Part shown: one piece after another, positions 1 to 64,000 of the stretch
How positions within the stretch are numbered: the stretch's first letter is position 1
Layout of the letters: the number at the start of each line of letters is the position of its first letter
Source of the DNA: Octopus vulgaris
Lineage: Eukaryota
DNA length: 64,000 nucleotides
Reading direction: 5' to 3'
NCBI GenBank assembly: GCA_951406725.2
Contig: OX597831.1
Coordinates: forward strand, 43,276,001 to 43,340,000
Position numbers and translations under genes: made by a program
The notes under the pieces: model-generated
What the model was told of the DNA's origin: nothing
The model's database searches: none
What the model saw: only the letters and a program-made list of their open reading frames with translations

Positions 1-189
1 ATTATTTTGAAATTAAAAAATCTTTTGCGGAGGATGTAGGCCCGTTACAGATGAACTTTTCAAGCCATCTGTACAAGCAATTCGCAAAAAAACTGACCTC
101 GCAAAACACAACACTCACAGACAGAAAAGATGAGGGTGAAACTACACCCTCTCTTCCGTTAAAACAGTAAGTTTTAAACATTCAACTAA

Positions 190-3100
190 ATTTTCACATT
201 CTCGTTTAAACTCGGTTGTATAAATATTCGCGGCCTGGGGTCGTATTGGAAGCAAGGCTACCTCCTTAACGACCTTAGGTCGCATCGTTTGGATGTAGTG
301 GTAATTACCGAATCCAGACTGAGTGGGCTGCAGGCTTTTTCGCCCCTTCTAAACGGCTACGAGAAATACATTTCTCCCTGTCGACCTGGAGGGGGAGGAG
401 GAGTGGCAGTGCTGGTCAGGAAAAACCTGGATTTAGAGATTAGAACTGTCTTTATAGATCCGGAAGGCAGGTTGGTCGTTTTGGATGTGACGCACAGCAG
501 TGGTAAAGTGTTCAGGCTGGTCATAACTAGAAGGAAAGATAAGAAAATACTTAGCCTAGAGAATTTTCTTGGCACGTCGAACACGTTAGTATTGCTAGGT
601 GACTTCAACATAATTTGCGATGCAAGCGTAGATTATGTTGGCTCAAGAAAAGAATACGAGGGGATTACCTCACCTCAACAATATGCTAAGTCGTTTCGAA
701 TTGGCAGATAGATTCAGACTGGACCATCCAGACATTCCAGAGTGGACCTGGGCAAGAAACGACGGATCGTCCAGATCTTATATCGATAAAATCATAACTA
801 GAAGGAAAGATAAGAAAATACTTAGCTGTCCACAACACCATATCGTCAGCTACAGCGATCACAAATTAGTGACCTGTACGCTCGACATAGATAGCATGTG
901 TAGACGAGGTACCGGCTACTGGAAGCTAAACAAGTCACTATTGGACTGTGAAGCCTACAGGAATCGGATTAAACAATTAGTAATGAGGGCGTTAACCGGA
1001 TCCATTATCAACAATAAATGGTGGTACGCCCTGAAAAGAGCCATCAAATTTGAGTCAATTAGGTTTAGCAAAGAACTAGCTAGTACTAGAAACAAAGTAG
1101 AAAAGGAACTAGTTAAGGCTATAGAGGAGGCAATGAGGTCAGGCTGTGCATCGAAAGTGTTAGCGGCGAGGTTAGCACTAGACCAACATCTCCAAGCTAA
1201 ACATGAAGGGTGCATTATTAGGGCTAAGATCCGTGCAATGAGACAGGAAGGGATCAACGCAGCCGGATGGGCCCGGGTGGTAGAGGGCCAGCGTGGCAAC
1301 AACTCAACCATTCGATCCTTGACGGGCCCAAATGGTCGATTAGTAAACGAACCCGAGGAGATGTGCAAGGTGTTTCATGATCATTTCGCCCAGCTATTCG
1401 GGAGGAGCGGCGAGCTGGAGCGCGGGGAGAAGCTCGCAGACTTCCTAGCCGGTTCGCCGCGTCTATCGGGGCCGGACGCGGAATCTTGTGGGGCGCCGAT
1501 CACAGCCAAAGAAGTCGAGGATATGTTGGCAGAATGCGGCGGGGACAAATCGCCGGGACTCGATGGTCTGCCTTACGAACTCTATAGTAGCATGCCAGAC
1601 TTGTTTGGGCACCTACTTGCATGCGTGTACACCAACTGGCAGCAGAACGGGAGAATTCCTAAGTCTGTGAGCCGAGGGGTGGTAGCGTTGTTAAGAAAGG
1701 ACCCAAACAAGGGTGATTTAATTGATAATTTCCGGCCTATCACTCTGCTTAACGCAGAGTTGAAGATCTTGGCCAAGGTCTTAGCAAAAAGGTTGGCGAG
1801 GGTCGTGGGTGAACTTGTTGGCGAGGCGCAAACTTGCGCTATCCCTGGAAGGACCATCCACGACAATCTCCACTTTCTACGCTATGCCTTAGAAAGGGTA
1901 AATAGGATTCCTGGCAAGGGTGGGGCTATGGTCCACTTGGACCAATCGAAAGCGTTTGATAGGGTGGACCATCAGTATCTGGCGGCGGTCCTCGCGGCGG
2001 CTGGCTTCGGCCCGACCTTCCGCGGATGGATCATCGCTTTATACAGCAACATCGAATCGGTAGTTCGGGTAAATGGTTTCCTTTCGGAGCCGTTCAGCAT
2101 TGAACGTTCGGTACGTCAAGGGTGTCCTCTCTCCCCGCTTCTCTACGTTTTGGCCCTCGAGCCGTTGCTGAGGAGGTTGGAAACTATGAGAGGCACCCCG
2201 CAAGATCTAGGGTGCGGAAAGTCAGCTTCGGCGTATGCGGACGACATCACCGTCATCGTTTCCCGAGTCGAGCACCTACAGTGGGTGGGTGAGGCCTTAA
2301 GGGACTACGAAGCGGTGGCAGGAGCGAAAGTCAACCGGGATAAATCGGTCGGCTTGCAACTCGGCACCTGGAGGGGCAAGTCGATGTCTTCCGACAGCGT
2401 CGTAGGACGTTGGACGGAAGGACCGGTGAAAATGCTTGGGATCTGGTTAGGTCCAGATCTCCAGATAGAGAAGAATTGGAGCGAGGTGGCGAGAAAGATG
2501 GCTCTCCTAACTCAGACATGGTCTGAACGGAATCTGTCCTTGAAAGGGAAGGCGGAGGTTGCAGAAGTGTTTATCGCCTCTGTAATCACTTACCGCCTAA
2601 CCGTAGTGCCTTGCCCCGATTCGTGGCTGAACAAACTGGAACGCATGCTCTTTCGCTTTTTGTGGAGGGGCAGCAGACCTCTTGTAAGGCGTTCTATTTG
2701 CTGCCAAAAGGGATGCCGTGGCTAAAAATGCGCAGACATGCGCTCAGGCTTAGGCACCTCTGGATTTACCTGGACGGTGAGCAGGTGTGGTCTCCGTTTG
2801 TCAAGCTGTTATTTCCACAGTTCACATCGTTTAACGAACTGAACCCATGGATCAAGTGTAGACCGAGGTTGGGCATGTGGCATGCAGAGTGCTATCAGGC
2901 ACTCGTGCTTCTCTCCCAGTCGGGCAACGCCGGTGGCGGGGCTACTACCGCGTTCTTCTATAGAGGGTTAGTAGAGTTTAAGTGTGACGACGTCCTAGGA
3001 GAAACTCTGGGCTTCGACGAAAATCAACTGGCCAGCCTGTTCCAAAGAACACTCGGTCCGGGGCCTATGGATAATTACCAAAAGTCCCTGGCCTGGCAAT

Positions 3101-3590
3101 GTTACAGAGGAGCTTTACCGGTTCGAGATAAGCTCTTTAGACATGGGTGTGCACCTTCGCCGGTTTGTGCAAGATGTAAGAGGGACAGTGAAACTGTCCT
3201 GCACGCGATTGTGCAATGCCCCAAGGTGACTGAACTCTGGACTTATGTCGAACACCTGCTGTCGCATTCGAGAAGAGTACAACTGTCGAGCGAATCTGTA
3301 ATTAAGATAGTTCCGCCGACCTTCCTGAATAGAGAGGAGCGAGCCTGTTTTCTTTCGGTAGTTGCTATGGCGAAAGAAGTAGTGTGGAAGACGAGAGTAA
3401 AAGGAATTGCAACAGGCATGTTTATCTCCAGTCTCGAGCTAATCGACTTTTTCATTTTCCACATGAAACGGAAAATAAGGCTGGAGAAGAAATGCCTGTC
3501 GCAAAGTGTGTTTCGTAAAAGATGGAAGTCTATAGCAAGTATGTTGCGAGAGAAAGAACCTATTTAATCGAGAATGTAAAAAAAGATAAA
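190..3590 (+). mobile_element. Tx1/L1-clade non-LTR retrotransposon ORF2 (APE endonuclease, RT, C-terminal CCHC), frameshifted near 635 and 2710
   Basis: Endonuclease motifs CINIRGL, VITES, LLGDFN, SRSYID, SDH; RT motifs KSPGLDG, FRPITLLN, LDQSKAFDRV, VRQGCPLSP, AYADD; zinc knuckle CARC..LHAIVQC, spread over ORFs 289-711, 635-2725 and 2611-3567. Confidence 0.9.
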
Positions 3591-4084
3591 GCAAAGTCTT
3601 CAGTGTGAGTATGTGGTTTGTGGGGTCGACCGCGTCCTCCGCTTCATTTTTTGTTAATCACTCATTCTCATTTAATTGTATATATATTAATTGTTTGTTT
3701 ATTCATGTTTCGTCTCATTCGATACCCTGACCCCAACGTTTGTTTTGTCCCCTCTTTTTCTCAACCTTATGTGTGTGTGTCTCTCACACACACACACACT
3801 CACTCACTCATACATGTCGTCTGTTGATGCAGTAGGCCTCTACGCATGCTTGAACGGCAAGTTAAAAATGTTTTTCTGATAGTCGATGGCATATTTATGA
3901 TAAGCTTCACTGAGAGGAAAGTGGCTTCTTTCTAACAATGTACTTTCAATCCTTTTCTTGTTTTTAAAGGGTGAAAATCACAACTAAAAATATATAAATT
4001 ACGAAATTGTTGAACTTTAATTACACTGTAAATTATATGTATGTACAATATATATAAACTTTATAAATATTCTTTTCTACACTT

Positions 4085-4330
4085 GACACAAGGCCCGAAA
4101 TTTTTTGAGGGGTGAGACCAGTCGATTAGATCGACCCCACTACGCAACAAGCACTTAATTTATCGACTCCGAAAGGATAAAAGGCAAAGTTGACCTCGGC
4201 GGAATTTGAACTCAGAACGTAACGGCAGACGAAATACCTATTTCTTTACTACCCACAAGGGACTAAACACAGAGAGGACAAACAAGGACAGACAGACGAA
4301 TTAAGTCGATTATATCGACCCCAGTGCCAC
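4085..4330 (-). mobile_element. tRNA-derived SINE (same family as 9915-10145), composite or partial
   Basis: Reverse complement contains the B-box-like GAGTTCAAATTC and the core GGTCAACTTTGCCTTTTATCCTTTCGGAGTCGATAAA shared with plus-strand copies. Confidence 0.75.
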
Positions 4331-4339
4331 TATATATTT

Positions 4340-4565
4340 ATGTGTGTGTATTTGTGTCTGTGTTTGTTCACACCCACCATTGCTTAGAAACCGATGTTGG
4401 TGTGTTTACGCCCCTCCCCATAACTTAGCGGTTCGACAGAAGATCTCGATAGAACGAGCACCAGGCTTACAAAGAATAAGCCTAGGTGGCGATTTCTTCA
4501 ACTCAAAGGCAGTGCTTCAGCATGGCCAAACTCAAATGACTGAAACGAGTAACAAGAGTGAAGGA
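4340..4565 (+). mobile_element. 3' part of the SINE family seen at 29898-30320
   Basis: Shares CCGATG.TGGTGTGTTTACG, ACTTAGCGGTTCG and CAGCATGGCC..TCAAATGACTGAAAC with 30100-30300. Confidence 0.65.
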
Positions 4566-4572
4566 GTAATAC

Positions 4573-4603
<31 letters not shown>

Positions 4604-5077
4604 ATTATTGAAATTATAATTAAGCGTATCTATAAGATACCATCATGCTAGAGATAGCAGTCAAAACTTGACTCTAAAACCACATCAAATATTCATACAG
4701 CACCAGGAGAGAAGGCAAAGAGACAAAATAAACTAGCAAAAAATTATTGGATAAATCCAGATCTAGATATCTAGCTCTGCATAAGATACAATGGTCAACA
4801 AAATAAAGCTTTTATTTTCTGCCGTAAAATCTTAGAGTTGTTTTAGTTTGCTTGCTAATTCCAAAACTGACCTCAGTTTTCCTCAGTCACATCACATTTT
4901 CGTGCCATCTGTATATACCTATATTTACCTGGAGCACACCAAAAGTTAACTGTATACCACTATTTGCTGGAATGTGGGCTGGATGGATTGTCACGCTAAT
5001 TTTGAATATGTTGAAGTTGAGTTTTGCTTTAAAGCCCTTCTTCTTTTCAGACGTGAACTGAACCATTGTGATCTAGT

Positions 5078-5440
5078 TATGGACGTACTGACCCCGATGC
5101 CTTCTGTTACGTCTGTGGAAACGTCATTCCACAGGCTCAAAGGTGCAACAATAATAACTTTGTCAAGAAGGTTTATCTTGCGTACTTTAAAGAAAAACTT
5201 GCAGACCAGGACAATATCCGGGCGCCCCACAAAGTTTGCAAAACCTGTGTTGGAACTTGGTGTGATGAAGCAATTCAGCAAAGAGCTTGATCATCTTGGA
5301 GATTGCTTTAGATTTTTATGTACAAGCTTTCCAAGTCTCAGTGACGAGAAAAAGAAGGCAAGAATATTTGATGACCTCAAATAATAACACAGATTATTGT
5401 TGGGGCTTGATGAAAAATATTCCAGAAGCTGTAAGCAAGA
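5078..5440 (+). mobile_element. Internally deleted Chapaev3-like (CMC) DNA transposase relic
   Basis: Hand translation gives DPDAFCYVCG...AYFKEKLADQDNIRAPHKVCKTC, then LGVMKQFSKELD..CFRFLCTSFPSLSDEKKKARIFD, then DYCWGLMKNIPEAV. These match N-terminal, middle and C-terminal blocks of this family as recalled; family name from memory. Confidence 0.65.
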
Positions 5441-7082
5441 GCTAAGATCTGAAGATTCTATGGAATTTAAAAGGAGCATATTTGTATAACAAAGTGGTTC
5501 TCTTTTTCATGAAGAAGTACTTGTACAGTAAACTAACCCTATAGCGAGCCACGAACTCAAAAGTAAGCCTTGAAAACTGGTGGCGAAAAAGTTCAGGGAA
5601 ACTTCAGCGATGTTAAAGAAGATGTGGTGGTTGAATTGCAATGTATTGAAAAAATCAAGAAAGGATGTGAGGGCATAGGCCCCTACTGGGGTGAAGTTTA
5701 AAATATGAATGAACTTGGAATTTACTGAGCCATCATTTTGCATGGTGTACACTCGAAGTTGATGAAAAGTTTTTCTGGTGTCATGCATATGTGATGTGTT
5801 ATGACCATTAAATAGAGAATAGAAATCCACTAGAAGTATTCGGAAACGATTTCGCTGAAAGAGATATATATGGAGACAGTGGGGAAAGTTGATGTGTTAG
5901 ATATATACGTCTGGGAAAGGGAACACAAATGCTAGATGTGAATGGGGTCACAACGATAACATTGATTGCTGTAGCAGGATGGTGAGTGGAGTGATGTGAT
6001 GGCGTATATTAGTGAACAAATGTTATTGATTATAGAAGTTATGTGGTGGGAATCGATGTGTTCGATGTGAAAGTACATTCAGTTGAGAGCGGTACATAAT
6101 TAGATGTCTTTTAACGATTCCGATATATCAGAACAGTCGGCAGCTTCACAAAACCATTTGGTGAATAGGTGAAGTAACATGAACTCTCCTTCACCTGTTA
6201 GTAAATTTGGTGGGCTTCACAAGATATCTTACGTACTCCTAAGATTTTTTCACAGTATTAAGTAAGTTATGTTCCTAATAAATCGTTGACCGCGAATCAC
6301 TATGTACAAAGATGTAATTAGCTATATTTCATTTCAAAAATATTCCTGTGTATAATGATGAAGATCAAAGTAATTGTAATACATTCTCTTTACAAAACAA
6401 CTAGTTTACTATTATATAAATCGTGGTTTTGAAGATGTTACTTCTACTTGTGAAAGATATCTGAAGCTTGTTGGTATATTTCTCACTTATATTCTTGTAG
6501 CTGAATATAAAAAAGTACAGCGAAAGCCGCTTATTCTAATCACGTATAACGTTAAGAGGTTATTGTCATGAAATTTGGTCTTTTTACGGAATTCCTAGGT
6601 GAAATTAAGTTAATTGTAAAGAGAGGGTTATTGATATCGAATGACAGTTGTCAATAAGCAATCAAAATAAGCGTGTTCCAATGTAAGGTTCATTAAAGCG
6701 CCATTAGCTAGTTCACCTTTGGCTCTTATGCTTCCTCTCCGATAAACATTTCTACATGTTTACTGTAGAAATTACCTGATGATTTTTAAAAGAAAACTTG
6801 TAATATAACAACAAGGAAGAGCATGCATAAATATACAAGTAATATTTCATAAGAAACAAACAATAAACGAATATAAAATAACAACGACACTCATGTGAAA
6901 GAAAATATCAATTATATTCTTCTAAAAAATATACAAAGAGTTTAGAGTTTGTTTTACAAAGTGTCAATGTGATGAATGAATAAATTAATAAAGTTCCCAA
7001 TGTCTTTAAAAATCACAAAGTGATGTAGTATGAAAAATGTATCACAGTATTTTAACAAATGTTTGTATGAGTGAATAAGAAG

Positions 7083-8990
7083 TTAGTCCATTTCCTCAAT
7101 CGTAGGACCACTGGATGCTTGTGATGAGCAATGATTATTGTTAGAAGAAGACGATGTGTGTAGTTTGGACATGATAGGAGAGCAAATTTTCTGTGCTTCC
7201 TGAAGTCTGTAGGTAAATTCGTCTGTGTCTGCTAGACTGTTGTTGTCTATCCACTGTAATGTTTGGTCACACGTTTCCACTGCTTGCTTCTTATCTTGCT
7301 CGGACAGTTTGCCGTTATCTTCATTGACTGCTTGTTTCACACTGAATATGTAATGCTCCAACTGGTTTCTAGCTGCAACACGTTGGCGTTGCTTTTCGTC
7401 TTCTGCCTCGTATTGTTTAGCTTCGTTGAGCATTCTTTCGATTTCCTCTTTGCTCAAACGACCTTTGTCGTTGGTGATGGTAATTTTGTTGCTTTTGCCG
7501 GTGCTTTTGTCGACAGCAGAAACGTTGAGTATTCCATTGGCATCCATATCGAAGGAGACTTCTATTTGAGGTACGCCTCTGGGAGCTGGTGGAATGCCAG
7601 CCAAGTCGAAACGTCCGAGGCAGTTGTTGTCTTTTGTCATTGCTCTTTCTCCTTCGAATACCTGAATAGAAACAGCCGGCTGGTTATCTGAATACGTAGT
7701 GAATACGTTAGATGCCTTACACGGTATTCTGCTGTTACGCTCGATAAGTTTGGTCATCACACCACCAGCCGTTTCGATTCCAAGAGATAACGGTGCTACA
7801 TCTACAAGTAGTACGTCTTTGATGCAATCGCTCGCGTCTCCAGACAGAACAGCAGCTTGTACGGCAGCTCCGTAGGCGACAGCTTCGTCTGGGTTGATGG
7901 ATTTGTTGACGGTCTTTCCTTGCATGAAGTCGGCAAGTAATTTCTGGATCTTGGGAATGCGTGTCGATCCACCGACCAACACGATGTCGTCGATGCGGGA
8001 TTTATCGAGTTTGGCGTCTCGCAAAGCTTTCTCAACTGGTTCTAGAGTCGATCGGAAGAGGTCACTGCAAAGATCCTCGAAGCGTGCTCTAGTAATCTTC
8101 GAGTGAAAATCAATGCCTTCATACAGAGAATCCAGCTCTACTGAAGCTTCTGAACTGCTCGATAGGGTTCGTTTTGCCCGTTCACATGCAGTACGCAGAC
8201 GTCTGATAGAGCGTGGGCTTTGTTTCAGATTTTTCTTGTGTTTACGCTTGAATTCTTCGACAAAGTAGTCAACGAGCCGGTTGTCGAAGTCTTCTCCTCC
8301 GAGATGTGTGTCGCCAGCTGTAGCTTTCACCTCGAAAAGAGATCCTTGGTCGATTGTGAGGATGGAAACATCGAATGTACCACCGCCCAAGTCGAAGATC
8401 AGAACGTTCTTCTCACCAGATAAGTTTTTCTCGAGACCGTAGGCGAGTGCGGCGGCCGTTGGTTCGTTGACAATTCTCAACACATTCAAACCAGCTATAC
8501 TAGCTGCATCTTTCGTCGCCTGTCTCTGAGAGTCGTTAAAGTAAGCTGGCACCGTTACTACTACGTCTTTCACTTTACAGCCCAGGTACGACTCGGCTGT
8601 CTCCTTCATTTTACTCAATACCATCGAGCTAATCTCTTCGGCTGAGAACTGCTTTTGCTCTCCCTTGTACTCCACTTGTACATGTGCTTTGTTACCGTTT
8701 GTGTTCACCACTCGGAATGGCCAATATTTCATGTCGCTTTGTACGGACGTATCGTTAAAGTGACGTCCAATTAAACGTTTAGCATCGAACACCGTGTTCT
8801 CAGGGTTGAGGGCCGCTTGGTTTTTCGCTGCATCACCCACCAGCCTTTCGGCATCGGTGAAAGCCACATAGCTTGGTGTTGTCCTGTTTCCCTGATCGTT
8901 GGCAATAATTTCCACTTTACCGTGTTGAAACACACCTACACAAGAATAGGTTGTTCCCAGATCGATTCCGATAGCAGGTGCTTTGACCAT
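7083..8990 (-). CDS. hsp70: Inducible-type cytosolic Hsp70, copy 1 (635 aa, intronless, ends GPTIEEMD)
   Basis: Signatures [37 protein letters not shown]; no GGMP repeats; single uninterrupted ORF. Confidence 0.98.
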
Positions 8991-9219
8991 TCTTCTTCCT
9001 TTTTCTATTGTTCGCTCAAAATGTCCAGTATAAAACTTGAGAAATTCTTTCTTTCTTCTTTATCTCTTGCTCGTCTTACTTTGTATTTCAGTTGTGTCAG
9101 TAGAATATATGAATGTATTATATGTGAATGAGTGTTGCTTTAATGTATGTATAACTGAAAGAAATGTTTCGCAGCTGAGACTCTTGCCTCGAGTTGTTTA
9201 CAGTCGTGCTTCTGTAGAA

Positions 9220-9365
9220 TCTGATTGACAAGCTGTGAGCAATGCTGTATATATAGTGGAAAGTAACGTCCCCTTCCCACTGTGACGTCATTACCAGAGT
9301 TTACGAGGCATTTCGATATTGTTCTACCAGGTGCTACAGCTTTCTGGAACGTTCCAGAAGTTTCC
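9220..9365 (-). promoter_or_regulatory. Hsp70 copy 1 promoter: 5-unit HSE 9341-9365, CRE TGACGTCA 9283-9290, TATA 9248-9255
   Basis: tTTCt gGAAc gTTCc aGAAg tTTCc is a perfect alternating nGAAn array; the same layout precedes all six copies. Confidence 0.9.
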
Positions 9366-9914
9366 TTTTAATTCCATTAGCTTATTTTACATATAGAAGG
9401 GGATTTGTATAGGATATTTGCTCATAATTTGTTTTTTTTAGTAGAACAACTCTGTTTCATGGATGAATATTGCCGTTGTACCAAATAATAAACACCGTCG
9501 TTCACGTACTGTTGCTATTTATCGCTTCTCTAAACTTTTATTTTTCTTCTCATAGTTTTCTTGGTTTGAAATATTTTGTGTTGCACTCTGTTTATAGTTT
9601 TTGATGGAAGTGCTACTATTACAAACAAATTCGCATTTTCATTTCAGGACTTTTAAACTATCGACGACTTTAACATTACCATACTCATTAGAAATGGCAG
9701 TCAAAATCTGCCGAAAGTCGTCATTTAAAGAAAGACAACATTTATGTACATTTGAACATTTATTCCTTGATAAAGAAAGTTTTACAAAGAGTTCGGATAC
9801 TCATATATCGCATAAATCTGTACTCGAAGAAAATATACAGTTAAAAAGCAAAGGCGTTTCTATAGTTATTGGTAAAGACTAGCGGCGATGGTTATTGGCA
9901 TCCAGGGAGGTGTA

Positions 9915-10145
9915 GCTGGCGAGCTGGCAGAAACGTTAGCGCGCTGGGCGAAATGCTTAACGGTATTTCGTCTGCCGCTACGTTCTGAGTTCAAATTCTG
10001 CCGAGGTCGACTTTGCCTTTCATCCTTTCGGGGTCGATTAAATAAGTACCATTTACGCACTCGGGTCGATATAATCGACTTAATCCGTTTGTTAGTCCTT
10101 GTTTGTCCTCTCTGTGTTTAGCCCCTTCTGAGCAATAAAGAAATA
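9915..10145 (+). mobile_element. tRNA-derived SINE
   Basis: A-box-like TGGCAGAAACGTTAG, B-box-like GAGTTCAAATTC, conserved core; dispersed copies at 4085, 19987 and 33883. Confidence 0.8.
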
Positions 10146-10847
10146 GGTATAGCTGGTTTCACTTCATTGTTGACGATGTGTAATATAGGGGAGTATATGT
10201 AAGTCGGAATGAAGCAAATAAACCAACGAATGAAATAGGCATTTTGTATTTATTTTCACATCAATGTTTACTACATTTGCTTTTAAATATCGTTGAATAC
10301 ATTACAGAGTGTGTAGACGGCGATTATAACGAATATTAACATGAAGAAATAAATCTGGAGGGCTCATAAACACACGTATAGACACACGTCACATATATCT
10401 ACGTATTGAAACATGAAATTACGTAAAAAAAAAATTTTTTTAATGATATTTGCCAGTATATGTGTGTACTGTAAATTATTTACTTTTTTATGCAGATCAG
10501 ATTCTAATATAATCGTAATTTACACATTCTTGAAAGTATTTGCAGAAAATTTCATTAAAATATTCCAATTAATCTGAAAGTTATGAGAAAACAAATCCAA
10601 CTGGTGTAAATTTTGTGAAGCACTTCTTCCCACCAACAGAAAAAGTTTTCTCAAGAAATTCCTACATAATCAGAATCTACATCATCTGAGGCGTATTTTC
10701 AGAAAATTTCATTAGTAAAAATCAGTTTCTCTGGCAGTTATATGGAAACAGATTGCATGTTTGCATATATATGTAGGAATGCCCACTTATACTTATATAA
10801 ATACATGCCTACCTACATGCTTCAATACATGCCTACCGACGTGCTTG

Positions 10848-11066
10848 ACTACATACATACATACATACATACATACATACATACATACATACATACATAC
10901 ATACATACATACATGCATGCATGCATGCATACATACATACATACATACATGCATGCATGCATGCATACATACATACGCACGCACGCACACACACACACAT
11001 ACATACATAATACCTGCATAATACAAACTTACATACATACAGACAGACAGACAGACATACATACAT

Positions 11067-11105
<39 letters not shown>

Positions 11106-11140
11106 GTCAGACAGACAGATAGACATAAATACATACATAC
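10848..11140. repeat. Compound (TACA)n/(TGCA)n/(CAGA)n microsatellite
   Basis: Direct reading; paralogous tract at 20913-21197. Confidence 0.95.
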
Positions 11141-11999
11141 ATTCGTTCATCAAAGCTGACAAACATACAATCTTAGGTACAGGTGTACTAAAGAATTTTA
11201 CTTACAAACCGAGACAATCTTTCATTGAATGTATACGAAAAGAATAGCGTCGGATATTATTCAGCTCGCCAAAAGTCAAAATTCCTTGGAATTAATATCA
11301 GTGAAGCATCGTAGCTTGCGATTTCCCAAACAGTAAAACACGAATTGCATATGTGGGTGATTTTACCACGATTCTTCTTAATAATCTTTCACTGTAACAT
11401 TTTCCTAACTATTTAAGTGATTTATTGTTAAAAGTGTATCTTTATGAAGCATAGTTTTAAATTTTTCAAAGTAAACTTAAAACTAGGAAAATACGGAAAG
11501 AGTATAGGAATAAACTGAAAGACAAGTACCCTCTTCTTTTGTATCTTCATACGCGATGCTTAAACAGTACTCATCTAAGTGCATAATTTCTTCTAGCATA
11601 CTGTGTAATTCCCACTCTATTCTGTAGGTTTGCTCCGCTCCCAAGTATGGTTGGTTCCTTGAAGAAAGTTTATTGCCTAAAATTCCTTATAATAAACTTT
11701 GGCATATCAAAGTGTTAGAAGATGCACCTATTCATTATTTATAAAATATAAGGTTTATGGTTACGCCTGTGTCAGCGGAGCCTTTCAGCATTTTTGGCTT
11801 CCAGACCATATCCCTTCTCACAGATATCGGGACGGGGATAGCTGTCCGAAAGTATAAGTCCCGTGAGATGAATGGCTTTTTCAGCTCATCTGCCTCTCCA
11901 TCCGTCGAGGCAACACGTTTTCCATTTTCTGTGAAGTACTCAGGGAGGTAACTTGTGACAACATTTAAGCGTAGATTTTATTCATGAGTTAATTCGTCA

Positions 12000-14900
12000 T
12001 CCAATAGTTTCTCACAAATGCACAAAACTCGAAAATTCCTTCCGAAATAGATGGGTTGAATGCAGTAAATGTCGTGTTTCGATCTGCTTTCAAAGCGCCT
12101 CAAACTTTCAAAAGATCCCAGGTCAAAAGAAAGGACACCATACTTCTATGATGGATAGACTCTGGGAAATGGTCCAGCTACCAAACTGGTCGTTTCAGTG
12201 CCTGACTTGTGTGTCCCCTGCTACCATTGATGCTGAACAGCAACAACAAAATCCGACAACCGTGTCTTCCGCTGCCATTGCTGCTGAACAGCAAAAACTG
12301 ACTACTTTGTCTCCCCAAACCAGTCCTGTTGATGAAGAACAACAGCAAAAATTAAAGCCGCCCGTGTCTTCCTCCCCTGTCATTCTTCAACATCAGCAAA
12401 AAAAATCGGCCATTTCTGTTGAAGAACATCAACAAAAACAGAAACTTAAGCCGCCTGTGTCTTCCTCCCCTATTGCTCTTCGTCAACAAAAATTGATCAT
12501 TCCAGTCGAAGTACACCAGCAGGAATAAAAGCCAACCATGCCCTCCTCTCCCGATACTTCTCAACTAAAGCAAAAATCGACCATCAGCACAGAAGTTGCG
12601 GAAATTTGACAAATGATTTCTGCTTTAAGTCGCGAAATAGCAGGAATCAAAACCAGCGTCTGTGCGAAACCTCACAGCGAGGGTTCGTATCAGAGTGCCT
12701 TGCTCAGCAACTTACCTGTAGCTCGTACGGAACCTAAACGCATCGAGGAAGTTGCTGAATCAACCACTCATGAGGTAATTGCCATCGGATTGCCGGAAGA
12801 TGTGGTAGATCTGCAGGCTTTCACTGGAAACACCTCTAAGGACCTCAGCTGTGTTCCTCCAAAAAGTGCTTTCCGCCTTGGCCGACCAGCATCCAAACCC
12901 AGACTGATCAGGATGATGTTTTCAAACTCTACTGAGGCGCGGGCATACCTTCAGGCTGCTGATAGGGCTCGGCGCGAAAACAGAATCACCTTTAAGACAT
13001 GCCCTGGCCTACCACCTGATGTGCGCCCAAAGCTAAGATCTGTAGCTTCCCTAAATCGCAACTCTGTGGTACAGGAAAGCTTTAGCCTACGCGATGATGG
13101 ACAAATATGTAAATTTATAAAGTCTCGTGAGTCGAGGATAAGGGATACCAGTTGGACTGAGCAAACTGCACCCACAACAACAACTGGCAATACAAAAATC
13201 TTGGGAAATTAACCAAGAACAATCAGCCATCCCTTGTATATCATCGCCATCTGAAATCCAGATACAAACTGCTGTCCTTGAATGCTTGTAGTTTATGCAA
13301 CAAGGTACATCTTTTTGACACTTACGTCAAAAGTATCGACCCAAATTTCATCACAGTCATGGAAAACATGGGCACATTTTGCACTCTGTGATGGGGTTTT
13401 CAGCGTAACCGGCTACAACCTGTTCCGCAAAGACCGCATTAATCGCCGTGGAGGGGGTGGTTTATGTTCGATCAAATCTATTGGCAATCCCTTGTGATGA
13501 TTTGAACCAATCTCAGCAGGAAGTATTTTTCTGCGATATACACATGACCATGTCAACACTTCTGCTTGGAGTTATTTACCGCCCCCCAAATTATCGTCAA
13601 GACACACAACATTTTTATATTCTCAGAGCTGCTGCCATGAAAACAGCCACTTATATTTTATATTGCGGAGGACTTCAATTTCCCTGAGATTGACTGGGAG
13701 GCTTTCCGTTGGCTGCAAAGTGCAGACGATTTCCTTGAACTGGTGCTGAATTCAAATTGGTCCCAATTCGTTACCTCCCCCACAAGGAGTAACAACACTT
13801 TGGATCTGCTACTTACTGCTTCTCCTGAAACAATTCTTAGTGTCACTACTGAAGAACCTTTAGGTGACTCTGATCATTCCATGATCATGGCCGACTTGTC
13901 TCTGATTGGTTGTAACAAAAACCACAACCATCTTCAAACTGCCTGCTTTGACTGGAATAAAACAGACTGGAGCTCTTATTGTACTGAGATGCAACGCCCA
14001 AACTGACTCGAATTTTATACCTCTGGAGATGTGAACACAATTCTGAATTCAATATGGGCGGCATGTGCAGCATCAGTACCACGCAAGCACAAAAAACCAC
14101 CCAATAATGCAATTTGGGAAACTGCAGCAGTCCGACTTGCTAGGAAAGGACGCCGTAATGCTGAACAGGAATACAAATTGCACAACTCAGAGATCAACAG
14201 GAAAAAGCGCAATTGATCAGCCAACCACCTCAAGCAGGTGACAGAAAAGGCAGTGCTTGAATTCGAACAATGCATAGCAACCAACCCTGATAGCAAAGTG
14301 TTCTGGAAGTATGTACACTCAAAGCAGAGACCTCACTCTCCAGTTGGTCCCCATCGCAATCCCCACACAGGGCAGATTACTGGCAATCCCAAAGAATGTG
14401 CAGAAATCATTGCTGGATGCTATGCAAGCATCTTTACTGTCGAAGATCAAAATGTTCCATCTCCATCACCTCTGACACCGGACTCTATATCTACAATGAA
14501 ATTTACACCAGCAATGCTGCAACGCCACCTTAGAATAAATGCAATTATGCCTCTCCTGGTTTCGATGGTGTTACATACCTACTTCTCAAACGCAGTGGGT
14601 ACTTTCTTCTAAACCAACTTTCTATATCTATTATGAAATTTACACCAGCAATGCTGCAACGCCACCTTAGAATAAATGCAACTATGCCTCTCCTGGTCTC
14701 GATGGTGTTACATACCTACTTCTCAAACGCAGTGGGTACTTTCTTCTAAACCAACTTTCTATATTCTTCCAATTCTATTTTGACAATGGTGTTACTCCAG
14801 AGCAGTGGAAAGCTGCCAGTGTTATCCCTCTGTTAAAAAAAGGTGACCGCACATCGCCTGTCAACTATCGCCCAGTTAGTCTTACTAGCTGCATCGCCAA

Positions 14901-15886
14901 ACTGATGGAATCCTGTGTCAGGGAAACCCTCTGGAACTTCTGGAAGTCTTGCAGCCTCATCCAGCCGTCACAATTTGGATTTATTCCTAACTCCAGCTGC
15001 TGTAATCAACTCATCTATTTTCTTGAGGACATTACCCAAATCACTGATCGCGGATCCTGGGTGGATGCTGTTTACCTGGACTTTGCTAAGGCTTTTAACT
15101 CTGTGCCACACAAAAGACTTATGGTGAAACTCTCTGCGGTGGGTGTAAGAGACGATCTCAATAACTGGTTAAAGTCCTTTATTATCGGCCGAAAAGAGGT
15201 TGTCACAGTTCTAGGACAGCACTCTTCACCCTAAGAGATGACTTCTGGTGTACCACAGGGATCTGTTCTTGGCCCCCTTTTTTTGTTGCATATGTTAATG
15301 ACATAGATGCCAACTTAACGAATGCCACAGTGCTGAAATATGCAGATGACATCAAGCTGTACCTCCAAATAAAAGGTCAGATCCTGTATTCTATAGATCT
15401 CAACTGCAATCAGACCTGGACACAATGCAGCAGTGGATCATGGACTGGCAACTCAAGCTGGCTGTGAACAAATGTACCACCATGCATTTTGGGAGGAAAA
15501 ACCCAGCGTCTACTTACTCTCTCCACAACACTAATCTCAAAAAGTTTTCGTGTGAACGCGACCTGGGTGTTATTGTCGACAGCGATTTGCGTTGGACAAA
15601 ACACTTCGCTAAAATTGCCAAGAAGGCTGAGGGTGTCTTGGCATCATTCACCAAGTCCTTTGTGAGCTGCTCCCCGGCTATCTATCTGCGGCTTTATATA
15701 GCTATGGTACGACCTCACCTGGAATTTGCATCACCGGTATGGAACCCCTATCTTGCCCAGGATATTAATCGTCTGGAAGCCGTTCAGCGACGTGCAACCA
15801 AGAGAATACCCTCCATCAGGCATTTGACATATTCTGAACGCCTTACTTCCCTGGGCATGGACACACTGAAACTCCGACGTCTGGCA
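12000..15886 (+). mobile_element. Degenerate CR1-clade LINE (ORF1 with PHD-like Cys cluster; ORF2 EN-RT), 3'-truncated
   Basis: ORF1 WVECSKC, FQCLTC, FRLGRPASKPRLI; EN GYNLFRKDR, LGVIYRPP, PTRSNNTLDLL, LGDSDH; RT NYRPVSLTS, VDAVYLDFAKAF, SGVPQGSVLGP, YADD; C-terminal VRPHLEFASPVWNPY; many stops and frameshifts. Confidence 0.9.
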
Positions 15887-16175
15887 ACAGGAAACAGGAA
15901 AGCTGGCAACTATCAAGAGATTGTGGAGGAGCTGCTCCTGAGTTTGCAAGCACTTGGATGTAGAATGCGCATAAACTGCGCTACTTAGACAATCACTCGA
16001 GTGAGTTTCCAGATAACCTGGGTGGTGTTAGCAAAGAACAAGGTGAACACTTTCATCAAGATGTAAAAGTAATGGAAGAACGCTACCAAGGCCAATCGGA
16101 CTCAAACATGATGGCAGATTACCGATCGAGCTTGATGAGAGATATTCCAGAAATTGTACACAAGACCTGAATTCT
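15887..16175 (+). mobile_element. Chapaev3-like transposase C-terminal fragment
   Basis: GNRKAGNYQEIVEELLLSLQALGCRM / FPDNLGGVSKEQGEHFHQDVKVMEERYQG..NMMADY. Confidence 0.65.
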
Positions 16176-16988
16176 GAAAATTCTATGGAATTTGAAAGGA
16201 AAATATTTGTATAACAAAGTGGTTTACTTTTCGATGGGGAAGTATACAGTTAGTTAACCCTATAGCGGGCCTCACACTCAAACGCAAGCCTAGAATGTCT
16301 CATCGGTGGCGAGAAGGTTCTGGGAAACTTCAACGATGTGAAGGAGGATATGGAGGTTGAATTGCAATGTGGTCAAAAAATCAAGAAAGGATTTGAGGGC
16401 ACAGACCCGCACGGGGCGAAGTTGAAAATATAAACAGACTTGGAATTTAATAATCCTAGGTTGATTAAGTTAATTGTTAAGAGATGGTTATTGTTATCGA
16501 ATGACATTTGTCAATAAGCAATCAAAATTAGCGTCTTCCACTGTAAGTTTCACCAAAGCAACATTAGCTGTTTCACCTTTCGCTCTTATGCTTCCTCTCC
16601 GATAAACATTTCTACCTGTTTACTGTAGAAATTACCTTCTTATGTTTAAAAGGAAACTTGTAATATAGCAACAAGGAATAGCATGCATAAACATACGAGT
16701 AATAATTTACATGAAACAAACAATAAACGAATATAAATTAACAACGACACTCTTGTGGAAGAAAATATCAAATATATTCATCTACAAAAATATACAAAAG
16801 ATTTTAAAACTTCTTTTACAAAATGTCAATAGGATGGATGAATAAATAATGAATGTTCACAATGTCATTGAGCTGATACGAATGAGACTAATTTTTAAAA
16901 TCACATAAAGTGATGTAGTATGAAAAGAGTACTGAGTAATAGATATATCACAGTATTTCATCAAATGTTTGTATGAATGAATAAGATA

Positions 16989-18896
16989 TTAGTCCATTTC
17001 TTCAATCGTAGGACCACTGGACGTTTGCGATGTGCAAGGATTATTGTTAGAAGACGACGATGTGTGTAGTTTGGACATGATAGGAGAGCAAATTTTCTGT
17101 GCTTCCTGAAGTCTGTAGGTAAATTCGTCTGTGTCTGCTAGACTGTTGTTGTCTATCCACTGTAATGTTTGGTCACACATTTCCACTGCTTGCTTCTTAT
17201 CTTGCTCGGACAGTTTGCCGTTATCTTCATTGACTGCTTGTTTCACACTGAATATGTAATGCTCCAACTGGTTTCTAGCTGCAACACGTTGGCGTTGCTT
17301 TTCGTCTTCTGCCTCGTATTGTTTAGCTTCGTTGAGCATTCTTTCGATTTCCTCTTTGCTCAAACGACCTTTGTCGTTGGTGATGGTAATTTTGTTGCTT
17401 TTGCCGGTGCTTTTGTCGACAGCAGAAACGTTGAGTATTCCATTGGCATCCATATCGAAGGAGACTTCTATTTGAGGCACGCCTCTGGGAGCTGGTGGAA
17501 TGCCAGTCAAGTCGAAACGTCCGAGGCAGTTGTTGTCTTTTGTCATTGCTCTTTCTCCTTCGAATACCTGAATAGAAACAGCCGGCTGGTTATCTGAATA
17601 CGTAGTGAATACGTTGGATGCCTTACACGGTATTCTGCTGTTACGCTCGATAAGTTTGGTCATCACACCACCAGCCGTTTCGATTCCAAGAGATAACGGT
17701 GCTACATCTACAAGTAGTACGTCTTTGATGCAATCGCTCGCGTCTCCAGACAGAACAGCAGCTTGTACGGCAGCTCCGTAGGCGACAGCTTCGTCTGGGT
17801 TGATGGATTTGTTGATGGTCTTTCCTTGCATGAAGTCGGCAAGTAATTTCTGGATCTTGGGAATGCGTGTCGATCCACCGACCAACACGATGTCGTCGAT
17901 GCGGGATTTATCGAGTTTGGCGTCTCGCAGAGCTTTCTCAACTGGTTCTAGAGTCGATCGGAAGAGGTCACTGCAAAGATCCTCGAAGCGTGCTCTGGTA
18001 ATCTTCGAGTGAAAATCAATGCCTTCATACAGAGAATCCAGCTCTACTGAAGCTTCTGAACTGCTCGATAGGGTTCGTTTTGCCCGTTCACATGCAGTAC
18101 GCAGACGTCTGATAGAGCGTGGGCTTTGTTTCAGATTTTTCTTGTGTTTACGCTTGAATTCTTCGACAAAGTAGTCAACGAGCCGGTTGTCGAAGTCTTC
18201 TCCTCCGAGATGTGTGTCGCCAGCTGTAGCTTTCACCTCGAAAAGAGATCCTTGGTCGATTGTGAGGATGGAAACATCGAATGTACCACCGCCCAAGTCG
18301 AAGATCAGAACGTTCTTCTCACCAGATAAGTTTTTCTCGAGACCGTAGGCGAGTGCGGCGGCCGTTGGTTCGTTGACAATTCTCAACACATTCAAACCAG
18401 CTATACTAGCTGCATCTTTCGTCGCCTGTCTCTGAGAGTCGTTAAAGTAAGCTGGCACCGTTACTACTGCGTCTTTCACTTTACAGCCCAGGTACGACTC
18501 GGCTGTCTCCTTCATTTTACTCAATACCATCGAGCTAATCTCTTCGGCCGAGAACTGCTTTTGCTCTCCCTTGTACTCCACTTGTACATGTGCTTTGTTA
18601 CCGTTTGTGTTCACCACTCGGAATGGCCAATATTTCATGTCGCTTTGTACGGACGTATCGTTAAAGTGACGTCCAATTAAACGTTTAGCATCGAACACCG
18701 TGTTCTCAGGGTTGAGGGCCGCTTGGTTTTTCGCTGCATCACCCACCAGCCTTTCGGCATCGGTGAAAGCCACATAGCTTGGTGTTGTCCTGTTTCCCTG
18801 ATCGTTGGCAATAATTTCCACTTTACCGTGTTGAAACACACCTACACAAGAATAGGTTGTTCCCAGATCGATTCCGATAGCAGGTGCTTTTACCAT
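16989..18896 (-). CDS. hsp70: Inducible-type cytosolic Hsp70, copy 2 (635 aa, ends EEMD)
   Basis: Intact ORF nearly identical to copy 1. Confidence 0.98.
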
Positions 18897-19124
18897 TCTT
18901 CTTCCTTTTTCTATTGTTCGCTCAAAATTTCCAGTATAAAAGTTGAGAAATTCTTTCTTTCTTCTTTATCTCTTGCTCGTCTTGTTTGTATTTCAGTTGT
19001 GCCAGTAGAATATATAAATGTATTATATGTGAATGAGTGTTGCTTCAATGTATGTATAACTGAAAGAAATGTTTCGCAGCCGAGACTCTTGTCTCGAGTT
19101 GTTTACAGTCGTGCTTCTGTAGAA

Positions 19125-19274
19125 TCTGATTGACAAGCTGTGTGAGCAATGCCATATATATAGTGGAGAGTAACGCCCCCTTCCCACTGTGACGTCATTA
19201 CCAGAGTTTACGAGGCATTTCGATATTGTTCTACCAGGTGCTACAAGTATTCTGGTAACGTTCCAGATGTTTCC
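19125..19274 (-). promoter_or_regulatory. Hsp70 copy 2 promoter: CRE 19190-19197, TATA, and a disrupted HSE at 19249-19274
   Basis: aTTCt gGTAAc gTTCc aGATg tTTCc: a 1-bp insertion plus GAA>GAT relative to copies 1 and 3. Confidence 0.85.
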
Positions 19275-19804
19275 TTTTAATTCCATTAGCTTATTTTACA
19301 TATAGAAGTGGATTTGTATAGGATATTTGCTCATAATTTGTGTTTTTTAGTAGAACAACTCTGTTTCATGGATGAATATTGCCGTCGTACCAAATAATAA
19401 ACACCGTCGTTCACGTACTGTTGCTATTTATCGCTTCTCGCAACTTTTATCGTTGTTTTGATAAGTTTTCTTGGTTTGAAATATTTTGTGTTGCACAATG
19501 TTTATGTTTTTAGATGGAAGTGCTACTATTTCAAACAAATTCGCATTTTCATTTCAGGACTTTTAAACTATCGACGACTTTAACATTACCATACTCATTA
19601 GAAATGAAAGTCATCATTTAAAGAAAGACGACATTTATGTACATTTGAACATTTATTCCTTGATAAAGAAAGTTTTACAAAGAGTTCGGATACTCATATA
19701 TCGCACAAATCTGTACTCGAAGAAAATATACAGTTAAAATGCAAAGGCGTTTCTATAGTTATTGGTAAAGACTAGCGGCGATGGTTATTGGCATCCAGGG
19801 AGAT

Positions 19805-19976
19805 ATCATCATCATCATCATTGTTCGACCGTGGTCGAGACAATGGAATTTACCATGCTACGCCAGACTTCACGGTCCATCATGGCATTACGGAGGTCCT
19901 GTTGCTGGATGCCTGTATCCCTGGAGATTACATCAGGGTAGGAGAGTGTGCGCCCTCTGGTATTGCGAGTATAGCT
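19805..19976 (-). mobile_element. 5'-truncated RTE-like LINE 3' end with (TGA)n tail
   Basis: Minus frame ...RGRTLSYPDVISRDTG..DLRNAMMDREVWRSMV followed by TGATGATGATG; absent from the equivalent site near 9908. Confidence 0.75.
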
Positions 19977-19986
19977 GGGAGGTATA

Positions 19987-20210
19987 GCTGGCGAGCTGGC
20001 AGAAACGTTAGCGCGCTGGGCGAAATGCTTAACGGTATTTCGTCTGCCGCTACGTTCTGAGTTCAAATTCTTTGACTTTGCATTTCATCCTTTCGGGGTC
20101 GATTAAATAAGTACCATTTACGCACTCGGGTCGATATAATCGACTTAATCCGTTTGTTAGTCCTTGTTTGTCCTCTCTGTGTTTAGCCCCTTGTGAGCAA
20201 TAAAGAAATA
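19987..20210 (+). mobile_element. tRNA-derived SINE (duplicate of 9915-10145)
   Basis: Near-identical sequence with a short internal deletion. Confidence 0.8.
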
Positions 20211-20912
20211 GGTATATCTGGTTTCACTTCATTGCTGACGATGTGTAATAGAGGGGAGTATATGTAACTCGGAATGAAGCACATAAACCAACGACTGAAA
20301 TAGGCATTTTGTATTTATTTTCACATCAATGTTTACTACATTTGCTTTTAAATATCGTTGAATACATTACAGAGTGTGTAGACGGCGATTATAACGAATA
20401 TTAACATGAGGAAATAAATCTGGAGGGCTCATAAACTCACGTATAGACATACGTCACATATATCTACGTATTGAAACATGAAATTACGTAAAAAAAAAAA
20501 AATTTGATGATATTTGCCAGTATATGTGTGTACTGTAAATTATTTACTTTTTTATGCAGATCAGATTCTAATATAATCGTAATTTACACATTCTTGAAAG
20601 TATTTACAGAAAATTTCATTAAAATATTCCAATTAATCTGAAAGTTATGAGAAAACAAATCCAACTGGTGTAAATTTTGTGAAGCACTTCTTCCCACCAA
20701 CAGAAAAAGTTTTCTCAAGAAATTCCTACATAATCAGAATCTACATCATCTGAGGCGTATTTTCAGAAAATTTCATTAGTAAAAATCAGTTTTTCTGGCA
20801 GTTATATGGAAACAGATTGCATGTTTGCATATATATGTAGGAATGCCCACTTATACTTATAAAAATACATGCCTACCTACATGCTTCAATACATGCCTAC
20901 CGACGTGCTTGA

Positions 20913-21138
20913 CTACATACATACATACATACATACATACATACATACATACATACATACATACATACATACATACATACATGCATGCATGCATGCATAC
21001 ATACATACATACATACATACATACATACATGCATGCATGCATACATACATACATACGCACGCACGCACACACACACACATACATACATACATACATAATA
21101 CCTGCATAATACAAACTTACATACATACATACATACAT

Positions 21139-21175
<37 letters not shown>

Positions 21176-21197
21176 TAGACATAAATACATACATACA
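20913..21197. repeat. Compound (TACA)n/(CAGA)n microsatellite
   Basis: Direct reading. Confidence 0.95.
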
Positions 21198-22064
21198 TTC
21201 GTTCATCAAAGCTGACAAACATACAATCTTAGGTACAGGTGTACTAAAGAATTTTACTTACAAACCGAGACAATCTTTCATTGAATGTATACGAAAAGAA
21301 TAGCGCCGGATATTATTCAGCTCGCCAAAAGTCAAAATTCCTTGGAATTAATATCAGTGAAGCATCGTAGCTTGCGATTTCGCAAACAGTAAAACACGGA
21401 TTGCATATGTGGGTGATTTTACCTCGAGTCTTCTCAATAATCTTTCACTTTAACATTTTCCTAACTATTTAAGTGATTTATTGTTAAAAGTGTATCTTTA
21501 TGAAGCATAGTTTTAAATTTTTCAAAATAAACTTAAAACTAGGAAAATACGGAAAGAGTATAGGAATAAACTGAAAGACAAGTACCCTCTTCTTTTGTAT
21601 CTTCATACGCGATGCTTAAACAGTACTCATCTAAGTGCATAATTTCTTCTAGCATACTGTGTAATTTCCCACTCTATTCTGTAGGTTTGCTCCTCTCCCA
21701 AGTATGGTTGGTTCCTTGAAGAAAGTTTATAGCCTAAAATTCCTTATAATAAACTTTGGCATTTCAGACAAAGTGTTAGAAGATGCTTAGGTACCTATCC
21801 ATTATTTATAAAATATAAGGTTTATGGTCACGCCTGTGTCAGCGGAGCCTTTCAGCATTTTTGGCTTCCAGACCATATCCCTTCTCACAGATATCGGGAC
21901 GGGGATAGCTGTCCGAAAGTATAAGTCCCGTGAGATGAATGGCTTTTTCAGCTCATCTGCCTCTCCATCCGTCGAGGCAACACGTTTTCCATTTTGTGTG
22001 AAGTACTCAGGGAGGTAACTTGTGACAACATTTAAGCGTAGATTTTATTCATGAGTTAATTCGT

Positions 22065-25000
22065 CATCGAATAGTTTCTCACAAATGCACAAGACTCGAA
22101 AATTCCTTCCGAAATAGATGGGTTGAATGCAGTAAATGTGTTTCGATCTGCTTTCAAAGTGCCACAAACTTTCAAAAGATCCCAGGTCAAAAGAAAGGAC
22201 ACCATACTTCTATGATGGACAAACTCTGGGAAATGGTCCAGCTACCAAGCTGGTCGTTTCAGTGCCTGACTTGTGTGTCCCCTGCTACCATTGATGCTGA
22301 ACAGCAACAACAAAATCCGACAACCGTGTCTTCCGCTGTCATTGCTGCTCAACAGCAAAAACTGACTACTTTGTCTCCTCAAACCAGTCCTGTTGATGAA
22401 GAACAACAGCAACAATTAAAGCCGCCCGTGTCTTCCTCCCCTGTCATTCTTCAACATCAGCAAAAAAATCGGCCATTTCTGTTGAAGAACATCAACAAAA
22501 ACAGAAACTTAAGCCGCCTGTGTCTTCCTCCCCTATTGCTCTTCGTCAACAAAAATTGATCATTCCAGTCGAAGTACACCAGCAGGAATAAAAGCCAACC
22601 ATTCCCTCCTCTCCCGATACTTCTCAACTAAAGCAAAAATCGACCATCAGCACAGAAGTTGCGGAAATTTGACAAATGATTTCTGCTTTAAGTCGCGAAA
22701 TAGCAGGAATCAAAACCAGCGTCTGTGCGAAACCTCACAGCGAGGGTTCGTATCAGAGTGCCTTGCTCAGCAACTTACCTGTAGCTCGTACGGAACCTAA
22801 ACGCATCGAGGAAGTTGCTGAATCAACCACTCATGAGGTAATTGCCATCGGATTGCCGGAAGATGTGGTAGATCTGCAGGCTTTCACTGGAAACACCTCT
22901 AAGGACCTCAGCTGTGTTCCTCCAAAAAGTGCTTTCCGCCTTGGCCGACCAGCATCCAAACCCAGACTGATCAGGCTCATGTTTTCAAACTCTACTGAGG
23001 CGCGGGCATACCATCAGGCTGCTGATAGGGCTCGGCGCGAAAACAGAATCACCTTTAAGACATGCCCTGGCCTACCACCTGATGTACGCCCAAAGCTAAG
23101 ATCTGTAGCTTCCCTAAATCGCAACTCTGTGCCACAGGAAAGCTTTAGCCTACGCGATGATGGACAAATATGTAAATTTATCAAGTCTCGTGAGTCGTGG
23201 ATAAGGGATACCAGTTGGACTGAGCAAACTGCACCCACAACAACTACTGGCAATACAAAAACCTTGGGAAATTAACCAAGAACAATCAGCCATCCCTTGT
23301 ATATCATCGCCATCTGAAATCCAGATACAAACTGCTGTCCTTGAATGCTTGTAGTTTATGCAACAAGGTACATCTTTTTGACTCTTACGTCAAAAGTATC
23401 GACCCAGATTTCATCACAGTCACGGAAGCATGGGCACATTTTGCACTCTGTGATGGGGTTTTCAGCGTAACCGGCTACAACCTGTTCCGCAAAGACCGCA
23501 TTAATCGCCGTGGAGGGGGTGGTTTATGTTCGATCAAATCTATTGGCAATCCCTTGTGATGATTTGAACCAATCTCAGCAGGAAGTATTTTTCTGCGATA
23601 TACACATGACCATGTCAACACTTCTGCTTGGAGTTATTTACCGCCCCCCAAATTATCGTCAAGACACACAAGATTTTTATATTCTCAGAGCTGCTGCCAT
23701 GAAAACAGCCACTTATATTTTATATTGCGGGGGACTTCAATTTCCCTGAGATTGACTGGGAGGCTTTCCGTTGGCTGCAAAGTGCAGACGATTTCCTTGA
23801 ACTGGTGCTGAATTCAAATTGGTCCCAATTCGTTACCTCCCCCACAAGGGGTAACAACACTTTGGATCTGCTACTTAATGCTTCTCCTGAAACAATTCTT
23901 AGTGTCACTACTGAAGAACCTTTAGGTGACTCTGATCATTCCATGATCATGGCCGACTTGTCTCTGATTGGTTGTAACAAAAACCACAACCATCTTCAAA
24001 CTGCCCGCTTTGACTGGAATAAAGCAGACTGGAGCTCTTATTGTACTGAGATGCAACGCCCAAACTGACTCGAATTTCATGCCTCTGGAGATGTGAACAC
24101 AATACTTCAGAACATTCTGAATTCAATATGGGCGGCATGTGCAACATCAGTATCACGCAAGGACAAAAAACCACCCAATAGTGCAATTTGGGAAACTGCA
24201 GCAGTCCGACTTGCTAGGAAAGGACGCCGTAATGCTGAACAGGAATACAAATTGCACAACTCAGAGATCAACAGGAAAAAGCGCAATAGATCAGCCAACC
24301 ACCTCAAGCAGGTGACAGAAAATGTAGTGCTTGAATTCGAACAATGCATAGCAACCAACCCTGATAGCAAAGTGTTCTGGAAGTAAGTACACTCAAAGCA
24401 GAGACCTCACTCTCCAGTTGGTTCCCTTCGCAATCCCCACACAGGGCAGATTACTGGCAATCCCAAAGAATGCGCAGAAATCATTGCTGGATGCTATGCA
24501 AGCATCTTTACTGTCGAAGATCAAAATGTTCCATCTCCATCACCTCTGACACCGGACTCTATATCTACAATGAAATTTACACCAGCAATGCTGCGACGCC
24601 ACCTTAGAATAAATGCAATTATGCCTCTCCTGGTTTCGATGGTGTTACATACCTACTTCTCAAACGCAGTGGGTACTTTCTTCTAAACCAACTTTCTATA
24701 TTCTTCCAATTCTATTTTGACAATGGTGTTACTCCAGAGCAGTGGAAAATTGCCAGTGTTATCCCTCTGTTAAAAAAAGGTGACCGCACATCGCCTGTCA
24801 ACTATCGCCCCGTTAGTCTTACTAGCTACATCGCCAAACTGATGGAATCCTGTGTCAGGGAAACCCTCTGGAACTTCTTGAAGTCTTGCAGCCTCATCCA
24901 GCCGTCACAATTTGGATTTATTCCTAACTCCAGCTGCTGTAATCAACTCATCTATTTTCTTGAGGACATTACCCAAATCACTGATCGCGGATCCTGGGTG

Positions 25001-25824
25001 GATGTTGTTTACCTGGACTTTGCTAAGGCTTTTAACTCTGTCCCACACAAAAGACTTATGGTGAAACTCTCTGCGTTGGGTGTAAGAGACGATCTCAATA
25101 ACTGGTTAAAGTCCTTTATTATCGGCCGAAAAGAGGTTGTCACAGTTCTAGGGCAGCACTCTTCACCCTATGAGATGACATCTGGTGTACCACAGGGATC
25201 TGTTCTTGGCCCCCTTTTTTTTGTTGCATATGTTAATGACATAGATGCCAACTTAACGAATGCCACAGTGCTGAAATATGCAGATGACATCAAGCTGTAC
25301 CTCGAAATAAAAGGTCAGATCCTGTACACTATAGATCTCAATTGCAATCAGACCTGGACACAATGCAGCAGTGGATCATGGACTGGCAACTCAAGCTGGC
25401 TGTGAACAAATGTACCACCATGCATTTTGGGAGGAAAAACCCAGCGTCTACTTACTCTCTCCACAACACTAATCTCAAAAAGTTTTCGTGTGAACGCGAC
25501 CTGGGTGTTATTGTCGACAGCGATTTGCGTTGGACAAAACACTTCGCTAAAATTGCCAAGAAGGCTGAGGGTGTCTTGGCATCATTCACCAAGTCCTTTG
25601 TGAGCTGCTCCCCGGCTATCTATCTGCGGCTTTATATAGCTATGGTACGACCTCATCTGGAATTTGCATCACCGGTCTGGAACCCCTATCTTGCCCAGGA
25701 TATTAATCGTCTGGAAGCCGTTCAGCGACGTGCAACCAAGAGAATACCCTCCATCAGGCATTTGACATATTCTGAACGCCTTACTTCCCTGGGCATGGAC
25801 ACACTGAAACTCCGACGTCTGGCA
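22065..25824 (+). mobile_element. Degenerate CR1-clade LINE, segmental duplicate of 12000-15886
   Basis: Same ORF1, EN and RT motifs (NACSLCNK, ITVTEAW, SGVPQGSVLGP, KYADDIK) and the same 3' junction. Confidence 0.9.
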
Positions 25825-26110
25825 ACAGGAAACAGGAAAGCTGGCAACTATCAAGAGATTGTGGAGGAGCTGCTCCTGAGTTTGCAAGCACTTGGATGTA
25901 GAATGCGCATAAACTGCACTACTTAGACAATCACTCGAGTGAGTTTCCAGATAACCTGGGTGGTGTTAGCAAAGAACAAGGTGAACACTTTCATCAAGAT
26001 GTAAAAGTAATGAAAGAACGCTACCAAGGCCGATCGACTCAAACATGATGGCAGATTACCGATCGAGCTTGATGAGAGATATTCCAGAAATTGTACACAA
26101 GACCTGAATT
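25825..26110 (+). mobile_element. Chapaev3-like transposase C-terminal fragment
   Basis: Duplicate of 15887-16175. Confidence 0.65.
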
Positions 26111-26923
26111 CTGAAAATTCTATGGAATTTGAAAGGAAAATATTTGTATAACAAAGTGGTTCACTTTTCGATGGGGAAGTATTTGAACAGTTAGTTAACC
26201 CTATAGCGAGCCTCACACTCATACGCAAGCCTAGAATGTCTCATCGGTGGCGAGAAGGTTCTGGGAAACTTCAACGATGTGAAGGAGGATATGGAGGTTG
26301 AATTGCAATGTAGTCAAAAAATCAAGAAAGGATTTAAGGGCACAGACCCGCACGGGGCGAAGTTGAAAATATCAACAGACTTGGAATTTAATAAGCCTGC
26401 ATTTTTTTACGGAAATCCTAGGTTGATTAAGTTAATTGTTAAGAGATGGTTATTGTTATCGAATGACATTTGTCAATAAGCAATCAAAATTAGCGTCTTC
26501 CACTGTAAGTTTCACCAAAGCAACATTAGCTGTTTCACCTTTCGCTCTTATGCTTCCTCTCCGATAAACATTTCTACCTGTTTACTGTAGAAATTACCTT
26601 ATGATGTTTAAAAGGAAACTTGTAATATAGCAACAAGGAATAGCATGCATAAACATACGAGTAATAATTTACATGAAACAAACAATAAACGAATATAAAA
26701 TAACAACGACACTCTTGTGAAAGAAAATATCAATTATATTCTTCTAAAAAAATATACAAAGATTTTGGAGATTGTTTTACAAAATGTCAATAGGATGGAT
26801 GAATAAATAATGAAAGTTCACAATGTCATTGAGCTGATACGAATGAGAATAATAGTATGAAAAGAGTACTGAGTAATAGATATATCACAGTATTTATCAA
26901 ATGTTGTATGAATAGATAAGAAA

Positions 26924-28831
26924 TTAGTCCATTTCTTCAATCGTTGGACCACTGGACGTTTGCGATGTGCAAGGATTATTGTTAGAAGACGACGATGTGT
27001 GTAGTTTGGACATGATAGGAGAGCAAATTTTCTGTGCTTCCTGAAGTCTGTAGGAAAATTCGTCTGTGTCTGCTAGACTGTTGCTGTCTATCCACTGTAA
27101 TGTTTGGTCACACATTTCCACTGCTTGCTTCTTATCTTGCTCGGACAGTTTGCCGTTATCTTCATTGAGTGCTTGTTTCACACTGAATATGTAATGCTCC
27201 AACTGGTTTCTAGCTGCAACACGTTGGCGTTGCTTTTCGTCTTCTGCCTCGTATTGTTTAGCTTCGTTGAGCATTCTTTCGATTTCCTCTTTGCTCAAAC
27301 GACCTTTGTCGTTGGTGATGGTAATTTTGTTGCTTTTGCCGGTGCTTTTGTCGACAGCAGAAACGTTGAGTATTCCATTGGCATCCATATCGAAGGAGAC
27401 TTCTATTTGAGGTACGCCTCTGGGAGCTGGTGGAATGCCAGTCAAGTCGAAACGTCCGAGGCAGTTGTTGTCTTTTGTCATTGCTCTTTCTCCTTCGAAT
27501 ACCTGAATAGAAACAGCCGGCTGGTTATCTGAATACGTAGTGAATACATTGGATGCCGTACACGGTATTCTGCTGTTACGCTCGATAAGTTTGGTCATCA
27601 CACCACCAGCCGTTTCGATTCCAAGAGATAACGGTGCTACATCTACAAGTAGTACGTCTCTGATGCAATCGCTCGCGTCTCCAGACAGAACAGCAGCTTG
27701 TACGGCAGCTCCGTAGGCGACAGCTTCGTCTGGGTTGATGGATTTGTTGACGGTCTTTCCTTGCATGAAGTCGGCTAGTAATTTCTGGATCTTGGGAATG
27801 CGTGTCGATCCACCGACCAACACGATGTCGTCGATGCGGGATTTATCGAGTTTGGCGTCTCGCAGAGCTTTCTCAACTGGTTCCAGAGTCGATCGGAAGA
27901 GGTCACTGCAAAGATCCTCGAAGCGTGCTCTGGTAATCTTCGAGTAAAAATCAATGCCTTCATACAGAGAATCCAGCTCTACTGAAGCTTCTGAACTGCT
28001 CGATAGGGTTCGTTTTGCCCGTTCACATGCAGTACGCAGACGTCTGATAGAGCGTGGGCTTTGTTTCAGATCTTTCTTGTGTTTACGCTTGAATTCTTCG
28101 ACAAAGTAGTCAACGAGCCGGTTGTCGAAGTCTTCTCCTCCGAGATGTGTGTCGCCAGCTGTAGCTTTCACCTCGAAAAGAGATCCTTGGTCGATTGTGA
28201 GGATGGAAACATCGAATGTACCACCGCCCAAGTCGAAGATCAGAACGTTCTTCTCACCAGATAAGTTTTTCTCGAGACCGTAGGCGAGTGCGGCGGCCGT
28301 TGGTTCGTTGACAATTCTCAACACATTCAAACCAGCTATACTAGCTGCATCTTTCGTCGCCTGTCTCTGAGAGTCGTTAAAGTAAGCTGGCACCGTTACT
28401 ACTGCGTCTTTCACTTTACAGCCCAGGTACGACTCGGCTGTCTCCTTCATTTTACTCAATACCATCGAGCTAATCTCTTCGGCTGAGAACTGCTTTTGCT
28501 CTCCCTTGTACTCCACTTGTACATGTGCTTTATTACCGTTTGTGTTCACCACTCGGAATGGCCAATATTTCATGTCGCTTTGTACGGACGTATCGTTAAA
28601 GTGACGTCCAATTAAACGTTTAGCATCGAACACCGTGTTCTCAGGGTTGAGGGCCGCTTGGTTTTTCGCTGCATCACCCACCAGCCTTTCGGCATCGGTG
28701 AAAGCCACATAGCTTGGTGTTGTCCTGTTTCCCTGATCGTTGGCAATAATTTCCACTTTACCGTGTTGAAACACACCTACACAAGAATAGGTTGTTCCCA
28801 GATCGATTCCGATAGCAGGTGCTTTGACCAT
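26924..28831 (-). CDS. hsp70: Inducible-type cytosolic Hsp70, copy 3 (635 aa, ends EEMD)
   Basis: Intact ORF with all Hsp70 signatures. Confidence 0.98.
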
Positions 28832-29059
28832 TCTTCTTCCTTTTTCTATTGTTCGTTCAAAATGTCCAGTATAAAACTTGAGAAATTCTTTCTTTCTTCT
28901 TTATCTCTTGCTCGTCTTACTTTGTATTTCAGTTGTGTCAGTAGAATATATGAATGTATTATATGTGAATGAGTGTTGCTTCAATGTATGTATAACTGAA
29001 AGAAATGTTTCGCAGCTGAGACTCTTGTCTCGAGTTGTTTACAGTCGTGCTTCTGTAGA

Positions 29060-29207
29060 ATCTGATTGACAAGCTGTGTGCAATGCTGTATATATAGTGG
29101 AAAGTAACGCCCCCTTCCCACTGTGACGTCATTACCAGAGTTTACGAGGCATTTCGATATTGTTCTACCAGGTGCTACAAGTATTCTGGAACGTTCCAGA
29201 AGTTTCC
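29060..29207 (-). promoter_or_regulatory. Hsp70 copy 3 promoter: 5-unit HSE 29183-29207, CRE 29124-29131, TATA 29089-29096
   Basis: aTTCt gGAAc gTTCc aGAAg tTTCc; TGACGTCA; TATATATA. Confidence 0.9.
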
Positions 29208-29897
29208 TTTTAATTCCATTAGCTTATTTTACATATAGAAGTGGATTTGTATAGGATATTTGCTCATAATTTGTGTTTTTTAGTAGAACAACTCTGTTTC
29301 ATGGATGAATATTGCCGTCGTACCAAATAATAAACACCGTCGTTCACGTTCTTTTCCCGTCATCGTATATCGCTTCTCGCAACTTTTATCGTTGTTTTGA
29401 TAGTTTTCCTGGTTTGAAATATTTTGTGTTGCACAATGTTCCTGTTTTAAGACTGAAATGCAACAATAGCAACAAATTCGCAAGTCATTTACGATCTCAT
29501 AAAAAGGGCGACGACGCGAATATCACTGCACTTGCTAGAAATGGCAGTCAAAATCTGCCGAAAGTTTTGTTTTGTCTTTAAACAAAGAAATGTCACATTT
29601 GAATATTTATATCTTGATAAAAAAAAAAAGTTTCACAATGAGTTCAGATTCTCATATATCGCACGAGTGTGTCCTCGAAGAAAATATACATAGAAAAAGC
29701 AAATACATGTTATGTGTTGCTTTTTTGAAATCCATAATTATATCATCAGGTCTCTCACTCTGCAGTAAGTCCTTTATTTTGGCTAAAAGTCTACTATATG
29801 TGTTTTGGCTTCTGTCAGAGAGCTATGCAAACAATTGTGTTGCATTAAAATTATCAATCTGAATGTAAAGTATATATATATAAGGTAAAGTATATAG

Positions 29898-30320
29898 ACG
29901 CAGGAGTGGCTGTGTGGTAAGTAGCTTGCTAACCAACCACATGGTTCCGGGTTCAGTCCCACTGCGTGGCATCTTGGGCAAGTGTCTTCTGCTATAGCCC
30001 CGGGCCGACCAATGCCTTGTGAGTGGATTTGGTAGACGGAAACTGAAAGAAGCCTGTCGTATATATGTATATATATATAAGTGTGTGTGTGAATATGTTT
30101 GTGTGTCTGTGTTTGTTCCCCTGGCATTGCTTGACAACCGATGCTGGTGTGTTTACGTCCCATTCACTTAGCGGTTCGGCAAAAGAGACCGATAGAATAA
30201 GTACTGGGCTTACAAAGAATAAGTCCCGGGGTCGATTTTCTCGACTAAAGGCGGTGCTCCAGCATGGCCGCAGTCAAATGACTGAAACAAGTAAAAGAGT
30301 AAAAGAGAGTAAAAGAGTAT
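29898..30320 (+). mobile_element. tRNA-derived SINE (second family)
   Basis: A box GTGGCTGTGTGGT, B box GGTTCAGTCCC, CORE-like CTTGGGCAAGTG, then GAGTGGATTTGGTAGACGGAAACTGAAAGAAG; (AGAGTAAA)n-like tail. Confidence 0.8.
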
Positions 30321-30744
30321 ATAACCAAAAAAAAAATACTAGAGCAGCACTTAAATGTTCCATCTGCCATCCAGTTCCTGTACCGTTTTAACTGTCGAGG
30401 TGCTTTGACACTTGCAAATATTAGTATTCAATTTGAATCTTCCATCCTGCTGTCATACTGTAAAAACGTCTCATCATTGTCAAGGTAGGAATAGAAAACC
30501 CAACATATCTAAGTTGGATGGCAGGATAGTTGAAATCAGCTTGCCTCCAACATATAATATTCCTATTAAGCTGTGCAAATGGAAGTATTTGTGACAATGT
30601 ACAGATTTTTAAATTCTGAACTTCACTAGTGATAATTGAGCGAGGGGCATCACAAGATGAAATAGACTTTAATATTTGAAACTATTATCCATGCATTCAC
30701 CTCTGCAGTATTTGAAGCGTGATTATAATAATATAATGAAATTA

Positions 30745-31162
30745 TTGTATACAGTGCTCAGTTGCACCACAACTTGTCAGAAAGTGCGTATAAAGTATAT
30801 GCAGTGATGTACAAATGTCTGGAAAGCGAACAATGTATGAGTCAGATACATGCTTGTGTGTGTATGGAGGGGAGGAAATCAGGTGAAGTGCTGGCGAATC
30901 TCAGAAAGCATGGAAGTTTTGAAGGATGCAGTGCTCCGACAACTAACAACTGATGCCGGCAGTTTGTTCCATGCTTCAGCAACTCTCAGAGTGAAAAAAT
31001 GTTTCCTAAAGTCATGGGAGCTGTGCTGTTTTCTGACTTTGTAAATATGTCCACGGGTGTTAGACGGGTGGTGTTTGAAAAGGTGTTCAGAGTTATTGTT
31101 TGTAAGATGGTTGGTAATTTTATGGGTGTCTGCCAAGTCAGCTGCCAGACGTCGGAGTTTCA
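30745..31162 (-). mobile_element. CR1-clade LINE 3' end
   Basis: LKLRRLAADL...NTRGHIYKV...RKHFFTLRVAEAWNKLPASVV, a typical CR1 ORF2 C-terminus. Confidence 0.85.
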
Positions 31163-31305
31163 ATGGATCCCAATTATGGATCCCAATCTTCTTAAGCTCT
31201 TTATAATTTTCATCTGTACGAAGTCTTACTTTGCACAAATGATTTTCACTCCTCCAGCATATCTTCAATCCATTTGCATTCTGCTTATTTTTTTTGTATA
31301 TATAA

Positions 31306-31811
31306 CTAGCAGTATCGCCCGGCGTTGCTCGGGTTTGTAAGGGAAATAACTATATAAGCATTTTTAGAGAGTTACTTCCCTTATAAATTCGGGCTTTCTT
31401 AGCCATTTTGTTTTGGTGTCTTCAAGCCATGAAGTCGTTGTTCTAAAAGAACGCTGGTTTCCTTCACAACGCATTACGACGTTGATTTCTTTACACTCCC
31501 TTCCCCACAGCTTCACGAGGGAGGGAAGGGGGAGAAGCAAACAGGTGCAGCTGTGAGCGTGGACGCCAACTCCGCCGCCATCGACATACGATGCATTTTA
31601 TGCATTAAAATGGAATAAAAAATGATGTTCAATTATTTTTTAAAATCGTAGACTCATCGTTGACGCGCGCTAATAGTCAGACGGGCTCGATATGAATCAC
31701 GACTATAAGATACCCGAATTTGGTTAAACTGCACCGCAAAATGTGGGAGGAGTTAGGAATCTAAATCGAAGGGGACAGACACTCACACAACTAGAGTTTT
31801 ATATATATAGA
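31306..31811 (-). mobile_element. Non-autonomous Helitron
   Basis: On the minus strand it starts TC(TATATATATAAAA), ends with hairpin CCCGAGCAACGCCGGG followed by CTAG, and sits between host A and T without a TSD. Confidence 0.75.
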
Positions 31812-32180
31812 TTTTCTTCATTTACCACCTTGATTTTACCTTTTTTCTGAAGTTATGATCTTGAAGGTAGTCATGTTGAAGGGTGGGCTTATTGAATAAA
31901 TTCAATTTGATTTGCTCGAAAATCTATGTTCGTAAACTGTTCAGCGCAGATACTTAAGAGAGAGAAAGAGAAAGAGGCGGTGTTAAAGAAAGGGAGAAAA
32001 ATATCTAAATCTATCCAATGACAATTTTAATTCTGAAGTGATTGTTCTAAATTTTTCCTTGAAAATCACATTGAATGTATATTGGGATGAATTGATCAAC
32101 GACAAATTGACCAGGACAAATTAATCGAGGATGAAATAATGGGGGGGGGGGGGTGAATTGTCTTAGCACATATATATGTA

Positions 32181-32594
32181 CCATCTGTGAATTATACTTA
32201 ATGCAGATACATAGTAAAAAAGGCAAATTAACTGCAGTGTTTCTTCAGACATAATATCACCTATGTTTGTACTGTGTTTATGTGTTTAAAAACACAAATG
32301 TATAAATTGTTTAGCAGCAACTGTGAGAAAGATAGATGTGCATTATCACCACATCTGCCTTTGTCAGTTGCGCGTACTCACTGTCTACCACATTCTCAGA
32401 TGAAATCTATCACTACTGGCATAGAAAAACGGTGATTGAAAAATAACCGGTGTTGCAATTAGACACCTGACTGAAGAAAAATCCATGATGTAGAACAGAA
32501 GCAGCATGATCATAAGAGCTATTAACCCCAATTGAATACTGCAGTTAAATTGCTTTTTTACGATGTATCTGCATTATGTATGATACACAGATGG
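32181..32594. mobile_element. MITE-like element with about 60-bp imperfect terminal inverted repeats
   Basis: CCATCTGTG..ATAC.TAATGCAGATACAT.GTAAAAAAG..AATTTAACTGCAGT at the left end is mirrored at 32533-32594. Confidence 0.65.
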
Positions 32595-32626
32595 CTATTT
32601 TAATCTAATATGGCTTCTACTGCATG

Positions 32627-33150
<524 letters not shown>

Positions 33151-33882
33151 TCTCCGTATATCCACTCTTCCTGACATGATAATAACAATCAGAGAAATCA
33201 GTTCTTCTCAGCTCTCTCCCTACACACAACTTGTACAGATCCCTCCGCCTCAAAAGATGAAACCTAGGCCTTTCAAAATGTTCTTCAATAGCTAATCCTA
33301 TCAGCCGTACTCTTAGCCAACAAGGGATCTTCTGTGTAGTAGCTCATCATAGTAGACACAGCAGCCAAAGTTTTATAGAATTGCACCCAACTATTTTTAA
33401 AATGCAAGACATTGTGTTCAGCATGCATGCATGGATGGATGGATGGATGGACACACACGCACACACACAGAGGTAAAATTTGGTGACCATAAATGGTAAT
33501 CATAGACTATGTTTGCTCAATCAGGGCTAACCTAGGGTTAAAATCCAACCTGAACAACAATGTGTACTATCATCTGTAATGCTGACTGGACATAAAAATA
33601 TATGCTGGTTTGCTGTGAGATAAATTTTCTGGCAGAGCCCTTCAATGTTGTGAAGGACTATCTATATATGTAACCATATTGAGAAAATGGTGCAGTGTCC
33701 TTCAATCAATCCACATCTATTGGGAATTTGCAATCTTATTTCTCTCACGCACATACATGCACTCACCCAATTGTTCTCACATCAGTGAGAACTATTGTAA
33801 AAATATATTTTTTTAAAAGAATTTAGGCATAGTTGAAGGCTACCAAACCTGCCATGCACAGACAACTTCAGCTTTCTATTTA

Positions 33883-34105
33883 TGAGCTGGCAGAAACGTT
33901 AGCACGCCGGGCGAAATGCGTGGCCGTATTTCGTCTGCCGTTAAGTTCTGGGTTCAAATTCCGCCGAGGTCGACTTTGCCTTTCATCACTTCGGGGTCGA
34001 TTAAATAAGTACCAGTTACGCACTGGAGTCGATCACATCGACTTAATCCGTTTGTCTGTCCTTGTTTGTCCCCTCTGTGTTTAGCCCCTTGTGGGTAGTA
34101 AAGAA
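33883..34105 (+). mobile_element. tRNA-derived SINE (family of 9915-10145)
   Basis: GAGCTGGCAGAAACGTTAG...GGTTCAAATTCC...GGTCGACTTTGCCTTTCATC. Confidence 0.8.
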
Positions 34106-34385
34106 ATATATATATATAGAGAGAGAGATAAAGAAAGATTTTAATGTATACATTTCAGAATTAACACAATTGTATCATTGAAACAGAGTCCCTCTAAGGT
34201 TGTTTGATATCAAAGGCGTTAAGCTCAATGTTGACTTCAGTTAGATATATTTAAATGTATAATTAACGACACATATTTGATGTATTACTTTCTCGTTATT
34301 CATAGTAGTAGTAGTAAATCAGTAATTAATGAGTTCTGCATATCTATCTATGTAATCTATCTATTTATCTAATCCGTTCATCTCA

Positions 34386-34386
<1 letters not shown>

Positions 34387-34470
<84 letters not shown>
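34387..34470. repeat. (CT)n microsatellite
   Basis: Direct reading. Confidence 0.95.
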
Positions 34471-34471
<1 letters not shown>

Positions 34472-34737
34472 AATTTCTTAATTGTTGCATTTCCGTCTTA
34501 AAACATAAACATTGTGCAACACACATATTTCAAACCAAGAAAATTATGAAAACAAAAATAGAAGTTGCGTGAAAAGACACTAAATGAGAAAAGAACTTAA
34601 AAGGCGGTGTCTAATATTTAGTAGGACAGCAATATTCATCCATCAATCAGAGTTGTCCAACTAAAAATCGCAAATTCTCACCAAATATCCTATATAAATC
34701 CACTTCTATATGTAAAATAAGCTAATGGAATTAAAAT

Positions 34738-34757
34738 CGAAACTTCTGGAACGTTCC
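34738..34757 (+). promoter_or_regulatory. Extra distal 4-unit HSE upstream of copy 4
   Basis: cGAAa cTTCt gGAAc gTTCc within a duplicated promoter block. Confidence 0.8.
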
Positions 34758-35096
34758 AAAAACCTGCCATTTCTAGCAAGTGCAGTGATATTCGCGTCGT
34801 CGCCCTGTTACGAGTTCGTAAATGAATTGCGAATTTGTTATTATTGTTGCATTTCCGTCTTAAAACATAAACATTGTGCAACACAAAATATTTCAAACCA
34901 AGAACACTATCAAAACAAAAATAAAAGTTGCGACAAGCGATAAATGGCAACAGTACGTGAACGACGGTGTTTATTGTTTGGTACGACGGCAATATTCATC
35001 CATGAAACAGAGTTGTTCTACTAAAAAACACAAATTATGAGCAAATATCCTATACAAATCCACTTCTATAAGTAAAATAAGCTAATGGAATTAAAT

Positions 35097-35246
35097 GGAA
35101 ACTTCTGGAACGTTCCAAAGACTTGTAGCACCTGGTAGAACAATATCGAAATGCCTCGTAAACTCTGGTGATGACGTCACAGTGGGAAGGGGGCGTAACT
35201 CTCCACTATATATACAGCATTGCCCACACAGCTTGTCAATCAGATT
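35097..35246 (+). promoter_or_regulatory. Hsp70 copy 4 promoter: 4-unit HSE 35097-35116, CRE 35172-35179, TATA 35207-35214, Inr-like TCAGATT 35240-35246
   Basis: Direct motif reading. Confidence 0.88.
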
Positions 35247-35468
35247 CTATAGAAGCACGACTGTAAACAACTCAAGAGTCTCGGCTGCGAAACATTTCTT
35301 TCAGCTATACATACATTGAAGCAACACTCATTCACATATAATACATTTATATATTCTACTGACAAAACTGAAATACAAAGTAAGACGAGCAAGAGATAAA
35401 GAAGAAAGAAAGAATTTCTCAAGTTTTATACTGGACATTTTGAGCGAACAATAGAAAAAGAAAGAAGA

Positions 35469-37340
35469 ATGGTAAAAGCACCTGCTATCGGAATCGATCT
35501 GGGAACAACCTATTCTTGTGTAGGTGTGTTTCAACACGGTAAAGTGGAAATTATTGCCAACGATCAGGGAAACAGGACAACACCAAGCTATGTGGCTTTC
35601 ACCGATGCCGAAAGGCTGGTGGGTGATGCAGCGAAAAACCAAGCGGCCCTCAACCCTGAGAACACGGTGTTCGATGCTAAACGTTTAATTGGACGTCACT
35701 TTAACGATACGTCCGTACAAAGCGACATGAAATATTGGCCATTCCGAGTGGTGAACACAAACGGTAATAAAGCACATGTACAAGTGGAGTACAAGGGAGA
35801 GCAAAAGCAGTTCTCAGCCGAAGAGATTAGCTCGATGGTATTGAGTAAAATGAAGGAGACAGCCGAGTCGTACCTGGGCTGTAAAGTGAAAGACGCAGTA
35901 GTAACGGTGCCAGCTTACTTTAACGACTCTCAGAGACAGGCGACGAAAGATGCAGCTAGTATAGCTGGTTTGAATGTGTTGAGAATTGTCAACGAACCAA
36001 CGGCCGCCGCACTCGCCTACGGTCTCGAGAAAAACTTATCTGGTGAGAAGAACGTTCTGATCTTCGACTTGGGCGGTGGTACATTCGATGTTTCCATCCT
36101 CACAATCGACCAAGGATCTCTTTTCGAGGTGAAAGCTACAGCTGGCGACACACATCTCGGAGGAGAAGACTTCGACAACCGGCTCGTTGACTACTTTGTC
36201 GAAGAATTCAAGCGTAAACACAAGAAAGATCTGAAACAAAGCCCACGCTCTATCAGACGTCTGCGTACTGCATGTGAACGTGCAAAACGAACCCTATCGA
36301 GCAGTTCAGAAGCTTCAGTAGAGCTGGATTCTCTGTATGAAGGCATTGATTTTTACTCGAAGATTACCAGAGCACGCTTCGAGGATCTTTGCAATGACCT
36401 CTTCCGATCGACTCTAGAACCAGTTGAGAAAGCTCTGCGAGACGCCAAACTCGATAAATCCCGCATCGACGACATCGTGTTGGTCGGTGGATCGACACGC
36501 ATTCCCAAGATCCAGAAATTACTTGCCGACTTCATGCAAGGAAAGACCGTCAACAAATCCATCAACCCAGACGAAGCTGTCGCCTACGGAGCTGCCGTAC
36601 AAGCTGCTGTTCTGTCTGGAGACGCGAGCGATTGCATCAGAGACGTACTACTTGTAGATGTAGCACCGTTATCTCTTGGAATCGAAACGGCTGGTGGTGT
36701 GATGACCAAACTTATCGAGCGTAACAGCAGAATACCGTGTAAGGCATCCAACGTATTCACTACGTATTCAGATAACCAGCCGGCTGTTTCTATTCAGGTA
36801 TTCGAAGGAGAAAGAGCAATGACAAAAGACAACAACTGCCTCGGACGTTTCGACTTGACTGGCATTCCACCAGCTCCCAGAGGCGTGCCTCAAATAGAAG
36901 TCTCCTTCGATATGGATGCCAATGGAATACTCAACGTTACTGCTGTCGACAAAAGCACCGGCAAAAGCAACAAAATTACCATCACCAACGACAAAGGTCG
37001 TTTGAGCAAAGAGGAAATCGAAAGAATGCTCAACGAAGCTAAACAATACGAGGCAGAAGACGAAAAGCAACGCCAACGTGTTGCAGCTAGAAACCAGTTG
37101 GAGCATTACATATTCAGTGTGAAACAAGCAGTCAATGAAGATAACGGCAAACTGTCCGAGCAAGATAAGAAGCAAGCAGTGGAAACGTGTGACCAAACAT
37201 TACAGTGGATAGACAACAACAGTCTAGCAGACACAGACGAATTTACCTACAGACTTCAGGAAGCACAGAAAATTTGCTCTCCTATCATGTCCAAACTACA
37301 CACATCGTCGTCTTCTAACAATAATCATTGCACATCATAA
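35469..37340 (+). CDS. hsp70: Hsp70 copy 4, 623 aa, premature TAA removes the last 12 residues including EEMD
   Basis: TAA at 37338-37340 where intact copies have CAA; vestigial in-frame tail ANSGAALKEMD* to 37376. Confidence 0.92.
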
Positions 37341-38561
37341 GCGAACAGTGGTGCAGCGCTTAAAGAAATGGACTAATATCTTATTCATTCATACAAAAAT
37401 TTGATGAAATACTGTGATATATCTATTACTCAGTACTCTTTTCATACTACATCACTTTATGTGATTTTAAAAATTATTCTCACTCATATCAGCTCAATGA
37501 CATTGTGAACATTCATCATTTATTCATCCATCCTATTGACATTTTGTAAAACAAGCTTTAAAATCTTTTGTATATTTTTGTAGATGAATATAATTGATAT
37601 TTTCTTTCACAAGAGTGTCGTTGTTATTTTATATTCGTTTATTGTTTGTTTCGTATGAAATATTACTCGTATGTTTATGCATGCTATTCCTTGTTGTTTT
37701 GTTGCAAGTTTCCTATTAACAATCATCAGGTAGTTTCTACAGTAAACAGAGGAAGCGTAAGAGCGAAAGGTGAAGTACCTAATGGCGCATTAGTGAACGA
37801 TACCATGGAAGCCTCTAATTTTCATAGATTATTGACAAATGTCATTCGATAACCGTCTCTTAACAATTAATTTATTCAACCGAGGAGTTCCGTTAAAGAA
37901 ACTAAATTTCATATAAATAGCCTAATAACATTATACGTGATTAGAATAAGCGGCTTTCACTGTATTTCTTTCACTCAGTTACAAGAATATGTAGTGGATT
38001 CGATGCACCATAGCCAAATGGATAGTTATAAAAGCAAGCACACCACAAGCAAAAATCAGTCGGTGACGACGAAGTCTGACTGACCAGCTAGAACCTTTGT
38101 CAGAGGGAGAAATGAAGTTTACGGTCAGCAACGTCACACATCCTACAATTCTCACTAATTCTCACTAATTCTGTTTTCTTACAACATCATTCTATCTCTC
38201 TCTGTAATTACTACTAAACAATGAAGAGGACACAAACACAAACTTTACTTCCCATTGTTTTTTGATGCATCAAAATCTGCCCGTCGAGGCAAGTTATTGT
38301 AACGTAACGGTAAATAAGTATTTCCTTAAAACTTCATGCATTGTCAATCTTTCACATCTTATTACTAGCCGTTATAAGAAAGAATTTTTATCCTTACAAA
38401 TATAAGTGAGAAATATACCAAAACGATGCAGATATCTTTCCTAAGTGGAAATAACAGCTTCAAATTCACGATTTTTATCGTAGAAAACTATTGATTTTGT
38501 AAACAGTAATATCTTACAATTAGTTTGATCTTCAGCGTTGTCAACAAAAATATTTTTGAAA

Positions 38562-38924
38562 TGATGGTTTATGCCAACTTAATGTGGCAGTCCCAGGAAA
38601 AGAAACAATGCTACTGCTATTAATCCCCAGGAAATACCGTTTCCAGATGGCTATGTTACACAAGTGTTCTGTTTTCAAAGGCGATTATGCATCAACGGCT
38701 AGCAAGCCAAGCTAATCCAGACAGATGACGAGCAATGACTCTGAAACTAGTCTCTGATTGCTGGCTTTACTGGGTGGACGAGCTTATCTCCCCTGTTTGA
38801 AAACTTAAAGACACAGAACGCTTATGTCACATAGCCAATTGAAAACAGTGTTTCCTGGGGCTAAATAGCAGTAGCATTCTTTCCTTTCCTGGCACTGCTA
38901 CATTAAGTTAGCAACAAACCATCA
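38562..38924. mobile_element. MITE-like element with about 75-bp imperfect TIRs
   Basis: TGATGGTTT..GC.AACTTAATGT.GCAGT.CCAGGAAA...AATGCTACTGCTATT...CCCCAGGAAA at both ends in inverted orientation; the homologous site near 6320 is empty. Confidence 0.7.
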
Positions 38925-39423
38925 CTTTATCTTCCTACTACTGTATAAGTGTCTCCAAGAGATTTTGAAATGCAATATTTCTATCTTTGAAATGAAATAT
39001 AGCTAATCATATCTTTGTACATGAAGATTCTCGGTCATCATTTCACTATGGACATATCTTACTCTTAATAAATACGGTGAAATGTCTTACGACTACGTAA
39101 GGTCTCTGGCTATGCTCATTATATTGATCAACAGGTGAGGGACAGCACATGTTACGACACCTATTCACGAAGTGGTTTAGTGAAGCTGCAGACGGCCCTT
39201 GATATATCGGAATCGTTGAAAGACATCGAATCATTTACCGCTGTAAACTCAACGCATTTCCACACCTAACACATCGACTCTAACCACATAAACTCTACCA
39301 TCAATAAACTTTGTTCCGTAATATATGCAAACGCACCGCCTTAGTCATCATCCTACTACAGCAATCAACGTTATCATTTTGTCCCACGAACGTCTAGCAA
39401 TTGTGTTCCCTCTCCCACGCCTA

Positions 39424-39899
39424 TGTAGTGACGCTATCCAACAGCGCGTGCGCGCAACGCTCTTTCGCGCATACGCGAAGACCGTAAGAGGGAATTTGCT
39501 GATGTGGCGTTAGCTGATTAGGCGAAGGGAGCGTGAACCTTAAAAAGACAGAGAGAGATATAGCAGCAGTCAGCAGTAAGCAGGGACTTCAGGCACAGCG
39601 ATCGAAGGTTGCAGACCGTATTTCTCTTCGCTCCCTAGGACGCCATTATGACCAGTTCTGTTTGCAGTTGAACTTGTGAAATCTTACAGCGTTAAAGTTC
39701 AGCCTTGCACATCCAGAACCAAGGGATACCAGATACACCACTTATTTCGTTCTGTGGATAAGACGATAAAGAGTATATATATTTTTACGTTTGCGTCTTG
39801 TGTTTTCTGACTGGTAGAATCTGGAAAGTAAAGCAACGGAAATTGTGATTGCACCAGTTGCACCCTAAAAGGTGCAAGAAGCAACCTATTCCCGTTACA
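39424..39899. mobile_element. Solo LTR (476 bp, TG...CA, 4-bp TSD CCTA; Gypsy-like)
   Basis: CCTA|TGTAGTG...CGTTACA|CCTA; empty site ACG-CCTA-TATATCT at 43421-43434. Confidence 0.85.
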
Positions 39900-40379
39900 C
39901 CTATATATCTCACACAAAAGCTTTTCCCACTGTTTCCATATACATCTCTTACAGCGAAATCGTTTCTGAATGCCTCTAGTGGATTTCCATGCTCTAGTTA
40001 CCGGTCGTATCGCATCAGATATACATGACACCAGAAAAAACTTTTCATCTAATTCAAGCGTAGACCATGCAAAATGCTGGCTCATTAAATTCCAAGTCTG
40101 TTCATATTTTCAACTTCGGCCCCGTGAGGTTTGTGTGCCCTCCCAGATTCTTTCTGGATTTTTTTCACTACATTGCATTTCAACCACCATATCCTCCGTC
40201 ACATCGCTGAAGTTTCCCTGAACCATCTCGCCACCGATAAGATTTTCTAGTCTTGCTTTTGAGTTCGTGACACGCTATAGGGTTAACTAACTGTACAAAT
40301 ACTTCCCCGTGAAAAAAAGAACCACTTTGTTATGCAAATATTTTCCTTTGAAATTCCATAGAACTTTCAGAATTTAGAT

Positions 40380-40650
40380 CTTGTGTACAGCTTTTGGAAT
40401 ATCTCTCATCAAGCTCCATCAGTAATCTGCCATCATGTTTGAGTCGATCGCCCTTGGTAGCGTTTTTCCATTACTTTTACATCTTGATGAAAGTGTTCAC
40501 CTTGTTCTTTGCTAACACCACCCAAGTTGTCTGGAAACTCACTCGAGTGATTGTCTACGTAAGGCAGTTTATGCGCATTCTACATCCAAGTGCTTGCAAA
40601 CTCAGGAGCAGCTCATCCACAATCACTTAATATTTGCCAGCTTTCGGTTT
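40380..40650 (-). mobile_element. Chapaev3-like C-terminal fragment (inverted homolog of 15887-16175)
   Basis: Reverse-complement match; further copies at about 44075-44355 and 54760-55030. Confidence 0.6.
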
Positions 40651-40795
40651 CTAAGAAAATTCCGCACCAAATGAGAGACAGCATTCCAAGACATTGTAGA
40701 ACTTTAGAAGGGCTAAAATGACACATTCGATCACAGCACCGATAACAGTTAAATCTCGTGCAATGTCCATACTAGATAACGAGGGGGCAGCCATC

Positions 40796-41905
40796 ATGTA
40801 TGTATGTATGTATGTATGTATGTATGTATGTATGTATGTATGTATGTATGTATGTATGTATGTATGTATGTGTGTAGGCATATATGTATGTATGTATGTA
40901 TGTGTGTATGCATGCAAGCATTTAGGTAGGCATGTATGTATATAATTATAAATGGGCATTCCTATATATATGTGCAAACATCGAAACTGTTTCCATATAA
41001 CTTCCAGAAAAAGTGATGTTTCTTGATGAAATGTTCTACAAATACGCTCCAGATGATGTACATTCCTATTATGAAAGAATTTCTTTTCAAACCATTCTCA
41101 GTTGCTGGGAAGAAGTGCTTCGGAAAATTCACTCCGGTTGGCTTTGTTGTCTTACGACTGTCAGAAAATTTGGAATAATCTAATGAAATTTTCTGTAAAC
41201 AGTTTTAAGAATGAGTAACTTACGATTATTTTAGAATTTGATGTGAAAGAAATGAAAAAAAATTTAATTCACGCGTATACTGGCATTTTTTCCCCCGAAA
41301 TTTCATGTTTCATTATGTAGATACATGTGATGTGTGTTAGTACGTGTGTTCATGAGTCTGCCAAATTTATTTTTTCATGTAGAATCCGGTAGAAACGACT
41401 TTTTTCTATGACAGGACCTTTTCCGAACCTCTTCACCCAAAACACGCAAAAAAACTCCCTATACGATATTTTGTTATGATCAGAGTGTACAACTACCCGA
41501 AGCATATTTGAAGAAAATTTCATTTAAAAATATCCATTTTCTGGAAGTTATGATGCAACAAAGTTGGTGGCGGAGGCATGTGCGGTAATACATACGTATG
41601 TATGTATGTATGTATGTATGTATGTATGTATGTATGTATGTATGTATGTATGTATATGTATGTATGTATGTATGTATGTGCATGTATGTATGTATGTATG
41701 TATGTATGTATGTATGTATGTATGTATGCATGCATGCATGCATGTTTGTTTGTATGTATGTATGTATGTATGTATGTATGTATGTATGTATGTATGTATG
41801 TACGTACGTATGTATTTGTATGGGTTCGTATGTATGTATATATGTTTATATGTGTATATGTATGTATGTATGTATATGTATGTACATACCCATGTATGTA
41901 TACAT
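40796..41905. repeat. (TATG)n compound microsatellites (40796-40915, 41596-41905); paralogous tracts at 44500-44760, 45455-45900, 46600-46935, 55178-55310, 55994-56270
   Basis: Direct reading. Confidence 0.9.
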
Positions 41906-41950
41906 GCAATCATGTAGATAATCAGGTATTTACGCAAGTATATATATATA

Positions 41951-43175
41951 GTGTAATAAATAAAATATATGCATACATACAAACATATATGTACGTACCT
42001 ACATCTACATGTATATATACATGCATATATAAATATATATACGTGTGTACAGGACACCACAAATAGACGTAGAACTCAACGAGAAACGAAAAAGTAAAAA
42101 CAGCATGGAACGGACCATTTTTTTAACAACGAAAAAACAGAGTACAAGACAACTACACAAGGAAAAATCCCCTTCATCAGCTGTCCCTAGTTCGACTCTA
42201 GCGTGTTTCGAAATTGAGGACAGAACACGTCCCGTCGAATTAATCCTTCCTGCGAAAGAATTAAATAAAATTCCTTTGCAGAGGGGTAAAAACAACGTGT
42301 TCTGTCCTCACCTTCGAAACACGCTGGAGTTGAACTAGGGACAGCTGATGAAGGGGATTTTTCCTTATGTAGTTGTCTTGTACTCTGTTTTATCGTTGTT
42401 AAAAAAATGGTCCGTTCCATGCTGTTTTTACTTTTTCGTTTCTCGTTGAGTTCTACGTCTATTTGTGGTGTCCTATACACACGTATATATATATTTATAT
42501 ATGCATGTATATATACATGTAGATGTAGGTACGTACATATATGTTTGTATGTATGCATATATTTTATTTATTACGCTATTGTATGACTGAGCGCCCTCGC
42601 GTCGATTCGATCCGATTCGTTTCGTTTCTTCTTCTTCTCTAAGCTGGTTTTTATATATAATTATGACGCGAAACTCTATAACTCCTTCTTTCACCCTCTT
42701 TGGCTTCCTTCCTCTCTATCTCTCTCTCTCTCACAGTCGGGTCGACGAACTTCCTTTCGCTGGCGGCCTTCTTCAAGTAAACATGATTCTTCCTGCGCTC
42801 GTGAAAAAATTTTTTCGTCGTCTAGGCTTATAGGCCCTCATTATTTGTTTTCCTGTCCTGTTTCTATTCCTTCTTGTACTGTATTTTTGTAATTGTATTT
42901 TTATTTTGTATTTGTTTTTAATTGTATTGTTTATACGTCCTGTTTTTGTCACATTTTTTTCCTTGTTTTTACCCCTCTGCAAAGGAATTTTATTTAATTC
43001 TTTCGCAGGAAGGACTAGGTCGACGGGACGTGTTCTGTCCTCACCTTCGAAACACGCTGGAGTTGAACTAGGGACAGCTGATGAAGGGGATTTTTCCTTG
43101 TGTAGTTGACTTGTACTCTGTGTTTTCGTTGTTAAAAAAATGGTCCGTTCCATGGTGTTTTTACTTTTTCGTTTC
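41951..43175 (+). mobile_element. Non-autonomous Penelope-like/retrozyme-like element with fold-back 5' end, truncated copy
   Basis: Inverted arms 41951-42230 and 42295-42576; direct repeat with period 733; CTGATGA and GAAAC cores; inserted in (TA)n. Confidence 0.65.
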
Positions 43176-45796
43176 ACGAAGTGGTTTAGCTGCGGACGGC
43201 CCTTGATATATCGGAATCGTTGAAAGACATCGAACCATTTACCGCTCTAAACTCAACGCATTTCCACACCTAACACATCGACTCTAACCACATAAACTCT
43301 ACCATCAATAAACTGTGTTCCGTAATATATGCAAACACACCACCACAGTCATCATCCTACTACAGCAATCAACGTTATCATTTTGACCCACGAACGTCTA
43401 GCACTTGTGTTCCCTCTCCCACGCCTATATATCTAACACAAAAGCTTTTCCCACTGTCTCCGTATACATCTCTTTCAGCGAAATCGTTTCCGAATGCATC
43501 TAATGGATTTCCATGCTCTAGTTACCGGTCGTATCGCATCAGATATACATGACACCAGAAAAAAACCTTTTATCTAATTCAAGCGTAGACCATGCAAAAT
43601 GCTGGCTCAATAAATTCCAAGTCTGTTCATATTTTCAACTTTGGTCCCGTGAGGTTGTGTGCCCTCAAATTCTTTCTGGATTTTTTCACTACATCGCATT
43701 TCAACCACCATATCCTCCGTCAACACTTTGAAGTTTCCCTGAACCTTCTCGCCACCAGAGAAACATTCTAGGCTTTCTTTTGATTTCGCGGCTCACAATA
43801 GGGCTATTTTACTGTACAAACACTTCCCCATCGAAAAGAAAACCACTTTGCTATACAAATATTTTCCTTTCAAATTGCAATTCAACCACCATATCCTCCT
43901 TCACATCGCTGAAGTTTCCCTGAACCTTCCCGCCACCGATAAGATTTTCTAGTCTTGCTTTTGAGTTCGTGGCTCGCTATAGGGTTAACTAACTGTACAA
44001 ATACTTCCCCGTGAAAAAGAGCACCACTTTGTTATACAAATATTTTCCTTTGAAATTCCATAGAATTTTCAGAATTTAGATCTTGTGTACAATTCTGGAA
44101 TATCTCTCATCAAGCTCGATCGGTAATCTGCCATCATGTTTGAGTCCGATTGGCCTTGGTAGCTTTCTTCCATTACTTTTACATCTTGATGAAAGTGTTC
44201 ACCTTGTTCTTTGCTAACACCACCCAGGTTGTCTGGAAACTCACTCGAGCGATTGTCTAAGTAGGGCAGTTTATGCGCATTCTACATCCAAGTGCTTGCA
44301 AACTCAGGAGCAGCTCCTCCACAATCTCTTGATAGTTGCCAGCTTTCCTGTTTCTATGGACGTTCCGCACCAAATGAGAGACAGCATTCCAAGACATCGT
44401 AGAACTTTAGATGGGCTAAAATGACACATTCGATCACAGCACCGATAACAGTTAAACCTCGTGCAATGTCCATACTAGATAACGAGGGGGCAGCCATCAT
44501 GTATGTATGATTGTATGTATTTATGTATGTATGTATGTATGTATGTATGTATATATGTATATATGTATGTATGTATGTATGTGTGTGTAGGCATGTATGT
44601 ATGTATGTATGTATGTATGTATGTGTGTAGGCATGTATGTATGTATGTATGTATGTGTGTAGGCATGTATGTATGTATGTATGTATGTATGTATGTATGT
44701 ATGTATGTATGTATGTATGTATGCATGTATGTATGTATGTATGTATGTATGTATGTATGCAAGCATGTAGGTAGGCATGTATGTATATAATTATAAATGG
44801 GCATTCCTACATATATGTGCAAACATCGAAACTGTTTCTATATAACTTCCAGAAAAAGTGATGTTTCTTGACGAAATGTTCTACAAATACGCTCCAGATG
44901 ATGTACATTCCCATTATGGAAAAATTTCTTTTCAAACCATTCTCAGTTGCTGGGAAGAAGTGTTTCGGAAAATTCACTCCGGTTGGCTTTGTTGTCTTTT
45001 GACTGTCAGAAAATTTGGAATAATCTAATGAAATTTTCTGTAAACAGTTTTAAGAATGAGTAACTTACGATTATTTTAGAATTTGATGTGAAAGAAAAGA
45101 AAAAAATTTTAGTTCACACGTATACTGGCATTTCTTTTTTTCGAAATTTTATGTTTCATTATGTAGATACATGTGACGTGTGTTAGTACGTGTGTTTATG
45201 AGCCTGCAAAATATATTTTTTCATGTAGAATCCGGTAGAACCTACTAATTTCCCTGACAGGTCTTTTTCCGAAACTCTTCCCCCAACACACGCCAAAAAA
45301 AAAAAGAAGAACTCCCTATACAATATTTCGATATGATCAGAATGTACAACTATCCGAAGCATATTTGAAGAAAATTTCATTTCAAAATATCCATTTTCTG
45401 GAAGTTATGAAGCAACGAAGTTAGTTGCGGTTGCATGTGCAGTAATACTGTACGTATGTATGTGTGTATGTATGTATGTATGTATGTATGTATGTATGTA
45501 TGTATGTATGTATGTATGTATGTATGTATGTATGTATGCATGCATGCATGCATGTATGTATGTTTGTATGTATGTATGTATGTATGTATGTATGTATGTA
45601 TGTATGCATGCATGTATGTATGTATGTATGTATGCCTATCTGTATGTTTGTGTATGTATGTATGTATGTATGCATGCATGTATGTATGTATGTATGTATG
45701 CCTATCTGTATGTATGTTTGTGTATGTATGTATGTATGTATGTACATATGTATTCGTGTGGGTTCGTATGTATATATGCAAATATGTTTATATGTG

Positions 45797-45828
<32 letters not shown>

Positions 45829-46670
45829 TGTATGTGTGTGTGTGTGTGTGTGTGTAGGCATGTATGTATGTATGTATGTATGCATGTATGTATGTATGCA
45901 TGGAAGCATGCAGGTATGCATGTATGTATATAATTATAAATGGGCATTCCTACATATATGTGCAAACATCGAAACTGTTTCCATATAACTTCCAGAAAAA
46001 GTGATGTTTCTTGATGAAATGTTCTACAAATACGCTCCAGATGATGTACATTCCAATTATGAAAGAATTTCTTTTCAAAACATTCAGTTGCTGGGAAGAA
46101 GTGCTTCGGAAAATTCACTCCGGTTGGCTTTGTTGTCTTACGACTGTCAGAAAATTTGGAATAATCTAATGAAATTTTCTGTAAACAGTTTTAAGAATGA
46201 GTAAATTACGATTATTTTAGAATTTGATGTGAAAGAAAGAAAAAAATTTTAGTTCACACGTATACTGGCATTTTCCCCCCGAAATTTCACGTTTCATTAT
46301 GTAGATACATGTGATGTGTGTTAGTACGTGTGTTCATGAGTCTGCCAAATTTATTTTTTCATGTAGAATCCGGTAGAAACTACTTATTTCCATGACAGGA
46401 CTTTTTCCGAACCTCTTCACCCAAAACACGCAAAAAAAAAATCCCTATACAATATTTCGTTATGATCAGAGTGTACAACTATCCGAAGCATGTTTGAAGA
46501 AAATTTCATTTAAAAATATCAATTTTCTGGAAGTTATGTTGCAACGACGTTGGTGGCGGTTGAATGTGCGGTAATACTGTACGTACGGTAATACATACGT
46601 ATGTATGTATGTATGTATGTATGTATGTATGTATGTATGTATGTATGTATGTATGTATGCATGCATGCAA

Positions 46671-46701
<31 letters not shown>

Positions 46702-46877
46702 TGCATGCATGCATGCATGCATGTATGTATGTATGTATGTATGTATGTATGTATGCATGTATGTATTTGTATGGGCTCGTATGTATGTATATATGTTTAT
46801 ATGTGTATATGTATGTATGTATGTACGTACGTATGTATTTGTATGGGTTCGTATGTATGTATATATGTTTATATGTG

Positions 46878-46908
<31 letters not shown>

Positions 46909-49477
46909 TTGTATATGTATGTACATACCCATGTATGTATACATGCAATCATGTAGGTAGTCAGGTATTTACGCAAGTATATATATATATATATATGGGC
47001 TTTGCCACATACGTGTGCATCCATTGAATCTGAAGTGAACCTTGCATGCATGAAGTGGATTCGATCCACCACAGCCAAATTTAAAATAACACTGCAACAG
47101 AACTTTTTCCAGGATGGAACAATGGTTTTCCTCTGACAGCAGTTTTACATTTCCAGATGCCTTTAGCTAGACCGAAATAATGTCTTCACTACTTGTCTCT
47201 TTCTAACCTCTTCTACTTCACCAAAAGCTAGAATAAGAGATAACAAGACTACCAACTAAATCTACTGTTCTCAATGATATATCTGGCCTTCTGGATCTTT
47301 ATATAAGCAAACACACCCCAAGCAATAATCAGTTAGTCACCAGTCGGTGACAAACTCAGTCAGAACGTAGTCTGGCTGACCAGCTAAAACCTTGGTCAGA
47401 GGGAGAAATGAAGTTCACTGTCAGCAACATCACACACCCGACAATTCTCACTAGCTCTAATTCTGTTTTCTTACAACATCATTCTATCTGTCTCCGCAAT
47501 TACTACTAAACAATGAAGAGGACACAAACACAAACTTTACATCGCATGCTTTTGGATTTATCATAAACTGCCCTTCGCGGCAAGGTATTTGTAACGTAAC
47601 GGTAAATAAATATTTCCTTAAAATTTCATGAATTGTCTATCTTTCACATCCTACAGTAAACAATTATAACAACAAAAACTTTATCGCTACAACTGCGGAC
47701 TCCCACATCATCTTAATAACGTTGTTTACCAAATATATTTATCCAGTTACAATTGGTAACCACACCAAAGTAAAATTCAACCGTTACAAATCCATTACCA
47801 TTTAGTTGCCAGAAAAAGTGATATTTCTTATTGCAATTTTCTACAAATACGCCTCAGATGATGTATATTGTAATGATGATGGAATTTCTTGAGAAACCTT
47901 TTGTCTGTCGGTAGGAAGAAGTGCTTCGGAAAATACACACGTGTTGGTTTTGTTTTCTCATAACTTTCAGAAAAACTGGAATTTTTCAATGAAATTTTCT
48001 GCAAATACTTTTAACAGTGTGTAAATTACGATTATATTAGAATTTGATGTGGAAAAAAATTGAGAGCACACCCATATACTGGCACACATCTTTTTTTTTC
48101 TCTTGAAATTTCAGGTTTCATTATGAAGACGTAAGTGACGTGTGTCAGTACTTGTGTTTATGGACCTACCAAATTTATTTTCTCATGTTAATATCCGGTA
48201 TAATCGCAATCTACAAACTCCAAAATATATCTATAGAACCTTTCTTACAAAATTACTTATTTCCCTGACAGTTAAGAATTCAGAAATCCGCCTCGTTTGA
48301 ATTTTCCGAAACACATCCACCCAACTCTGGCAAAGAAAATCTTTCACTATACAATATTTCGGTATCATCAGAACCTACATCTGAAGCATATTTGTAGAAA
48401 ATTTATGCGATATATGTGTATCCGAACTCTATGTAAAACATTCTTTATCAAAGAATAAATATTCAAATGTATCATTCCTTCTTTGAAGACAACAAATGAT
48501 GGCTTCCGGCAGCTTTTGACTGCTATTTCTAGCGAGTATGGTGATGTTCACGTCGTCGATAGTTTAAAAGTCCCGAAATGAAAATGCGAATTTGTTTGTT
48601 CTAGTTGTAATTCCGGCAAAAAACATAAACAGAGTGCAACACAAAATATTTCAAACCGAGGAAACTATGAGAGCAAAAATAAAAGTTGTTAGAAGCGATA
48701 TACTAAATGGTAAGAGAACGTGAAAGGTGGTGTTCATTATTTCGTATGAGAGCAATATTCATTCATCAATCACAGCTACACATGTACGTCTAACTTATTC
48801 AATGATATTAGAAAGCAAACATAGTAAACGTGGATGTGAAAATAAATACAAATCTTTGATTATTCGTTTCATTCCGAGTTACAAGCACTACATTCTGACT
48901 CTCATCATCAGGAACGAATTGAAAGCAGCTATACTTCCCTGGGTAACCAGCGACGCTATTCTTAACCAATTACTATAGAAATGCATTTGCTTTTTCTATG
49001 TGTATTTTGTTCGAGGACACACTTGTGCGTTATATGACAATCTGAACCCATTGTGAAAAATTTTGTATCAAGGTATAAATATTCAAATGTGACATTTCTT
49101 TGTTTAAAGCCAAAACAAAACTTTCGGCAAATTTTGACTGCCGTTTCTAGCAAGTGCAGTGATATTCGCGTCGTCGCCCTTTTTATGAGATCGTAAATGA
49201 ATTGCGAATTTGTGGCTATTGTTGCATTTCAGTCTTAAAACATAAATATTGTGCAACACAAAATATTTCAAACCAAGAAAACTATCAAAACAACGATAAA
49301 AGTTGCGAGAAGCGATATACGATGACGGGAAAAGAACGTGAACGACGGTGTTTATTATTTGGTACGACGGCAATATTCATCCATGAAACAGAGTTGTTCT
49401 ACTAAAGAACACAAATTATGAGCAAATATCATATACAAATCCACTTCTATATGTAAAATAAGCTAATGGAATTAAAA

Positions 49478-49630
49478 GGAAACTTCTGGAACGTTCCAGA
49501 AACTTGTGGCACCTGGTAGAACAATATCGAAATGCCTCGTAAACTCTGGTAATGACGTCACAGTGGGAAGGGGCGTTACTCTCCACTATATATACAGCAT
49601 TGCTCACACAGCTTGTCAATCAGATTCTAC
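49478..49630 (+). promoter_or_regulatory. Hsp70 copy 5 promoter: 5-unit HSE 49478-49502, CRE 49553-49560, TATA 49587-49594
   Basis: gGAAa cTTCt gGAAc gTTCc aGAAa. Confidence 0.9.
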
Positions 49631-49852
49631 AGAAGCACGACTGTAAACAACTCGAGACAAGAGTCTCAGCTGCGAAACATTTATTTCAGTTATACATACA
49701 TTGAAGCAACACTCATTCACATATAATACATTCATATATTCTACTGACACAACTGAAATACAAAGTAAGACGAGCAAGAGATAAAGAAGAAGGAAAGAAT
49801 TTCTCAAGTTTTATACTGGACATTTTGAACGAACAATAGAAAAAGAAGAAGA

Positions 49853-51724
49853 ATGGTAAAAGCACCTGCTATCGGAATCGATCTGGGAACAACCTATTCT
49901 TGTGTAGGTGTGTTTCAACACGGTAAAGTGGAAATTATTGCCAACGATCAGGGAAACAGGACAACACCAAGCTATGTGGCTTTCTCCAATGCCGAAAGGC
50001 TGGTGGGTGATGCAGCGAAAAACCAAGCGGCCCTCAACCCTGAGAACACGGTGTTCGATGCTAAACGTTTAATTGGACGTCACTTTAACGATACGTCCGT
50101 ACAAAGCGACATGAAATATTGGCCATTCCGAGTGGTGAACACAAACGGTAATAAAGCACATGTACAAGTGGAGTACAAGGGAGAGCAAAAACAGTTCTCG
50201 GCCGAAGAGATTAGCTCGATGGTATTGAGTAAAATGAAGGAGACAGCCGAGTCGTACTTGGGCTGTAAAGTGAAAGACGCAGTAGTAACGGTGCCAGCTT
50301 ACTTTAACGACTCTCAGAGACAGGCGACGAAAGATGCAGCTAGTATAGCTGGTTTGAATGTGTTGAGAATTGTCAACGAACCAACGGCCGCCGCACTTGC
50401 CTACGGTCTCGAGAAAAACTTATCTGGTGAGAAGAACGTTCTGATCTTCGACTTGGGCGGTGGTACATTCGATGTTTCCATCCTCACAATCGACCAAGGA
50501 TCTCTTTTCGAGGTGAAAGCTACAGCTGGCGACACACATCTCGGAGGAGAAGACTTCGACAACCGGCTCGTTGACTACTTTGTCGAAGGAATTCAAGCGT
50601 AAACACAAGAAAATCTGAAACAAAGCCCACGCTCTATCAGACGTCTGCGTACTGCATGTGAACGGGCAAAACGAACCCTATCAAGCAGTTCAGAAGCTTC
50701 TGTAGAGCTGGATTCTCTGTATGAAGGCATTGATTTTTACTCGAAGATTACCAGAGCACGCTTCGAGGATCTTTGCAGTGACCTCTTCCGATCGACTCTA
50801 GAACCAGTTGAGAAAGCTCTGCGAGACGCCAAACTCGATAAATCCCGCATCGACGACATCGTGTTGGTCGGTGGATCGACACGCATTCCCAAGATCCAGA
50901 AATTACTTGCCGACTTCATGCAAGGAAAGACCATCAACAAATCCATCAACCCAGACGAAGCTGTCGCCTACGGAGCTGCCGTACAAGCTGCTGTTCTGTC
51001 TGGAGACGCGAGCGATTGCATCAAAGACGTACTACTTGTAGATGTAGCACCGTTATCTCTTGGAATCGAAACGGCTGGTGGTGTGATGACCAAACTTATC
51101 GAGCGTAACAGCAGAATACCGTGTAAGGCATCTAACGTATTCACTACGTATTCAGATAACCAGCCGGCTGTTTCTATTCAGGTATTCGAAGGAGAAAGAG
51201 CAATGACAAAAGACAACAACTGCCTCGGACGTTTCGACTTGACTGGCATTCCACCAGCTCCCAGAGGCGTACCTCAAATAGAAGTCTCCTTCGATATGGA
51301 TGCCAATGGAATACTCAACGTTTCTGTTGTCGACAAAAGCACCGGCAAAAGCAACAAAATTACCATCACCAACGACAAAGGTCGTTTGAGCAAAGAGGAA
51401 ATCGAAAGAATGCTCAACGAAGCTAAACAATACGAGGCAGAAGACGAAAAGCAACGCCAACGTGTTGCAGCTAGAAACCAGTTGGAGCATTACATATTCA
51501 GTGTGAAACAAGCAGTCAATGAAGATAACGGCAAACTGTCCGAGCAAGATAAGAAGCAAGCAGTGGAAATGTGTGACCAAACATTACAGTGGATAGACAA
51601 CAACAGTCTAGCAGACACAGACGAATTTACCTACAGACTTCAGGAAGCACAGAAAATTTGCTCTCCTATCATGTCCAAACTACACACATCGTCGTCTTCT
51701 AACAATAATCATTGCACATCATAA
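49853..51724 (+). pseudogene. hsp70: Hsp70 copy 5 with a compensating +1/-1 indel pair creating a stop at 50600-50602 (pseudogene or sequence error); also EEMD-less
   Basis: GAAGGAATTC versus GAAGAATTC (extra G near 50589) and AAGAAAATCTG versus AAGAAAAATCTG (near 50612); total span 1872 bp, equal to copies 4 and 6. Confidence 0.75.
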
Positions 51725-52946
51725 GCGAACAGTGGTGCAGCGCTTAAAGAAATGGACTAATATCTTATTCATTCATACAAAAATTTGATGAAATACTGTG
51801 ATATATCTATTACTCAGTACTCTTTTCATACTACATCACTTTATGTGATTTTAAAAATTATTCTCACTCATATCAGCTCAATGACATTGTGAACATTCAT
51901 CATTTATTCATCCATCCTATTGACATTTTGTAAAACAAGCTTTAAAATCTTTTGTATATTTTTGTAGATGAATATAATTGATATTTTCTTTCACAAGAGT
52001 GTCGTTGTTATTTTATATTCGTTTATTGTTTGTTTCGTATGAAATATTACTCGTATGTTTATGCATGCTATTCCTTGTTGTTTTGTTGCAAGTTTCCTAT
52101 TAACAATCATCAGGTAGTTTCTACAGTAAACAGAGGAAGCGTAAGAGCGAAAGGTGAAGTACCTAATGGCGCATTAGTGAACGATACCATGGAAGCCTCT
52201 AATTTTCATAGATTATTGACAAATGTCATTCGATAACCGTCTCTTAACAATTAATTTATTCAACCGAGGAGTTCCGTTAAAGAAACTAAATTTCATATAA
52301 ATAGCCTAATAACATTATACGTGATTAGAAGAAGCGGCTTTCACTGTATTTCTTTCACTCAGTTACAAGAATATGTAGTGGATTCGATGCACCATAGCCA
52401 AATGGATAGTTATAAAAGCAAGCACACCACAAGCAAAAATCAGTCGGTGACAACGAAGTCTTACTTACCAGCTAGAACCTTTGTCAGAGGGAGAAATGAA
52501 GTTTACGGTCAGCAACGTCACACATCCTACAATTCTCACTAATTCTCACTAATTCTGTTTTCTTACAACATCATTCTATCTCTCTCTGTAATTACTACTA
52601 AACAATGAAGAGGACACAAACACAAACTTTACTTCCCATTGTTTTTTGATGCATCAAAATCTGCCCGTCGAGGCAAGTTATTGTAACGTAACGGTAAATA
52701 AGTATTTCCTTAAAACTTCATGCATTGTCAATCTTTCACATCTTATTACTAGCCGTTATAAGAAAGAATTTTTATCCTTACAAATATAAGTGAGAAATAT
52801 ACCAAAACGATGCAGATATCTTTCCTAAGTGGAAATAACAGCTTCAAATTCACGATTTTTATCGTAGAAAACTATTGATTTTGTAAACAGTAATATCTTA
52901 CAATTAGTTTGATCTTCAGCGTTGTCAACAAAAATATTTTTTGAAA

Positions 52947-53309
52947 TGATGGTTTATGCCAACTTAATGTGGCAGTCCCAGGAAAAGGAACAATGCTACT
53001 GCTATTAATCCCCAGGAAATACCGTTTCCAGATGGCTATGTTACACAAGTGTTCTGTTTTCAAAGGCGATTATGCATCAACGGCTAGCAAGCCAAGCTAA
53101 TCCAGACAGATGACGAGCAATGACTCTGAAACTAGTCTCTGATTGCTGGCTTTACTGGGTGGACGAGCTTATCTCCCCTGTTTGAAAACTTAAAGACACA
53201 GAACGCTTATGTCACATAGCCAATTGAAAACAGTGTTTCCTGGGGCTAAATAGCAGTAGCATTCTTTCCTTTCCTGGCACTGCTACATTAAGTTAGCAAC
53301 AAACCATCA
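52947..53309. mobile_element. MITE-like element, duplicate of 38562-38924
   Basis: Near-identical sequence. Confidence 0.7.
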
Positions 53310-53808
53310 CTTTATCTTCCTACTACTGTATAAGTGTCTCCGAGAGATTTTGAAATGCAATATTTCTATCTTTGAAATGAAATATAGCTAATCATATCTT
53401 TGTACATGAAGATTCTCGGTCATCATTTCACTATGGACATATCTTACTCTTAATAAATACGGTGAAATGTCTTACGACTACGTAAGGTCTCTGGCTATGC
53501 TCATTATATTGATCAACAGGTGAGGGACAGCACATGTTACGACACCTATTCACGAAGTGGTTTAGTGAAGCTGCAGACGGCCCTTGATATATCGGAATCG
53601 TTGAAAGACATCGAATCATTTACCGCTGTAAACTCAACGCATTTCCACACCTAACACATCGACTCTAACCACATAAACTCTACCATCAATAAACTTTGTT
53701 CCGTAATATATGCAAACGCACCGCCTTAGTCATCATCCTACTACAGCAATCAACGTTATCATTTTGTCCCACGAACGTCTAGCAATTGTGTTCCCTCTCC
53801 CACGCCTA

Positions 53809-54284
53809 TGTAGTGACGCTATCCAACAGCGCGTGCGCGCAACGCTCTTTCGCGCATACGCGAAGACCGTAAGAGGGAATTTGCTGATGTGGCGTTAGCT
53901 GATTAGGCGAAGGGAGCGTGAACCTTAAAAAGACAGAGAGAGATATAGCAGCAGTCAGCAGTAAGCAGGGACTTCAGGCACAGCGATCGAAGGTTGCAGA
54001 CCGTATTTCTCTTCGCTCCCTAGGACGCCATTATGACCAGTTCTGTTTGCTGTTGAACTTGTGAAATCATACAGCGTTAAAGTTCAGCCTTGCACATCCA
54101 GAACCAAGGGATACCAGATACACCACTTATTTCGTTCTGTGGATAAGACAATAAAGAGTATATATATTTTTACGTTTGCGTCTTGTGTTTTCTGACTGGT
54201 AGAATCTGGAAAGTAAAGCAACGGAAATTGTGATTGCACCAGTTGCACCCTAAAAGGTGCAAGAAGCAACCTATTCCCGTTACA
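53809..54284. mobile_element. Solo LTR, duplicate of 39424-39899 with the same CCTA TSD
   Basis: Same termini and flanks. Confidence 0.85.
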
Positions 54285-56320
54285 CCTATATATCTCACAC
54301 AAAAGCTTTTCCCACTGTTTCCATATACATCTCTTACAGCGAAATCGTTTCTGAATGCCTCTAGTGGATTTCCATGCTCTAGTTACCGGTCGTATCGCAT
54401 CAGATATACATGACACCAGAAAAAACTTTTCATCTAATTCAAGCGTAGACCATGCAAAATGCTGGCTCATTAAATTCCAAGTCTGTTCATATTTTCAACT
54501 TCGGCCCCGTGAGGTTGTGTGCCCTCAGATTCTTTCTGGATTTTTTCACTACATTGCATTTCAACCACCATATCCTCCGTCACATCGCTGAAGTTTCCCT
54601 GAACCATCTCGCCACCGATAAGATTTTCTAGTCTTGCTTTTGAGTTCGTGACACGCTATAGGGTTAACTAACTGTACAAATACTTCCCCGTGAAAAAAAG
54701 AACCACTTTGTTATGCAAATATTTTCCTTTGAAATTCCATAGAACTTTCAGAATTTAGATCTTGTGTACAGCTTTTGGAATATCTCTCATCAAGCTCCAT
54801 CAGTAATCTGCCATCATGTTTGAGTCGATCGCCCTTGGTAGCGTTTTTCCATTACTTTTACATCTTGATGAAAGTGTTCACCTTGTTCTTTGCTAACACC
54901 ACCCAAGTTGTCTGGAAACTCACTCGAGTGATTGTCTACGTAGGGCAGTTTATACGCATTCTACATCCAAGTGCTTGCAAACTCAGGAGCAGCTCCTCCA
55001 CAATCACTTAATATTTGCCAGCTTTCGGTTTCTAAGAAAATTCCGCGCCAAATGAGAGACAGCATTCCAAGACATTGTAGAACTTTAGAAGGGCTAAAAT
55101 GACACATTCGATCACAGCACCGATAACAGTTAAACCTCGTGCAATGGCCATACTAGATAACGAGGGGGCAGCCATCATGTATGTATGTATGTATGTATGT
55201 ATGTATGTATGTATGTATGTATGTATGTATGTATGTATGTATGTATGTATGTATGTATGTATGTATGTGTGTAGGCATATATGTATGTATGCATGTATGT
55301 GTGTATGCATGCAAGCATTTAGGTAGGCATGTATGTATATAATTATAAATGGGCATTCCTATATATATGTGCAAACATCGAAACTGTTTCCATATAACTT
55401 CCAGAAAAAGTGATGTTTCTTGATGAAATGTTCTACAAATACGCTCCAGATGATGTACATTCCAATTATGAAAGAATTTCTTTTCAAAACCATTCTCAGT
55501 TGCTGGGAAGAAGTGCTTCGGAAAATTCACTCCGGTTGGCTTTGTTGTCTTACGACTGTCAGAAAATTTGGAATAATCTAATGAAATTTTCTGTAAACAG
55601 TTTTAAGAATGAGTAACTTACGATTATTTTAGAATTTGATGTGAAAGAAATGAAAAAAAATTTAGTTCACGCGTATACTGGCATTTTTTCCCCCGAAATT
55701 TCATGTTTCATTATGTAGATACATGTGATGTGTGTTAGTACGTGTGTTCATGAGTCTGCCAAATTTATTTTTTCATGTAGAATCCGGTAGAAACGACTTT
55801 TTTCTATGACAGGACCTTTTCCGAACCTCTTCACCCAAAACACGCAAAAAAACTCCCTATACGATATTTCGTTATGATCAGAGTGTACAACTACCCGAAG
55901 CATATTTGAAGAAAATTTCATTTAAAAATATCCATTTTCTGGAAGTTATGATGCAACAAAGTTGGTGGCGGTGGCATGTGCGGTAATACATACGTATGTA
56001 TGTATGTATGTATGTATGTATGTATGTATGTATGTATGTATGTATGTATGTATGTATGTATGTATGTATGTATGTATGTATGTATGTATGTATGTATGTA
56101 TGTATGTATGTATGCATGCATGCATGCATGTTTGTTTGTATGTATGTATGTATGTATGTATGTATGTATGTACGTACGTATGTATTTGTATGGGTTCGTA
56201 TGTATGTATATATGTTTATATGTGTATATGTATGTATGTATGTATATGTATGTACATACCCATGTATGTATACATGCAATCATGTAGATAATCAGGTATT
56301 TACGCAAGTATATATATATA

Positions 56321-57761
56321 GTGTAATAAATAAAATATATGCATACATACAAACATATATGTACGTACCTACATCTACATGTATATATACATGCATATAT
56401 AAATATATATACGTGTGTACAGGACACCACAAATAGACGTAGAACTCAACGAGAAACGAAAAAGTAAAAACAGCATGGAACGGACCATTTTTTTAACAAC
56501 GAAAAAACAGAGTACAAGACAACTACACAAGGAAAAATCCCCTTCATCAGCTGTCCCTAGTTCGACTCTAGCGTGTTTCGAAGGTGAGGATAGAACACGT
56601 CCCGTCGAACTAATCCTTCCTGCGAAAGAATTAAATAAAATTCCTTTGCAGAGGGGTAAAAACAACGTGTTCTGTCCTCACCTTCGAAACACGCTGGAGT
56701 TGAACTAGGGACAGCTAATGAAGGGGATTTTTCCTTATGTAGTTGTCTTGTACTCTGTTTTATCGTTGTTAAAAAAATGGTCCGTTCCATGCTGTTTTTA
56801 CTTTTTCGTAACTCGTTGAGTTCTACGTCTATTTGTGGTGTCCTGTACACACGTATATATATTTATATATGCATGTATATATACATGTAGATGTAGGTAC
56901 GTACATATATGTTTGTATGTATGCATATATTTTATTTATTACGCTATTGTATGACTGAGCGCCCTCGCGTCGATTCGATCCGATTCGTTTCGTTTCTTCT
57001 TCTTCTCTAAGCTGGTTTTTATATATAATTATGACGCGAAACTCTATAACTCCTTCTTTCACCCTCTTTGGCTTCCTTCCTCTCTATCTCTCTCTCTCTC
57101 TCTCACAGTCGGGTCGACGAACTTCCTTTCGCTGGCGGCCTTCTTCAAGTAAACATGATTCTTCCTGCGCTCATGAAAAAATTTTTTCGTCGTCTAGGCT
57201 TATAGGCCCTCATTATTTGTTTTCCTGTCCTGTTTCTATTCCTTCTTGTACTGTATTTTTTGTAATTGTATTTTTATTTTGTATTTGTTTTTAATTGTAT
57301 TGTTTATACGTCCTGTTTTTGTCACATTTTTTTCCTTGTTTTTACCCCTCTGCAAAGGAATTTTATTTAATTCTTTCGCAGGAAGGATTAGTTCGACGGG
57401 ACGTGTTCTGTCCTCACCTTCGAAACACGCTGGAGTTGAACTAGGGACAGCTGATGAAGGGGATTTTTCCTTGTGTAGTTGACTTGTACTCTGTGTTTTC
57501 GTTGTTAAAAAAATGGTCCGTTCCATGCTGCTTTTACTTTTTCGTTTCTCGTTGAGTTCTACGTCTATTTGTGGTGTCCTGTACACACGTATATATATTT
57601 ATATATGCATGTATATATACATGTAGATGTAGGTACGTACACATATGTTTGTATGTATGCATATATTTTATTTATTACACTATTGTATGACTGAGCGCCC
57701 TCGTGTCGATTCGATTCGATTCGTTTCGTTTCGTTTCGTTTCTTCTTCTTCTCTAAGCTGG

Positions 57762-57767
<6 letters not shown>
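56321..57767 (+). mobile_element. Non-autonomous Penelope-like/retrozyme-like element, complete copy (inverted head plus about 1.5 monomers of 736 nt)
   Basis: Flanked by (TA)n on both sides; empty site CGCAAG(TA)nTGGGCTTTG at 46972-47004; hammerhead-like cores at 56666-56726 and 57402-57462. Confidence 0.7.
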
Positions 57768-57840
<73 letters not shown>

Positions 57841-60179
57841 GCTTTGCCACATACGTGTGCAACCATTGAATCTGAAGTGAACCTTGCATGCATAAGTGGA
57901 TTCGATCCACCACAGCCAAATTTAAAATAACACTGCTACAGAACTTTTTCCACGGTGGAACAATGGTTTTCCTCTGACAGCAGTTTTACATTTCCAGATG
58001 CCTTTAGATAGACCGAAATATTGTCTTTACTACTTGTCCCTTTCTAACCTCTTCTACTTCACCAAAAGCTAGAATAAGAGATAACAAGACTACCAACTAA
58101 ATTTACTGTTCTCAATGATATATCTGCCCTTCTGGATCTTTATATAAGCAAGCACACCCCAAGCAAAAATCAGTTAGTCACCAGTGGGTGACAAACTCAG
58201 TCAGAACGTAGTCTGGCTGACCAGCTAAAACCTTGGCCAGAGGGAGAAATTACGTTCACTGTCAGTAACGTCACACACTCTACAATACTCACTAGTTGTA
58301 ATTCTGTTCCCTTACAACATCATTCTATCTCTCTCTGTAATTACTACTATACAATGAAGAGGACACAAACACAAACTTTACTTCGCATGCTTTTGGATTT
58401 ATCATAAACTGCCTGTCGATGCAAGGTATTTGTAAAGTAACGGTGAATAAATATTTCCTTAAAACTTCATGCATTGCCTATCTTTCACATCCTACAGTAA
58501 ACAATTATAACAACAAAAACTTTATCGCTACAACTGCGGACTCCCACATCATCTCAATAACGTTGTTTACCAAATATATTTATCCCGTTACAATTGGTAA
58601 CTACACCAAAGTAAAATTCAACCGTTACAAATCCATTACAATTTAGCTGCCAGAAAAAGTGATATTTCTTGGTGCAATTTTCTACAAATACGCCTCAGAT
58701 GATGTATATTGTAATGATGATGGAATTTCTTGAGAAACCTTTTTCTGTCGGTGGGAAGAAGTGCTTCGGAAAATACACAAGTGTTGGTTTTGTTTTCTCA
58801 TAACTTTCAGAAAAACTGGAATTTTTCAATGAAATTTTCTGCAAATACTTTTAACAGAGTATAAATTACGATTATATTAGAATTTGATGTGGAAAAAAAT
58901 TGAGAGCACACCCATATACTGGCACACACCTTTTTGTTTTCTCTTGAAATTTCAGGTTTCATTATGAAGATATGATTGACGTGTGTCAGTACTTGTGTTT
59001 ATGAACCTACCAAATTTATTTTCTCGTGTTAATATCCGGTATAACCGCAATCTACACACTCCAAAATATATCCATAGAACCTTTCTTACAAAATTACTTA
59101 TTTCCCTGACAGTTAAGAATTCAGAAATCCGCCTCGTTTGAATTTTCCGAAACACATCCACCCAACGCTGGCAAAGAAAATCTTTCACTATACAATATTT
59201 CGGTATCATCAGAACCTACAACATCTGAAGCATATTTGTAGAAAATTTATGCGATATATGTGTATCCGAACTCTATGTAAAACACTCTTTATCAAAGAAT
59301 ACATGTTCAAATGCACCATTCCTTCTTTAAAGATAACAAAAGATGACTTTCGGCAGCTTTTGACTGCTATTTCTAGCGAGTATGGTGATGTTCACGTCGT
59401 CGATAGTTTAGTGCAACACAAAATATTTCAAACCAAGGAAACTACGAGAATAAAAATAAAAGTTGTTAGAAGCGATATACTAAATGGTAAGAGAACGTGA
59501 AAGGTGGTGTTCATTATTTCGTATGAGAGCAATATTCATTCATCAATCACAGCTACACATGTACGTCTAACTTATTCATTGATATTTGAGAGCAAACATA
59601 CTAAACTTGGATATGAAAATAAATACAAATACACTGTTTAAATCTGTTTAAAACGAAGCTATTCTTAACCAATTACTATAGAAATGCATTTGCTTTTTCT
59701 ATGTATATTTTCTTTGAGGACACACTTGTACGTTATATGACAATCTGAACCCATTGTGAAAGATTTTGTATGAAGGTATAAATATTCAAATGTGACATTT
59801 CTTTGTTTAAAGACAAAACAAAACATTCGGCAGATTTTGACTGCCATTTCTAGCAAGTGCAGTGATATTCGCATCGTTACCTTTTTATGAGTTCGTAAAT
59901 GAATTGCGAATTTGTGGCTATTGTTGCATTTCAGTCTTAAAACAGGAACATTGTGCAACACAAAATATTTCAAACCAAGAAAACTATCAAAACAAAAATA
60001 AAAGTTGCGAAAAGCGATATACGATGACGGGAAAAGAACGTGAACGACGGTGTTTATTATTTGTTACGACGGCAATATTCATCCATGAAACAGAGTTGTT
60101 CTACTAAAAAACACAAATTATGAGCAAATATCCTATACAAATCCACTTCTATATGTAAAATAAGCTAATGGAATTAAAA

Positions 60180-60335
60180 GGAAACTTCTGGAACGTTACA
60201 GAAAGCCTGTAGCACCGGGTAGAACAATATCGAAATGCCTCGTAAACTCTGTAATGACGTCACAGTGGGAAGGGGCGTTACTCTCCACTATATATACAGC
60301 ATTGCCCACACAGCTTGTCAATCAGATTCTACAGA
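60180..60335 (+). promoter_or_regulatory. Hsp70 copy 6 promoter: HSE 60180-60204 with fourth unit TTC>TTA, CRE 60255-60262, TATA 60289-60296
   Basis: gGAAa cTTCt gGAAc gTTAc aGAAa. Confidence 0.85.
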
Positions 60336-60555
60336 AGCACGACTGTAGACAACTCGAGACAAGAGTCTCAGCTGCAAAACATTTCTTTCAGTTATACATA
60401 CATTGAAGCAACACTCATTCACATATAATACATTTATATATTCTACTGACACAACTGAAATACAAAGTAAGACGAGCAAGAGATAAAGAAGAAAGAAAGA
60501 ATTTCTCAAGTTTTATACTGGACATTTTGAGCGAACAATAGAAAAAGGAAGAAGA

Positions 60556-62427
60556 ATGGTAAAAGCACCTGCTATCGGAATCGATCTGGGAACAACCTAT
60601 TCTTGTGTAGGTGTGTTTCAACACGGTAAAGTGGAAATTATTGCCAACGATCAGGGAAACAGGACAACACCAAGCTATGTGGCTTTCACCGATGCCGAAA
60701 GGCTGGTGGGTGATGCAGCGAAAAACCAAGCGGCCCTCAACCCTGAGAACACGGTGTTCGATGCTAAACGTTTAATTGGACGTCACTTTAACGATACGTC
60801 CGTACAAAGCGACATGAAATATTGGCCATTCCGAGTGGTGAACACAAACGGTAATAAAGCACATGTACAAATAGAGTACAAGGGAGAGCAAAAGCAGTTC
60901 TCGGCCGAAGAGATTAGCTCGATGGTATTGAGTAAAATGAAGGAGACAGCCGAGTCGTACCTGGGCTGTAAAGTAACAGACGCAGTAGTAACGGTGCCAG
61001 CTTACTTTAACGACTCTCAGAGACAGGCGACGAAAGATGCAGCTAGTATAGCTGGTTTGAATGTGTTGAGAATTGTCAACGAACCAACGGCCGCCGCACT
61101 TGCCTACGGTCTCGAGAAAAACTTATCTGGTGAGAAGAACGTTCTGATCTTCGACTTGGGCGGTGGTACATTCGATGTTTCCATCCTCACAATCGACCAA
61201 GGATCTCTTTTCGAGGTGAAAGCTACAGCTGGCGACACACATCTCGGAGGAGAAGACTTCGACAACCGGCTCGTTGACTACTTTGTCGAAGAATTCAAGC
61301 GTAAACACAAGAAAAATCTGAAACAAAGCCCACGCCCTATCAGACGTCTGCGTACTGCATGTGAACGGGCAAAACGAACCCTATCGAGCAGTTCAGAAGC
61401 TTCAGTAGAGCTGGATTCTCTGTATGAAGGCATTGATTTTTACTCGAAGATTACCAGAGCACGCTTCGAGGATCTTTGCAGTGACCTCTTCCGATCGACT
61501 CTAGAACCAGTTGAGAAAGCTCTGCGAGACGCCAAACTCGATAAATCCCGCATCGACGACATCGTGTTGGTCGGTGGATCGACACGCATTCCCAAGATCC
61601 AGAAATTACTAACCGACTTCATGCAAGGAAAGACCATCAACAAATCCATCAACCCAGACGAAGCTGTCGCCTACGGAGCTGCCGTACAAGCTGCTGTTCT
61701 GTCTGGAGACGCGAGCGATTGCATCAGAGACGTACTACTTGTAGATGTAGCACCGTTATCTCTTGGAATCGAAACGGCTGGTGGTGTGATGACCAAACTT
61801 ATCGAGCGTAACAGCAGAATACCGTGTAAGGCATCCAATGTATTCACTACGTATTCAGATAACCAGCCGGCTGTTTCTATTCAGGTATTCGAAGGAGAAA
61901 GAGCAATGACAAAAGACAACAACTGCCTCGGACGTTTCGACTTGACTGGCATTCCACCAGCTCCCAGAGGCGTACCTCAAATAGAAGTCTCCTTCGATAT
62001 GGATGCCAACGGAATACTCAACGTTTCTGCTGTCGACAAAAGCACCGGCAAAAGCAACAAAATTACCATCACCAACGACAAAGGTCGTTTGAGCAAAGAG
62101 GAAATCGAAAGAATGCTCAACGAAGCTAAACAATACGAGGCAGAAGACGAAAAGCAACGCCAACGTGTTGCAGCTAGGAACCAGTTGGAGCATTACATAT
62201 TCAGTGTGAAACATGCACTCAATGAAGATAACGGCAAACTGTCCGAGCAAGATAAGAAGCAAGCAGTGGAAATGTGTGACCAAACATTACAGTGGATAGA
62301 CAACAACAGTCTAGCAGACACAGACGAATTTACCTACAGACTTCAGGAAGCACAGAAAATTTGCTCTCCTATCATGTCCAAACTACACACATCGTCGTCT
62401 TCTAACAATAATCATTGCTCATCATAG
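60556..62427 (+). CDS. hsp70: Hsp70 copy 6, 623 aa, premature TAG, EEMD-less
   Basis: TAG at 62425-62427; vestigial tail ANSGATIKEMD followed by TCA instead of TAA. Confidence 0.92.
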
Positions 62428-63858
62428 GCGAACAGTGGTGCAACGATTAAAGAAATGGACTCATATCTTATTCATTCATACAAAAATTTGATGACATACT
62501 GTGATATATCTATTACTCAGTACTCTTTTCATACTACATCACTTTATGTGATTTTAAAAATTAGTCTCATTCGTATCAGCTCAATGACATTGTGAACTTT
62601 CATTACTTATTCATCCATCCTATTGACATTTTGTAAAACAAGCTTTAAAATCTTTTGTATATTTTTGTAGATGAATATAATTGATATTTTCTTTCACAAG
62701 AGTGTCGTTGTTATTTTATATTCGTTTATTGTTTGTTTCCTATGAAATATTACTCGTATGTTTATGCATGCTATTCCTTGTTGTTTTGTTGCAAGTTTCC
62801 TATTAACAATCATCAGGTAATTTCTACAGTAAACATGTAGAAATGTTTATCGGAGAGGAAGCATAAAAGCGAAAGGTGAAGTAGCTAATGGCGCTTTAGT
62901 GAACGATACCATGGAAGCCTCTAATTTTCATAGATTCTTGACAAATGCCATTCGATAACCGTCTCTTAACAATTAATTTATTCAACCGAGGAGTTCCGTT
63001 AAAGAAACTAAATTTCATATCAATAGCCTAATAACATTATACGTGATTAGAATAAGCGGCTTTCACTGTATTTCTTTCACTCAGTTACAAGAATATGTAG
63101 TGGATTCGATGCACCATAGCCAAATTCAGATTAACACTGCAACAGAACTTTTTCCATGGTGGAACAATGGTTTTTCTCTGACAGCAGTTTTACATTTTCC
63201 AGATGCCATTAGCTAGGCCGAAAAAATGACTTCATCACCTTTCTAACCTCTTCTACTTCACCAAAAGCTAGAATAGAGACTACCAACTAAATTTATTGTT
63301 CTCAATGATATATCTATCCTTCTGGATAGTTATAAAAGCAAGCACACCCCGAGCAAAAATCAGTTGGTGACAACGAAGTCTGACTGACCATCTAGAACCT
63401 TTGTCAGAGGGAGAAATGAAGTTTACGGTCAGCAACGTCACACACTCTACAATACTCACTAGTTGTAATTCTGTTCCCTTACAATCATTCTATCTCTCTC
63501 TGTAATTACTACTAAACAATGAAGAGGACACAAACACAAACTTTACTTCGCATGCTATTAGATTTATCATAAACTTCCCGTCGAGGCAATGTATTGTAAC
63601 GTAATGGTAAATAAATATTTCCTTAAAACTTCATGCATTGTCCATCTTTCACATCTTACAACTAGCCGTTATTAAAACGAATTTTTATCGTTACAAATAT
63701 AAGTGAGAAATATACCAACACGATGCAGATATCTTTCACACTTGGAAATAACTGCTTCAAATTCACGATTTGCATCGTAGAAAACTATTGATTTTGTAAA
63801 CAGTAATGTCTTACAATTAGTTTGAGCTTCAGCATTGTCAACAAAAATATTCTTGAAA

Positions 63859-64000
63859 TGAGGGTTTATGCCAACTTAATGTGGCAGTCCCAGGAAAAGG
63901 AACAATGCTACTGCTATTAATCCCCAGGAACACCGTTTCCAGATCGCTATGTTACACAAGTGTTCTGTTTTCAAAGGCGATTAAGCATCAACGGCTAGCA
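63859..64000. mobile_element. Third copy of the 38562 MITE-like element, cut by the window end
   Basis: Left TIR sequence present. Confidence 0.65.

Follow-up and report, generated by a model that had tools for sequence, protein, structure and literature searches.

A premature stop shared by three of the eight clustered Hsp70 genes of Octopus vulgaris removes their EEMD end and may be tolerated in a redundant array

The 64-kb window, that is the whole stretch of Octopus vulgaris DNA analysed here, carries six of the eight near-identical Hsp70 genes that make up one cluster; five of the eight are intact and three are truncated. On the minus strand, copies 1 (7083..8990), 2 (16989..18896) and 3 (26924..28831) are intact genes for 635-residue proteins, that of copy 1 having the C-terminus GPTIEEMD. 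On the plus strand, copies 4 (35469..37340), 5 (49853..51724) and 6 (60556..62427) are truncated, and copies 7 and 8 (plus strand, G000:C18:43347262 and 43362122, just outside the window) are again intact, with 635 residues and the C-terminus GPTIEEMD. With three of five plus-strand copies truncated and two intact, the claim of the initial annotation that all plus-strand copies are tail-less and all minus-strand copies tailed falls; the apparent strand rule arose because the window edge left out two intact plus-strand copies. An 8.4-kb plus-strand segment containing copy 4 (34764..43175) recurs around copy 5 (49138-57548) with 98.1% identity in a self-BLAST comparison.

The coding regions are intronless single ORFs, as is typical of the HSP70 B2-type. 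Copy 4 encodes 623 residues and has both the nucleotide-binding and the substrate-binding domain complete, along with the lid; an uninterrupted alignment to human HSPA1A (PDB 7kw7_C, 1041 bits) spans its residues 1-613, with Pfam PF00012 listed, and by its sequence the copy has the nucleotide-binding domain, linker, substrate-binding domain and lid of the HSP70 B2-type. Intronless stress-inducible clusters under gene conversion include that of Drosophila hsp70. Cytosolic clusters of the same kind have been described for mammalian HSPA1A/1B (PMC5865164) and for HSP70 B2-type genes of molluscs and other invertebrates (PMC8423806), which the octopus locus resembles in its tandem and inverted single-ORF copies, its heat-shock elements, its bodies of about 99% identity and its more divergent UTRs. 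It differs from them in that three of its eight copies share a stop which cuts the end motif and has not been homogenised away. Two intron-containing Hsc70-type genes, both with an EEVD end, were also seen on C17, an older, heavily deleted copy of the same Hsp70 family on C1, and a CHIP-domain match.

Upstream of copy 4 lie a heat-shock-element array of three overlapping GAAnnTTC/TTCnnGAA units (35098..35120, plus strand) and a TATA box (35207..35212, plus strand). TATATA stands at -262 to -267 in all eight copies, and perfect heat-shock-element units number 4, 0, 4, 3, 4, 2, 2 and 2 in copies 1 to 8, or two to four in seven of them. The promoters, described earlier as intact, are so with regard to TATATA (8/8) and the elements (7/8), but they are unlike each other and the weakest belongs to intact copy 2, which has no perfect unit. 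No promoter change specific to the truncated or the intact class was found among the eight copies compared. Downstream of copy 4, a likely poly(A) signal variant (AATATA, 37587-37592, plus strand) precedes a likely transcript end near 37609, as judged by contig ends and depth: 37609 is where two contigs of run X17 stop, and past 37620 the depth of X17 drops from 529 to 5.4 while X12-X14 continue.

The truncation lies at codon 624, which is CAA in all five intact copies. It reads TAA in copy 4 (37338..37340, plus strand) and copy 5 (51722-51724) and TAG in copy 6 (62425-62427), at a cost of 12 residues (623 versus 635 aa), as first annotated. Molluscan cytosolic Hsp70s end in GP(T/K)(V/I)EE(V/M)D, according to the accessible part of one report (PMC11268181), and copies of Argonauta hians end in TVEEMD. 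Intact copies 1-3 end in IEEMD at residue 635; the EE(V/M)D motif is present in five of the eight copies and missing in copies 4-6. Copies 4 and 6, together with the O. sinensis protein P0013, end in NHCTS or NHCSS at residue 623 and, like Hsp70T, lack an EEVD-type motif. A new targeting signal at this C-terminus was considered and rejected, as by eye neither sequence matches the CaaX, PTS1 or PDZ-type motifs.

The dead tail of copy 4 (37341..37376, plus strand), now 3' UTR, reads ANSGAALKEMD and retains the former TAA at 37374-37376. The dead tail is without indels, and copies 4 and 5 keep GAA ATG GAC TAA; the proposed KEMD ending of the dead tails applies to these two copies but not to copy 6, where the former stop is TCA (62461-62463) and the tail runs on. 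Copy 5 is not the 623-aa gene it was taken for, at least as assembled here: an extra base and, 22 bases from it, a missing one (near 50588-50614) produce a stop at codon 250 (50600-50602), possibly through assembly error, the copy bearing three single-base indels of the sort that long-read consensus can produce. Dead and intact tails show 8-12 differences in the last 51 bases, compared with 10-29 sites in the first 1857 bases of the same truncated-intact pairs. The 39-base tail has a mean divergence of 0.22, the body one of about 0.01 and the next 390 bases one of 0.03-0.10, which agrees with the earlier description of a strongly diverged dead tail on bodies differing at scattered sites only. 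After its stop, copy 4 has seven differences from the nearest intact tail, that of copy 8.

The repetitive region and the indels of copy 5, being of the long-read-consensus type, raise the question of whether the stop reflects a mistake in the assembly or an allele private to the animal sequenced, an explanation that we regard as barely credible. The 623-aa O. sinensis protein P0013 has an identical end, the stop letter was found in contigs of all seven runs examined (X1, X7, X8, X17, X12, X13 and X14, of 24 listed, with four organism labels and seven study codes), and two different stop codons occur with linked tail changes. The protein and the seven runs ruled out an assembly error for the stop and a recent private allele alike, and answered in the affirmative the earlier question of conservation in related species. 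Across the four organism labels the stop has outlasted 3-6 later changes within 33 bases. A search for octopod fragments ending at residue 623 gave 19 matches among 68 candidates, the only close one being the window's own copy-5 fragment. Proteins P0010-P0012 (93-94% identical) and Argonauta P0057 and P0068 have intact ends, these being single proteins of animals that may carry truncated copies as well; no O. bimaculoides protein is named among the homologue matches. The last Asp has been lost by substitution in 8 of the 53 non-octopod homologues fetched and the motif in one more; tail drift is common. The literature searched gave no usable date for the split of O. vulgaris and O. sinensis, and the octopus Hsp70 heat-stress papers listed, by title or start of abstract, yielded nothing on tail-less Hsp70s in octopus. 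No paper surfaced that joins octopus and Hsp70 with EEVD, and those joining Hsp70 with EEMD were unrelated to judge from their titles.

Runs X1, X7, X8 and X17 are probable RNA runs, a status guessed by the tool and on record for none; for X17 the depth drop past 37620 backs it, and for X7 a contig of 2379 bases with an end that agrees with the poly(A) site. Stop-type contigs were found in all four of these runs, at a depth of 189-1272, and probable RNA runs show them beside intact ones. Their share of tail depth is 13% in X1, 20% in X8 and 33% in X17, and they provide the sole contig in X7, depth being a poor measure of expression. Their presence indicates that the truncated copies are not silenced, and the objection that these copies might be untranscribed loses its ground. 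In X14, stop-type depth is 467 of 589, a lead only, as depth is no copy number.

On the sequence evidence, the three truncations are one mutation, duplicated. In the tree of 3' segments, copies 4-6 fall together as a single clade with 100/100 support, from which the single mutational origin follows and by which three independent truncations were ruled out. In body and upstream trees copies 4-6 are ungrouped (0/200 bootstrap trees), and the 1869 coding bases hold no class-specific fixed site, so the truncated copies do not form a separate diverged protein lineage in the manner of plant T1/T2 or yeast Ssb. The bodies have been homogenised, as proposed, by exchange between the classes, with the tail left unmixed. 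Among intact copies, too, the difference rises towards the 3' end, from 0.006-0.011 in the body through 0.038-0.051 over the last 108 bases to 0.06-0.12 in the UTR. Copy 2 combines an intact-type tail with a UTR nearest to copies 4-6 (0.034-0.039; copies 3 and 7 are at 0.068-0.078) and a flank resembling that of copy 3 (0.000-0.017), and looks to have received a tract from a truncated copy, starting just past the tail. Since this clearest exchange beside the tail ran from a truncated to an intact copy, selection is needed on the intact copy only. No repaired copy, with an intact codon 624 on a truncated-type 3' end, was found among the eight copies. Copy 6 has a base in common with copy 1 six bases upstream of the stop, and the X12 stop-type contig has intact-type letters from 37356 on; both may also reflect ancestral state or repeat mutation, and hint at exchange halting just short of the stop.

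Within the homogenised gene, a local divergence peak is present at the dead tail, which is also the only place within the transcript where at least four perfectly linked sites fall in 39 bases, other such clusters lying in the flanks (114 informative sites). As far as the available part of that report goes, a peak of this pattern is expected where selection resists conversion (PMC3924837), and the primate red and green opsins treated there offer a parallel in their small island of fixed differences in homogenised duplicates. Unlike in the opsins, the octopus island has been freed from coding and lies at the margin of the conversion zone, so decay and a one-way barrier can account for it. The tail divergence of 0.22 equals that of the far 3' flank (0.18-0.24), so no speed-up is needed. 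A rough neutral coalescent null, run at background divergence 0.023-0.10, gave P values, dependent on the assumed background, of 0.05-0.40 for at least three and 0.017-0.29 for at least four extra stem changes; four sites were observed, or three events if TC>AA is counted once. The peak thus does not clearly appear to exceed the neutral expectation.

This bears directly on the possibility, which we hold to be a doubtful one, that selection maintains a tail-less class beside the intact one: with no handover to HOP or CHIP, the shortened chaperone would hold clients longer or escape CHIP turnover, and exchange restoring the tail would be purged. Put more sharply, and just as tentatively, the common-octopus group may have selectively kept a tail-less twin for millions of years, with conversion equalising the copies up to residue 623 and barred at one codon. 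A stressed cell would then obtain from one cluster both a coupled foldase and a holder that is uncoupled and proof against CHIP, in a ratio set by copy number. The sharp peak at the stop within otherwise mixed genes, the retention of the stop in O. sinensis and under four organism labels, the depth of the stop-type contigs and the heat-shock elements kept upstream of the truncated copies would all suit such selection, as would a clam with 11 HSPa B2 genes of which five, and three of the eight zinc-induced ones, carry EEVD in the portion of the report at hand (PMC10939072). The body pN/pS of 0.33 among truncated copies (0.27 among intact ones) points the same way, but can come by conversion from intact copies. 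There is, moreover, one origin only, the peak is not clearly above the neutral null, one of the three truncated copies is frameshifted in this assembly, and neither fixed body sites nor promoter changes separate the classes. The two-class system of the initial annotation retains a non-private stop, probable transcripts, mixed bodies with an unmixed tail and the uncoupling known from human Hsp72, but has lost its link to strand.

It is improbable that the truncated copies are transcribed passengers turning into pseudogenes, with a protein that is absent, unstable or without effect and bodies kept clean via conversion only. The frameshift of copy 5, the heavily deleted family member on C1 and the lower ATPase and absent class B refolding of the human protein without EEVD, as given in the accessible part of that study (PMC8913300), could be read in this way. 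Open 623-aa frames with all domains nevertheless persist in copy 4, in copy 6 and in the O. sinensis protein, the only frame-destroying lesion in the folded domains being that of copy 5 as assembled. Counted against the majority codon, truncated copies have 16 amino-acid-changing and 16 silent differences and intact copies 22 and 24 (Fisher P 1.0). Single-ORF transcripts whose stop lies 36 bases before the former one should escape junction-based decay.

Much less probable again is a stop partly bypassed by A-to-I editing (TAG or TAA to TGG) or readthrough, giving a switchable tail ending in KEMD. Cephalopods edit RNA heavily, the indel-free tail keeps GAA ATG GAC TAA in copies 4 and 5, and the TAG of copy 6 is followed by G; stop-loss editing has been reported in a fungus, to judge from part of the source (PMC13123824). 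On the other hand, contigs of the four probable RNA runs, which drop rare variants, hold only the genomic letter at 37339, and the G that X7 has at 37340 comes from the genome, being the letter of copy 6 and linked to three more letters of that copy. All five to six post-stop changes in copy 4 replace residues, including P>A and E>K; tail pN/pS, on tiny counts, is 1.5 versus 0.12 among intact tails; copy 6 has lost the former stop in this assembly; and no long hairpin spans the stop, the longest helix having 10 pairs. Stop-loss editing and programmed readthrough were rejected as unsupported, with no edited letter in contigs of the four runs and a tail unconserved as coding sequence.

We favour, with a probability of roughly 55%, a tolerated loss in a redundant array, the product being likely a chaperone that no longer couples to HOP, CHIP or class B J-proteins. 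One C-to-T change created the stop at codon 624 in the eight-gene cluster, and tandem duplication among direct repeats likely spread it to three adjacent copies with a common 3' end, which would account for the three in a row on the plus strand. The stop has probably been retained because five intact copies at its side make it tolerable. Exchange among copies would be strong in the coding body and fade near its 3' end, tracts bringing the stop into an intact copy would be purged by selection, and with the stop so far overwritten by nothing the freed tail would decay stepwise. Tolerated loss is supported by the single origin, the presence in the sister species, the stop-type contigs in probable RNA runs and the bodies mixed between classes. 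We also count for it the frameshift of copy 5 in this assembly and the existence of intact Hsc70-type genes on C17 and of the CHIP-domain match; counted against it are the only in-transcript linked cluster lying at the tail, the long persistence, the lack of a repaired copy and the hints of exchange halting at the stop.

The Hsp70 tail and its TPR partners are a textbook pair. The truncated copies would give a 623-aa chaperone with both domains and lid and no EEMD end, which would bind clients, go through its ATP cycle with class A J-proteins and contribute a partial dose of chaperone during stress; by analogy with human Hsp72, it would fail with HOP, CHIP and class B J-proteins. Without its EEVD-type end, Hsp72 is uncoupled from DnaJB4 and CHIP, in the part of the study available: ATPase without EEVD is 4.6 versus 10.9, under half, the protein fails with DnaJB4, and the tail mutant I637A is normal with DnaJA2 (PMC8913300). 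The same functional lesion in the octopus would be expected to abolish binding of CHIP and DnaJB4 and to lower the basal ATPase; unlike the engineered one, however, it is natural, removes 12 residues rather than four from a parent tail ending in EEMD, and is known here from sequence. Plant Hsp70T (with the T1 lineage in tandem clusters) and yeast Ssb1/2 are likewise cytosolic Hsp70s without EEVD, for which a loss of handover to Hsp90 and the proteasome has been proposed, again on part of the source (PMC10687569). The octopus copies share with them the absent motif and the tandem expansion, but Hsp70T and Ssb diverged long ago as lineages of their own, in many cases have deletions in the lid and, in the case of Ssb, serve a separate role at the ribosome, whereas the octopus copies differ by 12 residues only and still exchange. 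In the blood clam Tegillarca granosa, HSPa B2 genes with and without EEVD occur side by side and five of eight stress-induced ones lack it, according to the section of the report seen (PMC10939072). Like the octopus, this is a mollusc with adjoining copies of both kinds in an inducible-type family; the cause of absence there (stop, drift, gene-model error or EEMD variant) is not seen, while in the octopus it is one base change among 98-99% identical copies, shared across species.

The function of the EEVD tail in living animals is known mostly from engineered mutants. In the octopus, nature supplies apparently co-expressed proteins that are alike in nearly everything but their final 12 residues, and in RNA reads the two classes can be told apart by a single base. 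What an inducible Hsp70 loses or gains when it no longer reaches HOP, CHIP and class B J-proteins is therefore directly measurable. [quoted passage not shown] Should it not, a major stress gene can lose its tail in as many as three of eight copies with little penalty, and Hsp70 expression, where it serves as a stress marker in octopus, lumps two kinds of transcript.

Loss of the C-terminal tail is real, cross-species and of single origin in three of the eight inducible-type Hsp70 copies of the cluster. The window (C18:43276001-43340000) holds six single-ORF Hsp70 genes: three on the minus strand (copies 1-3, each 635 aa with C-terminus GPTIEEMD) and three on the plus strand (copies 4-6). When the 2.8-Gb genome was searched at protein level, 40 of 46 candidates matched, and eight of these matches are full-length cluster members of 97-100% identity. 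Two of the eight lie on the plus strand beyond the window's right edge, namely copy 7 (L021, C18:43347262-43349169) and copy 8 (L024, C18:43362122-43364029), both intact, 635 aa long and ending in GPTIEEMD. Codon 624 (37338-37340 in copy 4) is CAA in copies 1, 2, 3, 7 and 8, TAA in copies 4 and 5 and TAG in copy 6, which bears out the premature stop described in the initial annotation. Its strand rule, by which all plus-strand copies would be truncated, fails: three of five are truncated and two intact, and tail loss is not tied to strand. The tail letters given there were right, but two features had been missed. In this assembly copy 6 has TCA in place of the old stop (window 62461-62463), and copy 5 is frameshifted by an inserted base and, 22 bases away, a deleted one (window 50588-50614), between which codon 250 becomes a stop. 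The indel pair is possibly an assembly error, since both indels alter single-letter runs. A copy-6-like contig of sequencing run X7 retains TAA at the old stop together with a copy-4-like UTR, so that the difference is either polymorphic or recombinant.

Elsewhere in the genome, two intron-containing Hsc70-type genes on contig C17 end in IEEVD. An old, internally deleted fragment of the cluster's Hsp70 family, 82-85% identical, lies at C1:49541697-49542245 (L009, L019); its tail reads LATSGPTIKGMS and has two letters in common with the stop-type tail (the first base of codon 626 and AAA at codon 632). Two long single-ORF Hsp70-superfamily genes at C9:88940163-88941785 and C1:76538332-76539936 (32-34% identity, open frames of 830 and 848 aa) are, at a guess, probably Hsp110-type. 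Spacer ORFs among window positions 635-3567, 15425-15988, 24842-25926, 12613-13212 and 22676-23275 include pieces resembling reverse transcriptase (of LINE type on visual inspection) as well as a 199-aa ORF that recurs; they were duplicated together with the 10-kb units in which copies 1-3 lie. A high-copy short repeat, with depth in the thousands in DNA-type runs, lies directly downstream of copy 4 (window ~37990-38150).

The truncation has one origin, not three. In a tree of bases 1860-2450, copies 4-6 form one branch with support of 100/100; they are not grouped by the body tree (1-1800) or the 600-base upstream tree (0/200 bootstrap trees each), both of which are weakly supported. Copies 4 and 5 have an 8.4-kb segment in common, 98.1% identical, and the upstream region of copy 5 resembles that of copy 7 (96.5% over 5.8 kb). 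This segment sharing suggests that the stop spread by duplication and unequal crossing-over among direct repeats, which would explain why the three truncated copies are adjacent and on the same strand.

A recent private allele, envisaged in the initial annotation, is not what was found. The O. sinensis protein P0013 has 623 aa and the same terminal residue as the truncated copies, alongside an intact 635-aa protein, P0009. Asn46 and Leu296 are common to P0009 and intact copies 7 and 8, so some copy-specific variants are older than the species split. A contig with T at 37338 was present in all seven runs examined (of 24 listed; seven study codes, four organism labels); the difference table is complete for X1, X7, X8 and X17, while for X12-X14 75 rows of differences are not visible, each stop-type contig has one unplaced difference, and a change at the second or third base of codon 624 is possible. 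Stop-type over total tail depth was 189/1424 in X1, 704/3550 in X8, 1272/3903 in X17, 11.3/39.6 in X12, 23.4/53.3 in X13 and 467/589 in X14; in X7 the stop-type contig was the sole one (depth 5.3). That the stop is an artefact is scarcely credible. In X14, a probable DNA run of organism D (window 37280-37401), the stop-type depth of 467 against 122 for intact types may reflect extra truncated copies, though depth does not give copy number.

The more distant octopod proteins found (P0010-P0012 and Argonauta P0057/P0068) all end in EEMD, which makes this end ancestral and the stop derived. In X12 (organism B) the stop-type tail shows just the first three later changes, X13, X14 and X17 show more and copy 4 shows six; the tail thus changed stepwise or was partly overwritten in organism B. 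At a rate of 0.0036 changes per site per million years, quoted from PMC13282606, 33 bases would need tens of millions of years to gain 3-6 changes, an estimate with very wide error; it is safe to say that the stop is older than the O. vulgaris/O. sinensis split.

The tail-less copies are apparently transcribed. Against the suggestion that plus-strand copies might be silent, stop-type contigs occur in all four probable RNA runs (X1, X7, X8 and X17, whose RNA status is a guess of the analysis tool). The depth of X17 falls from 529 to 5.4 past 37620, where X12-X14 continue, and two X17 contigs terminate at 37609, about 17 bases after AATATA. The X7 contig, 2379 bases long, has copy-6 letters at four sites, TAG among them. 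Its end is at 37608, and on the assumption of colinearity its start would lie about 28 bases downstream of where the copy-6 TATA box begins, as extrapolated from the 281 bases compared. From this depth drop, the contig ends and the X7 extent, stop-type copies are very likely transcribed full length alongside intact ones. Contig depth is a poor measure of expression level; in the low-depth run X7 (window 37240-37520) the sole cluster contig is TAG-type at depth 5, which hints that basal expression may come mainly from a truncated copy. For the heat-shock-element motif, we counted 3, 4 and 2 units in the truncated copies and 4, 0, 4, 2 and 2 in the intact ones. These counts overlap, so promoter state does not track tail class. 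The view that promoters stay intact holds for the truncated copies but not for intact copy 2 on the minus strand, which has zero perfect units (window ~19250-19275) through one substitution and a 2-base insertion relative to the other copies; the weakest-looking promoter thus belongs to a full-length gene.

Bypass of the stop by editing or readthrough is very improbable. No other letter was seen at 37339 in contigs of the four probable RNA runs, where low-level editing would be invisible, and the X7 contig's G at 37340 matches copy 6 in the genome. Past the stop, the changes are residue-altering (pN/pS of 1.5 between classes against 0.12 among intact tails, on tiny counts), and copy 6 lacks the old stop in this assembly, though the X7 contig retains it.

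Residues 1-613 of copy 4 give one unbroken alignment to human HSPA1A; only the last part of the flexible tail is missing. Relative to the majority codon, truncated copies show 16:16 (changing:silent) differences and intact ones 22:24, with pN/pS of 0.33 and 0.27. Such body values are as expected under purifying selection, but equally under conversion from intact copies; that the truncated genes are passengers without a working protein is rather unlikely. For CHIP, the features of the human protein reported as most important are the terminal carboxylate and positions P1, P2 and P5; without EEVD, basal ATPase drops from 10.9 to 4.6 and refolding with DnaJB4 is almost lost, while the I637A mutant remains functional with DnaJA2 (PMC8913300). 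The octopus genome has a CHIP-domain match on contig C5. Given the intact domains and the human deletion data, the expected product would be a client-binding chaperone that works with class A J-proteins and is uncoupled from TPR partners and class B J-proteins.

As the initial annotation had noted, bodies are similar between classes while tails differ sharply: the body diverges by about 0.01, the 39-base tail by 0.22 and the following 390 bases by 0.03-0.10. Across -600 to +2450 there are 114 informative sites; groups of at least four that have one partition within 39 bases fall at -557 to -537, at -525 to -514, in the tail and in two stretches past +2300, the tail being the only one inside the transcript. 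Conversion among Hsp70 paralogues is reported in mammals, nematodes and molluscs (PMC8423806, PMC5865164). Divergence peaks of this kind have been described as a mark of selection opposing gene conversion (PMC3924837). The peak would speak for selection maintaining a second, tail-less class, but it is drawn between classes defined by a site within the tail itself, and we hold this reading to be doubtful. The tail value matches far-flank divergence (0.18-0.24), and intact copies likewise diverge more toward the 3' end. Truncated copies are mutually similar across the whole 3' segment (0-0.07), so that, from the viewpoint of these copies, the unconverted end simply begins with the tail. In copy 2 an intact-type tail is followed by a UTR that diverges by 0.034-0.039 from those of copies 4-6 and by a flank that differs by 0.000-0.017 from that of copy 3; the low UTR divergence would be best explained by tracts moved from truncated into intact copies, a direction that requires selection on the intact copy only. 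Under a rough neutral null (simple coalescent of 8 copies, fully linked across 36 bases, with 20,000 trees), the probability of at least three extra stem changes was 0.05, 0.19, 0.33 and 0.40 at background divergences of 0.023, 0.05, 0.08 and 0.10, and that of at least four was 0.017, 0.10, 0.22 and 0.29; the local background is near 0.05-0.10. Copies 6 and 1 have a base in common six bases before the stop, and an X12 stop-type contig has intact-type letters from 37356 onward, which would fit exchange halting at the stop, though other readings exist. Overall, we favour tolerated tail loss, with a probability of roughly 0.55.

The molluscan cytosolic end listed in PMC11268181 is EE(V/M)D. Among 53 non-octopod homologues, the last residue is F, Y or N instead of D in eight, and the motif is lost in one. 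The altered ends (P0027, P0032, P0034, P0037, P0040, P0058, P0059, P0061 and P0067) comprise EEVF or EEIF in four Periplaneta americana proteins, EEVY and EEVN elsewhere, and the motif loss in Tegillarca; tail relaxation may be common in duplicated inducible-type Hsp70s. In the clam Tegillarca granosa, EEVD is reported in 5 of 11 HSPa B2 genes and 3 of 8 zinc-induced ones (PMC10939072); the genes lacking it may or may not be true truncations. Our literature search, which covered open-licence papers, found no report of an octopus tail-less Hsp70. Plants, in tandem clusters, and yeast are reported to have cytosolic Hsp70s that lack EEVD (PMC10687569). The truncated octopus copies most likely act like EEVD-less Hsp70 and are a further case of these known proteins, outside the plant and yeast lineages.
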